DNA of 40,885 nt, taken from the NCBI GenBank assembly GCA_036745475.1, contig DAIOFZ010000003.1, positions 1-40,885 on the forward strand. Reading direction: 5' to 3'. Within the stretch, counting starts at the first letter, position 1, and each line of letters opens with the position of its first letter. The position numbers were made by a program, and so were the translations under genes. Shown here one piece after another: positions 1-40,885 of this stretch. Source of the stretch: Actinomycetota bacterium. Its GTDB lineage: Bacteria > Actinomycetota > UBA4738 > HRBIN12. Under the pieces are notes generated by a model. The model was not told the origin of the DNA, searched no databases, and saw nothing but the letters and a program-made list of their open reading frames with translations.

Positions 1-552
1 GATGATCTTGCCGTTGCCGGTCGCGCGGCCAGGACCCTGCACGGAGGAGGGGTTCACCGCCACAACCTGGACGTCGAGTGACCCCGCGAGCGCAAAGACG
101 CGTCGTTCGGCCACGCGCTTGGAACGCTCGTAGGTGGAGAGGTACGAGCCTCGATGCGGCGAGTCCTCTCGACCTACCGTGTGCCGGGGCTCGCCGATCG
201 CCGACGAGGACGATGTGTGCACGACGCGTCCGACGCCGGCGGCGGCGGCGGCGCGGACCACCGTCGCCGAGCCCTCGACGTTGGTGCGGACCATGTCGGT
301 CGGATCCCGCAGGCACGTCGCATTGACGCCCGCGACGTGGAAGACGGTCGAGCAACCCCGCATCGCCTCGGTCAGTGGTCCGAGATCCAGCACGTCGCCC
401 CGGACCGCCTGGGCACCGAGCGCGGCGACGGCGTCCTCGGAGGCGTTGGACCGCGCCAGTGCGCGGACGCTTCGACCGTCGGCGACGAGGCGACGCAGGA
501 GGGCCCGCCCGACGACACCGGTCCCACCGGTGACCAGGACCGGTTGGGTCAC
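1..552 (-). CDS. NAD-dependent epimerase/dehydratase (extended SDR), C-terminus cut by window edge
   Basis: Absent from the ORF track because it runs off the window. Reverse translation from GTG (552-550) gives VTQPVLVTGGTGVVGRALLRRLVADGRSVRAL..., with a Rossmann GxxGxxG motif and later YERSK (YxxxK). Its GTG overlaps the stop of the upstream pgsA-like gene (GTGA). Confidence 0.75.
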   Translation of the reverse strand, partial: MTQPVLVTGGTGVVGRALLRRLVADGRSVRALARSNASEDAVAALGAQAVRGDVLDLGPLTEAMRGCSTVFHVAGVNATCLRDPTDMVRTNVEGSATVVRAAAAAGVGRVVHTSSSSAIGEPRHTVGREDSPHRGSYLSTYERSKRVAERRVFALAGSLDVQVVAVNPSSVQGPGRATGNGKII

Positions 553-1133
553 GCGGCCGGATCGCGGCCCGAGGTGATCGAGCCGCGGAACCGCACGACG
601 TACTCGAGGCCGGAGAGCACGGTGATGACGGCCGCGGCGATCATCGCCCACTGATCCAGGTACAGCGGGCCGATCGGTTCGCCGGGGCGCAGGATCGCGA
701 GGAAGATCGCCAGGAACTGCACGTTGGCCTTCGCCTTGCCCCAGACCGACGGCCGGACGAGGTCGCCGGTCGACGCGACCGCGCCCTTCAGCCCGATGAT
801 CAGGATCTCGCGGCCGATGATGATCACGGCGATCCACGGCGACACCCGTCCGACCACGAGCAGGCCGACCAGCGCTCCCGCGACCAGCATCTTGTCCGCC
901 GTCGTGTCGAGGAAGTTGCCGAACACGCTCGTCTGAGCCCAGCGGCGGGCCAGCAGGCCGTCGAAGAAGTCGGTGAGCGCTGCGACCCCGAACAGCACCG
1001 CGGCGACGGTGAACGCCGTCTCGTTCTCCGGTCCGGCGAGGATCAGCGCGAGGATCACCGGGACGAGCGCCACCCGAGCCCACGTCACGACCTTGAGGAA
1101 CGCTGCGGCGCGGAGGTCGGCGGTCGTGGTCAC
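549..1133 (-). CDS. pgsA: CDP-diacylglycerol--glycerol-3-phosphate 3-phosphatidyltransferase (CDP-alcohol phosphatidyltransferase family)
   Basis: 194-aa multi-TM ORF carrying the CDP-alcohol phosphatidyltransferase motif DFFDGLLARRWAQTSVFGNFLDTTADK (DGxxAR...GxxxDxxxD). Confidence 0.85.
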   Translation of the reverse strand: MTTTADLRAAAFLKVVTWARVALVPVILALILAGPENETAFTVAAVLFGVAALTDFFDGLLARRWAQTSVFGNFLDTTADKMLVAGALVGLLVVGRVSPWIAVIIIGREILIIGLKGAVASTGDLVRPSVWGKAKANVQFLAIFLAILRPGEPIGPLYLDQWAMIAAAVITVLSGLEYVVRFRGSITSGRDPAA

Positions 1134-1276
1134 GGCTTCGGCGGCATCGTAGCAGCGCGCCTCCCGGCGAACGGCCGAGGGGCCGAGCGGGCGATCTCGT
1201 CCCTGATCCGTGCTTCGGGGTCGCGGATCCGGAGACGGTTGTGGTCACCGCGCCTCCCGTCGTAGCCGTGACTGAC

Positions 1277-1282
1277 TAGGCT
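1277..1282 (+). promoter_or_regulatory. -10-like hexamer TAGGCT 7 nt upstream of ATG 1290 (leaderless-type start)
   Basis: TAnnnT match with no Shine-Dalgarno between the hexamer and the start codon. Confidence 0.4.
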
Positions 1283-1289
1283 GCACTGC

Positions 1290-2306
1290 ATGGGCACGCC
1301 GACGATCCTCACGGTCGACGACTACGAGTCGCTCGCGAGACAGGTCCTGCCGGGCGACGTCTTCGACTACTTCGCCGGCGGCGCGGGGGACGAGTGGACC
1401 CTGGCCGAGAACCGCCGCGCGTTCGAGCGCTGGGTGATCCGGCCCCGGATGCTGACCGGTGCCTGGCCGGTCGATCCCTCCATCCGGATCCTCGGGACCG
1501 ACATCGCGTTCCCCGTGCTCGTCGCGCCCTGGGCCTACCAGCGGCGGGCGCACGCCGACGGCGAGCTCGCGACCGCCCGCGCGGCCGCTCGGACCGGCAC
1601 GATCATGGTGGTCTCGACCACCACCGTCGATTACCTCGAGGAGATCGCGGCCGCTTCGGACGCCCCGAAGTGGTGGCAGCTCTACGTGTTCACCGATCGT
1701 GGTGCGACGGTCGAGATGCTGCACCGGGCGCAAGCCGGGGGGTTCGCCGCCGTGTGCCTCACCGTCGACTTCCCCGCCAGTGGCCTGCGCCATCGCGATA
1801 CGCGGAGCGGGTTCGACATGCCGATCGGCCTGCCGGCCGACGACCTCGTGTTCGCGCCCGATCTCACGTGGGACGACCTCTCCTGGATCCGCGGCGCCGC
1901 CCCGCTGCCGTTGCTCGTGAAGGGCATCATGACGGGCGAGGACGCTCGGATCGCCGTGGACGTGGGCCTCGATGGGATCGTCGTGTCGAACCACGGCGGC
2001 CGTCAGCTCGACTCGGTCCACGCGCCGATCGCCGTGCTCCCCGAGATCGTGGAGGCCGTCGAGGGTCGCGTGCCGGTCCTGGTCGACGGCGGATTCCGAC
2101 GCGGGACGGACGTCTTCAAGGCGCTCGCGCTCGGCGCCGACGCCGTGCTGGTCGGGCGTCCCACGTGCTGGGGCCTCGCGGCTGCGGGGGAGGACGGCGT
2201 GGTCGACGTCCTCCGCATCCTGCGGGCCGAGCTCGAGAACACGATGGTCCTTGCCGGCACGCGTTCGGTCGCGGACATCTCTGAGAGGTACGTCGAGCGC
2301 GCGTGA
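1290..2306 (+). CDS. FMN-dependent alpha-hydroxy-acid oxidase/dehydrogenase (L-lactate/glycolate oxidase family)
   Basis: 338 aa. The N-terminus ...DYESLARQVLPGDVFDYFAGGAGDEWTLAENRRAFERWVIRPRML and the later VSNHGGRQLD and GRP motifs are typical of the family. Confidence 0.85.
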   Translation: MGTPTILTVDDYESLARQVLPGDVFDYFAGGAGDEWTLAENRRAFERWVIRPRMLTGAWPVDPSIRILGTDIAFPVLVAPWAYQRRAHADGELATARAAARTGTIMVVSTTTVDYLEEIAAASDAPKWWQLYVFTDRGATVEMLHRAQAGGFAAVCLTVDFPASGLRHRDTRSGFDMPIGLPADDLVFAPDLTWDDLSWIRGAAPLPLLVKGIMTGEDARIAVDVGLDGIVVSNHGGRQLDSVHAPIAVLPEIVEAVEGRVPVLVDGGFRRGTDVFKALALGADAVLVGRPTCWGLAAAGEDGVVDVLRILRAELENTMVLAGTRSVADISERYVERA

Positions 2307-3199
2307 CGGGGTTCGAGGTCGTCTGCCAGCATGGCGTCCGAATGACCCGCATCGACCTGCACACGCATTCGAGCCACTCCGACGGGACGTTCCAGCCCGC
2401 CGAGGTGATCCGCCTCGGCGCCGAGCGCAACCTGGACGTGGTCGCGCTGACCGACCACGACACGACGGACGGCCTGCCCGAGGCGCTCGCCGCCGGGCTC
2501 GAGGTCGGCGTCGAGGTCGTGCCCGGCGTCGAATTCTCCGCCGAGTACCTGCGGACGAGCGTGCACATGCTCTGCTACTGGATGGACGCCGCCGACACCG
2601 CGCTGCAGCTCGAGCTCCGGCGGCTGCGGGAGGACCGCCTCCGGCGAGGCGAGCTGATGGTCGGCGAGCTCCGCGCGCTCGGGTTGCCGATCGCGTTCGA
2701 ACGCGTCCGCGAGATCGCCGGGGACGCCGCGATCGTCCGCCCGCACATCGCGCAGGCGATGGTCGAGGCGGGCATCGTCGAGACCGAGAAGGAGGCATTC
2801 GAGCGCTACATCGGTGACGGCGGGCCGGCGCACGTCGCCAAGCACGCGCTCGACCCGGTCGACGCCGTGGCCCTCATCGAGGGGGCGGGCGGGGTGTGCG
2901 CGCTGGCGCACCCGGGGATGTGGGGCGATCAGAGCTCGGTGCCGGACGAGCTGATCGAGCGCATGGCGGTGGCCGGCATGCGGGGTCTCGAGGTCGACCA
3001 CCCCGACCACACCTCCGAGGCTCGCGAACGTTACCGCGCGCTGGCCGACCGGCTCGGCCTGATCGCGATCGGCGGCTCGGACTGCCACGGGACGCGGTAC
3101 GACCCCGTCCGGCTGGGGAGCTCGCTCTGCGATCCGGACGCGTTCGTCGCGCTGCGCGCCGCGGCGTTCCTCGGATCGCACGCGGGACCCACCCCGTAG
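2303..3199 (+). CDS. PHP-domain metal-dependent phosphoesterase (TrpH/YciV-like)
   Basis: Contains IDLHTHSSHSDG and LTDHDT PHP motifs. GTG 2303 overlaps the upstream stop (GTGA). ATG 2342 (MTRIDLHTH) is an alternative start. Confidence 0.8.
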   Translation: MTGFEVVCQHGVRMTRIDLHTHSSHSDGTFQPAEVIRLGAERNLDVVALTDHDTTDGLPEALAAGLEVGVEVVPGVEFSAEYLRTSVHMLCYWMDAADTALQLELRRLREDRLRRGELMVGELRALGLPIAFERVREIAGDAAIVRPHIAQAMVEAGIVETEKEAFERYIGDGGPAHVAKHALDPVDAVALIEGAGGVCALAHPGMWGDQSSVPDELIERMAVAGMRGLEVDHPDHTSEARERYRALADRLGLIAIGGSDCHGTRYDPVRLGSSLCDPDAFVALRAAAFLGSHAGPTP

Positions 3200-3205
3200 C
3201 GATCG

Positions 3206-4519
3206 ATGGCCGGTAAGCGGATCCTCGTCGTCGGCGCCGGGTTCGCCGGGCTCTACGCGGCCCTGCATCTGCGCCGAGCCGTCGACCTCGGTCACCGGGT
3301 GACGGTCGTCAACCCCGAGAACTTCATGCAGTACCACCCGTTCCTGCCCGAGGTCGCGTCGGGCACGATCGATCCGCGGGCGGTGGTCGTCCCGCTCCGG
3401 CGCGTGCTCCGTCACTGCGAGGTCGTGATCGGCGAGGTGGAACGCGTCGACCATGGCGATCGGGCTGCGCATGTCCGACTCGCCGACGGCCGGCAGGTGA
3501 CGCTCAGCTACGACGTGGTGGTGCTCGCGCCCGGCTCGTGGGCGCGCGTGCTCCCCATCCCCGGGCTGGCCGCGCACGGGGTCGGGTTCAAGACGGTCCA
3601 GGAGGCGATCTGGCTGCGCAACCACGTGCTCTCGCGGCTCGACCTCGCTGCGGCGAGCGACGACGCGCTACGCCGGCGGGACGCGCTCACGTTCGTGTTC
3701 GTCGGCGGGGGGTACGCGGGGGTCGAGGCGCTCGGCGAGCTCGAGGACCTGACCCGCGACGCGATCGGCAGCTACCCGAGCCTGCGACCCGACCAGATGC
3801 GGTGGGTCCTGGTCGAGGCCACCGGCTCGATCCTGCCCGAGATCGGTCGGGGCCTCGCCGACTACGCGATCGAGCGCCTGCGGGAGCGGGGGATCGAGGT
3901 CCTGCTGAACACGCGGCTCGACTCCGCGGAGGACGGGGTGCTCCGCCTGTCCGACGGGCAGTCGTTCCAGGCCCAGACGCTCGTGTGGACCGCCGGCGTC
4001 AAGCCGTCACCGCTCGCGGCCGAGTCCGGCTTCCCGGTCGACGAGACGGGCCGGATCCGGACCGACACGTTCCTGCGCGTCGAGGGCGTCGAGGACGCGT
4101 GGGCGGCCGGCGACTCGGCCGCGGTGCCCGATCTCCTGGGTGGGGGGGTGATGCCGCCCACCGCGCAGCACGGGATGCGGCAGGGAAAGCGGCTCGGGAG
4201 CAACGTCGCGGCGGTGGTGGAGGGGCGCCCGCCCGAACGGTTCGGCTACCGGGGTATCGGCGCCGTCGTCTCGCTCGGCCGGTACAAGGGCGTGGCGACG
4301 ATCCGGGGCGTTCGGCTCCGCGGGTTCCCGGCGTGGTTCGCCCACCGCTCGTACCACCTGTACGCGATGCCGACGCTCGGCAGGAAGGTCAAGATCGCGG
4401 CCGACTGGACGGTCGCGCTCCTGTTCCCCCGCGATCTCGCCCAGCTCGGCTCGTTGGAGCACCCACGCGAGCCGTTCAAGCGCGCCGCCGGGGCGCGGCC
4501 TACGGACCCTGGCGATTGA
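3206..4519 (+). CDS. ndh: Type II NADH dehydrogenase (NDH-2), FAD-dependent pyridine nucleotide-disulfide oxidoreductase
   Basis: 437 aa with an N-terminal ILVVGAGFAGL dinucleotide fold, a second GGGYAGVE fold and WAAGD near the C-terminus. Confidence 0.85.
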   Translation: MAGKRILVVGAGFAGLYAALHLRRAVDLGHRVTVVNPENFMQYHPFLPEVASGTIDPRAVVVPLRRVLRHCEVVIGEVERVDHGDRAAHVRLADGRQVTLSYDVVVLAPGSWARVLPIPGLAAHGVGFKTVQEAIWLRNHVLSRLDLAAASDDALRRRDALTFVFVGGGYAGVEALGELEDLTRDAIGSYPSLRPDQMRWVLVEATGSILPEIGRGLADYAIERLRERGIEVLLNTRLDSAEDGVLRLSDGQSFQAQTLVWTAGVKPSPLAAESGFPVDETGRIRTDTFLRVEGVEDAWAAGDSAAVPDLLGGGVMPPTAQHGMRQGKRLGSNVAAVVEGRPPERFGYRGIGAVVSLGRYKGVATIRGVRLRGFPAWFAHRSYHLYAMPTLGRKVKIAADWTVALLFPRDLAQLGSLEHPREPFKRAAGARPTDPGD

Positions 4520-4955
4520 CCTCGGCGGCGGCCGAGAGGGCCGAGTGGCTCCGTTCGAGGTCGGGAAGCTCGTGACCCGAGGTTAGCTCGTGCACGGCCC
4601 AGTTGGTCAGATCGCGGATCGAGATGATCCCCGCGAGCTCGCCGCCCTGCACAACGGGCAGGTGACGGATCTTCAGCCGAGCCATGTGGTCGGCCGCCTC
4701 GGCGATGTCGGTCTTCGGGTCGACCGTGTCCAGGTCGGTCGACATGCGATCGGACACCCTCGTCGACTTCGGGTCGCCCCCCTCGGCGACCAGGTTGACG
4801 AGGTCGCGTTCGGTCACGATGCCGGCGAGGGCGTCGCCGTCCATGACGATGACCGAGGAGATCCCGTGCTCGCGCAGCACGGTCGCCACCTGCTCGAACG
4901 TATCCGAGGGCGAGGTGGTCTTCACGTCGGTGTGCATGATGTCGCGGACCTGCAT
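4500..4955 (-). CDS. CBS domain pair protein
   Basis: MQVRDIMHTDVKTTSP...GISSVIVMD...GIVTERDL and a second repeat ...HLPVV..GELAGIISIRDL. The start was chosen at ATG 4955 because GGAGGTAG lies 6-13 nt upstream. The track ORF extends to 5018. Confidence 0.8.
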   Translation of the reverse strand: MQVRDIMHTDVKTTSPSDTFEQVATVLREHGISSVIVMDGDALAGIVTERDLVNLVAEGGDPKSTRVSDRMSTDLDTVDPKTDIAEAADHMARLKIRHLPVVQGGELAGIISIRDLTNWAVHELTSGHELPDLERSHSALSAAAEVNRQGP

Positions 4956-5040
4956 CGCGGCTACCTCCGGTCGGGGGAGACAGCCTACCCCCTGCCCGTT
5001 CAGAGCGGCCAGCGCCACCCGAACGGCGCGGGCGCCGGCC

Positions 5041-6408
5041 TCAGTGGTCCGAACGCCCGCTGAAATTGAACGACCTGACCTTGAGCGCGGGGACGCGGCT
5101 GGCGGAGAAGAAGAACTCGCTCGCGAGCTCGGTCTCGCGCCCGATCAGCTCGGTTTCGGTCAGCGCCTCCAGGATCGACTGTGTGAACCGCAGGTTCTTG
5201 ACCGGGTGGGCGATACGGCCGTCCCGGATCAGGAACGTCCCGTCGCGCGTCATCCCGGTGATCGTCGACTCGACCGGGTGGACCACGTTCGTGTAGTGGA
5301 ACCGCGTCACGAGCAGGCCGTGTTCGGTCGAGGCGATCATCTGGTCGACGTCGGCCTCGCCCGGAGTCATGAACAGGTTCAGCGGGAACGGGCCCTCGGG
5401 GTTCGGCGGAGGGAGGGCATGGCCGGTCGTCGCGGTGCCCGCCTGCTTGGCCGTGCGGAGGTCGTAGACGCCGGAGCGGAACACCCCGTCCTCGATCAGG
5501 TCGACGCGCGACCGCGGCACGCCCTCGAAGTCGAACGGCAGGCCGAGGGTCCCATCCGACAAGGCGTCGTCGTAGATCTGCACGATGGGCGCCGCCACCT
5601 GCTTCCCCTGTTTGCCGGAGAGGCACGATCGCCCCTCGAACAGCGACCGTCCGCCGAAGCCGATCCACGCGAGGAAGCCGACGAGCGTCGAGACGGCGGC
5701 GGGCTCCAGGATCACGGTGTAGCGGCCGGGTTCGAGGTCGAGGGGCGACCGCGAGGCGACCGCCTTGTCCGCGGCCCGCTTTCCCACCGCCGCGGGGTCG
5801 AGCTCGTTCCGTCCGGCCGCGAACACCTCCGCGAAGCCGCTCCCGCCGTCCGGGCCGGTCACGACCGTCGTCACAGAGGCCTGCGACGACGGCGCCCAGC
5901 AGAACTGGCCCTCGGTGTTCGCGACCGAGACCTCGCTGGCGAGCGTCTCGTACGCGCCGGCGGCCGTGAACCCCTCGGGGCATCTCGCGACGAGCTCGGC
6001 GACGGCCTCGGCCCGTTCGGAGGGCGTGGTCTCGGCCGTGGGCTCGTCGAACGCCTGCGGCTCAGGGGTCGGCGCGGGCGGCGCGAGCCCCGGGAAGAGC
6101 GGGTCGGGCGCGACCACGTTCGCCATCTCGAGCGCGCTCTCGGAGGCCCGCAGCGCCCCCTCGGGCGAGAAGTCGTTCGTGGACGTGACGCCGATGCGCC
6201 CCTCGGACACGACGCGGACGCGGATCCCCGTGTCCTCGCGATGCGTGCTCTGATGGATCGAGCTCGAGGCGAACCGCGTGAGCCCTCCCCACTCGTGCAT
6301 GAACAGGACCTCCACACCGTCCGCGCGCGGCAGGTTCAGGGCCCCGTCGGCGATGCGGCGGACCTCGTCCGGCCCGATGAGACCCGTCTTCATCCCGCCC
6401 GATCGCAT
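5041..6408 (-). CDS. pmbA: PmbA/TldE-type metalloprotease subunit (TldD/PmbA family)
   Basis: This is the C-terminal 455 codons of the 1056-aa track ORF. ATG 6408-6406 shares one nt with the tldD stop (TGATG). The sequence MRSGGMKTGLIGPDEV...GVEVLFMHEWGGLTRFASSSIHQ is typical of the family. The upstream 600 codons of the track ORF are an Arg/Gly/Pro-rich shadow. Confidence 0.8.
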   Translation of the reverse strand: MRSGGMKTGLIGPDEVRRIADGALNLPRADGVEVLFMHEWGGLTRFASSSIHQSTHREDTGIRVRVVSEGRIGVTSTNDFSPEGALRASESALEMANVVAPDPLFPGLAPPAPTPEPQAFDEPTAETTPSERAEAVAELVARCPEGFTAAGAYETLASEVSVANTEGQFCWAPSSQASVTTVVTGPDGGSGFAEVFAAGRNELDPAAVGKRAADKAVASRSPLDLEPGRYTVILEPAAVSTLVGFLAWIGFGGRSLFEGRSCLSGKQGKQVAAPIVQIYDDALSDGTLGLPFDFEGVPRSRVDLIEDGVFRSGVYDLRTAKQAGTATTGHALPPPNPEGPFPLNLFMTPGEADVDQMIASTEHGLLVTRFHYTNVVHPVESTITGMTRDGTFLIRDGRIAHPVKNLRFTQSILEALTETELIGRETELASEFFFSASRVPALKVRSFNFSGRSDH

Positions 6409-7850
6409 CAGCCGCGCACCCCGAGCTGCACGCCCCGGAACCTCGAGGGCGAGGCGCCGTGCCCTACCCGGGCGACCTGGCCGGGCTGCCCCTTCCCGCA
6501 GTTCGGCGTTCCCCACAGGGTCCAATCCTCGCGACCGCCGACCGCGTCGCACGAGCCCCAGAACTCCGTGGTGATGCCGGTGTAGTTGGGGTTGCGATAC
6601 ATGGTCGTGAGCCGGCCCTTCTCGATCCGCCAGCCGATCTCGCACCCGAACTGGAAGTTCACACGATGATCGTCGATCGACCAGGACGTGTTCGTCGACA
6701 TCAACACCCCGTCGTGGGTGTCGCCGATGATGTCCGCGAGCGAGCCCTCGCGCGGCTCGATCGAGATGTTCGTCATGCGGATCAACGGGTAATGGGCCCA
6801 CCCGTCCGCCCGCATCGCTCCGGACGACGTGAGCCCGAGGACGCTCGCCGTCTCCCGGCTCGAGATGAAGTTCTCGAACACGCCGTCGACCAGGATCGGC
6901 ACCCGCTGCGCCGGGACGCCCTCGTCGTCCCATCCGAACGACCCGAGCCCGCCCGGCAGCGACGCGTCGGCCGTGATCGAGACCAACGGGCTCGCGTATC
7001 GGAGGGTGCCGCGGTCCTCGGGTCGGACGAACGAGGACCCCGCGTAGGCCTCCTCCATCCCGAGCACGCGGTCGAGCTCGACGGGATGTCCGATCGACTC
7101 GTGGATCTGGAGCTCCACCTGCCCCGAGTCGAGCACCAGGGTCGTGACCTCGCTCGGGCAGTCCTCGGCCGAGAGCAGCTCGACGGCCTCGGTCGCGGTC
7201 CGCTCGGCCTCCTCGACCAGGCCGAGCGTCAGGATGTGCTCCCAGCCGGCGGCCGAGATGTGGCCGCGGAACGAGTTCGGGAACGAGCGGCGCTGGAGCT
7301 CGCCGTCGCCCAGCGCCGTCGCCTCGATCCCCGCCCCCGACTGGACGGTCGTCTGTTCGATCGCCGTGCCCTCGCTCGTCGCGAGGAACGTGCGACGGCG
7401 GAACAGGTCGATCCCGCCCTCGGCGAACGCCAGCCCCTGGATCGATTGCATCCGGCGCGTCGCCTCCATCAGCATCGCGACCTTCTCCTCGAGCGGGATG
7501 TTGAACGGGTCCACCTGCAACGGGGAGTGCCAGGTGCCGGTCACGGGTTCGATGGGAGCCAGGACGACGGGCTCCATCGGGAGTCGGGCCGCGGCCCTCG
7601 CGATCTCGACCGCGAGCCGGGCGGTGCGATCGATCTCCTCCGGCTCCTGGCGGGCGGTGGCGGCGAACCCCCAGTACCCGTTCACGAGGACGCGGATCCC
7701 GAGACCCTCCGAGGTCGACCGGTCGATCCCCTCCATCTCCTGGTTCCGGACGGTGATCGACTCCGTCTCGTCGGCCACGACGCGGCCGTCGGCATAGTCC
7801 GCGCCGGCGGCCTTTGCCGCCTCGACGGCCTGCCTCGCGACGTCGAGCAT
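6408..7850 (-). CDS. tldD: TldD metalloprotease
   Basis: 480 aa with the HESIGHPVELD zinc motif. GGAGG lies 9 nt upstream of ATG 7850. Confidence 0.85.
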   Translation of the reverse strand: MLDVARQAVEAAKAAGADYADGRVVADETESITVRNQEMEGIDRSTSEGLGIRVLVNGYWGFAATARQEPEEIDRTARLAVEIARAAARLPMEPVVLAPIEPVTGTWHSPLQVDPFNIPLEEKVAMLMEATRRMQSIQGLAFAEGGIDLFRRRTFLATSEGTAIEQTTVQSGAGIEATALGDGELQRRSFPNSFRGHISAAGWEHILTLGLVEEAERTATEAVELLSAEDCPSEVTTLVLDSGQVELQIHESIGHPVELDRVLGMEEAYAGSSFVRPEDRGTLRYASPLVSITADASLPGGLGSFGWDDEGVPAQRVPILVDGVFENFISSRETASVLGLTSSGAMRADGWAHYPLIRMTNISIEPREGSLADIIGDTHDGVLMSTNTSWSIDDHRVNFQFGCEIGWRIEKGRLTTMYRNPNYTGITTEFWGSCDAVGGREDWTLWGTPNCGKGQPGQVARVGHGASPSRFRGVQLGVRG

Positions 7851-7990
7851 CCGATCGAACCTCCAGGGGAGCGACGATTGGGCCGGGAAAGACTACCCCG
7901 AGGGCGGGAGGTTGCGTTCCGAGGCACGGGGGGCCGTCTGAGAAGATGCGCGCGGCTCCGGGGCGGCCGTTGCCAACGTAGAGCGGCCAC

Positions 7991-8038
7991 GGGACGAGCC
8001 GAGGGACCAGCCAAGGGACAGCCAGGGGACGAGCCAAA
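7991..8038. repeat. Four tandem ~12-nt units GGGAC(N)AGCC(R)A
   Basis: Read directly from the sequence: GGGACGAGCCGA / GGGACCAGCCAA / GGGACAGCCAG / GGGACGAGCCAAA. These are immediately followed by the GAGGAGG RBS region of the cupin gene. Confidence 0.6.
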
Positions 8039-8055
8039 GACGAGGAGGCGAGGGG

Positions 8056-8430
8056 ATGACGATCGTGCGGTTCGACGACGCTCCGGTGTTCGATCTGTCG
8101 GGCGTTCGGATCCGGGGATTCGCGTCGCCGGCTCGCGGGGCGGCCGAGACGATGACCTACCGGGTCGAGCTCGCCGGAGGACAGCGTGTCCCCGACCACA
8201 CGCACGACCACGAGGAGGTCTCCCAGCTCCTCTCGGGCCGCTGGACCGTGACGATCGACGGCGAGGACTCGGAGCTACGGCCCGGCGACACGGCGGTGAT
8301 CCCGGCCGGCGTCGTCCACGCATCGTGCACGCTCGAGGGGGACGAGGCCGTGATCCTCACGTCGATGCCGGTCGGGACGCTGCTGATCCGGGGCGACGGG
8401 GAACGTGTTGCGCCGCCCTGGAGCGAGTGA
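8056..8430 (+). CDS. Cupin domain protein
   Basis: 124 aa with cupin motifs ...PDHTHDHEEVSQLLSG... and ...PGDTAVIPAGVVH. An SD sequence (GAGGAGGCGAGGGG) lies upstream. Confidence 0.7.
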   Translation: MTIVRFDDAPVFDLSGVRIRGFASPARGAAETMTYRVELAGGQRVPDHTHDHEEVSQLLSGRWTVTIDGEDSELRPGDTAVIPAGVVHASCTLEGDEAVILTSMPVGTLLIRGDGERVAPPWSE

Positions 8431-8434
8431 AGGC

Positions 8435-9628
8435 ATGCCGACCTACGTCTCGAACGTCACGCTGTTCGACGGCCGGTCCGTTAGGCGCGGAGCCGGCGTG
8501 CTCGTCGCGGACGGTCGCGTCGAATGGGTCGGTTCGCACGCTCGCTCCACGCGTTCGGCGCGAGCGGCCGACGAGATCGACGGACGAGACAAGACGTTGA
8601 CGCCGGGGTTGATCGACTGCCACGTCCATCTGTGCTTCGACGGGAGCGCCGACTTCGCGGGCGAGGCGCGCGAGATGACGACCGACGCCGCCGCGACCGT
8701 CAAGGCCGTGCGCAACGCAGCCCGGACGCTGGACCACGGCGTGACGACGGTGCGGGACATGGGAGGGCGCGGCGATTCGGTCATCCAGGTCGCGAGGGGG
8801 GTCGAACGCGGCCTGCTCGTCGGTCCGAGGATCCTGGCGGCCGGCCGCGCGCTGACGATCACGGGCGGCCACGGGCACCAGATCGGGTTCGCGCGCGAGG
8901 TCGACGGGCCGGAGGGGCTCCGGCGCGCGGTGCGCGAGGAGATCCGTGCCGGCGCGACGGCGATCAAGCTGGTCGCGACGGGTGGCGTGCTCACCCCGGG
9001 GATCACCCACGACTTCACGGCGTTCACCCAGGAGGAGCTCGACGCCGCCGTCGACGAGGCGCGCTCGTGGGGCCGCGTGGTCGGCGCGCACGCGATCGGG
9101 CCCGAGGGGATCGTCCGGGCGGTCCGTGCCGGCGTGGACTCGATCGAACACGGATCGATGCTGTCGGGGGAGGGCGCCCGGCTGATGAAGGAGCTCGGGA
9201 CGTTCCACGTCCCTACGATCTCGGCGATCCGCGGGATCGTCGACCACGCCGACGAAGTGCCGGCGTACGCGGTCGAGAAGGCGACCGAGCTCGTCGAGCT
9301 CGCCCGCGAGGGGTTCCGGCGCTCGCTCAGAGGCGGCGTTCGGGTCGCGTGTGGGACCGACGCCGGGACGCCGTTCAACCCGCACGGGAACACGCTCGTC
9401 GAGATCGTTCGCATGGTCGAGTGGGGGATGACCCCGCTGCAGGCGATGCGCTCGGCGACCTCGAACGCGGCCGCGCTGCTCCGGCTCGCCGACGTCGGCG
9501 TGGTCGCGGAGGGCGCCGAGGCGGATCTCGTGCTGTTCGGGTCGAACCCGATCGAGGACATCCGGGCGGTGCTCGAGCCCGCGTTCGTGATCCAGGGCGG
9601 CGTGCTCGTCGCCCGCCCGAGGCCCTAG
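8435..9628 (+). CDS. Metal-dependent amidohydrolase (COG1228-like, imidazolonepropionase/prolidase-related)
   Basis: MPTYVSNVTLFDG...LTPGLIDCHVHL (HxH), a later KLVATGGV and GTD near the C-terminus. ATG 8435 lies 5 nt after the cupin stop. The track ORF starts at 8405. Confidence 0.8.
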   Translation: MPTYVSNVTLFDGRSVRRGAGVLVADGRVEWVGSHARSTRSARAADEIDGRDKTLTPGLIDCHVHLCFDGSADFAGEAREMTTDAAATVKAVRNAARTLDHGVTTVRDMGGRGDSVIQVARGVERGLLVGPRILAAGRALTITGGHGHQIGFAREVDGPEGLRRAVREEIRAGATAIKLVATGGVLTPGITHDFTAFTQEELDAAVDEARSWGRVVGAHAIGPEGIVRAVRAGVDSIEHGSMLSGEGARLMKELGTFHVPTISAIRGIVDHADEVPAYAVEKATELVELAREGFRRSLRGGVRVACGTDAGTPFNPHGNTLVEIVRMVEWGMTPLQAMRSATSNAAALLRLADVGVVAEGAEADLVLFGSNPIEDIRAVLEPAFVIQGGVLVARPRP

Positions 9629-9654
9629 GAGCCAGAGGGGGTCACCCCTAGGTT

Positions 9655-9677
9655 TTGTCACTCCCCGCTCCTACGCT
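9655..9677 (+). promoter_or_regulatory. RecA-independent DNA-damage-type promoter motif TTGTCACTC-N8-TACGCT upstream of the RmuC-like gene
   Basis: Matches the mycobacterial RecA-NDp consensus tTGTCRgtg-N8-TAnnnT at 7 of 9 positions plus the full -10, with the exact 8-nt spacer. It lies 22 nt upstream of ATG 9699 and precedes the AGGAGG SD. Confidence 0.5.
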
Positions 9678-9698
9678 GCCGGGGACAAGGAGGAGCGG

Positions 9699-10697
9699 AT
9701 GGCCCAGCTCGGTTACGCGATGCTCGGACTCGTGCTCGGCGCGGCGCTCGGGGCGGTGGTACTGGGGACGTGGCGGAGGGCATCGTCGACGCCGTCGACG
9801 CGGGTGGAGGCACGGCTCGAGGTGCAGGCGGCGGAGCTCCGCCGGCTCGCCGACGCCGCTGCCGCCCGTGAGGGCTCGGCCGAACACCTGCGTTCGGATC
9901 TCGCGGGCGCCCGGCGCGTGCTCGAGGCGCTCGCCCTGCGCGAGGACGAGCGGCGCGAACGCGACGCGGAGTCCTGGGAGATCGTCCGCCGGCTCTCGAC
10001 CGTGCTCGTCGGCAGCGCCTCCAAGGGCCGGGCGGGCGAGAACGTGCTCCGCGAGCACCTCGGGCAGCTCCCACCGGGCATGCTCGTCACGGACCTGCGC
10101 GTGAACGGCCGCGTGGTCGAGTTCGGGCTGCTGCTTCCCGACGGCCGGCGGCTGCCGGTCGACTCCAAGTGGTCCGCGGTGGCCGAGCTGGAGGCGCTCG
10201 AGGCCGCCGACGATCCCACCCAGCGCGAGGCGCTCGCGCGGGAGGTCGAACGCCAGGTCGCGCTCCGGGCGCGGGAGGTGGCGCTGTACCTCGACCCGTC
10301 TCTCACCGCACCGGTCGCTGTGGCCGCCGTCCCGGACGCTGCGTACGAGGTCCTGCGACGGGCGCACGCCGACGCGTTCGCGCGCGGCGTCGTGATCGTC
10401 CCGTACTCGACGGCCCTGCCGGTACTCCTGTTCCTGTACAGCCTCGCGCATCGGTTCGGCGACGCGGACGACGCGCGGTCGGCGCTCGAGGAGGTGGTGT
10501 CGGTGCTCGACGCGATGCAGCTGGTCCTCGAGAACAAGGTCGCGCGCGCGGCGACGATGGTGTCGAACGGCGTCGACGAGCTGCGGTCGGGGCTGGGCAA
10601 GGCCCGCGGCTCGATCGCGCGCGGCCGCACTGCGGCGGCGATCGCCCCCGAACCCGAGCTCGCGCTCGTCGACGAGGTGCTGAAGGCTGTTCCTTAG
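9699..10697 (+). CDS. rmuC: DNA recombination protein RmuC family (short form: N-terminal TM, coiled coil, nuclease-like domain)
   Basis: 332 aa that align by eye with E. coli RmuC blocks. SKGRAGENVLREHLG resembles QRGNWGEVVLTRVLE, LLPDGRRLPVDSKW resembles RLPQGKDVVIDAKM, and VVIVPYSTALPVLLFL resembles IMLVSPTTLLVAL. Confidence 0.75.
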   Translation: MAQLGYAMLGLVLGAALGAVVLGTWRRASSTPSTRVEARLEVQAAELRRLADAAAAREGSAEHLRSDLAGARRVLEALALREDERRERDAESWEIVRRLSTVLVGSASKGRAGENVLREHLGQLPPGMLVTDLRVNGRVVEFGLLLPDGRRLPVDSKWSAVAELEALEAADDPTQREALAREVERQVALRAREVALYLDPSLTAPVAVAAVPDAAYEVLRRAHADAFARGVVIVPYSTALPVLLFLYSLAHRFGDADDARSALEEVVSVLDAMQLVLENKVARAATMVSNGVDELRSGLGKARGSIARGRTAAAIAPEPELALVDEVLKAVP

Positions 10698-10705
10698 CGG
10701 GGCGG

Positions 10706-10711
10706 TAGGCT
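10706..10711 (+). promoter_or_regulatory. -10-like TAGGCT 6 nt upstream of GTG 10718 (leaderless-type)
   Basis: TAnnnT match with no SD. Confidence 0.4.
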
Positions 10712-10717
10712 CGCCCG

Positions 10718-11047
10718 GTGGACTTCGAGGAAGCGCTCGTGAAGCACGGGTTCCATCCCGCCGCCGGCCGTACGCCGCGAGGGGTCCAGGTGCTTGTCGC
10801 CGAACCCAACCCCTTCCTGACCTACACCGTGCAGGCGTTCGACGACGGGACCGCGCTGTTCTCATGGGAGTTCGCGGTCGGCGAGTACCTGGGGACCAAG
10901 GGGATCCAGTTCGGGTCGGACGAGACGCTGAACCAGTTCATGTTCCCGCGCGAAGACACCCGCGGGCCGCAGGAGGCCGCCTGGCTGGGCGAAGCGATCG
11001 AGCGCGCGCGAGCGCAGGTCGCGTCGATCCGGTTCGACCAGCCCTAG
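10718..11047 (+). CDS. Hypothetical protein (109 aa)
   Basis: The ORF has non-shadow amino-acid composition (MDFEEALVKHGFHP...FSWEFAVGEYLGTKGIQFGSDETLNQFMFPRED). I recognise no family. Confidence 0.5.
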   Translation: MDFEEALVKHGFHPAAGRTPRGVQVLVAEPNPFLTYTVQAFDDGTALFSWEFAVGEYLGTKGIQFGSDETLNQFMFPREDTRGPQEAAWLGEAIERARAQVASIRFDQP

Positions 11048-11081
11048 AAGCTGGGTTCCCTTCGCGCCGGCGATGGAAAGC

Positions 11082-11087
11082 TAGGAT
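11082..11087 (+). promoter_or_regulatory. -10-like TAGGAT 8 nt upstream of GTG 11096 (leaderless-type)
   Basis: TAnnnT match with no SD. Confidence 0.35.
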
Positions 11088-11095
11088 CGCCGGCT

Positions 11096-11878
11096 GTGTT
11101 CACCGTTGAGCAGCGGGATGCTCTCCGCGAGCGCGTGTTGAGGCTCGCGCAGGAGGATGAGCGCATCGTCGCGGGGGCGGCTGTCGGCTCGCTCGCCGTA
11201 GACCGGGCTGACCGCTTCTCCGATCTGGACCTGACCTTCGGCGTCGCCGACCACCTTCGGGTCGCCGACGTGCTCGCCGACTGGACGCACACGCTCACGC
11301 ACGAACTCGCCGCTGTGCAGCTCGCCGAGCTCGAGCGCGGACCGACCACCTACCGGGTGTTCCTGCTGCCGGACCTGTTGCAGTTGGATCTGTCGATGAC
11401 GCCGGCGGCGCAGTTCCGTCCGGCCGGGCCTCGATTCAGGCTGCTGTTCGGTGAAACGGCTGCGGGCGGGTCCGAGGCTCCCGCGCCGTCGGTAGCAGGC
11501 GACCTCTTCCCTTCCACGCCGGCGCTCGCAGCGGACATCTTCGGGTGGGGCGTCATCTACGCGGTCTACGCGCGCACGTGCATCGAGCGCGGGCGTGTCT
11601 GGCAGGCGGAGCATTACGTCGGTGCCGTGCGCGACCACGCGCTCTCGATTGCGTGCCTGCGCCAGGGGCTGCCGGCGGTGCAGGCGCGCGGCTACGACGA
11701 CCTCTCCGCTGAAACCCTTGCTCGATTCCAGGCCGTCCACACGTGCACGGTCGAACCTGGGGCGCTCCGGTCGGCTCTCGCTGGCTCTGTTCTCGCGCTT
11801 CTGCGCGAGGGTGCGGACGCGCGCCTCCCGCATGCTGATGTCATCGCTGAGCGGCTCGCTGAGCTCGGCAAACCATAG
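11096..11878 (+). CDS. Nucleotidyltransferase-fold protein with helical C-terminal domain (KNTase/ANT-like architecture)
   Basis: Contains GSLAVDRADRFSDLDL, which fits the minimal NTase motif G[SG]-x9-13-DxD. The size (260 aa) and two-domain layout resemble aminoglycoside/lincosamide nucleotidyltransferases. The substrate is unknown. Confidence 0.65.
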   Translation: MFTVEQRDALRERVLRLAQEDERIVAGAAVGSLAVDRADRFSDLDLTFGVADHLRVADVLADWTHTLTHELAAVQLAELERGPTTYRVFLLPDLLQLDLSMTPAAQFRPAGPRFRLLFGETAAGGSEAPAPSVAGDLFPSTPALAADIFGWGVIYAVYARTCIERGRVWQAEHYVGAVRDHALSIACLRQGLPAVQARGYDDLSAETLARFQAVHTCTVEPGALRSALAGSVLALLREGADARLPHADVIAERLAELGKP

Positions 11879-11971
11879 ACCCAACCGGTTCATGTTTCCC
11901 GCGAGAGGATCCGCATGGGGCTCCCGGGTGGACACTCCCCTCGACATGAACGGGTCGCCCATGATGAGCGC

Positions 11972-13312
11972 GTGACGACGAGCCTGCGACCGCCGGGTCC
12001 CGACCTGTCCCGGCTCGGCGCGCTCCGGGCGTTCCGGAGCGATCCGCTGGGACTCCTCGAACGCCTGGCCGCGTACGGCGACGTCGTCCGTATCGACGTG
12101 CCGGGCTCGGCCGCGTACCTCGTGAACCATCCCGACCTGGTCCACGGGGTGCTCGTCGCCGGTCATCGGTCGTTCCACAAGGGGCCGACGATCCAGGCGG
12201 CGAAGATGCTGCTCGGCGAGTCGCTGCTCACCAACGAGGACGAGACCCATCTCCGCCGGCGGCGTCTGATCCAGCCGATGTTCCACCACGAGCGGATCGC
12301 GACCTACGCGGCATCGATGGTCCGGTTCGCCGAGCGCGCCGCCGAGCGCTGGGGCGACGGCGACGAGGTCGACATCCAGGCCGAGATGTCGGCGCTCACC
12401 CTCGCGGTGGTGGGGGACACCCTGTTCGGGACGGACGTCGACGAGCGGCGAAGCGCGACCGTCCGACGGGCCCTCACGGACACGCTCTCGATGTTCGACC
12501 GCGTGTACTCGCCGCTGTTCCGCCTGCTCGTGCGGTTGCCCTCGCCGACGATGCGGCGCTACCGGCGGGTCGAATCGGACCTCAACCGTGTGATCGCCGA
12601 GATGATCGCCGAACGCCGCGCCGCCGGCGCCGACGGTAACGACCTCCTCTCCCTGCTCCTCCGCGCGGATGAGGAGGGGGTCGGCATGACCGACGAGCAG
12701 GTTCGGGACGAGGCCCTCACGCTGTTCCTCGCCGGCCACGAGACCACCGCGATCGCGCTCACGTGGACGTGGTGGCTGCTCTCGCGCAAGCCCGAGGCGG
12801 AGGCGCGCCTGCACGCCGAGCTCGACGCCGTGCTCTCGGAAGGGGGGCCTTCGGTCGGCGATCTGCCGAACCTCCCGTACACGCAGGCCGTGATCTCGGA
12901 GTCGATCCGGCTCCGGCCGCCGGTCTGGGCGATCGGCCGGACCGCCATCGCCGGTCACCCCGCGAACGGCTACGCGATCGACCGCGGCTCGATCGTCGTG
13001 GTCTCGCCGTGGCTCCTGCACCACGACCCTCGATGGTGGCCCGAGCCCGAGTCCTTCCGCCCCGAGCGCTGGCTCCACGACGACCCCGATCGGCCGCGGT
13101 ACGCGTTCATCCCGTTCGGCGGAGGTCCGCGCGTGTGCATCGGCGAGCCGTTCGCGCGGCTGGAGGCGGCGATGCTGCTCGCGTCGATCGCGCGACGGTG
13201 GCGGTTCGCGAGCCCGAGCGACGGGGAGCCGGACCTCCAGGCCGTCATCACCCTGCGGCCCCGCGGGGGGCTACCGATGCTCGCGCACCGCCGAACGCCC
13301 GACGGGGCCTAG
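11972..13312 (+). CDS. Cytochrome P450
   Basis: Heme-thiolate loop FIPFGGGPRVCIGEPFA, ExxR (ESIRLRPP) and I-helix LAGHETT. GTG 11972 was chosen as the start. The track ORF begins at 11915. Confidence 0.85.
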   Translation: MTTSLRPPGPDLSRLGALRAFRSDPLGLLERLAAYGDVVRIDVPGSAAYLVNHPDLVHGVLVAGHRSFHKGPTIQAAKMLLGESLLTNEDETHLRRRRLIQPMFHHERIATYAASMVRFAERAAERWGDGDEVDIQAEMSALTLAVVGDTLFGTDVDERRSATVRRALTDTLSMFDRVYSPLFRLLVRLPSPTMRRYRRVESDLNRVIAEMIAERRAAGADGNDLLSLLLRADEEGVGMTDEQVRDEALTLFLAGHETTAIALTWTWWLLSRKPEAEARLHAELDAVLSEGGPSVGDLPNLPYTQAVISESIRLRPPVWAIGRTAIAGHPANGYAIDRGSIVVVSPWLLHHDPRWWPEPESFRPERWLHDDPDRPRYAFIPFGGGPRVCIGEPFARLEAAMLLASIARRWRFASPSDGEPDLQAVITLRPRGGLPMLAHRRTPDGA

Positions 13313-14478
13313 CCGACGCGGGACGCGACGGCCCTGTCCCGGGCCGCGATCAGCTCGAGGTACTTGCCCCGCTCGCCGAACGTCGCCCGCAGCTGCTGCG
13401 TGAGGCGCTCGATGAACTCGTCCCGGTAGGTGGAGTCGACGGCAGAGGCCACGGCGTAGTACAGGGCCGAGAACGACGCGACGCCGGCGGCCGTGCGGAC
13501 GAGCTGCCTGGTGATCTGGAGCTGCTCGCCGAAGAACGGCAGGGTGAACAGGGCGTGCCCCTCGGTGCCGATCCAGTCCTCCCGGATCGCGGGCGTGACG
13601 AGTAGCGCGCCGAACACCATGAAGAAGAGCCAGATCGCGACGCCGACGAACGCGATCTGCAGGGCCTGCGCGAGGAAGATCACGAGCCCGACGTTGACGC
13701 GCTGCCGCCGGTGGAGTGGGACCGCGAGGGAGCTGCCTCGCTCGAGGTCGCGGACGCTCCCCGGGAGCCGGACGATCAGGAAGACCGCGGTGATCATCGC
13801 GAACAGCCCGGCGCCGGCGTAAAAGGTCACGTCGCTCGCCTGGCCGAACAGCTGCCAGTACTCGTTCGTGAAGAACGTCACGAGCGAGAAGAACAGCAGG
13901 AGCGGGAGCGCGCGGACGAGGAGGGTGAGCGAGGCGCCGAGGAGCCGTACGAACCGTGTCGCGACCCACCGCAGGATCGAGAAGACCCCGAACCCGACGA
14001 CGAGCCAGATCAGGCCTAGCAGCACGAGGTTGCCGAGCCCCGTGACGAGCGCGCTCGTGAGCTGCCCGCCGAAGACGAGCGGGAGCACCACGGGGAGCAC
14101 GACGAACGCCGTGAGCTCGGGGACCCCGAGTTTCTGCGGGACCGAGAGGAACCTGCGGCCGCGCGAGACGTTCAGCAGCCCGAACGCGCCGAGGACCAAC
14201 GCGACACCACCCAGCAGCGCGAGGACGTTCAGGGCCGGCGGCCAGTCCAGGTTGATCGCGCCGAGGATCTCGAGCACGAACACCACCGCGAGGAGCGGGA
14301 TCGCACGGTTGAAGACGTCCTCGGTCGCCGAGTAGTCCTCGGCCAGCAGGGGCAGTCCGGCGCTCCGGAAGCGGCGCTCGAGCTCGCGGATCCGGCGTTC
14401 GCGCTCGAGCGGCTCGTCCACGTCCGCTATCGAACCCCGCCGCTCACCCACCCGCAAGCGCCTCGAGACGACTCGCAA
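13309..14478 (-). CDS. Multi-pass integral membrane protein of unknown function
   Basis: 389-aa ORF with a charged N-terminal ~50 aa followed by many hydrophobic segments. The start is uncertain (TTG 14478, GTG 14451 or GTG 14421). Its stop overlaps the P450 stop within CTAG. Confidence 0.65.
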   Translation of the reverse strand: MRVVSRRLRVGERRGSIADVDEPLERERRIRELERRFRSAGLPLLAEDYSATEDVFNRAIPLLAVVFVLEILGAINLDWPPALNVLALLGGVALVLGAFGLLNVSRGRRFLSVPQKLGVPELTAFVVLPVVLPLVFGGQLTSALVTGLGNLVLLGLIWLVVGFGVFSILRWVATRFVRLLGASLTLLVRALPLLLFFSLVTFFTNEYWQLFGQASDVTFYAGAGLFAMITAVFLIVRLPGSVRDLERGSSLAVPLHRRQRVNVGLVIFLAQALQIAFVGVAIWLFFMVFGALLVTPAIREDWIGTEGHALFTLPFFGEQLQITRQLVRTAAGVASFSALYYAVASAVDSTYRDEFIERLTQQLRATFGERGKYLELIAARDRAVASRVG

Positions 14479-14494
14479 CCGCGACGGCAGCCGG

Positions 14495-14500
14495 TACGCT
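14495..14500 (+). promoter_or_regulatory. -10-like TACGCT 7 nt upstream of GTG 14508 (leaderless-type)
   Basis: TAnnnT match with no SD. Confidence 0.4.
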
Positions 14501-14507
14501 GTTCCGA

Positions 14508-15227
14508 GTGGGGTTCGCCAGCGCGCTCGTCATCTTCGCCCATCCCGACGACGCCGAGTTCATGTGCGGCGGCACCGTCGCGAGCTGGGTGAAGGATGGG
14601 ACCGACGTCCACTACTGCGTGGTCACCGACGGCTCGGCCGGCTCGAACGAACCGAGCATGACGCGCGAGGCGATGGTGCCGATCCGCGAACGGGAGCAAC
14701 GGGCGGCAGCGGACGTGCTCGGCGTGCAGAGCCTGTCGTTCCTCGGGTTCGTCGATGGGGAGCTCCAGGTCGACCTAGCGACCCGCAAGGCCGTGACGCG
14801 GGTCGTTCGGCGGGTCCGGCCGGAGGTGATCGTCGCGCCGGACCCATCGCGCCTGTGGTTCGGGAATCGGTACATCAATCACTGGGACCACAAACAAGCG
14901 GGGACGCTCGCGCTGTGCGCCGTCATGCCCGACGCGCCGAGCCGCCCGCAGTTCCCCGAGCTGCTCGACGAGGGTCTCGAGCCCTTCGAGGTGCCGAACC
15001 TCTGGCTCGCCTCGGAGGACGGCGATACCTACGTGGACATCTCGAAGACGCTCGAGATCAAGCTCGAGTCCCTGCGCGCGCACGAGTCGCAGGGGACCGG
15101 GGACGCCCTCGACTGGGTACGCGAGCGGGCCCACGAGGTCGGCGAGGAGGGTGGGTTCGAGTACGCGGAGGGCTTCAAGGCGTTCGACCTGCGCGACGAG
15201 GACGTGGACGTGACGGAGCCGGTGTGA
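14508..15227 (+). CDS. PIG-L/LmbE family N-acetylglucosaminyl deacetylase
   Basis: LVIFAHPDDAEFMCGGT (AHPDDxE zinc motif) and a later HxDH-like HWDH. At 239 aa it is shorter than MshB/Mca. Confidence 0.8.
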   Translation: MGFASALVIFAHPDDAEFMCGGTVASWVKDGTDVHYCVVTDGSAGSNEPSMTREAMVPIREREQRAAADVLGVQSLSFLGFVDGELQVDLATRKAVTRVVRRVRPEVIVAPDPSRLWFGNRYINHWDHKQAGTLALCAVMPDAPSRPQFPELLDEGLEPFEVPNLWLASEDGDTYVDISKTLEIKLESLRAHESQGTGDALDWVRERAHEVGEEGGFEYAEGFKAFDLRDEDVDVTEPV

Positions 15228-15742
15228 TGGAAGAGCCGCTCGGCGACGACGAACGCGAGACCTTCGGGCTCGAACCCGAGGAGGCGCAGAACATCCGCGC
15301 CGACCTCGAGGACCTAGAGGGGATGCGCCGGACGTTCCAGGGCCAGGGCGTAAAGGGTGTCGTGATCGCCTGCGAGCGGTGCGAGGAGAACCACTATTAC
15401 GAGTGGGACCTGCTGATGGAGAACCTCGAGCACATGCTCCAGACCGGCGAATCCCAGATGCACGAGCCCGCGTTCGAGGTCCGCGAGGAGGAGTACATCC
15501 AGTGGGACTATGGCAAGGGCTACGTGGACGCGCTCGCGGACGCGGGGCTCGAGCCCGACAATCGCGTCGAGGTAACGCGGTGCCCGTGGTGCGGCACGCC
15601 GGCCGAGGACCACTTCCAGTTCTGCCCGAAGTGCGGCCGCTCGTTCGGCGCCGTCCGGATCTACAAGGAGCTCGTCGACCGTGGCCTGGACGAGCGCGAG
15701 GTGCGCGCGATGCTCGTGCGCGCCGGGTTCGAACCCTTCTGA
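15227..15742 (+). CDS. Conserved acidic zinc-ribbon protein (three CxxC pairs)
   Basis: ATG 15227 shares one nt with the upstream stop (TGATG). Contains CERCEENHYY, CPWCG and CPKCG. It forms the C-terminal 171 codons of track ORF 14564..15742. Confidence 0.65.
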   Translation: MEEPLGDDERETFGLEPEEAQNIRADLEDLEGMRRTFQGQGVKGVVIACERCEENHYYEWDLLMENLEHMLQTGESQMHEPAFEVREEEYIQWDYGKGYVDALADAGLEPDNRVEVTRCPWCGTPAEDHFQFCPKCGRSFGAVRIYKELVDRGLDEREVRAMLVRAGFEPF

Positions 15743-15751
15743 ACCGACCGA

Positions 15752-18250
15752 TCAGCGCCCGCGCGGGAGCTCCAGGACGCTCTCCTCGGGGGTCTTGTCG
15801 TCCCGAAGCCCCTTGAACGAGGGTGCGCGCATCTTCTTCGTGCTCTTGGTGATCTCGAGGTACTCGACCTGGCAGACGACCTGCGGCTCGACGAACGTCA
15901 CGCCCCTGATCCTGGCCAGCTCCGGGTCGTCGACCGGCGGGGTCGGGCGCCTCAGCGGCTCGAGCGCCTCGAGCACGCGGTCCAGCGTCGCCCGCGTGAA
16001 CCCCGTGCCGACCTGACCGATCCAGATCAGCTCGCCATCGTCGTAGGCGCCCACCAGCAGCGCGCCGAACGTCCCCGACCTGCCGCCCTGACCCGGCGTC
16101 CACCCCAGGATCACGCAGTCCTGCGTGTTCGTGAGCTTGATCTTCCGCCAGTCGGGTGATCGGCGACCGGGCTGGTACCTCGAGCCGGTGCGCTTGGCGA
16201 CGACTCCCTCGAGGCCGAGCCCCCGGGCGACCTCGACGAACCCCTTGCCCCCGCCCTCGACGTGGGTGACGACCTGGAGTCGTTGGTCCTGCTCGACGAT
16301 CGTCTCCAGAAGCTCGCGCCGCTCCTCGAGCCCGAGGCCGGTCAGGTCGTGACCGTCGAGCCAGAGCAGATCGAACGCCACCAGCGCGACCGGGATCTTG
16401 CCCGAGATCCGCTTGATCTCGCGCTCGTTCGACAGGTTCATCCGCTGCTGCAGGGCCTCGAACGAGTTCTTCCCGTCCTCGTCGAACGCCACGATCTCGG
16501 CGTCGAGCACCGCGTTCACCTGGTCGACGAGCTCGTGGATCATCCGCAGCTCCGGATACTTGTCGGTGACGTCCCGCGCGTTGCGCGTCACCAGGTGCGT
16601 GGCGTCGGTCGCCATCCGCGTCACCGAGCGGATCCCGTCGAACTTCGGCTCGAACCACCACTTCGGGTCGTCGAACGCCTTCCAGCCGCCCTCGGCAAGC
16701 ATCGGCTGGAACGCGGGCGGCGATGGGATCAGCGGCGACACCTGCCGGGACGCGAGGAAGGCGAGCCAGTCGGTGCGCGTCTTCACGAAGTGGAACTCCA
16801 GGCCCGGGTAGCGTCGGCCCCGGAGCCGGAAGCTCACCTTCGAGTCCGTCCACTCGACGGGCTCGTAGGTCCCGTCGTCGAAGATCCGGACCTCGCCCGC
16901 CCCGTAGTGGCCCTCGGGGATCGTGCCCTCGAACGAGCCGTACTCGAGTGGGTGATCCTCGGTCCGGACCGCCAGGCGCTTGTCGCCGGGTTGGGTCGGG
17001 AGCCCGCGCGGGACCGCCCACGACGGCAGCGCCCCGTCGCGTTCGAGCCGGACGTCATAGTGCAGACGCGTCGCTCGGTGCTTGTGGATCACGAATGAGT
17101 TGCCCTCACCGGTCGCGTCGCCGGGCGCCGGCTCCGTGGTCCCCTCCGTCCCGAACGTGCGCTTGCGCAGGTACTCGCCGAGCTTCGGGTCCATCGACGC
17201 GGCGATCACCTCCTCGGAGGTGCGCCGTGTCGCCAGGCTGGGGTCCGCGAACGCCTTCTCCGCGGGCAGCCCCACCGCCTCGAGTGCCGCCGTCAGGTCC
17301 TGCGGTTGTGTCCGCACGCCCTCGAACAGGTCCCCGAGCTTGTCGAACCGCTCCCACACGTTCTCGATCCGGAAGTCCTGCGGCGTGATCCCCGCGTCGA
17401 CCTCTTCCCACGTCACCGGCGTCGAGACCGTGGCCATCGCCTCGGGCCGGAGTGAATAGGCCGCCGAGATGTTGGCGCCGCTCCGGTTCATGTTGTGGTC
17501 GATGAAGACCTTGCCGGTCCGCTTGGAGATCTGCCACGCCATCGTCACGTGCTGGCGATCGGCGCGCTCGATCGTCCGGCCGAGCGTGCCGACGAAGTCG
17601 CGCACCTGGTCGTAGGACCAGCCGAGTTGGATCGGCACGTAGATCTGGACGCCGGTCGCGCCGGACGTCTTCGGGTAGCCGGTCAACCCCAGGGCGCCCA
17701 GCGCCGCGTGGACGTGCTGAGCGACGATCAGCACGTCGTCGAAGCTCGCGCCCATCGGGTCGAGGTCGAAGAACAGGTAGTCGGGCGACTCGATCGAGGG
17801 ACAGCGCGAGTGCAGCGGGTGCATCTCGATCGCGCCGAGGTTCACGACGAACAACAGCGTCGCGAGGTCCTGCACCATCATGTAGCCGATCACGCCGTCC
17901 TTGCTGTCCTCGCTCCGGACGGGACAGCGCGCGATCCAGTCGGGCGTGTGCGACGGCGCCGTCTTCTCGTAGAAGAAGGGCCCGTTCACGCCGTCGGGCA
18001 TGCGCTTCATCGTGAGCGGCCGGTCATGCAGGTGCGGCAGGATCAACTCGGCGACGTTGTAGTAGAACGCGAGCAGATCGCCCTTCGTGTAGCCCTCGTC
18101 GGGCCAGAAGACCTTGTCGAGGTTCGAGAGCCGCAGCTCGCGGCCGTCGGCCTCCATCCACCAGGCGTCGCCGCGCTTGTCGGCCGGCAGCGGTCGCGGG
18201 AACGCGACCGTGAACGCGCGGCCGGAGCTCGTCTTCTTCCGCGGCGACAC
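15752..18250 (-). CDS. ligD: Multidomain ATP-dependent DNA ligase LigD (polymerase/primase - 3'-phosphoesterase - ligase)
   Basis: 832 aa. Pol domain: SNLDKVFWP...FFDLDP...SGATGVQIYVP. PE domain: FVIHKHRATRLHYDVRLE. Ligase domain: adenylation motif EPKFDGIR. Confidence 0.9.
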   Translation of the reverse strand: MSPRKKTSSGRAFTVAFPRPLPADKRGDAWWMEADGRELRLSNLDKVFWPDEGYTKGDLLAFYYNVAELILPHLHDRPLTMKRMPDGVNGPFFYEKTAPSHTPDWIARCPVRSEDSKDGVIGYMMVQDLATLLFVVNLGAIEMHPLHSRCPSIESPDYLFFDLDPMGASFDDVLIVAQHVHAALGALGLTGYPKTSGATGVQIYVPIQLGWSYDQVRDFVGTLGRTIERADRQHVTMAWQISKRTGKVFIDHNMNRSGANISAAYSLRPEAMATVSTPVTWEEVDAGITPQDFRIENVWERFDKLGDLFEGVRTQPQDLTAALEAVGLPAEKAFADPSLATRRTSEEVIAASMDPKLGEYLRKRTFGTEGTTEPAPGDATGEGNSFVIHKHRATRLHYDVRLERDGALPSWAVPRGLPTQPGDKRLAVRTEDHPLEYGSFEGTIPEGHYGAGEVRIFDDGTYEPVEWTDSKVSFRLRGRRYPGLEFHFVKTRTDWLAFLASRQVSPLIPSPPAFQPMLAEGGWKAFDDPKWWFEPKFDGIRSVTRMATDATHLVTRNARDVTDKYPELRMIHELVDQVNAVLDAEIVAFDEDGKNSFEALQQRMNLSNEREIKRISGKIPVALVAFDLLWLDGHDLTGLGLEERRELLETIVEQDQRLQVVTHVEGGGKGFVEVARGLGLEGVVAKRTGSRYQPGRRSPDWRKIKLTNTQDCVILGWTPGQGGRSGTFGALLVGAYDDGELIWIGQVGTGFTRATLDRVLEALEPLRRPTPPVDDPELARIRGVTFVEPQVVCQVEYLEITKSTKKMRAPSFKGLRDDKTPEESVLELPRGR

Positions 18251-18256
18251 ACCGTC

Positions 18257-18262
18257 AGCGTA
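18257..18262 (-). promoter_or_regulatory. -10-like TACGCT (minus strand) 6 nt upstream of ligD GTG 18250 (leaderless-type)
   Basis: The minus strand reads ...cctgaccgaTACGCTgacggtGTG, with no SD. Confidence 0.4.
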
Positions 18263-18277
18263 TCGGTCAGGCGCGAC

Positions 18278-18606
18278 TCAGCACTGCTCCGCGCCGGGCA
18301 GGATCGGGACCTCCCCGTTCTTCTGGAAGAAGGACTTCGCGATCTGGTCGAGCCCGGGGACCGCCGAATCGATCTCCACGCCGATCGAGGTGGCCTTGAA
18401 CGCGGGCGCGTCGGCCGTCCCGGCGATCACGAGATCGACGGCGTCGGTGAACGAGATGTGCCCGAAGGGTTCGACGGTGAAGTCCTCGCCGATCACCAGG
18501 GTTCCCGTGCCGTTCCCCCACCCTCGACCTGGGTGTCGCCGCCCGAGCAGGCTGCGAACAGCACGACCGCGACGACGGCAGGGACGACGTTGCGGGCGAT
18601 GCGCAC
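18278..18606 (-). pseudogene. Small lipoprotein gene interrupted by a frameshift in a G-run
   Basis: GTG 18606 opens VRIARNVVPAVVAVVLFAAC SGGDTQVEGGG..., a signal peptide with a lipobox. That frame stops at 18495-18493. The frame one nt offset continues ...GTGTLVIGEDFTVEPFGHISFTDAVDLVIAGTADAPAFKATSIGVEIDSAVPGLDQIAKSFFQKNGEVPILPGAEQC to the stop at 18278. The total is 329 nt, so one extra G in GGGTGGGGG (18516-18524) would give an intact 109-aa ORF. Confidence 0.45.
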
Positions 18607-18678
18607 GGGGGTTCGTACCCCGGCGCAACGGTGGGGTCAAGCGGAGGGATAGGCGGTCGAACCAGGGGTGGGTCCGCG

Positions 18679-18705
18679 GGACATGTCCGCGACGACGGCT
18701 AGAAT
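18679..18705 (+). promoter_or_regulatory. Putative ku promoter: palindrome GGACATGTCC, then aTGTCCGCG-N8-TAGAAT
   Basis: TAGAAT (18700-18705) lies 46 nt upstream of ATG 18752. The perfect 10-bp palindrome at 18679-18688 overlaps the -35 zone. TGTC lies 11 nt upstream of the -10, as in the RecA-NDp motif (6 of 9 positions match). Confidence 0.4.
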
Positions 18706-18751
18706 CGCGGTCCCGAGCGTCGAGCGGGACGCCCAGGCACGAGGAGCGCGC

Positions 18752-19644
18752 ATGCCACCCAGGTCGATGTGGAAGGGGGCCATCTCGTTCGGCCTCGTCA
18801 CGATCCCGGTCGCCGTCTATCCGGCCACCGAGGAGAAGTCGCTGAAGTTCAACCAGCTCCACGACGAGGACATGGGCCGGATCCGGTACAAGCGCGTGTG
18901 CTCGATCGACGGCGAGGAGGTCGAGTTCGACCACATCGTCAAGGGTTACGAGGTCGAGAAGGACAAGTACGTCGTCATGACCGATGAGGACTTCGACGCG
19001 GTCCCGGTCGAGTCGAGCCGCGCGATCGACATCCAGCAGTTCGTCGACCTCGAGGAGATCGACCCGATCCTGTTCAAGAAGTCCTACTACCTCGTCCCGG
19101 ACGAGACAGGGGCCAAGGCCTACGCGCTGTTGCGCAAGGCGCTCTCGGACGAGCGCAAGGTCGGGATCGCGAAGGTCAGCTTCCGCGACAAGGAGCACCT
19201 GTCCGCGCTCCGGTTCAAAGACGAGGTGTTCGTGCTCGAGACGATGTACTGGCCCGACGAGGTCCGGGCGGCCGAGTTCGACACCGTGCCGGCCGACGAG
19301 AAGGTCCGTGAGAACGAGGTCGACATGGCCCGGTCGCTGATCGAGAGCCTGACAGAACCCTGGAACCCCGAGGCCTTCACGGACGCCTACCGCGAGGCGA
19401 TGCTCGAGATCGTCGAGAAGAAGCTCGCCGGCGAGCCGATCGAGGCGCCGACCGAGGAGGCGCCCGCGCGGGTCGTGGACCTGATGGAGGCCCTCAAGGC
19501 CTCGGTCGAAGCGGCCAAAGAGAAGACGCCGTCGGCGGGGGGCGCCAAGCGGAGCGGCGCGAAGCGGCCGGCGGCCAAGAAGCCCACGGCCAAGCGCGCA
19601 CCCGCGGCGAAGAAGGCGGCGCCGCGCAAGAAGGCGTCCGGTGA

Positions 19645-19648
<4 letters not shown>
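18752..19648 (+). CDS. ku: NHEJ DNA end-binding protein Ku with Lys/Ala/Pro-rich C-terminal tail
   Basis: MPPRSMWKGAISFGLVTIPVAVYPATEE...RYKRVC...KGYEV is the canonical bacterial Ku N-terminus. GAGGAG SD lies 5 nt upstream of ATG 18752. The track ORF starts at 18668. Confidence 0.9.
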
Positions 19649-20097
<449 letters not shown>

Positions 20098-20098
20098 C

Positions 20099-22564
20099 GT
20101 GAGCGAGCGGCCCGCGCCGGTCGGCCGGCTCCTCGAGGATCTCCGCTCGCTCGATCGCGCCTACTCCACCGGTCATCACGGCCGGTGGTCGGGACGCCGC
20201 CGCGCCGAGCTCGTCGATGCGTGCATCCGCGACCTCGCGTCCGACGCCCGGATGCCGGGGGACGTCGCGCTCGTCGCGCTCGGCGGGTACGGACGTGGGG
20301 TGCTCTCGCCCGGCTCCGACCTCGATCTGCTGATCCTGCACGATGGGTCTTCGACCCCCGACGTCGCGGCGCTCGCCGAGCATCTCCTGTACCCACTGTG
20401 GGACGCCGGTCTCCACGTCGGTCACGCCGTCCGAACGCCGCAGGCCTGCGTCGCCATCGCGGCGGAACGGCTCGACGCGACCACCGCCATGCTCGACGGG
20501 CGGCTCCTGGCTGGATCCGGGTCCTCGTGGGACGACGTGCGCTCGGCGGTGCTGGAGCTGCTTCGCTACGACCCCCCCGCGTTCGCCGAGCGCCTGGCGG
20601 CCGATCGCGTGGCTCGGCGCGATCGGTTCGGGTCGGTGTCCTCGCTCCTCGAGCCAGAGCTCAAGGAGGGCGTCGGGGGTCTCCGGGACGTCCACGCCCT
20701 GGCCTGGCTCCAGACCGCGATGGGCTCCCCGCTCGAGGACGCGGGGATCCTGCGCGTGTCGGAGCGTCGTTCTCTCGAAGGGGCCGAGGAGTTCCTCGCG
20801 CGTGTCCGCGGCGCGTTGCACCTGGAGAGCGGCCGGGGTTCGGACCGGCTCCTCGCGGAACTCCAGCCGTCGATCGCGCGAGCCATGGGCTTCGCGGATG
20901 AGCCGGGGCTCCCCGCGGTCGACGGGCTGATGCGGTCGGTATTCGAGCAGGCCCGCCAGGTCGAGCACGTCTCCGCCTCGGTATTCGATCGGTTCCTGCG
21001 CGGTTCCTCTCCCCCGGCTCCGCTCGAAGCCACACCGGAGGGGGTCCTTCGGGCGTTCGCCGCGGTCGCGCGCGACGGGGACGTGATGTCGGCCGCCTCG
21101 CTCGATGCCGTGGCGGCCATCTCGATCGACGCCGACCTGCCGTGGACCGAACCGATCCGAGCGGCGTTCCTCGAGCTCCTCCGGTGCGGCCCGGCGGCGG
21201 CCGAAGGGCTCGAGACCCTCGACCGCGTCGGCCTCCTCGAACGATTCGTGCCGGCGTGGGGGCCGGTCCGGTGCCGGCCGCAGCGCGACCCGTACCACAG
21301 GTCATCGGTCGACGTGCACCTGCTCGCCTCGTTCGCCGGCGTCGCTCGTGCGCTGGAGGATCCCGGAGATGACCCCTCGGTGGCGCCGGCCGTGCAGGCG
21401 GTCCGCGACACCGACGCCCTGCGCCTGGGCGCGCTCCTGCACGACATCGGCAAGACCGGCGAGGGCCATCACGTCGAGGTCGGGACGCGCGTTGCCTGGG
21501 AGACGCTCGATCACATGGGCGTGTCGGGTCCGACGGCCGAGGTCGCGCGATTCCTCGTCGCGGAGCACCTCCTCCTGTCGGACACGGCCACGCGTCGCGA
21601 TCTCGACGACGAGCGCCTGATCGTCGGCGTGGCCGATCGCGTCGGTGATCCCGGGCGCCTGGCCGCCCTGTACCTCCTCACGATGGCCGACGCCGAGGCG
21701 ACGGGGCCGCTCGCGTGGACGTCGTGGCGTGCGACCCTGGTCCGCGAGCTCGTCGCCAAGGTCCGCCACGTCCTCGAGCGCGACGACGTGGGGTGGGGTA
21801 CGGCGGAGCGGCTGACCGCTCGGGCGGAGGAGATCCGTGCGTCGCTGGCGGGTGAGGACCCCGAGGCCGTCGAGCGCTTCCTCCTGCGGATGCCGCGCGG
21901 CTACGTCCTGACGGTCCCGATCGACCGCGTGCCGATCCACCACCGCCTCGTCGCTCCGGCCGTCGGGTCGCACGAGGTGCGGACCCACGCGACCGAGGGA
22001 TCACGCGCCGCGGCCTACGACCTCGCCGTCGTCGCGGCCGACCGGCCGGGGCTGCTCTCGATGATCGCGGGGGCGCTCTCGCTCGCCGGGCTGTCCATCC
22101 TGACCGCCCAGGCGTTCACGACCGACGACGGCGTCGCCGTGGACCTGTTCGAGATCGAGGGGGCGTTCGAGCCCGAGGTCCGGGAGGAGCGCTGGCGGGA
22201 GTTCCGGACGACGCTGCACAAGGCGCTCGAGGGTCGGCTCTCGCTCGATCATCGCGTCCGCAAGAAGCGGCGGTACTACCCGGGTCCGAAGGCAGACGTG
22301 CCGGTGCGGGTCGAGGTGGACAACGACGCGTCCGACTTCTTCACTGTCATCGAGGTCGGCGCCCCCGACCGCCTCGGGCTGCTCTTCGACATCACCCGAG
22401 CCCTCGCCGAGCTGCAGCTCGACGTGCACCTCGCGAAGGTGGCGACCTTCGGCGGGCGCGTGGTCGACGCCTTCTACGTCCGCGACAACCTCGGGCGCAG
22501 GGTCGACGATCTCGAGCGGGTCCGCGAGCTGGAGGACGCCGTGCGCGGCCGTCTCGCAACGTGA
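20099..22564 (+). CDS. glnD: [Protein-PII] uridylyl/adenylyl-transferase GlnD
   Basis: NTase motif GGYGRGVLSPGSDLDLLILH, HD domain LLHDIGK and two C-terminal ACT-like domains (DRPGLLSMIAGALSLAGLSIL; APDRLGLLFDITRALAELQLDV). GTG 20099 lies 2 nt after the glnK stop. The track ORF starts at 20072, inside glnK. Confidence 0.85.
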   Translation: MSERPAPVGRLLEDLRSLDRAYSTGHHGRWSGRRRAELVDACIRDLASDARMPGDVALVALGGYGRGVLSPGSDLDLLILHDGSSTPDVAALAEHLLYPLWDAGLHVGHAVRTPQACVAIAAERLDATTAMLDGRLLAGSGSSWDDVRSAVLELLRYDPPAFAERLAADRVARRDRFGSVSSLLEPELKEGVGGLRDVHALAWLQTAMGSPLEDAGILRVSERRSLEGAEEFLARVRGALHLESGRGSDRLLAELQPSIARAMGFADEPGLPAVDGLMRSVFEQARQVEHVSASVFDRFLRGSSPPAPLEATPEGVLRAFAAVARDGDVMSAASLDAVAAISIDADLPWTEPIRAAFLELLRCGPAAAEGLETLDRVGLLERFVPAWGPVRCRPQRDPYHRSSVDVHLLASFAGVARALEDPGDDPSVAPAVQAVRDTDALRLGALLHDIGKTGEGHHVEVGTRVAWETLDHMGVSGPTAEVARFLVAEHLLLSDTATRRDLDDERLIVGVADRVGDPGRLAALYLLTMADAEATGPLAWTSWRATLVRELVAKVRHVLERDDVGWGTAERLTARAEEIRASLAGEDPEAVERFLLRMPRGYVLTVPIDRVPIHHRLVAPAVGSHEVRTHATEGSRAAAYDLAVVAADRPGLLSMIAGALSLAGLSILTAQAFTTDDGVAVDLFEIEGAFEPEVREERWREFRTTLHKALEGRLSLDHRVRKKRRYYPGPKADVPVRVEVDNDASDFFTVIEVGAPDRLGLLFDITRALAELQLDVHLAKVATFGGRVVDAFYVRDNLGRRVDDLERVRELEDAVRGRLAT

Positions 22565-22592
22565 CCTGGGCGCGAGCCCCGAGCGGGTTCGG

Positions 22593-23306
22593 CTAGGGCT
22601 CAAGCATCGCCCGGAGCCGATCGGCCATCTGCGTGCTGTGGCCCTCGTCCTCGTGCTTGAAGTAGCAGTAGACGTCCCGGCCCTCGTCGAGCGAGGGACG
22701 GATCCGGTCCACCCAGGCGCGCAGCTCCTCGTCCGAGTACTCGGTCTTCCGCAGACGCAGGAACCCGAACGGCTCCCATGACAGGTCGTCGGGTCCCGGG
22801 TCGTTCTCGTCGGTCTCCGCGACGCACCAGGCGACGCCCTGCTCGAGCAGCAGGTCGCGGGCCTGGATCCACGATGGGTGGCGGAATTCCATCGCGGCCC
22901 GGGGCGCCGGCGGCAAGTACCCCACGAACGCCTCGATCAGCCCGCGGTCGTATGTCAGGGTGGGCGGGCACTGGTACAGGACGGTCCCGAACCGCTCCCC
23001 GAGCAACCGCCCGAGGTCCAGGAAATCGCGCACGTCCTGGTCCGCGTCCGCCAGCCGCTTCCAGTGCGTGATGCGCTGGTTCGCCTTCAGGGTGAACCGG
23101 AAGGTCTCGGGGGTCTCGGCCCTCCACGTCCTCATGGACTTCTCGGAAGGGAAGCGCCGGAACGTGTAGTTGATCTCGACGGAGGGGAACCGGCTCGCGT
23201 AGTACGAGAGCATCTCGCGGTTCTTCAGCCCCTCCGGGTAGAACACGCCGTGCTTCCACTCGTCGTAGGCGAACCCCGACGTCCCGAGGTAGAGGTTCCC
23301 GTCCAT
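22593..23306 (-). CDS. DUF72 (YecE/UPF0759) family protein
   Basis: MDGNLYLGTSGFAYDEWKHGVFYPEGL...YYASRFPSVEINYTFRRFP is the typical DUF72 N-terminus. The start was chosen at ATG 23306. The track ORF extends to 23357. Confidence 0.8.
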   Translation of the reverse strand: MDGNLYLGTSGFAYDEWKHGVFYPEGLKNREMLSYYASRFPSVEINYTFRRFPSEKSMRTWRAETPETFRFTLKANQRITHWKRLADADQDVRDFLDLGRLLGERFGTVLYQCPPTLTYDRGLIEAFVGYLPPAPRAAMEFRHPSWIQARDLLLEQGVAWCVAETDENDPGPDDLSWEPFGFLRLRKTEYSDEELRAWVDRIRPSLDEGRDVYCYFKHEDEGHSTQMADRLRAMLEP

Positions 23307-23323
23307 CTGATAAGGATTCTGGC

Positions 23324-23998
23324 ATGGCCACGCCGGAGAGCCGAGGGCGCATCGCACTGCCGTCCGGGGACGTGGGATCGGTCTGGATCCGGCCGCGGGA
23401 CGCCACGGGCACGCTGGTGGTCGCGCACGGGGCCGGTGCGGGCATGGACCACCCGTTCCTCGCAGGGTTCTGCCGTGCGATGGGGGAGGCGCGCGTGGCG
23501 ACGATGCGCTTCAACTTCCCCTTCATCGAGCGCGGCCGCCGGTCGCCCGACCCAGAGCGCGTGCTGCGCGAGACCTGGCTGGCGGCGTTTCAGGCGGCGT
23601 CCGAACGCGAGGACGGCCGGGGCGTCCTCGCGGGGGGCAAGTCCCTCGGCGGGCGCATCGCCTCGATGTGTGCGGCCGACGGGATGCCGGCCGAGGGGCT
23701 GGTGTTCCTCGGCTACCCGCTGCACGCGCCGGGTAGGACCGAGAAGCTGCGCGCCGAGCACCTCGAGCGGATCCGGGTCCCGATGCTGTTCCTGCAGGGC
23801 ACGAGGGATCCGTTCGCGAACCCGGACCTCCTCGAGGGGGTGCTGGCGAAGCTGGGCGACCTGGCCGTGTTCGAGCCGGTGGAGGGCGGCGACCACTCGT
23901 TTCGGATCCGAGGCGTCAAGGCCGACGATCGCGAGATCGGGACGGCGCTGGCCGGCTCCGCCGCACCATTCGTCCGGCGGGTCGCCGGGGAGCGCTGA
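23324..23998 (+). CDS. Alpha/beta hydrolase (COG3571/dienelactone-hydrolase-like)
   Basis: 224 aa with nucleophile elbow GKSLGG, plus later RDPF and GGDHSF (Asp and His candidates). Confidence 0.75.
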
Positions 23999-24273
23999 TG
24001 CCGCGCCGCAACCGCCGGGCCCCGGACGACGGTCCGCATCCCGCACGCATGCCGCAGTCGGCGGCACCCGCCTGGGCGAGCGTTCCGGGCATCGAGGTGC
24101 GGCGACTGACGAGCGACAAGCCCTATCGCTGCCCCGGATGCGATCTCGAGATCCGGCCGGGCACGTGGCACTTCGTCGTCGTCCCCGCGGTTCCGCAGGA
24201 TCGTCGTCACTGGCACGAGCGCTGCTGGCAGGTCGAGCTCAACCGGACGCGCGGTCGCCGTCCGAGTGGCTGA
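23998..24273 (+). CDS. Small conserved zinc-binding protein (CPGC ... HWHERCW)
   Basis: 91 aa: KPYRCPGCDLEIRPGTWHFVVVP...RRHWHERCW. ATG shares one nt with the upstream stop (TGATG). ATG 24049 is an alternative start. Confidence 0.55.
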   Translation: MPRRNRRAPDDGPHPARMPQSAAPAWASVPGIEVRRLTSDKPYRCPGCDLEIRPGTWHFVVVPAVPQDRRHWHERCWQVELNRTRGRRPSG

Positions 24274-24303
24274 ACGGCTCTCGGCCCCGGCTATCATCGC
24301 CCC

Positions 24304-24657
24304 GTGCCGCCACGACCCGTGCGGGCGTCGATGCATCACGAGCCACCGGTCTGGGTGGGCAGGGTGCGCGGTCGCGAGATCAGGCGGCGCACCCGGGACG
24401 GCTGCCTGAACGGCCTGCGGGGGCTCGCGGGCGCCGACGCGTTGTTGTGGGTGGAGGTCACCCCCGACGTCGTGGGCGTGAGCGAAGCCGCGGCGATCCT
24501 TGGATGGGATCGCCGGCGCGTGGCGACGTACGTGAGCCGGGGAGCGTTCCCCGAGCCGATCGCGGCCCTCGCGTCCGGGCGGGTCTGGCGGCGCGAGGAT
24601 ATCGAGGTCTTCGGTCGCGATCGTCTCCGGCGCAAGGGCCGCAGGATCGCCTGGTGA
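24304..24657 (+). CDS. Helix-turn-helix (excisionase/MerR-like HTH_17) DNA-binding protein; true start probably internal
   Basis: The C-terminal ~60 aa (VGVSEAAAILGWDRRRVATYVSRGAFPEPIAALASGRVWRREDIEVF) fit the HTH pattern. The stop overlaps the next gene's GTG (GTGA). Candidate starts are GTG 24304, ATG 24331, GTG 24451 and GTG 24472. Confidence 0.45.
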   Translation: MPPRPVRASMHHEPPVWVGRVRGREIRRRTRDGCLNGLRGLAGADALLWVEVTPDVVGVSEAAAILGWDRRRVATYVSRGAFPEPIAALASGRVWRREDIEVFGRDRLRRKGRRIAW

Positions 24658-25301
24658 CCGAGCGGATCCTGTACCTGGTCCGCCACGGCGAATCCGACTT
24701 CGACTCCACTCGAACGACGCCGAGCCCTCGTGGCGAGCAATGGGACCCGCCGCTGGGCGAACGCGGGCGGGAGCAGGCGGCGTTGCTCGCCGGCCGGCTG
24801 CGCGCCATGCCCGAGCCCGCGGTCGTCGCCTGCTCGCCCCTGCTCCGGGCGCGCGAGACCGCGTCGGCGTACGCGGAGCCCGCCGGGATCGAAGTGCGCG
24901 TCGAGGACGACCTCGCCGAGGCCCACCTGGGCGAGTGGGAGGGCAAGTCGTTCGAGGAGATCCTCTCGACGGACGAGCAGATGCTGCACCGGGTCCGCAA
25001 CCAGGAACCGATCTGGCGTCACGCCCCGTTCGTCGAGGAGCTCGGGCCGTTCCGGGCGCGCGTCCACGCCGTCGTCGAACGGCTGCTGGCGGCCCACCCG
25101 GACGGCAATCTCCTCGTGTTCTGCCACGGCGGGGTGATCAACGCCTACATCGCGCCGCTGCTCGGCGTGGAGCACGAGATGTTCTTCGTGCCGGAGAACA
25201 CGTCGCTCAACTCCGTCGTCGTCGAGGGGGACCGGCAGCGGGTCAGGTTCCTCAACGACGCGCTCCACCTGACCGATCCCCACTTGTTCGCGGACGCCTG
25301 A
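24654..25301 (+). CDS. Histidine phosphatase (phosphoglycerate mutase) family protein
   Basis: VTERILYLVRHGES (RHG motif), SPLLRARETA and CHGGVI. It forms the C-terminal part of track ORF 22878..25301. Confidence 0.8.
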   Translation: MTERILYLVRHGESDFDSTRTTPSPRGEQWDPPLGERGREQAALLAGRLRAMPEPAVVACSPLLRARETASAYAEPAGIEVRVEDDLAEAHLGEWEGKSFEEILSTDEQMLHRVRNQEPIWRHAPFVEELGPFRARVHAVVERLLAAHPDGNLLVFCHGGVINAYIAPLLGVEHEMFFVPENTSLNSVVVEGDRQRVRFLNDALHLTDPHLFADA

Positions 25302-25364
25302 GGCCCTCGAGCCCTAGACTCCGCGTCGGTCGCAGCCCCGACCGCAGCCGAACAGGAGGTCGAC

Positions 25365-25748
25365 ATGCCCGTCCAGTTCCTTTCGCCCGAGTGGACCCAG
25401 GAGCTCGAGAAGCGCCTGAACGCGAGCGACGCGTTCCGGGCCGCGGCGGCCGCCGCGAACGTGACGATCCAGAACGTGATCGAGACCCCGGACGGCGCCA
25501 AGCGCTACTGGATGCGGTTCGAGGGGGGGTCGGTCACGCTCGAGGCCGGCGATGCGGAGAAGGCGGACGCCACGATCGAACAGGACTACGACACGGCGGT
25601 CGCGCTCGCCAAGAGCGAGCTCAACCCCGTCTCGGCGTTCATGACCGGGAAGATCCGCATCAACGGCAGCATGATGCTCCTGATGCAGCTCCAGGGGGCG
25701 TTGTCCGAGCTCGCCAAGGAGATGCAGGAGATCGACGTCGACTACTGA
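25365..25748 (+). CDS. SCP2 sterol-carrier-like domain protein
   Basis: 127 aa: ...PEWTQELEKRLNASDAFRAAA...AFMTGKIRINGSMMLLMQL. AGGAGG SD lies upstream. Confidence 0.75.
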   Translation: MPVQFLSPEWTQELEKRLNASDAFRAAAAAANVTIQNVIETPDGAKRYWMRFEGGSVTLEAGDAEKADATIEQDYDTAVALAKSELNPVSAFMTGKIRINGSMMLLMQLQGALSELAKEMQEIDVDY

Positions 25749-25914
25749 AGAAGGCTCGCTTTCCGCCGTCCGTCAAGTGCGCACCCATCCGATCGCATGC
25801 CCCCGGACGTACCTGGAGTGGGCGCGCAGCCTCGTTTGACGGGTTCGACCCGGCGAGCGGAGAATCTACGGCCGTGTCCCGCGTTCGGGGCACCATCGGA
25901 TGGGAGGGGGAAGG

Positions 25915-27021
25915 ATGCGCTCATGGCGAGCGAAGGCGCTGGTGCTCATCGGCGTACTGTCCCTCGTCGCTGCGGCGTGCGGCGACGACGACGGCGGTGA
26001 GACCGGCGGGACCGGGGGGACCGGAGGCACCGGTGCCGCCGAATGCAACGCGGACATCCAGGTCGGGATGGCGTTCGACATCGGCGGTCTCGGCGACAAG
26101 TCGTTCAACGACTCCGCGAACGCCGGTTTGCAGCAGGCGATCGCCGACGGCTTGGTCTGTGAGGACAACGTCGTGACGAACGAGGCGAACTCCACCGGGT
26201 CCGACCGCGACCAGAACCTGCAGGCGCTGGCCGACGCCGGATTCAACCTCGTGATCGGTGTGGGGTTCGCGTTCTCACCCGGGGTCAACACGATCGCCCC
26301 GGACTATCCCGACCAGAGCTTCATGATCGTTGACGGATACGCGACCTGTGGCACCGACTGCGGGCTGACGAACGACGCCAAGCAGATCCCGAACGTGGCC
26401 GACTACACGTTCAAGGAACAGGAGGGTTCCTTCCTGGTCGGCGCGGCGGCGGTGCTCAAGTGCCAGTGCAAGACGATCGGGTTTCTCGGCGGCCAGACCG
26501 GGCCGCTGATCGAGAAGTTCCAGGCGGGCTACGAGGCCGGGGCGCACCAGATCGACCCCGACGTCGAGGTGCTCGTCGAGTACATCGGCGACGACACGAC
26601 GGCGTTCAACGACCCGGTCAAGGGCGAGCAGCTCTCGACGAAGATGTACGACGAGGGCGCGGAGATCATCTACCACGCTGCCGGCGCATCCGGAGCCGGC
26701 CTGTTCAACGCCGCGGTCGAGGCGCAGAAGCTCGCGATCGGCGTCGACTCCGACCAGTACCTGACGGCCAGTCCCGAGCAGCAGCCGCTGATCCTCACCT
26801 CGATGCTGAAGCGCGTCGACGTCGCGGTCTACAACGCGATCGAGGCCGTCGGCGAAGGTTCGTTGGGGGGCAGCCAGGTCTTCGGCATGGCGGAGGACGG
26901 GGTCGACTACGCGACCTCGAACCCGGAGGAGCTCACGTCCGACATCACCGAACAGCTGGACGCGTTCAAGCAGCAGATCATCGACGGAACGATCGTCGTG
27001 CCGGACACCCCGGGCGGCTAG
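25915..27021 (+). CDS. BMP-family (Med/PnrA-like) ABC transporter substrate-binding lipoprotein
   Basis: MRSWRAKALVLIGVLSLVAAAC GDDD is a signal peptide with a lipobox Cys. Also DKSFND and GVDSDQ motifs. GGGAGGGGGAAGG SD lies before ATG 25915. Confidence 0.85.
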   Translation: MRSWRAKALVLIGVLSLVAAACGDDDGGETGGTGGTGGTGAAECNADIQVGMAFDIGGLGDKSFNDSANAGLQQAIADGLVCEDNVVTNEANSTGSDRDQNLQALADAGFNLVIGVGFAFSPGVNTIAPDYPDQSFMIVDGYATCGTDCGLTNDAKQIPNVADYTFKEQEGSFLVGAAAVLKCQCKTIGFLGGQTGPLIEKFQAGYEAGAHQIDPDVEVLVEYIGDDTTAFNDPVKGEQLSTKMYDEGAEIIYHAAGASGAGLFNAAVEAQKLAIGVDSDQYLTASPEQQPLILTSMLKRVDVAVYNAIEAVGEGSLGGSQVFGMAEDGVDYATSNPEELTSDITEQLDAFKQQIIDGTIVVPDTPGG

Positions 27022-27042
27022 TCCCGGGAGACGGCGAACACC

Positions 27043-28575
27043 GTGACGAACGGCGAAGGGGCGGGGGGCGGCGGCTCCCCGCCCCTCGTCGTGCTCGAAC
27101 GCATCACGAAGCGGTTCCCCGGCGTCGTGGCCAACGACGGGGTCGATCTCGAGCTCCGAGGCGGCGAGGTCCACGCGCTGATCGGAGAGAACGGGGCCGG
27201 CAAGTCCACGTTGATGCGGGTGCTCTACGGCATGTACCCGGCCGACGGCGGCAGGATCCTCGTCCGGGGCGAGGTGGCCAGGATCGGCTCGCCGCGCGAC
27301 GCGATCGCCCTGGGGATCGGGATGGTGCATCAGCACTTCGTGCTCGTCGATCCGTTCACCGTCACCGAGAACATCATCCTCGGCGAGGAGGGCGGGGCGC
27401 TGCTCGACATCGATGCAGCGCGGCAACGTGTGGCGGAGCTCGCCGAGTCCTACGCCTTCAGCGTGGACCCGCGAGCGGTCGTCGAGGACCTCTCGGTCGG
27501 TGAGGAACAGCGCGTCGAGATCTTGAAGGCGCTGTACCGCGGCGCGGAGATCCTCATCCTCGACGAGCCGACGGCGGTTCTCACGCCGAACGAGACGAAG
27601 GACCTGTTCGGCAACCTGCGGAAGCTCCGCGAGGCGGGGCGGACGATCGTGTTCATCAGCCACAAGCTGGACGAGGTGCTCGAGATCGCCGATCGGATCA
27701 CGGTGCTCCGCCGAGGGCGCGTCGTCGGCGAGACACGACCGGCCGACACCTCCAAGGCCAAGCTCGCCGAGATGATGGTCGGCCGGCCAGTGCTCTTTCG
27801 GCTCGACAAGCCGCAGGTCGAGATCGGCGAACCCGTTCTCCGCGTGGACGGACTCGCCGGCGAGGGGAAGCTGAACGGGATCGATCTCGAGGTGCGTGCG
27901 GGCGAGATCCTCGGCGTCGCGGGCGTCGAGGGCAACGGCCAGCGTGAGCTCGCCGAGACCCTCTTCGGGCTGCGGACACGGGCGTCGGGCACGATCGAGC
28001 TCGAGGGCTCATCGATCACCGGTCGTTCGGTGGGGGACATCCGGAACGCCGGGGTCGGGTACATCCCGGAGGACCGTCACGAGCAGGGGCTCGTGCTGAA
28101 CATGACGCTCTGGGAGAACGCGGCCCTGGGCCGCCAGGACGACGAGGAATTTTCGAGCGGCCTCGGCGTGCTCTTCATCAAGAGGATCAAGGCGCTCGCC
28201 GTCCGCCTGGTACAGCTCTTCGACATCCGCACGCGGAGCGTCGACGTCAACGCCTCAACGTTGTCGGGCGGCAACCAGCAGAAGCTGATCCTCGCGCGGG
28301 AGCTCGAGACCGACCCGAAGCTCATGATCGCCGCTCAGCCGACCCGTGGCCTCGATGTCGGGGCGATCGAGTTCGTCTGGAGGCAGATCCTCGACCAGAA
28401 GGCTGCCGGCCGAGCAATCCTGCTGATCTCGGCCGAGCTCGACGAGATCTACGCGCTCTCGGACCGGATCGTCACGCTCTACGAGGGCAAGATCACCGGC
28501 GAGTTCGCACCCGACTCCCCGCCGGAGGAGATCGGCGTGGGGATGCTCGGCGGGACCAAGGAGCCGGTGGCGTAG
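27043..28575 (+). CDS. ABC transporter ATP-binding protein with duplicated NBD (sugar/nucleoside type)
   Basis: 510 aa with Walker A GENGAGKST, signatures LSVGEEQR and LSGGNQQK, and Walker B ILILDEPT. Confidence 0.9.
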   Translation: MTNGEGAGGGGSPPLVVLERITKRFPGVVANDGVDLELRGGEVHALIGENGAGKSTLMRVLYGMYPADGGRILVRGEVARIGSPRDAIALGIGMVHQHFVLVDPFTVTENIILGEEGGALLDIDAARQRVAELAESYAFSVDPRAVVEDLSVGEEQRVEILKALYRGAEILILDEPTAVLTPNETKDLFGNLRKLREAGRTIVFISHKLDEVLEIADRITVLRRGRVVGETRPADTSKAKLAEMMVGRPVLFRLDKPQVEIGEPVLRVDGLAGEGKLNGIDLEVRAGEILGVAGVEGNGQRELAETLFGLRTRASGTIELEGSSITGRSVGDIRNAGVGYIPEDRHEQGLVLNMTLWENAALGRQDDEEFSSGLGVLFIKRIKALAVRLVQLFDIRTRSVDVNASTLSGGNQQKLILARELETDPKLMIAAQPTRGLDVGAIEFVWRQILDQKAAGRAILLISAELDEIYALSDRIVTLYEGKITGEFAPDSPPEEIGVGMLGGTKEPVA

Positions 28576-29817
28576 ATGGCCACCGAGGGTCTCGCGCCGC
28601 CCGTGTCCGCCATGCGATCGCGCCCGGCCTGGCTCGAGGGTCTCGTCGGGCAACTGGTGGCCCTGCTCGCCTCCCTCGGCATCGCGCTTCTCGCCGGCTC
28701 GCTCCTGATCATCGCGTACGGAGAGAGTCCGGTCACGGTGTACTCGTCGATCCTGCAGTACTCGGTGGAATCGGCGGACGGGATCGGCTACGTGCTCGCG
28801 ATCGCCACGCCGCTGATCTTCTCTGCGCTCGCGGTGGCCGTCTGCTTCAAGGGCGGCATGTTCAACATCGGGGTGGAGGGCCAGTACCTCGTCGCGATGG
28901 TCACGGCCGCCTGGGCCGAGATCGAGCTTGGATTCCTGCCGGGGCCGATCCTGGTGGTCGTGGTCCTGATCGCGGCGATGCTCGGCGGGATGATCTGGGC
29001 CGCGATCCCGGCGATCCTCAAGGTGAAGACGGGTGCTCACGAGGTCGTGACCACGATCATGCTGAACGGCATCGCGATCAGCCTCTTGGCGTGGGCGATC
29101 AACTTCCCCCTCAAGTTCTCGAACGCGCCGCCGGGACAGAACGTCGATCTGCGGACCGATCAGTTCCCGGAGGGTGGACTCATCGGTGACATCGGCCACT
29201 ACTTCGGCGTGACGCCGGGCGCCCACCTCTCATGGCTCTTCTTCTTGGCGGTCGGCGCCGCGATCGTCGTGTGGTTCCTGATTCGTAGGACACGGCTGGG
29301 GTACGAGGCTCGCGCCGTGGGCTCCTCGCCGGGATCGGCGAAGGCCGGTGGGGTCTCGATCGGGTCGATCCAGATCCGGCTCTTCCTCATCTCGGGCGCG
29401 CTGGCCGGGTTGGTGGGGATGCAGCAGATCTTGGCCGACCGCGGGTATCTTCCCCAGAATTACGTCGTCTTTCTCGGGTTCACCGGTATCGCGGTCGCGT
29501 TCCTCGGTCAGAACAACCCGATCGGGATCGTCTTCGCGGCGATCCTGTGGGGGATCCTGTCGCGAGGTGAGGTGGCGCTGCAGATCGAGAGCGAGGTGCC
29601 GCGCGAGTTCATCATCCTCCTGCAGGGCATCCTGATCCTGACGGTAGTGATCACCTATCAGTTCGCGAAGCGTCGGCTGGCGGCCCGGCAGCTCCAACGT
29701 GCGGGCGCGGCGGGCGAGCTCGAGGACTCGGCAGGTTCGGACGAAGACGCCGGTCCACGAGGGCCCGAGCTCGCCGGTCGGGAAGCGTTCGAGCGCGCCG
29801 GAGAGGGCGGCGTCTGA
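28576..29817 (+). CDS. ABC transporter permease (BPD_transp_2 type)
   Basis: 413-aa multi-TM ORF that starts immediately after the ATPase stop. It has an acidic, soluble C-terminal tail. Confidence 0.85.
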   Translation: MATEGLAPPVSAMRSRPAWLEGLVGQLVALLASLGIALLAGSLLIIAYGESPVTVYSSILQYSVESADGIGYVLAIATPLIFSALAVAVCFKGGMFNIGVEGQYLVAMVTAAWAEIELGFLPGPILVVVVLIAAMLGGMIWAAIPAILKVKTGAHEVVTTIMLNGIAISLLAWAINFPLKFSNAPPGQNVDLRTDQFPEGGLIGDIGHYFGVTPGAHLSWLFFLAVGAAIVVWFLIRRTRLGYEARAVGSSPGSAKAGGVSIGSIQIRLFLISGALAGLVGMQQILADRGYLPQNYVVFLGFTGIAVAFLGQNNPIGIVFAAILWGILSRGEVALQIESEVPREFIILLQGILILTVVITYQFAKRRLAARQLQRAGAAGELEDSAGSDEDAGPRGPELAGREAFERAGEGGV

Positions 29818-30791
29818 TGCCATTCACGGACATCGCCGTCGCGCTCCAGATCTCGTTCACCTACTTCACGATCCTGTATCTCACGGGGCTCGGCGGGTTG
29901 TTCAGCGAGCGTTCGGGCATCGTGAACATCGGCCTCGAAGGACTGATGATCATCGGAACGGTCACGGGCGCGTTCGGAGCACGGTTCTTCACCGACACGA
30001 TCGACCTGGGTACACCGTGGGGTCCGATCCTCGGACTGCTGTTCGGCGCGCTGTGCGGGGCGATCTTCGCGAGCATCCACGCGGTCGCGACGATCACGTT
30101 CCGCGTCGATCACATCGTGTCGGGCGTGGTCATCAACCTCGTCGCGGTGGGGCTCGCGCGGTTCCTCTCGTACGCGTTCTTCAACGGCCAATCCACGCAA
30201 TCCGACCCCGGCGGCCCCCATCTCGCGAGGCTGGACATCCCCTTCCTGTCCTCGTTACCGGGGGGTCTGGATCGCGCGTTCCAGTCGCTCTCGCCGATGG
30301 TCCTGGTGGCGGCGTTCATGGTCGTGCCCGTCTGGTACGCGCTGAACCGCCTTCGCTGGGGGCTGCGACTGCGTTCGTGCGGCGAGAACCCGGAGGCGAC
30401 CCGCTCGCTCGGCGTCAGCGTCCCGCAGTACCGCTACCAGGGCGTGTTGCTGTCGGGCGCGTTCGCGGGGCTGTCGGGCGCGTTTCTGGCCGCGGAGGTG
30501 ATCGGGAACTGGCGGGAGGGCCAGACGCTCGGTCTGGGGTTCATCGCGCTCGCCGCGCTGATCCTGTCGAACTGGAACCCGATCCGGTTGATGTTCTTCG
30601 CCTGGCTGTTCGGGTTCGCCGTCGCGATCCCGCTCCGGCTGAACGACGCGCCGGTCATCTCGGCGCTCCCGCCCCAGTTCATCCGGATGATCCCGTACAT
30701 CGTCACGATCGTGGCGATCGCCGGATTCGTCGGGCGGGTGCGGCCCCCCGCCGCGGCCGGCAAGGCCTACGAAGGCGGTGGCGGGACGTAG
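29817..30791 (+). CDS. ABC transporter permease (second subunit)
   Basis: 324-aa multi-TM ORF. ATG shares one nt with the upstream stop (TGATG). Confidence 0.85.
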   Translation: MPFTDIAVALQISFTYFTILYLTGLGGLFSERSGIVNIGLEGLMIIGTVTGAFGARFFTDTIDLGTPWGPILGLLFGALCGAIFASIHAVATITFRVDHIVSGVVINLVAVGLARFLSYAFFNGQSTQSDPGGPHLARLDIPFLSSLPGGLDRAFQSLSPMVLVAAFMVVPVWYALNRLRWGLRLRSCGENPEATRSLGVSVPQYRYQGVLLSGAFAGLSGAFLAAEVIGNWREGQTLGLGFIALAALILSNWNPIRLMFFAWLFGFAVAIPLRLNDAPVISALPPQFIRMIPYIVTIVAIAGFVGRVRPPAAAGKAYEGGGGT

Positions 30792-30810
30792 TCCGGCTAC
30801 GGGCCGAGCG

Positions 30811-31428
30811 TCACTCGGTCCCGAACAATCGGTCCCCGAAGTCGCCGAGACCGGGCACGATGTAGCCGCGCTCGTTCAGCTGGCGGTCGATCGCCGCGGT
30901 GAAGATCGGGACGTCCGGATGGTCGGCCTCCATCCGCCGGATCCCCTCGGGGGCGGAGACGACGCAGACGAAGCGGATCGACCCGGGCCTGCCCTCCTTC
31001 ACTGCGGACGTCGCCGCCGAACCCGAGCCGCCCGTGGCGAGCATCGGGTCGAGCACCAGGACGTGTCGGCCCTGCACCGGGGGGAGCTTGCGGTAGTACG
31101 ACTGCGCCTCGAGCGAGGCCTCGTCGCGTTCCAGACCGATGTAGCCGACGGCGACCTCGGGGAACAGCTCGGTCACCGCCTCCAGCATCCCGAGCCCCGC
31201 GCGGAGGATCGGCACTGCGACGAGGTCGCCGAGCACACGTCCGGTCGTCTCCTCGAGCGGGGTCCGCACGACGATCTCCGTCGTCGGCAGATCGCGGATC
31301 GCCTCGAGCGCGAGGGTCAGGGCCAGGCGCTTGGCCAGCGTTCGGAACACCGGCGGCGCCGTCTCCTGCGAGCGGAGCTGCGCCAGGAGATGGCCCGCGA
31401 GCGCGTGATCCACGACGGTCACGGACAC
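30811..31428 (-). CDS. upp: Uracil phosphoribosyltransferase
   Basis: 205 aa with PRPP loop VLVLDPMLATGGS and C-terminal GYIVPGLGDFGDRLFGT. Confidence 0.9.
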   Translation of the reverse strand: MSVTVVDHALAGHLLAQLRSQETAPPVFRTLAKRLALTLALEAIRDLPTTEIVVRTPLEETTGRVLGDLVAVPILRAGLGMLEAVTELFPEVAVGYIGLERDEASLEAQSYYRKLPPVQGRHVLVLDPMLATGGSGSAATSAVKEGRPGSIRFVCVVSAPEGIRRMEADHPDVPIFTAAIDRQLNERGYIVPGLGDFGDRLFGTE

Positions 31429-31434
31429 GCGCGC

Positions 31435-31440
31435 ATCCTA
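31435..31440 (-). promoter_or_regulatory. -10-like TAGGAT (minus strand) 6 nt upstream of upp GTG 31428 (leaderless-type)
   Basis: The minus strand reads ggTAGGATgcgcgcGTG, with no SD. Confidence 0.4.
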
Positions 31441-31530
31441 CCGGGAGCGGGCGAGGCCCGGACCACGGCGGACGCCGTCGTCGATCGGCAGGTTGCCAGA
31501 CCAGGGCCGGGCTGCCACGATGGCCGCCTG

Positions 31531-31581
31531 ATGCGGGAGACCTTCGGTTCCTGGTTCTATGGCGGGCGGTGCCCGGCCTAG
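31531..31581 (+). CDS. Candidate leader peptide MRETFGSWFYGGRCPA (aromatic-codon-rich)
   Basis: 16 codons plus TAG. It has consecutive TGG-TTC-TAT (W-F-Y) and an earlier TTC, and lies 113 nt upstream of DAHP synthase. There is no SD. A possible promoter TTGCCA-N17-CACGAT ends 9 nt before the ATG. Confidence 0.4.
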   Translation: MRETFGSWFYGGRCPA

Positions 31582-31605
31582 TCGCCTGAACCGAAGGCAA
31601 CAGGG

Positions 31606-31637
31606 ACCCCGGGCCGGGAGCCCGGGGTTTCGTCGTT
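31606..31637 (+). terminator. Terminator-like hairpin (attenuator candidate) in the DAHP synthase leader
   Basis: ACCCCGGGC (31606-14), loop CGGGA, GCCCGGGGT (31620-28). This 9-bp GC stem is followed by TTCGTCGTT. Confidence 0.4.
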
Positions 31638-31693
31638 CCCGAGGCCGTTGCAGCGGACGCGACGAGGGACGACGAGGGAGCTGGAGGAACGCG

Positions 31694-32719
31694 ATGGTCG
31701 TGGTCATGAAGCGCGAGGCCACCGAGGCCGACATCGAGCAGGTCTCCGAACGCGTCCGCGCCGCCGGAGGCGAGGCGTTCGTCTCGCGCGGCGCGGTCCA
31801 CACGATCGTCGGCCTCGTCGGCGACACCGAGCGGTTCCGGGCGATCCCCTGGGGGCAGCTCCCCGGCGTCGATCACGTGATCCAGGTCGGCAAGCCGTAC
31901 AAGATGGTCGCCGCCGATCTGCACCCCACCCCGACGACCGTGAACGTCGGCACGACGCCGGTCGGTCGTGGCACGTTCACCCTGATCGCCGGGCCGTGCG
32001 CGGTCGAGAGCGAGGAGCAGGCGATGCTCGCGACCAAGGCCGCCCGGGCCGCGGGCGCGACGATCCTGCGCGGCGACGTGTACAAGCCGCGGACGTCGCC
32101 CTACTCGTTCCAGGGGCTCGGCGAACGGGGGCTCGAGGTCCTGGAGGAGTGCCGGCGTCAGACCGGGCTACCGATCGTCGTAGAGGTCGTCGACGTCTCG
32201 CAGGTTGAGCACGTCGCGGGGGTTGCCGACTGCATCCGCGTAGGTACGCGGAACGCCCAGAACTTCGAGCTCCTGAAGGAGGTCGGGCTGTCCCGGCGGC
32301 CCGTGATGCTGAAGCGGGGCCTTGCGATGACGATCGAGGAGTGGCTCCAGGCCGCCGAGTACATCGCGCAACGCGGGAACTCCGAGATCATCCTGTGCGA
32401 GCGCGGGATCCGGACGTTCGAGCCCGCGACACGGAATACGCTCGACCTCGCGGGGATGGCGGTCGCGCAGACCGAGTCCCACCTGCCCGTGATCGTCGAC
32501 CCGTCGCACGCGGTCGGCAAGCGCCAGCTCGTCGCGCCGATGTCGCGTGCGGCGCTCGCGGCGGGAGCGGACGCGGTGATGATCGACGTGCACCCCGATC
32601 CCGAGAGCGCCCTGTGCGACGGCCCACAGGCGCTCACCCCCGACGAGATGCTCGAACTCGGTCGCGAGCTCGAACAGCTCGCCGCGGCGCTCGGCCGGCC
32701 GTTCAACCACGCCGAGTAG
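31694..32719 (+). CDS. aroF: 3-deoxy-7-phosphoheptulonate (DAHP) synthase, class I-beta with N-terminal ferredoxin-like/ACT-like regulatory domain
   Basis: MVVVMKREATEADIEQVSERV... is the N-terminal regulatory domain. It is followed by GPCAVES, KPRTSPYSFQG and IVDPSH. GGAGGAA SD lies 5 nt before ATG 31694. The track ORF starts at 31559. Confidence 0.9.
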   Translation: MVVVMKREATEADIEQVSERVRAAGGEAFVSRGAVHTIVGLVGDTERFRAIPWGQLPGVDHVIQVGKPYKMVAADLHPTPTTVNVGTTPVGRGTFTLIAGPCAVESEEQAMLATKAARAAGATILRGDVYKPRTSPYSFQGLGERGLEVLEECRRQTGLPIVVEVVDVSQVEHVAGVADCIRVGTRNAQNFELLKEVGLSRRPVMLKRGLAMTIEEWLQAAEYIAQRGNSEIILCERGIRTFEPATRNTLDLAGMAVAQTESHLPVIVDPSHAVGKRQLVAPMSRAALAAGADAVMIDVHPDPESALCDGPQALTPDEMLELGRELEQLAAALGRPFNHAE

Positions 32720-32916
32720 CGCTCGGGAGCCTTCCCCCGGGCCCGACCCCGGAGGTTCATCGGGCGTTCCGGAAGCGCGACGGCCATCAAAGATGGGCTC
32801 TTCGATGCCGCGTTCGAGGACGTCGCGCTGCCGGGCTCGACGAGCCTGCTCGATGGTGCGGGTCGCTACTGGAACAGGCCGAGGAGCTCGCGGCCGGCGA
32901 GTAGGCGGGCTCGCCC

Positions 32917-33693
32917 TCAGCCGGGCAGGACCGGGGTGAGCTCGGCGATGTCGCACGAGCCGCGCCAGCGAGCGAGCCATTCGCTCGGGGCACCCGCGCG
33001 GCTCTTGCGCTTGTCGACGAGGAGCTTGGCCGCCTCTTCCCACTCCGGGCCCTGCAGCACGCGCGATGCCGCGTGGAACTCGTTGGCCGCCGTGTCGCGC
33101 CCCTTGCGCCGCGTCACGACGACGAGCTCCGACACGCCGGGGATGCCCGGCACGCTCTGATCCTCGGGCCCGGGTTCCCGCTTGGACAGGACGAAGATCT
33201 TGCCGTTGCGGTACACGAACCAGGACGGGACCAGCCGCCGCCGACCGTTCGCCTCGACACCGACCCAGATGACGTCCGACCGCTTGAGGCCGTCCTCGAT
33301 CGCCTTGGGAAGCTTCGCCGACGCGAGCTGGACCAGGACCGGGACCTCGATCTCGCCGACGATCTCCTCGTCGATGACGAACGACACGACGTAGGTCCCG
33401 GTCTCGTCGAACGAGGCGTCGGTGACCGTATCCGTCTCGGCCGTGAGATCCATCGAGCCGATCATGCGCCGGACCGCGGGACCCCAGCGATGCACCAGGC
33501 GCCCGGACGGCCCGTAGAAGTGGATCTCCTCGGTCACGATGCCCGTCCCCACCTTCCACGCGCGGGTGACGACGAAGGGAAGCGCCGTCCCGGGCGAGCC
33601 GAGCAGGTAGACCCCCGGGGGACCCTGTTCGCCGTAGGTGTCCCAGACCCGCTGGTCCACGACGTTGGCGGAGACGAGCTCGCCGACGGTCAT
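32917..33693 (-). CDS. Hypothetical protein (258 aa)
   Basis: The ORF has normal composition. The C-terminal half (SWFVYRNGKIFVLSKRE...ELVVVTRRKG) loosely resembles a PNPOx-like split barrel. I am not confident of any family. Confidence 0.6.
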   Translation of the reverse strand: MTVGELVSANVVDQRVWDTYGEQGPPGVYLLGSPGTALPFVVTRAWKVGTGIVTEEIHFYGPSGRLVHRWGPAVRRMIGSMDLTAETDTVTDASFDETGTYVVSFVIDEEIVGEIEVPVLVQLASAKLPKAIEDGLKRSDVIWVGVEANGRRRLVPSWFVYRNGKIFVLSKREPGPEDQSVPGIPGVSELVVVTRRKGRDTAANEFHAASRVLQGPEWEEAAKLLVDKRKSRAGAPSEWLARWRGSCDIAELTPVLPG

Positions 33694-33775
33694 CGCCGCG
33701 AGAGGATACCCGACGCCTGCCCGCTCACGCGTCGCGCGCGCGCCGTCCGCTCACGCTGTTCCGCGCGACGCCGTT

Positions 33776-34960
33776 TCAGGCGCTGCGCGCGAGCCACAGG
33801 CGCGGCTCCTCGAGCTCGGGCATCGACGGGAGCGCGTCGGCGGAGTCCCACATCCGTGCCAGGGTCGCCTCGTCGGTGAGCTCCACGACCGCGTCGCAGA
33901 AGGCACGACCCAGACGATACTGCTCGCGCTTGACCTCGATCCCGAGCAATCGCTCGAAGACGGGATCGACGTGCTCGGTCTCGCGGTACCGCCGCATCGC
34001 CTCGTCGATCCGAGCATAGGACGGCAGCATCTGCGCCCCGAGCGCGTGCATCACGTGGTCGCCGTAGCCCTCGGATGCGGTCATGAATGCCTGGACCCGG
34101 CGGAGCTTGAGCCGCTGCTCGTCGTCCATCACGGCGCCGAACAGCGAGTCCTGCCCGGCGAGCATCTCCTGCATGCCCTCCGGGTTCGAAGGATCGAGCG
34201 ACGCGAGCCGTTGCTGCAGCTCCTCGACGTCGAGCGTGAGCGTCGACGTGAAGTCGTCGATCAGCTCCCGGAACCTCGTGAGCGCCCACGACCGCGCGAA
34301 CTCGAACCGGTGCGTCACCTCGTGGATCGCGATCCAGGTTCGGAAGTCGGTCGGGTCCAGGCTCCACTCCTTCTCGAAGCGGGCGATGTTGGGGACGACG
34401 AACAGGAGCGCGCCGGCGTCATCGGGCCTCGGCACAGCGATGTCGTACTGACCCAAGACGTGCTGGGCGAGCGTCCCGAGCACGGTGCCCACCTGCGCCC
34501 CGAGGAGCAGCGGCGACAGCTGGCCGAGGACCTGCGCGACCTCGGCCTGCGCCTGCTCCGGCACCGCGTCCCGCTGCGCCGTGGCGATGGCGTCGCCGAT
34601 CTTCGCGGCGGCCGGTTCGAGCAACGCCCGCAGTCCCTCGATGTTCGCCTGCACCCACTGCCCGCGTCGAACGGCATCGACCCTCGGGATGTCCGAGGGG
34701 GCCTCGAGGCCTGTGAACCCGGCCACCTGGAGCTCGGCCACCCGGACGGCCTCGTCGAACCCGCGACGATCCTCCTCGCTCGGGGCGGGGTCCTCGGTGC
34801 CCCAGGACGCCGACGCGATCCCCACCTGCCTCGCGAGCTCCCAGTTCACGGGTCCGCTCGACGACATCAGGACCCGCTGGATCTCTCGGAACAGCGGGAC
34901 GTCGTTCCAGACGTCGCCGGGCGGGACGCCGAACGGTTGCTCCTCGGGCGTTGGGCTCAT
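33776..34960 (-). CDS. Zinc-dependent metalloprotease, DUF2342 family
   Basis: 394 aa with HExxH in WIAIHEVTHRFEF. The N-terminus ...VNWELARQVG... is typical of the actinobacterial DUF2342 family. Confidence 0.8.
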   Translation of the reverse strand: MSPTPEEQPFGVPPGDVWNDVPLFREIQRVLMSSSGPVNWELARQVGIASASWGTEDPAPSEEDRRGFDEAVRVAELQVAGFTGLEAPSDIPRVDAVRRGQWVQANIEGLRALLEPAAAKIGDAIATAQRDAVPEQAQAEVAQVLGQLSPLLLGAQVGTVLGTLAQHVLGQYDIAVPRPDDAGALLFVVPNIARFEKEWSLDPTDFRTWIAIHEVTHRFEFARSWALTRFRELIDDFTSTLTLDVEELQQRLASLDPSNPEGMQEMLAGQDSLFGAVMDDEQRLKLRRVQAFMTASEGYGDHVMHALGAQMLPSYARIDEAMRRYRETEHVDPVFERLLGIEVKREQYRLGRAFCDAVVELTDEATLARMWDSADALPSMPELEEPRLWLARSA

Positions 34961-34966
34961 GCGGCC

Positions 34967-34972
34967 ATCCTA
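34967..34972 (-). promoter_or_regulatory. -10-like TAGGAT (minus strand) 6 nt upstream of ATG 34960 (leaderless-type)
   Basis: The minus strand reads cgTAGGATggccgcATG, with no SD. Confidence 0.4.
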
Positions 34973-35037
34973 CGGCCGCGCCCGCGTTACGCCGGCGCCC
35001 CGGGTCCATGCCCGCCTCGAAGGCCCGGACCGCTCGC

Positions 35038-35043
35038 TACGAT
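35038..35043 (+). promoter_or_regulatory. -10-like TACGAT 6 nt upstream of moaE GTG 35050 (leaderless-type)
   Basis: TAnnnT match with no SD. This supports the GTG 35050 start. Confidence 0.4.
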
Positions 35044-35049
35044 GGGCGC

Positions 35050-35475
35050 GTGCGACCCGACCTCCTCGTGCGCGTCACGCCGGCCCCGATCGGCGCCGGC
35101 GAGGCGGTCGAGTTCGTGAGCGACCCGGCGGCGGGCGGAACCTGCGTCTTCCTGGGGACCGTGCGGGATCACTCGGAAGCCGGGGGGGTGACGGGCCTGA
35201 CGTACGAGGCGTGGGAGGATCAGGCCGTGCGCCGGCTCGAGGAGGTCGCCGGCGAGCTGTTCGGGCGCTGGCCGCTCCGCAGGGTCGCGTTCCTCCACCG
35301 GTTCGGCGAGCTCGGGCTGGGTGACGTCTCCGTGGTGGTCGCGTGCTCGTCGGCGCACCGGGCTGAAGCGTTCGAGGCCTGCAGGCACGGGATCGAGCAG
35401 CTGAAGCGGGACGTGCCGATCTGGAAGAAGGAGCACCTCTCCACCGGCGTCTCGAGCTGGGTGATGGGGTCGTGA
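35050..35475 (+). CDS. moaE: Molybdopterin synthase catalytic subunit MoaE
   Basis: 141 aa: ...GGTCVFLGTVRD...LTYEAWEDQA...VVVACSSAHRAEAFEACRHGIEQLKRDVPIWKKE. ATG 35008 is an alternative start. Confidence 0.8.
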   Translation: MRPDLLVRVTPAPIGAGEAVEFVSDPAAGGTCVFLGTVRDHSEAGGVTGLTYEAWEDQAVRRLEEVAGELFGRWPLRRVAFLHRFGELGLGDVSVVVACSSAHRAEAFEACRHGIEQLKRDVPIWKKEHLSTGVSSWVMGS

Positions 35476-35497
35476 CGTTCGGGACCCCTGACCGCTG

Positions 35498-36505
35498 ATG
35501 GGGCGCGACCTCGCGATCGACCTCGGGACCGCGAACACGCTCGTCTACCGCCAGGGCGAGGGGATCGTGTTCAACCAGCCGACCGTCGTCGCGATGAACG
35601 CATCGAACGGCAAGGTCGAAGCCATGGGCGACGAGGCCTGGCAGATGATCGGCGGGCGTTCGGGCAACGTCGTCGCCCTCCGCCCGCTGCGTCACGGGGT
35701 GATGACCGAGTTCGACATCACCCAACGGATGATCGAGGTGGTCCTGCGCCGGGTCGGCGTCTCCCGCTTCCCCAGACCCCGCGTGGTTTCATGCGTGGCG
35801 AGCGAGTCCTCCGAGGTCGAACGCCGGGCCGTTCGGGAGGCCGTGAAGTTCGCCGGCGGACGCGACGTCGTGCTGGTCGAGGAGCCGCTTGCCGCCGCGA
35901 TCGGTGCGCGTCTCCCGATCCACGAGCCGATCGGGAACCTGATCGTGGACATCGGAGGCGGCACGACCGAGATGGGGGTCGCCTCGATGGGCGGCGTGGT
36001 CTCCGGCAGTTCGACGCCGCTGGGCGGATTCGACCTCGATGCCGCGATCCAGGACCACCTGCGACGCGAGTACGACGTGGCGATCGGGGAGAAGTCGGCC
36101 GAGGAGATCAAGGTCGCGATCGGCTCGGCGTTCCCCGCTCCGCAGGGACGCGCCGCGATCGTGACGGGTCGTGCGCTCGCGACCGGCGCCCCTACAGAGA
36201 TCCGCGTCACCGAGGATGAGATCCGCCAGGCGATGTCCGGGCCCGTTCACCGGATCGTCGAGGCCGCGAGGATGACGATCGCCGAGGCGCCCCCCGAGCT
36301 CACCCACGACGTGCTCGAGGCCGGCATGTTCCTCACCGGCGGCGGCGGTCTCCTGCGAGGGCTGGACCTGCTCCTGTCGCAGGAGTGCGAGGTGCCGGTG
36401 CACCTCACCGAACGGCCGCTCGAGACAGTCGTCCTCGGCCTGGGCGCGATGCTCGAACACCTCGACGACTACCGGACGTCGTTCCAGCTCGTCCGGAAGC
36501 GCTGA
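35498..36505 (+). CDS. mreB: Rod-shape-determining actin homologue MreB
   Basis: 335 aa that align throughout with MreB: DLAIDLGTANTLVY, RPLRHGVMTEFD, EVERRAVREA, LVEEPLAAAIGA, VDIGGGTTEM and LTGGGGLLRGLD. Confidence 0.9.
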   Translation: MGRDLAIDLGTANTLVYRQGEGIVFNQPTVVAMNASNGKVEAMGDEAWQMIGGRSGNVVALRPLRHGVMTEFDITQRMIEVVLRRVGVSRFPRPRVVSCVASESSEVERRAVREAVKFAGGRDVVLVEEPLAAAIGARLPIHEPIGNLIVDIGGGTTEMGVASMGGVVSGSSTPLGGFDLDAAIQDHLRREYDVAIGEKSAEEIKVAIGSAFPAPQGRAAIVTGRALATGAPTEIRVTEDEIRQAMSGPVHRIVEAARMTIAEAPPELTHDVLEAGMFLTGGGGLLRGLDLLLSQECEVPVHLTERPLETVVLGLGAMLEHLDDYRTSFQLVRKR

Positions 36506-36529
36506 CCGGCGACCGATCCGGACCGGTTG

Positions 36530-36853
36530 CTAGTCCAGGAAGGCCTCGATCGTCTTGTTGATCAGGTGGCCGAGCTCGTAGAGCGCGAACGCGAGCGCCG
36601 CGGCGCCGACCCCGAGCAACACGATGACACCGACCACTCCCTGCAGCCGTTCGCGGAGCCCCGGGCCCTGCGTCGAGACCTGGAGGTAGGTGTACCCGGG
36701 TGCCGGGGCCCACGATTCGATCGCCTCGAGGGTCTCCTCCGGTTCCGTCTCCCCGAACCCGGTCGCCGGCGGCGTCCCGTGACCTCGCCCCGTCCCCAGG
36801 TACACGGCGCACCCGACGAGCACCGACACCACGGCCACGATCATGAGCGGCAT
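36530..36853 (-). CDS. Small two-TM membrane protein
   Basis: MPLMIVAVVSVLVGCAVYLG...GVVGVIVLLGVGAAALAFALYELG. The start was chosen at ATG 36853. The track ORF extends to 36979 and would overlap the divergent gene. Confidence 0.5.
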   Translation of the reverse strand: MPLMIVAVVSVLVGCAVYLGTGRGHGTPPATGFGETEPEETLEAIESWAPAPGYTYLQVSTQGPGLRERLQGVVGVIVLLGVGAAALAFALYELGHLINKTIEAFLD

Positions 36854-36901
36854 CTGACGAGGAGCGTACCTCCGCTGCTCCTCGTCCGCTCGATCGCCCC
36901 G

Positions 36902-36907
36902 TACCAT
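36902..36907 (+). promoter_or_regulatory. -10-like TACCAT 7 nt upstream of ATG 36915 (leaderless-type)
   Basis: TAnnnT match with no SD. Confidence 0.4.
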
Positions 36908-36914
36908 CGCTCCC

Positions 36915-37889
36915 ATGCTGCGGCGGAAGGGTGTCGTCCTGTACGTGACGATCGGGGTGATCGCGGCGCTCGCCGTCACCGTCTATCTCCCGTGGTACGC
37001 GGTCGGCCCGGGCCCGGCCCGCGCGGTCCAGCCGCTGATCCGGTTCGAGGACAGGACCCGGTACGAATCGCAGGGCAGCTTCGTGATGACCTCCGTGCGT
37101 TACACGCGGCTGACCGGTTTCGACATGCTCCTGGCCTGGCTCGATCCCGACCGCGCCGTGGTCGCTCGTTCGGTGTTGTATCCGGACGGGGAGAACGCCC
37201 AGGTCCAACACGAGCGTTCGATCTCGCAGATGGACTCGAGCAAGCTCGACGCGTCGGCGGTGGTCCTTCGAACGCTCGAGGGCTACCCGAAGGACCACGG
37301 CGAGGGCGTGCTGGTCGAAAGCGTCGTCTCGGGCTGCGCGGCGGACGGCGAGCTCTTCCCGGGCGACCGGATCCTGTCGATCGACGGGGAGCCGGTCGAC
37401 GGCTATCGCGACGCGAGCCGCGCGATCGAGGCCGCACCGTCGGGGTCCACGCTCACGTTCGACCTGTCGGTCGACGGCGATCCCGAGACCGTGGACCTGG
37501 TGCGCGAGCCGTGCGGCGACAGCGAGGACCCCTTGGTCGGGGTCCGGATGATCAACAGCTTCCCGTTCGACGTGAGCATCTCGAGCGGCGAGATCGGCGG
37601 CCCCTCGGCCGGGCTGATGTGGGCGCTCGGTCTGTACGATCTGCTCACCACCGGAGACCTGACGGACGGCCGAACGATCGCAGGGACCGGTCAGATGGCG
37701 CTCGACGGCACCGTGATCCCGATCGCCGGCATCGAGGGGAAGCTTTCGGCTGCGGCCGACGCCGGTGCCTCGGTCTTCCTGGTCCCACAGGGCAACATGA
37801 AGGCGGCGAGGGCCTCGGGCGGTCACGGGCTGGAGCTCGTTCCCGTCGCCACCTTCGACGACGCGCTCGCGTACCTCCAGGGGCGTTAG
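36915..37889 (+). CDS. Membrane-anchored PDZ-domain Lon-like (S16) serine peptidase (YlbL/SdrC-like)
   Basis: N-terminal TM segment, PDZ domain (GDRILSIDGEPV), Lon catalytic Ser in GGPSAGLMWALGLYD and Lys in IAGIEGKL. Confidence 0.8.
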   Translation: MLRRKGVVLYVTIGVIAALAVTVYLPWYAVGPGPARAVQPLIRFEDRTRYESQGSFVMTSVRYTRLTGFDMLLAWLDPDRAVVARSVLYPDGENAQVQHERSISQMDSSKLDASAVVLRTLEGYPKDHGEGVLVESVVSGCAADGELFPGDRILSIDGEPVDGYRDASRAIEAAPSGSTLTFDLSVDGDPETVDLVREPCGDSEDPLVGVRMINSFPFDVSISSGEIGGPSAGLMWALGLYDLLTTGDLTDGRTIAGTGQMALDGTVIPIAGIEGKLSAAADAGASVFLVPQGNMKAARASGGHGLELVPVATFDDALAYLQGR

Positions 37890-37969
37890 CTGGCACCGTT
37901 CTCAGCGGGGACCGATGATAGGCTTGCGCCGCTCCTCCATCGACCGCGAAAGACGGGCACCAGGGACCT

Positions 37970-40885
37970 ATGGTCGTACGCGTTCCGACCGCAACACCCG
38001 CGCCGGGACGGCGTCGGCTCATCATCGTCGTCGTCGCGGTGGTGGCCGCCTTCCTCGTCCTGTTCACCGCGCTCTCGGGGTTCTTCGTCGACGTCCTGTG
38101 GTTCCGAGAGGTCCGCCTCTCCGACGTGTTCTGGACGGTCCTTCGGACCAGGGTCTTCCTTGGGCTCGCGTTCGGGCTGACGTTCTTCGTGCTGCTGTTT
38201 TCGAACCTGTGGATCGTGCGCCGCATCACGCCGCGCTTCCACGCGCTCACCCCCGAGCAGGAGATCATCGAGCGCTACCGGATGCAGTTCGAGCCATACA
38301 TCCGCTGGCTCCTGCCGTTGTTCGCGCTCGTGATCGCGTTCTTCGTGGGGCTTGGGGTCACGAGCCAGTGGCAGACATACCTGCTGTGGCGCAACGGCTC
38401 CGGGTTGATGTTCGGGAACGCCGAGCCGCTGTTCGATCGCGACCCCGCCTTCTACGTCTTCAGCCTGCCGTGGCTCAAGTTCATGCAGGGCTGGTTGTTC
38501 TCGGCGCTGGTCGGCGTGACGTTCCTGACCGCGCTCGCACACTACCTGTGGGGAGGGATCCGGCCGCAGGCGCCGGGGTTCGTCGACAAGGTCACGCCGC
38601 AGGTCAAGGCGCACATGTCGGTGCTTCTCGGCCTGATCATGCTCACGAAGGCGTGGGGGTACTACCTGGGTCAGTTCGACCTGCTGACCTCGACCCGAGG
38701 GGTCGTGGTCGGCGCGTCTTACACCGATGTGAACGCGCAGCTGCCCGCGCTCCGGATCCTCGTGGTGATCGCGATCGCCTGCGCGATCCTGTTCCTGGTC
38801 AACATCCGGCTCCGCGGATGGGCGTTGCCCGTCATCGCCGTCGGCCTGTTGGCGCTCGTGTCGATCATCGCGGGGGCGGCGTACCCGGCGTTCGTGCAAC
38901 GCTTCCGGGTCGCGCCGCAGGAGTTCCAGCGGGAACAGCCGTACATCGTGGACAACATCGAGGCGACGAGACGGGCGTTCGAGCTCGACGGGATCCAGAG
39001 CAGCTCGCGCCCGATCGGGGAGTCGGTCTCGACCGAACAGGTGCGCTCGAACGAGGCCACGATCTCGAACATCCGCCTGTGGCGCCCCGACGTCCTGCGC
39101 GACAACTACATCTCGCTGCAGCGCTTCCGCTCGTACTACGAGTTCAACGACGTGGACGTCGACCGGTACATCGTCGACGGGCAGCGACGCGTCCTGATGG
39201 TCTCGACGCGCGAGGTGAGCCAGGCGGGTATCCCGGAGGGGGGCAAGACCTGGCAGAACGTCCACCTCCAGTACACCCATGGGTTCGGGGCGGTGGCGTC
39301 GCAGGTGAACACCGCGACCACCGAGGGGCAACCCGTGTTCACGCTGCGCGACATCCCGCCGGTCGGCGCTCCTGCGCTCGTGGGCAACGGACAGCGCGTC
39401 TACTACGGCGAGGGTGCGCCCGGCGACGCCGCGTTCGTCGTGGTCGACACCGGCACCCAGGAGCTCGACTTCCAGGGCACGGCGACCGACGATCAGGCGC
39501 AGGAGACCTTCACGTACGACGGTGACGGCGGCATCCCGGTCGGTGGTCTGTTCCAGCGCGCCTTGTTCGCGTGGCGCTACCGCGACGTCAACCTGCTGAT
39601 CTCGGACCTGATCACCGGTGACAGCCGGATCATGATCTACCAAGACATCACCGCGCGGGTCCCGAAGGCCGCCCCGTTCCTGCGGTTCGATGCCGATCCC
39701 TACTCCGCCGTCGTGGACGGGCGGCTCGTCTGGATCTGGGACGCGTATACGACGACGAACCAGTACCCGTACTCCGACTTCGTCGACCTGGCGGAGGTCG
39801 CGTCGCCCTCGGCGCAGGAGCAAGCTCCGTCGCTCGGCGGCGACGTGAACTACCTCCGTAATTCCGTGAAGGTCGTCGTCGACGCGTACGAAGGCTCGAT
39901 GCGCTACTACGTCGCCGAGCCGTCGGACCCGATCATCCAGGCGTGGAGCCTGGCATTCCCGACGATGTTCACCCCGCTCGACGAGGCGTCGCCTGAACTG
40001 CTCGAGCACTTCAGGTACCCGGAGAACCTGTTCCAGATCCAGGCGTTCGAGTACACGAACTACCACGTCACGGATCCGAACGTGTTCTACGGCAAGCAGG
40101 ACTTCTGGGCCCTGCCGATCGACCCGACCCTGTCCACGGAGGGCAACAGTGTCCTGATGCGCCCGTACTACGTCCTGATGCGCCTCCCTGGGGAGGACGA
40201 CGAGACCTTCGTGCTCATCCTGCCGTTCACACCGCTTGATCGGCAGAACATGGTGGCGTGGCTCGCGGCCAAGTCTGACCCCGGAGCGGACTACGGGGAC
40301 ATCGTGAGCTTCGAGTTCCCGTCGGGGGTGAACGTCGACGGGCCGACGCAGGTCTTCTCGCGGATCAACCAGGATGCTCGGTTCTCCGCGGAGCGAACCC
40401 TGCTGGGTCAGGGAGGCTCGAGCATCGTGTTCGGCGACTTCCTCGTGATCCCGCTCCAGGATTCGCTGTTCTACGTCCAGCCCGTGTACGTGCAATCCAA
40501 CCAGGAGAACGCGATCCCCGAGCTCAAGCGTGTGGTGGTGGCCAACGGCTCGGCGATCGGGATCGGTTCTTCCCTGCGTGCGGCGTTGACCGACTCGCTC
40601 GGCGAGGTCGTGCCGCCCGAGGGCGGAGGCCGGCCGCCGCAGGGCTCGGTCGAGGAGCAGATCCAGGCCCTGCTCGACCAGGCGACTCAGCACTTCACGG
40701 CGGCGGACGCGGCCCTGCGCGCGGGTGACCTCGCGACGTATCAGCGCGAGATCGTGGCCGCCCAGGCGGTGACCGAGCAGGCTCAGCAGCTGATCGCCGA
40801 CCTGCTGGGCGCGCAGGCATCGGGTTCGCCGTCGCCCTCGCCGTCGGTCTCGCCCTCGCCCTCGCCGTCGGTCTCGGCGTCGCCC
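37970..40885 (+). CDS. UPF0182 family large membrane protein, C-terminus cut by window edge
   Basis: Absent from the ORF track (no stop within the window). ATG 37970 opens MVVRVPTATPAPGRRRLIIVVVAVVAAFLVLFTALSGFFVDVLWFREVRLSDVFWTVLRTRVFLGL.... The frame stays open to 40885 (972 codons). The antisense track ORF 37886..40693 is its shadow. TGATAGGCT (an extended -10) lies at 37914-37922. Confidence 0.8.
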   Translation, partial: MVVRVPTATPAPGRRRLIIVVVAVVAAFLVLFTALSGFFVDVLWFREVRLSDVFWTVLRTRVFLGLAFGLTFFVLLFSNLWIVRRITPRFHALTPEQEIIERYRMQFEPYIRWLLPLFALVIAFFVGLGVTSQWQTYLLWRNGSGLMFGNAEPLFDRDPAFYVFSLPWLKFMQGWLFSALVGVTFLTALAHYLWGGIRPQAPGFVDKVTPQVKAHMSVLLGLIMLTKAWGYYLGQFDLLTSTRGVVVGASYTDVNAQLPALRILVVIAIACAILFLVNIRLRGWALPVIAVGLLALVSIIAGAAYPAFVQRFRVAPQEFQREQPYIVDNIEATRRAFELDGIQSSSRPIGESVSTEQVRSNEATISNIRLWRPDVLRDNYISLQRFRSYYEFNDVDVDRYIVDGQRRVLMVSTREVSQAGIPEGGKTWQNVHLQYTHGFGAVASQVNTATTEGQPVFTLRDIPPVGAPALVGNGQRVYYGEGAPGDAAFVVVDTGTQELDFQGTATDDQAQETFTYDGDGGIPVGGLFQRALFAWRYRDVNLLISDLITGDSRIMIYQDITARVPKAAPFLRFDADPYSAVVDGRLVWIWDAYTTTNQYPYSDFVDLAEVASPSAQEQAPSLGGDVNYLRNSVKVVVDAYEGSMRYYVAEPSDPIIQAWSLAFPTMFTPLDEASPELLEHFRYPENLFQIQAFEYTNYHVTDPNVFYGKQDFWALPIDPTLSTEGNSVLMRPYYVLMRLPGEDDETFVLILPFTPLDRQNMVAWLAAKSDPGADYGDIVSFEFPSGVNVDGPTQVFSRINQDARFSAERTLLGQGGSSIVFGDFLVIPLQDSLFYVQPVYVQSNQENAIPELKRVVVANGSAIGIGSSLRAALTDSLGEVVPPEGGGRPPQGSVEEQIQALLDQATQHFTAADAALRAGDLATYQREIVAAQAVTEQAQQLIADLLGAQASGSPSPSPSVSPSPSPSVSASP
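40826..40885 (+). repeat. Coding Ser/Pro repeat (SPSPSPSVSPSPSPSVSASP) built on an 18-nt unit TCGCCCTCGCCGTCGGTC
   Basis: Read directly from the sequence at the 3' end of the UPF0182 ORF. Confidence 0.6.

What the first reader, a model, noticed from the sequence alone, without database searches (positions are those of the whole stretch)
31493..31693. Candidate Trp/Phe/Tyr-sensing leader-peptide attenuator upstream of DAHP synthase
Seen in sequence:
- The 265-nt spacer between divergent upp and the DAHP synthase gene holds a 16-codon ORF (ATG 31531 to TAG 31579-81) encoding MRETFGSWFYGGRCPA. It has one codon for each aromatic amino acid in a row (TGG TTC TAT) plus an earlier TTC.
- Leader codons 3-7 (31541-50, CCTTCGGTTC) are perfectly complementary to 31588-97 (GAACCGAAGG), just past the leader stop.
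- A 9-bp GC hairpin (31606-14 / 31620-28, loop CGGGA) followed by TTCGTCGTT lies 66 nt before the structural ATG.
- A competing pairing exists: GCCCGG 31571-76 with CCGGGC 31609-14.
- A possible promoter, TTGCCA-N17-CACGAT (31493-31521), would make the leader ORF itself nearly leaderless.

Established knowledge: ribosome-mediated attenuation (trpL, pheL, hisL) uses exactly this logic, and DAHP synthase is the shared first step for Phe, Tyr and Trp. I recall a leader peptide reported upstream of aroF in Corynebacterium glutamicum; that should be verified.

Inference: transcription read-through into aroF is coupled to charged Trp/Phe/Tyr-tRNA supply. This would act on top of allosteric control by the enzyme's N-terminal regulatory domain. 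I could not resolve the complete terminator/antiterminator switch by eye.
Basis: partly seen in the sequence, partly recalled or inferred. Interest (0 to 1): 0.7.

Follow-up and report, generated by a model that had tools for sequence, protein, structure and literature searches.

The report
Aromatic amino-acid leader-peptide attenuator of DAHP synthase
A 16-codon mini-gene containing Trp, Phe and Tyr codons, followed by a switchable terminator hairpin, sits in front of the first gene of aromatic amino-acid synthesis. It is conserved in over a hundred uncultured soil Actinomycetota and most likely works like the classic trp attenuator, so it is a well-supported new example of a known mechanism.

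Summary
Comparative data turn a suggestive single sequence into a well-supported element.

- **Conservation.** The short ORF, its aromatic codon run, the GC hairpin with T-rich tail and the promoter are present upstream of every orthologous class I-beta DAHP synthase with at least 60% amino-acid identity (11 of 11 genome loci). They also occur in 120 metagenome loci, giving 102 unique leaders. They are absent from relatives with 55% identity or less.
- **Leader peptide.** Consensus M-[QR]-x-x-F-G-x-W-F-F-Y-G-G-x-x-P-A-stop. Phe is present in 100%, Tyr in 98% and Trp in 81% of leaders.
- **Start.** The leader ATG lies 7-11 nt after a conserved TTGCCA-N17/18-CAnnAT promoter and has no Shine-Dalgarno, so the ORF is probably leaderless.
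- **Switch.** Folding resolves three states:
  - No ribosome: a long 1:2 hairpin (31541-50 with 31588-97) forms, and the terminator follows.
  - Ribosome stalled at W/F/Y: an antiterminator (31572-79 with 31611-18, stacked on 31581-88 with 31601-07) forms.
  - Ribosome at the stop codon: it masks the antiterminator, and the terminator (31603-31) forms.
- **Covariation.** It supports the terminator and the 1:2 stem. The antiterminator core is invariant, so covariation cannot test it.
- **Known relatives.** No Rfam family matches. The closest precedent is the aroR-aroF attenuator of Corynebacterium glutamicum (F-Y-F leader).

Verdict: a new member of a known kind. Nothing has been tested experimentally.

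The parts
31493..31521 (+). Promoter: -35 TTGCCA (31493-98), 17-nt spacer, -10 CACGAT (31516-21). It lies 9 nt upstream of the leader ATG.
   Evidence: TTGCCA or TTGTCA, a 17/18-nt spacer and CAnnAT are present in 97 of 99 relatives. The distance to the ATG is 7-11 nt, most often 9. The generic sigma-70 scanner did not call it. The transcription start has not been mapped.
31531..31581 (+). Leader ORF of 16 codons plus TAG, encoding MRETFGSWFYGGRCPA. It is probably leaderless or has a 5' UTR of 3 nt or less.
   Evidence: An in-frame ATG-to-stop ORF of 14-21 codons (97 of 102 have 16 or 17) is conserved in 102 unique relatives. Mean aromatic fraction is 0.30. An SD-like motif precedes the leader in only 18 of 99 relatives, against 89 of 94 before the structural gene.
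31552..31560 (+). Regulatory codons TGG TTC TAT (Trp-Phe-Tyr), the proposed ribosome stall sites. An additional TTC lies at 31543-45.
   Evidence: Counting back from the stop codon, position -10 is W in 65 and F in 14 of 102, -9 is F in 73 and W in 17, -8 is F in 61, and -7 is Y in 90. The spacing to the antiterminator strand is fixed, with four codons between Y and the CCG codon.
31541..31597 (+). The 1:2 (anti-antiterminator or pause) structure. The outer stem pairs 31541-50 with 31588-97. Inner pairs include 31564-67 with 31571-74 (GGGC with GCCC). The structure sequesters the antiterminator 5' strand when no ribosome is on the leader.
   Evidence: It folds at -34.9 kcal/mol and is the minimum-free-energy fold of the ribosome-free nascent transcript. 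Across the family, cognate leader/downstream duplexes are better than non-cognate ones (-20.0 vs -19.0 kcal/mol; permutation z = -4.0, 0 of 5000), with clear compensatory examples in L003, L009, L097 and L137.
31572..31618 (+). Antiterminator. The outer stem pairs 31572-79 (CCCGGCCU, the end of the leader ORF including the first base of the stop codon) with 31611-18. It is stacked on hairpin P1 (31581-83 with 31605-07, and 31585-88 with 31601-04).
   Evidence: It folds at -26.3 kcal/mol when the ribosome front edge is placed at the W, F or Y codons and the transcript ends before the terminator 3' arm. It cannot form when the ribosome is at the stop codon. The same pairing is predicted in 78-90 of 102 relatives. 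There are RNA-level constraints at synonymous sites: the third base of codon -3 is C in 100 of 102, codon -5 is GGG in 95 of 102, and Pro is CCG in all 12 sequences of the set found by protein homology. The core pairs never vary, so covariation is uninformative.
31603..31637 (+). Intrinsic-terminator-like hairpin (31603-14 with 31620-31; core 31606-14 with 31620-28; loop CGGGA) and T-rich tail TTTCGTCGTT (31628-37).
   Evidence: It folds at -23.1 kcal/mol and is the RNAalifold consensus structure of 31 diverse relatives, with 3 pairs showing compensatory changes. 96.5% of cells are paired, and the covariation score of 0.076 against 0.043 was reached by 0 of 500 shuffles. The outer pair alternates A-T (87) with G-C (10), and the inner pair C-G (63) with T-A (15). 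The tail has 4.4 T in its first 8 nt against 1.24 expected. The T-rich tail exists only on the + strand.
31683..31687 (+). Shine-Dalgarno GGAGG of the structural gene.
   Evidence: Read directly from the sequence. An SD-like motif is present in 89 of 94 relatives. It is not consistently sequestered in predicted folds.
31694..32719 (+). Regulated gene: class I-beta DAHP synthase (3-deoxy-7-phosphoheptulonate synthase) with an N-terminal ferredoxin-like regulatory domain. It is monocistronic, because the next gene is convergent.
   Evidence: Pfam: PF00793 at 1.2e-75 and PF18152 at 7.2e-19. Homologues are named 3-deoxy-7-phosphoheptulonate synthase. The neighbouring ORF 32917-33693 is on the minus strand.

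Best explanation
This is a classical ribosome-mediated (leader-peptide) transcription attenuator that controls a monocistronic class I-beta DAHP synthase gene.

Transcription starts at or within about 3 nt of the leader ATG, from a conserved TTGCCA-N17-CAnnAT promoter. The 16-codon leader is therefore translated as a leaderless ORF. Three states follow.

1. **No ribosome engaged.** Leader codons 4-7 pair with the segment just past the stop codon (31541-50 with 31588-97). This locks the end of the leader, including CCCGG, into a long hairpin. The terminator (31603-31) then forms and transcription stops near 31630-37.
2. **Charged tRNA-Trp, tRNA-Phe or tRNA-Tyr is scarce.** The ribosome stalls at TGG, TTC or TAT (31552-60). 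This melts the 1:2 stem and leaves CCCGGCC-UAG-UCGCC free. That strand pairs with the 5' arm and loop of the terminator (31572-79 with 31611-18, stacked on hairpin P1) before the 3' arm is made. RNA polymerase reads through into the gene.
3. **All three are plentiful.** The ribosome runs to UAG (31579-81). Its footprint covers the antiterminator strand, so the terminator forms.

What is shown: the anatomy, its conservation, the association with this gene only, covariation in the terminator and the 1:2 stem, and the predicted mutually exclusive folds. What is inferred: the transcription start, translation of the ORF, stalling, actual termination at this sub-canonical terminator, and which of the three amino acids really matter.
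For: - **Observation.** Exact in the sequence.
- **Distribution.** The element occurs upstream of all 11 genome loci whose DAHP synthase is 60-97% identical, and in none of the 69 loci at 55% identity or less.
- **Gene association.** A DNA-pattern scan of metagenomes hit its 120-locus limit. In all 110 loci with enough downstream DNA for a match, a DAHP synthase match follows: 109 begin 32-113 nt after the pattern match, and the frameshift-ridden L166 gives only a partial match 450 nt downstream. The gene is usually divergent from upp.
- **Leader peptides.** 102 unique leaders, 97 of them 16-17 codons. All contain F, 100 contain Y, 83 contain W and 82 contain all three. The aromatic run sits at a fixed distance from the stop codon.
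- **RNA-level constraint at synonymous positions.** Codon -5 is GGG in 95 of 102, and the third base of codon -3 is C in 100 of 102.
- **Start.** The promoter is conserved and the leader lacks an SD, while the structural gene has one.
- **Alternative folds.** Ribosome-free 1:2 structure -34.9, antiterminator -26.3, terminator -23.1 kcal/mol. A ribosome at the stop codon masks the antiterminator. The antiterminator is predicted in 78-90 of 102 relatives in the stalled state.
- **Covariation.** Terminator: 3 compensatory pairs, 0 of 500 shuffles reach the observed score. 1:2 stem: cognate beats non-cognate, z = -4.0.
- **T-rich tail.** Enriched 3.5-fold, on the + strand only.
- **Precedents.** The aroR (F-Y-F)/aroF attenuator in Corynebacterium glutamicum responds to Phe limitation (PMC11802643, PMC4046766). 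A leader peptide formed without a ribosome-binding site has been reported for ilvBNC in the same organism (Morbach et al. 2000, cited in PMC4046766).
Against: - There are no experimental data of any kind for this lineage, which is known only from metagenome-assembled genomes.
- The U-tract is imperfect, with 4-5 U in 8 nt. The generic scanner does not call a terminator or a promoter.
- At equilibrium the terminator is more stable than the antiterminator under every ribosome position. The switch therefore has to be kinetic. This is usual for attenuators, but it was not demonstrated here.
- The five core antiterminator pairs never vary, so covariation neither supports nor refutes them. P1 shows only 74% pairing and little covariation in the MAFFT alignment.
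- In the ribosome-free fold, 31 of 102 relatives still pair the terminator arm with the antiterminator strand. The default-off state is therefore not uniformly predicted.
- 19% of leaders lack Trp.
- The metagenome set was collected with a pattern that fixes CCGGSGTAGTCGCC and the hairpin core. Conservation of those bases in that set is circular; only the 12 protein-anchored sequences are unbiased for them.
Confidence: 0.8

Rival explanations
1. Translational attenuation, as in the mycobacterial leaderless poly-Cys short ORFs. [quoted passage not shown] Stalling in the leader remodels the mRNA to free that site, with little or no premature transcription termination.
For: The U-tract is sub-canonical and no terminator is called by the scanner. 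In the window's full-length fold the leader pairs with the SD-proximal region. In some relatives (L006, L082) the pyrimidine-rich tail after the hairpin (CUUCC, CCUCC) is complementary to the SD. There is a precedent in the same phylum (bioRxiv 10.1101/834739).
Against: SD sequestration is not conserved. The SD is mostly unpaired in 39 of 89 relatives, pairs with the leader ORF in only 19 of 89, and pairs with varied spacer segments in 28 of 89. [quoted passage not shown] It is always followed by a T-rich tail on the sense strand and has the geometry of a terminator, with a GC stem of 9-10 bp that covaries.
Confidence: 0.08
2. A nascent-peptide (arrest-peptide) sensor. The conserved C-terminal half W-F-x-Y-x-G-x-x-P-[AG]-stop acts inside the ribosome exit tunnel, as TnaC does. 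It would slow release at UAG or respond to free aromatic amino acids, rather than reading charged-tRNA levels through hungry codons.
For: The peptide is unusually uniform in length and sequence for a leader peptide: P at -2 and G at -5 are nearly invariant, Y at -7 occurs in 90 of 102, and the stop is TAG in 101 of 102. TnaC also has a conserved Trp, a C-terminal Pro and a critical stop codon (my own knowledge).
Against: The conserved positions are explained at the RNA level. CCG-GCG-TAG is the antiterminator strand. Codon -5 uses the rare GGG. The third base of codon -3 is fixed while the amino acids at -3 and -4 vary freely. The aromatic positions interchange W, F and Y and tolerate T, S, P or A at -8. 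This fits codon sensing better than a specific tunnel contact. An intrinsic-type terminator directly follows, instead of a long Rho-loading spacer. Stalling at the stop codon would mask the antiterminator and so turn the biosynthetic gene off. For a free-amino-acid sensor that is still logically possible, so this rival is not excluded.
Confidence: 0.05
3. There is no amino-acid sensing. The short ORF is a conserved small protein or an upstream ORF that merely promotes or permits expression. The hairpin would be a constitutive partial terminator, an insulator from the divergent upp promoter region, or an RNA-stability element.
For: No experimental link to amino-acid supply exists. The enzyme already carries an allosteric regulatory domain.
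Against: A 30% aromatic content concentrated in a run of 3-4 codons, at a fixed distance from a strand that can pair with the terminator arm, in front of the committed step of aromatic biosynthesis and nowhere else, is very unlikely without a sensing role. Independent Tyr-run leaders followed by canonical terminators precede the same gene in other phyla.
Confidence: 0.05

Closest known systems
aroR-aroF leader-peptide attenuator of Corynebacterium glutamicum (Neshat et al. 2014; described in PMC11802643, PMC4046766, PMC3890552)
   Same: It is in the same phylum. A short leader ORF with a run of aromatic codons lies upstream of a DAHP synthase gene. Read-through is enhanced by ribosome stalling under aromatic amino-acid (Phe) limitation. 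Corynebacterial leader peptides can be made without a ribosome-binding site (Morbach et al. 2000, cited in PMC4046766).
   Different: The aroR motif is F-Y-F and has no Trp. Here W-F-(F)-Y dominates and 82 of 102 leaders carry all three aromatic residues. By my own recollection, the C. glutamicum aroF enzyme is a different DAHP synthase type (E. coli-like class I-alpha). Here it is class I-beta with a ferredoxin-like N-domain. aroR heads an operon, whereas here the gene is monocistronic. Sequence relatedness could not be tested because no aroR sequence was on hand.
Classical enterobacterial attenuators trpL and pheL (Rfam Trp_leader, Phe_leader)
   Same: The logic has the same four segments: regulatory codons in segment 1, a 1:2 hairpin, a 2:3 antiterminator that overlaps the leader stop codon, and a 3:4 terminator. 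A ribosome at the stop codon masks segment 2.
   Different: There is no sequence or covariance-model similarity: no Rfam hit, even at E up to 10. The ORF is probably leaderless rather than SD-led. One codon each for several amino acids replaces tandem repeats of one. The stems are very GC-rich and the U-tract is weak.
Leaderless poly-Cys short ORFs of mycobacteria (Canestrari et al. 2020; bioRxiv 10.1101/834739)
   Same: An actinobacterial leaderless short ORF whose hungry codons sense one class of amino acid and control the downstream biosynthetic gene in cis.
   Different: Those elements act by unmasking the ribosome-binding site (translational control). Here a conserved terminator-like hairpin with a T-rich tail lies well upstream of an SD that is not consistently sequestered.
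ilvB1 leader attenuator of Mycobacterium tuberculosis (PMC13236596) and the ilvB upstream ORF of Corynebacterium (PMC10272879)
   Same: Leader-peptide transcription attenuation upstream of an amino-acid biosynthesis gene in Actinomycetota, with a short terminated transcript of about 120 nt.
   Different: They involve a different pathway (branched-chain amino acids), different regulatory codons and unrelated sequence.

Membership tests
Ribosome-mediated (leader-peptide) transcription attenuators | A short ORF with conserved start and stop lies between the promoter and the structural gene | tested here: met
   The ORF spans 31531-31581. An in-frame ATG-to-stop ORF of 14-21 codons is present in all 11 protein-anchored relatives and in 102 unique sequences.
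Ribosome-mediated (leader-peptide) transcription attenuators | The leader is enriched in codons for the amino acid or acids made by the regulated pathway | tested here: met
   Mean aromatic fraction is 0.30. The W/F/Y run sits at positions -10 to -7. F is present in 102, Y in 100 and W in 83 of 102 leaders. The regulated gene is a DAHP synthase.
Ribosome-mediated (leader-peptide) transcription attenuators | An intrinsic terminator (GC hairpin plus U-tract) lies between the leader ORF and the structural gene | tested here: met
   A 9-12 bp GC hairpin folds at -23.1 kcal/mol. It is conserved with compensatory changes and has a T-rich tail of 4.4 T in 8 nt against 1.24 expected. Caveat: the U-tract is interrupted and falls below the threshold of the generic scanner.
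Ribosome-mediated (leader-peptide) transcription attenuators | An antiterminator that excludes the terminator. Its 5' strand is free when the ribosome stalls at the regulatory codons and is covered when the ribosome reaches the stop codon. | tested here: inconclusive
   It is predicted in the window (31572-79 with 31611-18 plus P1; -26.3 kcal/mol) with the right ribosome dependence, and in 78-90 of 102 relatives. Synonymous-site constraints support it. However, its core pairs are invariant, so covariation says nothing. The terminator is also more stable at equilibrium.
Ribosome-mediated (leader-peptide) transcription attenuators | A 1:2 (anti-antiterminator or pause) pairing between the regulatory-codon region and the antiterminator region | tested here: met
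   A perfect 10-bp stem pairs 31541-50 with 31588-97, and the structure folds at -34.9 kcal/mol. Cognate duplexes beat non-cognate ones across the family (z = -4.0, 0 of 5000), with compensatory examples. The effect size is modest, at about 1-1.5 kcal/mol.
Ribosome-mediated (leader-peptide) transcription attenuators | Read-through rises when the cognate charged tRNA is limiting, and this depends on translation of the leader | not testable with these tools
   This needs reporter fusions, Term-seq or in-vitro coupled transcription-translation.
aroR-aroF attenuator of Corynebacterium glutamicum | Homologous leader (F-Y-F motif) upstream of the corynebacterial aroF operon | not tested
The published motif F-Y-F (PMC4046766) differs from W-F-(F)-Y here. 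The enzyme here is class I-beta with an FXD domain. I treat aroR as an analogue, not as the same family.
Rfam leader families (Trp_leader, Phe_leader and others) and T-box | A match to the family covariance model | tested here: not met
   cmscan of 31000-32200 at E up to 10 returned only chance-level hits to unrelated families. The whole window at gathering thresholds returned 0 hits.
Mycobacterial leaderless short-ORF translational attenuators | [quoted passage not shown] | tested here: not met
   The SD is mostly unpaired in 39 of 89 predicted full-length folds and pairs with the leader ORF in only 19 of 89. These are predictions only.
Mycobacterial leaderless short-ORF translational attenuators | The short ORF begins at the 5' end of the transcript (leaderless) | tested here: inconclusive
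   The conserved promoter lies 7-11 nt upstream of the ATG, and no SD precedes the leader (18 of 99 have an SD-like motif). The transcription start has not been mapped.

The most novel reading that the evidence does not exclude
The unusually uniform C-terminal half of the peptide (W-F-x-Y-x-G-x-x-P-[A/G]-UAG) may be more than a by-product of RNA constraints. It could act as a nascent-chain module that slows release at UAG, possibly modulated by free aromatic amino acids as in TnaC. The time the ribosome masks the antiterminator would then be set by the peptide itself. That would make the element a hybrid of a hungry-codon attenuator and an arrest peptide. A milder version is more likely (about 0.5): the single leaderless ORF works as a genuine three-input Trp-OR-Phe-OR-Tyr sensor for the common pathway.
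Probability: 0.06. Interest if true: 0.75.

Novelty: new member of a known kind. Interest (0 to 1): 0.45.

Why it matters
DAHP synthase is the committed step for all three aromatic amino acids. Its transcriptional control outside proteobacteria and Corynebacterium is poorly known, and an early comparative survey of Actinobacteria found no RNA elements for Phe or Tyr genes (PMC1262725).

- This element gives a clean, widely conserved example: at least 120 metagenome loci, with the scan stopped at its limit. One leaderless mini-ORF carries Trp, Phe and Tyr codons side by side. It could therefore integrate the supply of all three end products on top of allosteric control.
- It is absent from Rfam, so it would add a family for annotating soil Actinomycetota genomes.
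- Unrelated Tyr-run leaders upstream of the same gene in a deltaproteobacterial and an Anaerolineae genome suggest this solution has evolved repeatedly.
- The conceptual advance is small, because the mechanism is the textbook one.

Tried and rejected
- **Rfam.** A permissive scan of the region and a gathering-threshold scan of the whole window found nothing relevant. A known riboswitch, T-box or leader family is rejected.
- **Generic promoter and terminator scan.** It found nothing. I kept the elements on comparative evidence.
- **Equilibrium folding of the full leader with ribosome masks.** The terminator always wins, so an equilibrium switch is rejected. Truncated, co-transcriptional-style folds were needed.
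- **RNAalifold on a MAFFT alignment.** It recovers only the terminator. The variable segment after the stop codon is not aligned well enough to score P1 or the 1:2 stem column by column. I used an alignment-free cognate versus non-cognate duplex test instead.
- **First P0 register.** My first register for the small inner hairpin was off by one. This shows as the unpaired 61-72 column pair and is ignored.
- **Other copies of the element.** I searched before other genes with a covariance model and nhmmer over the window and 200 loci. There is one copy per locus, always before the DAHP synthase gene. The weak L010:314-426 hit is an ordinary intergenic hairpin.
- **Candidate trp leader.** A GTG-WWW short ORF at 40530 lies out of frame inside the UPF0182 coding region and is an artefact.
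- **SD sequestration by the leader or tail.** It is not conserved.
- **L166.** The one pattern hit without a clean leader ORF has frameshifts in both the leader and the enzyme gene, from assembly errors or a pseudogene.
- **Taxonomy.** Class-level placement of the lineage could not be obtained. The records say only Actinomycetota bacterium.
Full report
**1. Observation**

The window is 70% G+C. Between upp and a DAHP synthase gene lies a 265-nt spacer. The upp gene runs on the minus strand and starts at GTG 31428 (Pfam UPRTase 4e-67). The DAHP synthase gene runs on the plus strand from ATG 31694. Pfam finds DAHP_synth_1 at 1.2e-75 plus the N-terminal ferredoxin-like regulatory domain PF18152 at 7e-19.

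- the 16-codon ORF 31531-31581 (MRETFGSWFYGGRCPA), with TGG TTC TAT at 31552-60;
- the perfect 10-bp complementarity of 31541-50 with 31588-97;
- the 9-bp GC hairpin 31606-14 with 31620-28, loop CGGGA, tail TTCGTCGTT;
- the competing GCCCGG/CCGGGC pairing;
- TTGCCA-N17-CACGAT at 31493-31521.

On this single sequence the statistics are only moderate. In 1000 dinucleotide shuffles, an inverted repeat of 10 bp or more appeared in 3.5%, a hairpin of 9 bp or more in 1.9%, and both in 0.2%. The fold has z = -2.86. A generic scanner calls neither a sigma-70 promoter nor a canonical terminator. Rfam has no matching family, either in a permissive scan of the region or in a gathering-threshold scan of the whole window.

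**2. Comparative evidence**

The enzyme has many close homologues from uncultured Actinomycetota in metagenomes.

*Protein-anchored scan of one genome per species.* It returned 80 loci.
- In all 11 whose enzyme is 60-97% identical (L001-L011), the upstream region holds the same layout: a promoter-like TTGCCA-N17/18-CAnnAT, an ATG 9-11 nt later, a 16-26-codon ORF with an aromatic run, a GC hairpin built on CCCCGGG/CCCGGGG, and a T-rich tail.
- In L001-L010 the ORF ends in CCCGG-N2-TAG/TAA-(G)TCGCC. In L011 the ORF continues for about 26 nt past the CCCGG and the block after the stop codon is absent.
- Examples: MQAFSGFWFYGGPGPA, MQRCVGFWFFYGGHDPA, MRRFFAGRYFFYGGDDPA, MQGSSGYWFAYFGRDPG.
- None of the 69 loci at 55% identity or less has the element.

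*DNA-pattern scan of metagenome contigs for the leader end plus hairpin core.* It hit its 120-locus limit.
- All 110 loci with enough downstream DNA for a match encode a DAHP synthase downstream. In 109 of them the match begins 32-113 nt after the pattern match. The exception, L166, is frameshift-ridden and gives only a partial match 450 nt downstream.
- The gene is usually divergent from upp.
- A covariance model and nhmmer found exactly one copy per locus and none in front of other genes.

**3. The leader ORF**

There are 102 unique sequences, and 97 have 16 or 17 codons. Residues counted back from the stop codon:

| Position | Residues |
|---|---|
| -10 | W 65, F 14 |
| -9 | F 73, W 17 |
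| -8 | F 61, or T/S/A/V/P |
| -7 | Y 90 |
| -5 | G 101 |
| -2 | P 102 |
| -1 | A 89, G 13 |

- F occurs in all 102 leaders, Y in 100, W in 83, and all three in 82. The mean aromatic fraction is 0.30.
- Positions -4 and -3 vary freely as amino acids, yet the third base of codon -3 is C in 100 of 102.
- Codon -5 uses GGG in 95 of 102. By my own knowledge this is normally a rare Gly codon in high-GC genomes.
- Pro is CCG in all 12 sequences that were found through the protein rather than through the DNA pattern.

So the conserved C-terminal part of the peptide largely reflects RNA-level constraints (GGG ... CCCGG-SG-TAG-TCGCC). The aromatic run is conserved as a class of codons whose members interchange.

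**4. Promoter and start**

TTGCCA or TTGTCA, a 17/18-nt spacer and CAnnAT occur in 97 of 99 sequences with enough upstream DNA. The -10 element ends 7-11 nt before the leader ATG, most often 9 nt. Only 18 of 99 have any SD-like tetramer before the leader, against 89 of 94 before the structural gene.

The inference is that the leader is translated from a leaderless mRNA or one with a 5' UTR of 3 nt or less. This is common in Actinomycetota (PMC4633059). It is also reported for corynebacterial leader peptides (Morbach et al. 2000, cited in PMC4046766) and mycobacterial poly-Cys short ORFs (10.1101/834739). The transcription start itself is not shown.

**5. The switch in the window**

- **Ribosome-free nascent RNA.** It folds into one long imperfect hairpin, 31541-31597, at -34.9 kcal/mol. 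Inner pairs (31564-67 with 31571-74, and others) bury the CCCGG strand. The terminator arm stays free.
- **Ribosome front edge at the W, F or Y codon, transcript ending before the terminator 3' arm.** The best fold, at -26.3 kcal/mol, pairs 31572-79 (CCCGGCCU) with 31611-18 (GGGCCGGG, the inner part of the terminator 5' arm plus its loop). This is stacked on a small hairpin P1 (31581-88 with 31601-07). That is an antiterminator.
- **Ribosome at UAG.** Its footprint (about 31564-91) covers this strand. Only about -6 kcal/mol of alternative structure remains, and the terminator (31603-14 with 31620-31, -23.1 kcal/mol) is free to form.

At equilibrium the terminator is in the minimum-free-energy fold whatever the ribosome position. 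The decision must therefore be kinetic, as in the classical attenuators (my own knowledge).

Across the family, the terminator arm is predicted to pair with positions -7 to +2 around the stop codon in 78-90 of 102 sequences in the stalled states. The mean number of arm bases paired upstream drops from 5.5-6.1 to 2.9 when the ribosome is at the stop codon. The fixed spacing of four codons between the Tyr codon and CCG places CCCGG just beyond the front edge of a stalled ribosome.

**6. Covariation**

- **Terminator.** It is the RNAalifold consensus of 31 diverse members, with 10 pairs of which 3 have compensatory changes. 96.5% of cells are paired. The covariation score is 0.076 against 0.043 in shuffles (0 of 500 reach it) and is higher than all slid controls. 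In all 102 sequences the outer pair alternates A-T (87) with G-C (10), and the inner pair C-G (63) with T-A (15). The tail has 4.4 T in its first 8 nt against 1.24 expected, on the sense strand only.
- **1:2 stem.** It lies in a length-variable segment that MAFFT does not align. I therefore compared duplex energies of each leader 5' half with its own and with other sequences' post-stop segments. Cognate pairs averaged -20.0 kcal/mol against -19.0 for all non-cognate and -18.5 for distant non-cognate pairs. The permutation test gave z = -4.0 (0 of 5000), and Wilcoxon p = 5e-5. Clear compensatory cases include:
  - window, CCUUCGGUUC with GAACCGAAGG;
  - L003, CGUUCGGCUU with GAGCCGAACG;
  - L097, GUCUUCUACGGU with ACCGUAGAGGAG;
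  - L137, CUCGGCGAC with GUCGCCGAAGAG.
- **Antiterminator.** Its five core pairs never vary, so they are uninformative. P1 is 74% paired with little covariation in this alignment. Support for the antiterminator rests on energetics, geometry and synonymous-site conservation.

**7. Rivals**

- **Translational control by SD sequestration.** This is the mycobacterial Cys short-ORF type. It is not conserved in predictions: the SD is unpaired in 39 of 89 relatives and pairs with the leader in 19 of 89. It could still be an added layer in some members, where the CUUCC or CCUCC tail is complementary to the SD.
- **TnaC-like arrest peptide.** The uniform peptide and the fixed UAG suggest it. However, the pattern of constraint is RNA-like (section 3), and an intrinsic-type terminator directly follows.
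- **A non-sensing upstream ORF and hairpin.** This is hard to reconcile with the aromatic run, its geometry and its exclusive association with this gene.

**8. Comparison with what is known**

The mechanism is that of trpL and pheL. The closest biological precedent is aroR-aroF in Corynebacterium glutamicum. Its leader has an F-Y-F motif, and transcription is enhanced under Phe limitation while Tyr has no effect (PMC11802643, PMC4046766, PMC3890552).

The present family differs in several ways:
- The enzyme is class I-beta with an FXD domain.
- The leader motif includes Trp.
- The gene is monocistronic.
- The element belongs to an uncultured lineage.
- It is not in Rfam.

A 2005 survey found no RNA elements upstream of Phe or Tyr genes in Actinobacteria (PMC1262725). 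I therefore file it as a new member (a new sequence family) of a known kind.

**9. Noticed on the way**

Distant class I-beta DAHP synthase genes in a deltaproteobacterial MAG (L053) and an Anaerolineae MAG (L055) are preceded by unrelated short ORFs. L053 encodes ...LYQDYYWYYYYVTCGGD and L055 encodes ...VETYYYYYYVPFSGD.... Each is followed by a canonical terminator with a long U-tract just before the gene. Leader-peptide control of this enzyme therefore seems to have arisen repeatedly.

**10. Verdict**

Confidence in the attenuator mechanism is about 0.8. The unknowns are all experimental: the transcription start, termination efficiency at the weak U-tract, and which of Trp, Phe and Tyr actually regulate. 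Interest is moderate. This is a clean, widespread family with a three-amino-acid leader that is not in Rfam, but it introduces no new principle.

Noticed in passing
L053:2300-2500 and L055:650-866: Distant class I-beta DAHP synthase genes (about 50% identity) in a deltaproteobacterial MAG and an Anaerolineae MAG are preceded by unrelated short ORFs with tyrosine runs (MKCSVLQSGLYQDYYWYYYYVTCGGD; MNKHQQFAVETYYYYYYVPFSGDG...). Each is followed by a canonical terminator, GCGGAGC...GCUCCGC plus U6 and GACGUGGAGC...GCUCCACGUC plus U7. They look like independent Tyr-sensing attenuators of the same gene.
   Followed up: partly
L015:2300-2400 and L021:2260-2330: Two low-GC 'Actinomycetes bacterium DBS2-1' MAGs have short ORFs with Phe runs (MGFLLFFFPSINNARM; MGFFFLSLKNARM) upstream of their class I-beta DAHP synthase genes. 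No obvious terminator was seen in the quick scan.
   Followed up: no
L011:2320-2460: The most distant carrier (60% enzyme identity) has a longer 26-codon leader, MATRSGWFCVFYGAGRRPAGTRLQRT. Its CCCGG strand lies about 26 nt before the stop codon instead of next to it. The same CCCCGGG/CCCGGGG hairpin follows. This is a variant geometry that would need its own model.
   Followed up: no
window 31628-31675: The pyrimidine-rich terminator tail (UUUCGUCGUUCCC) is complementary to a purine-rich repeat (GGGACGACGAGGG) just upstream of the SD, which predicts a second hairpin in read-through transcripts. In some relatives (L006, L082) the tail (CUUCC, CCUCC) pairs with the SD itself. This is not conserved across the family.
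   Followed up: partly
window 31520-31531: The -10 region contains an ATG (ATG GCC GCC TGA) whose stop codon overlaps the leader start (TGATG). It arises because many -10 elements read CAnnATGG. It is probably incidental.
   Followed up: no
window 40530-40590: A GTG-TGG-TGG-TGG short ORF (MWWW...) looked like a possible trp leader. It lies out of frame inside the UPF0182-family coding region (37922 to beyond 40885) and is an artefact.
   Followed up: yes
L166:2500-3250: One metagenome locus carries the element with small indels that destroy the leader ORF. The DAHP synthase gene behind it also has several frameshifts. This is either an error-prone assembly or a decaying copy.
   Followed up: partly
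window 15755-19645; 20039-22561; 25840-30788: The surrounding genes are ordinary chromosomal ones. They include a LigD (primase-polymerase, phosphoesterase and ligase domains) and Ku pair for non-homologous end joining, a GlnD-type uridylyltransferase, and a PnrA-like nucleoside ABC transporter operon that converges on upp (their 3' ends meet near 30790-30811). MreB, a Zincin_2 peptidase and UPF0182 lie downstream. No tRNA genes or Rfam families are present in the 40.9 kb.
   Followed up: partly
window 32920-33693 (minus strand): The 258-aa ORF convergent with the DAHP synthase gene has no Pfam match.
   Followed up: no
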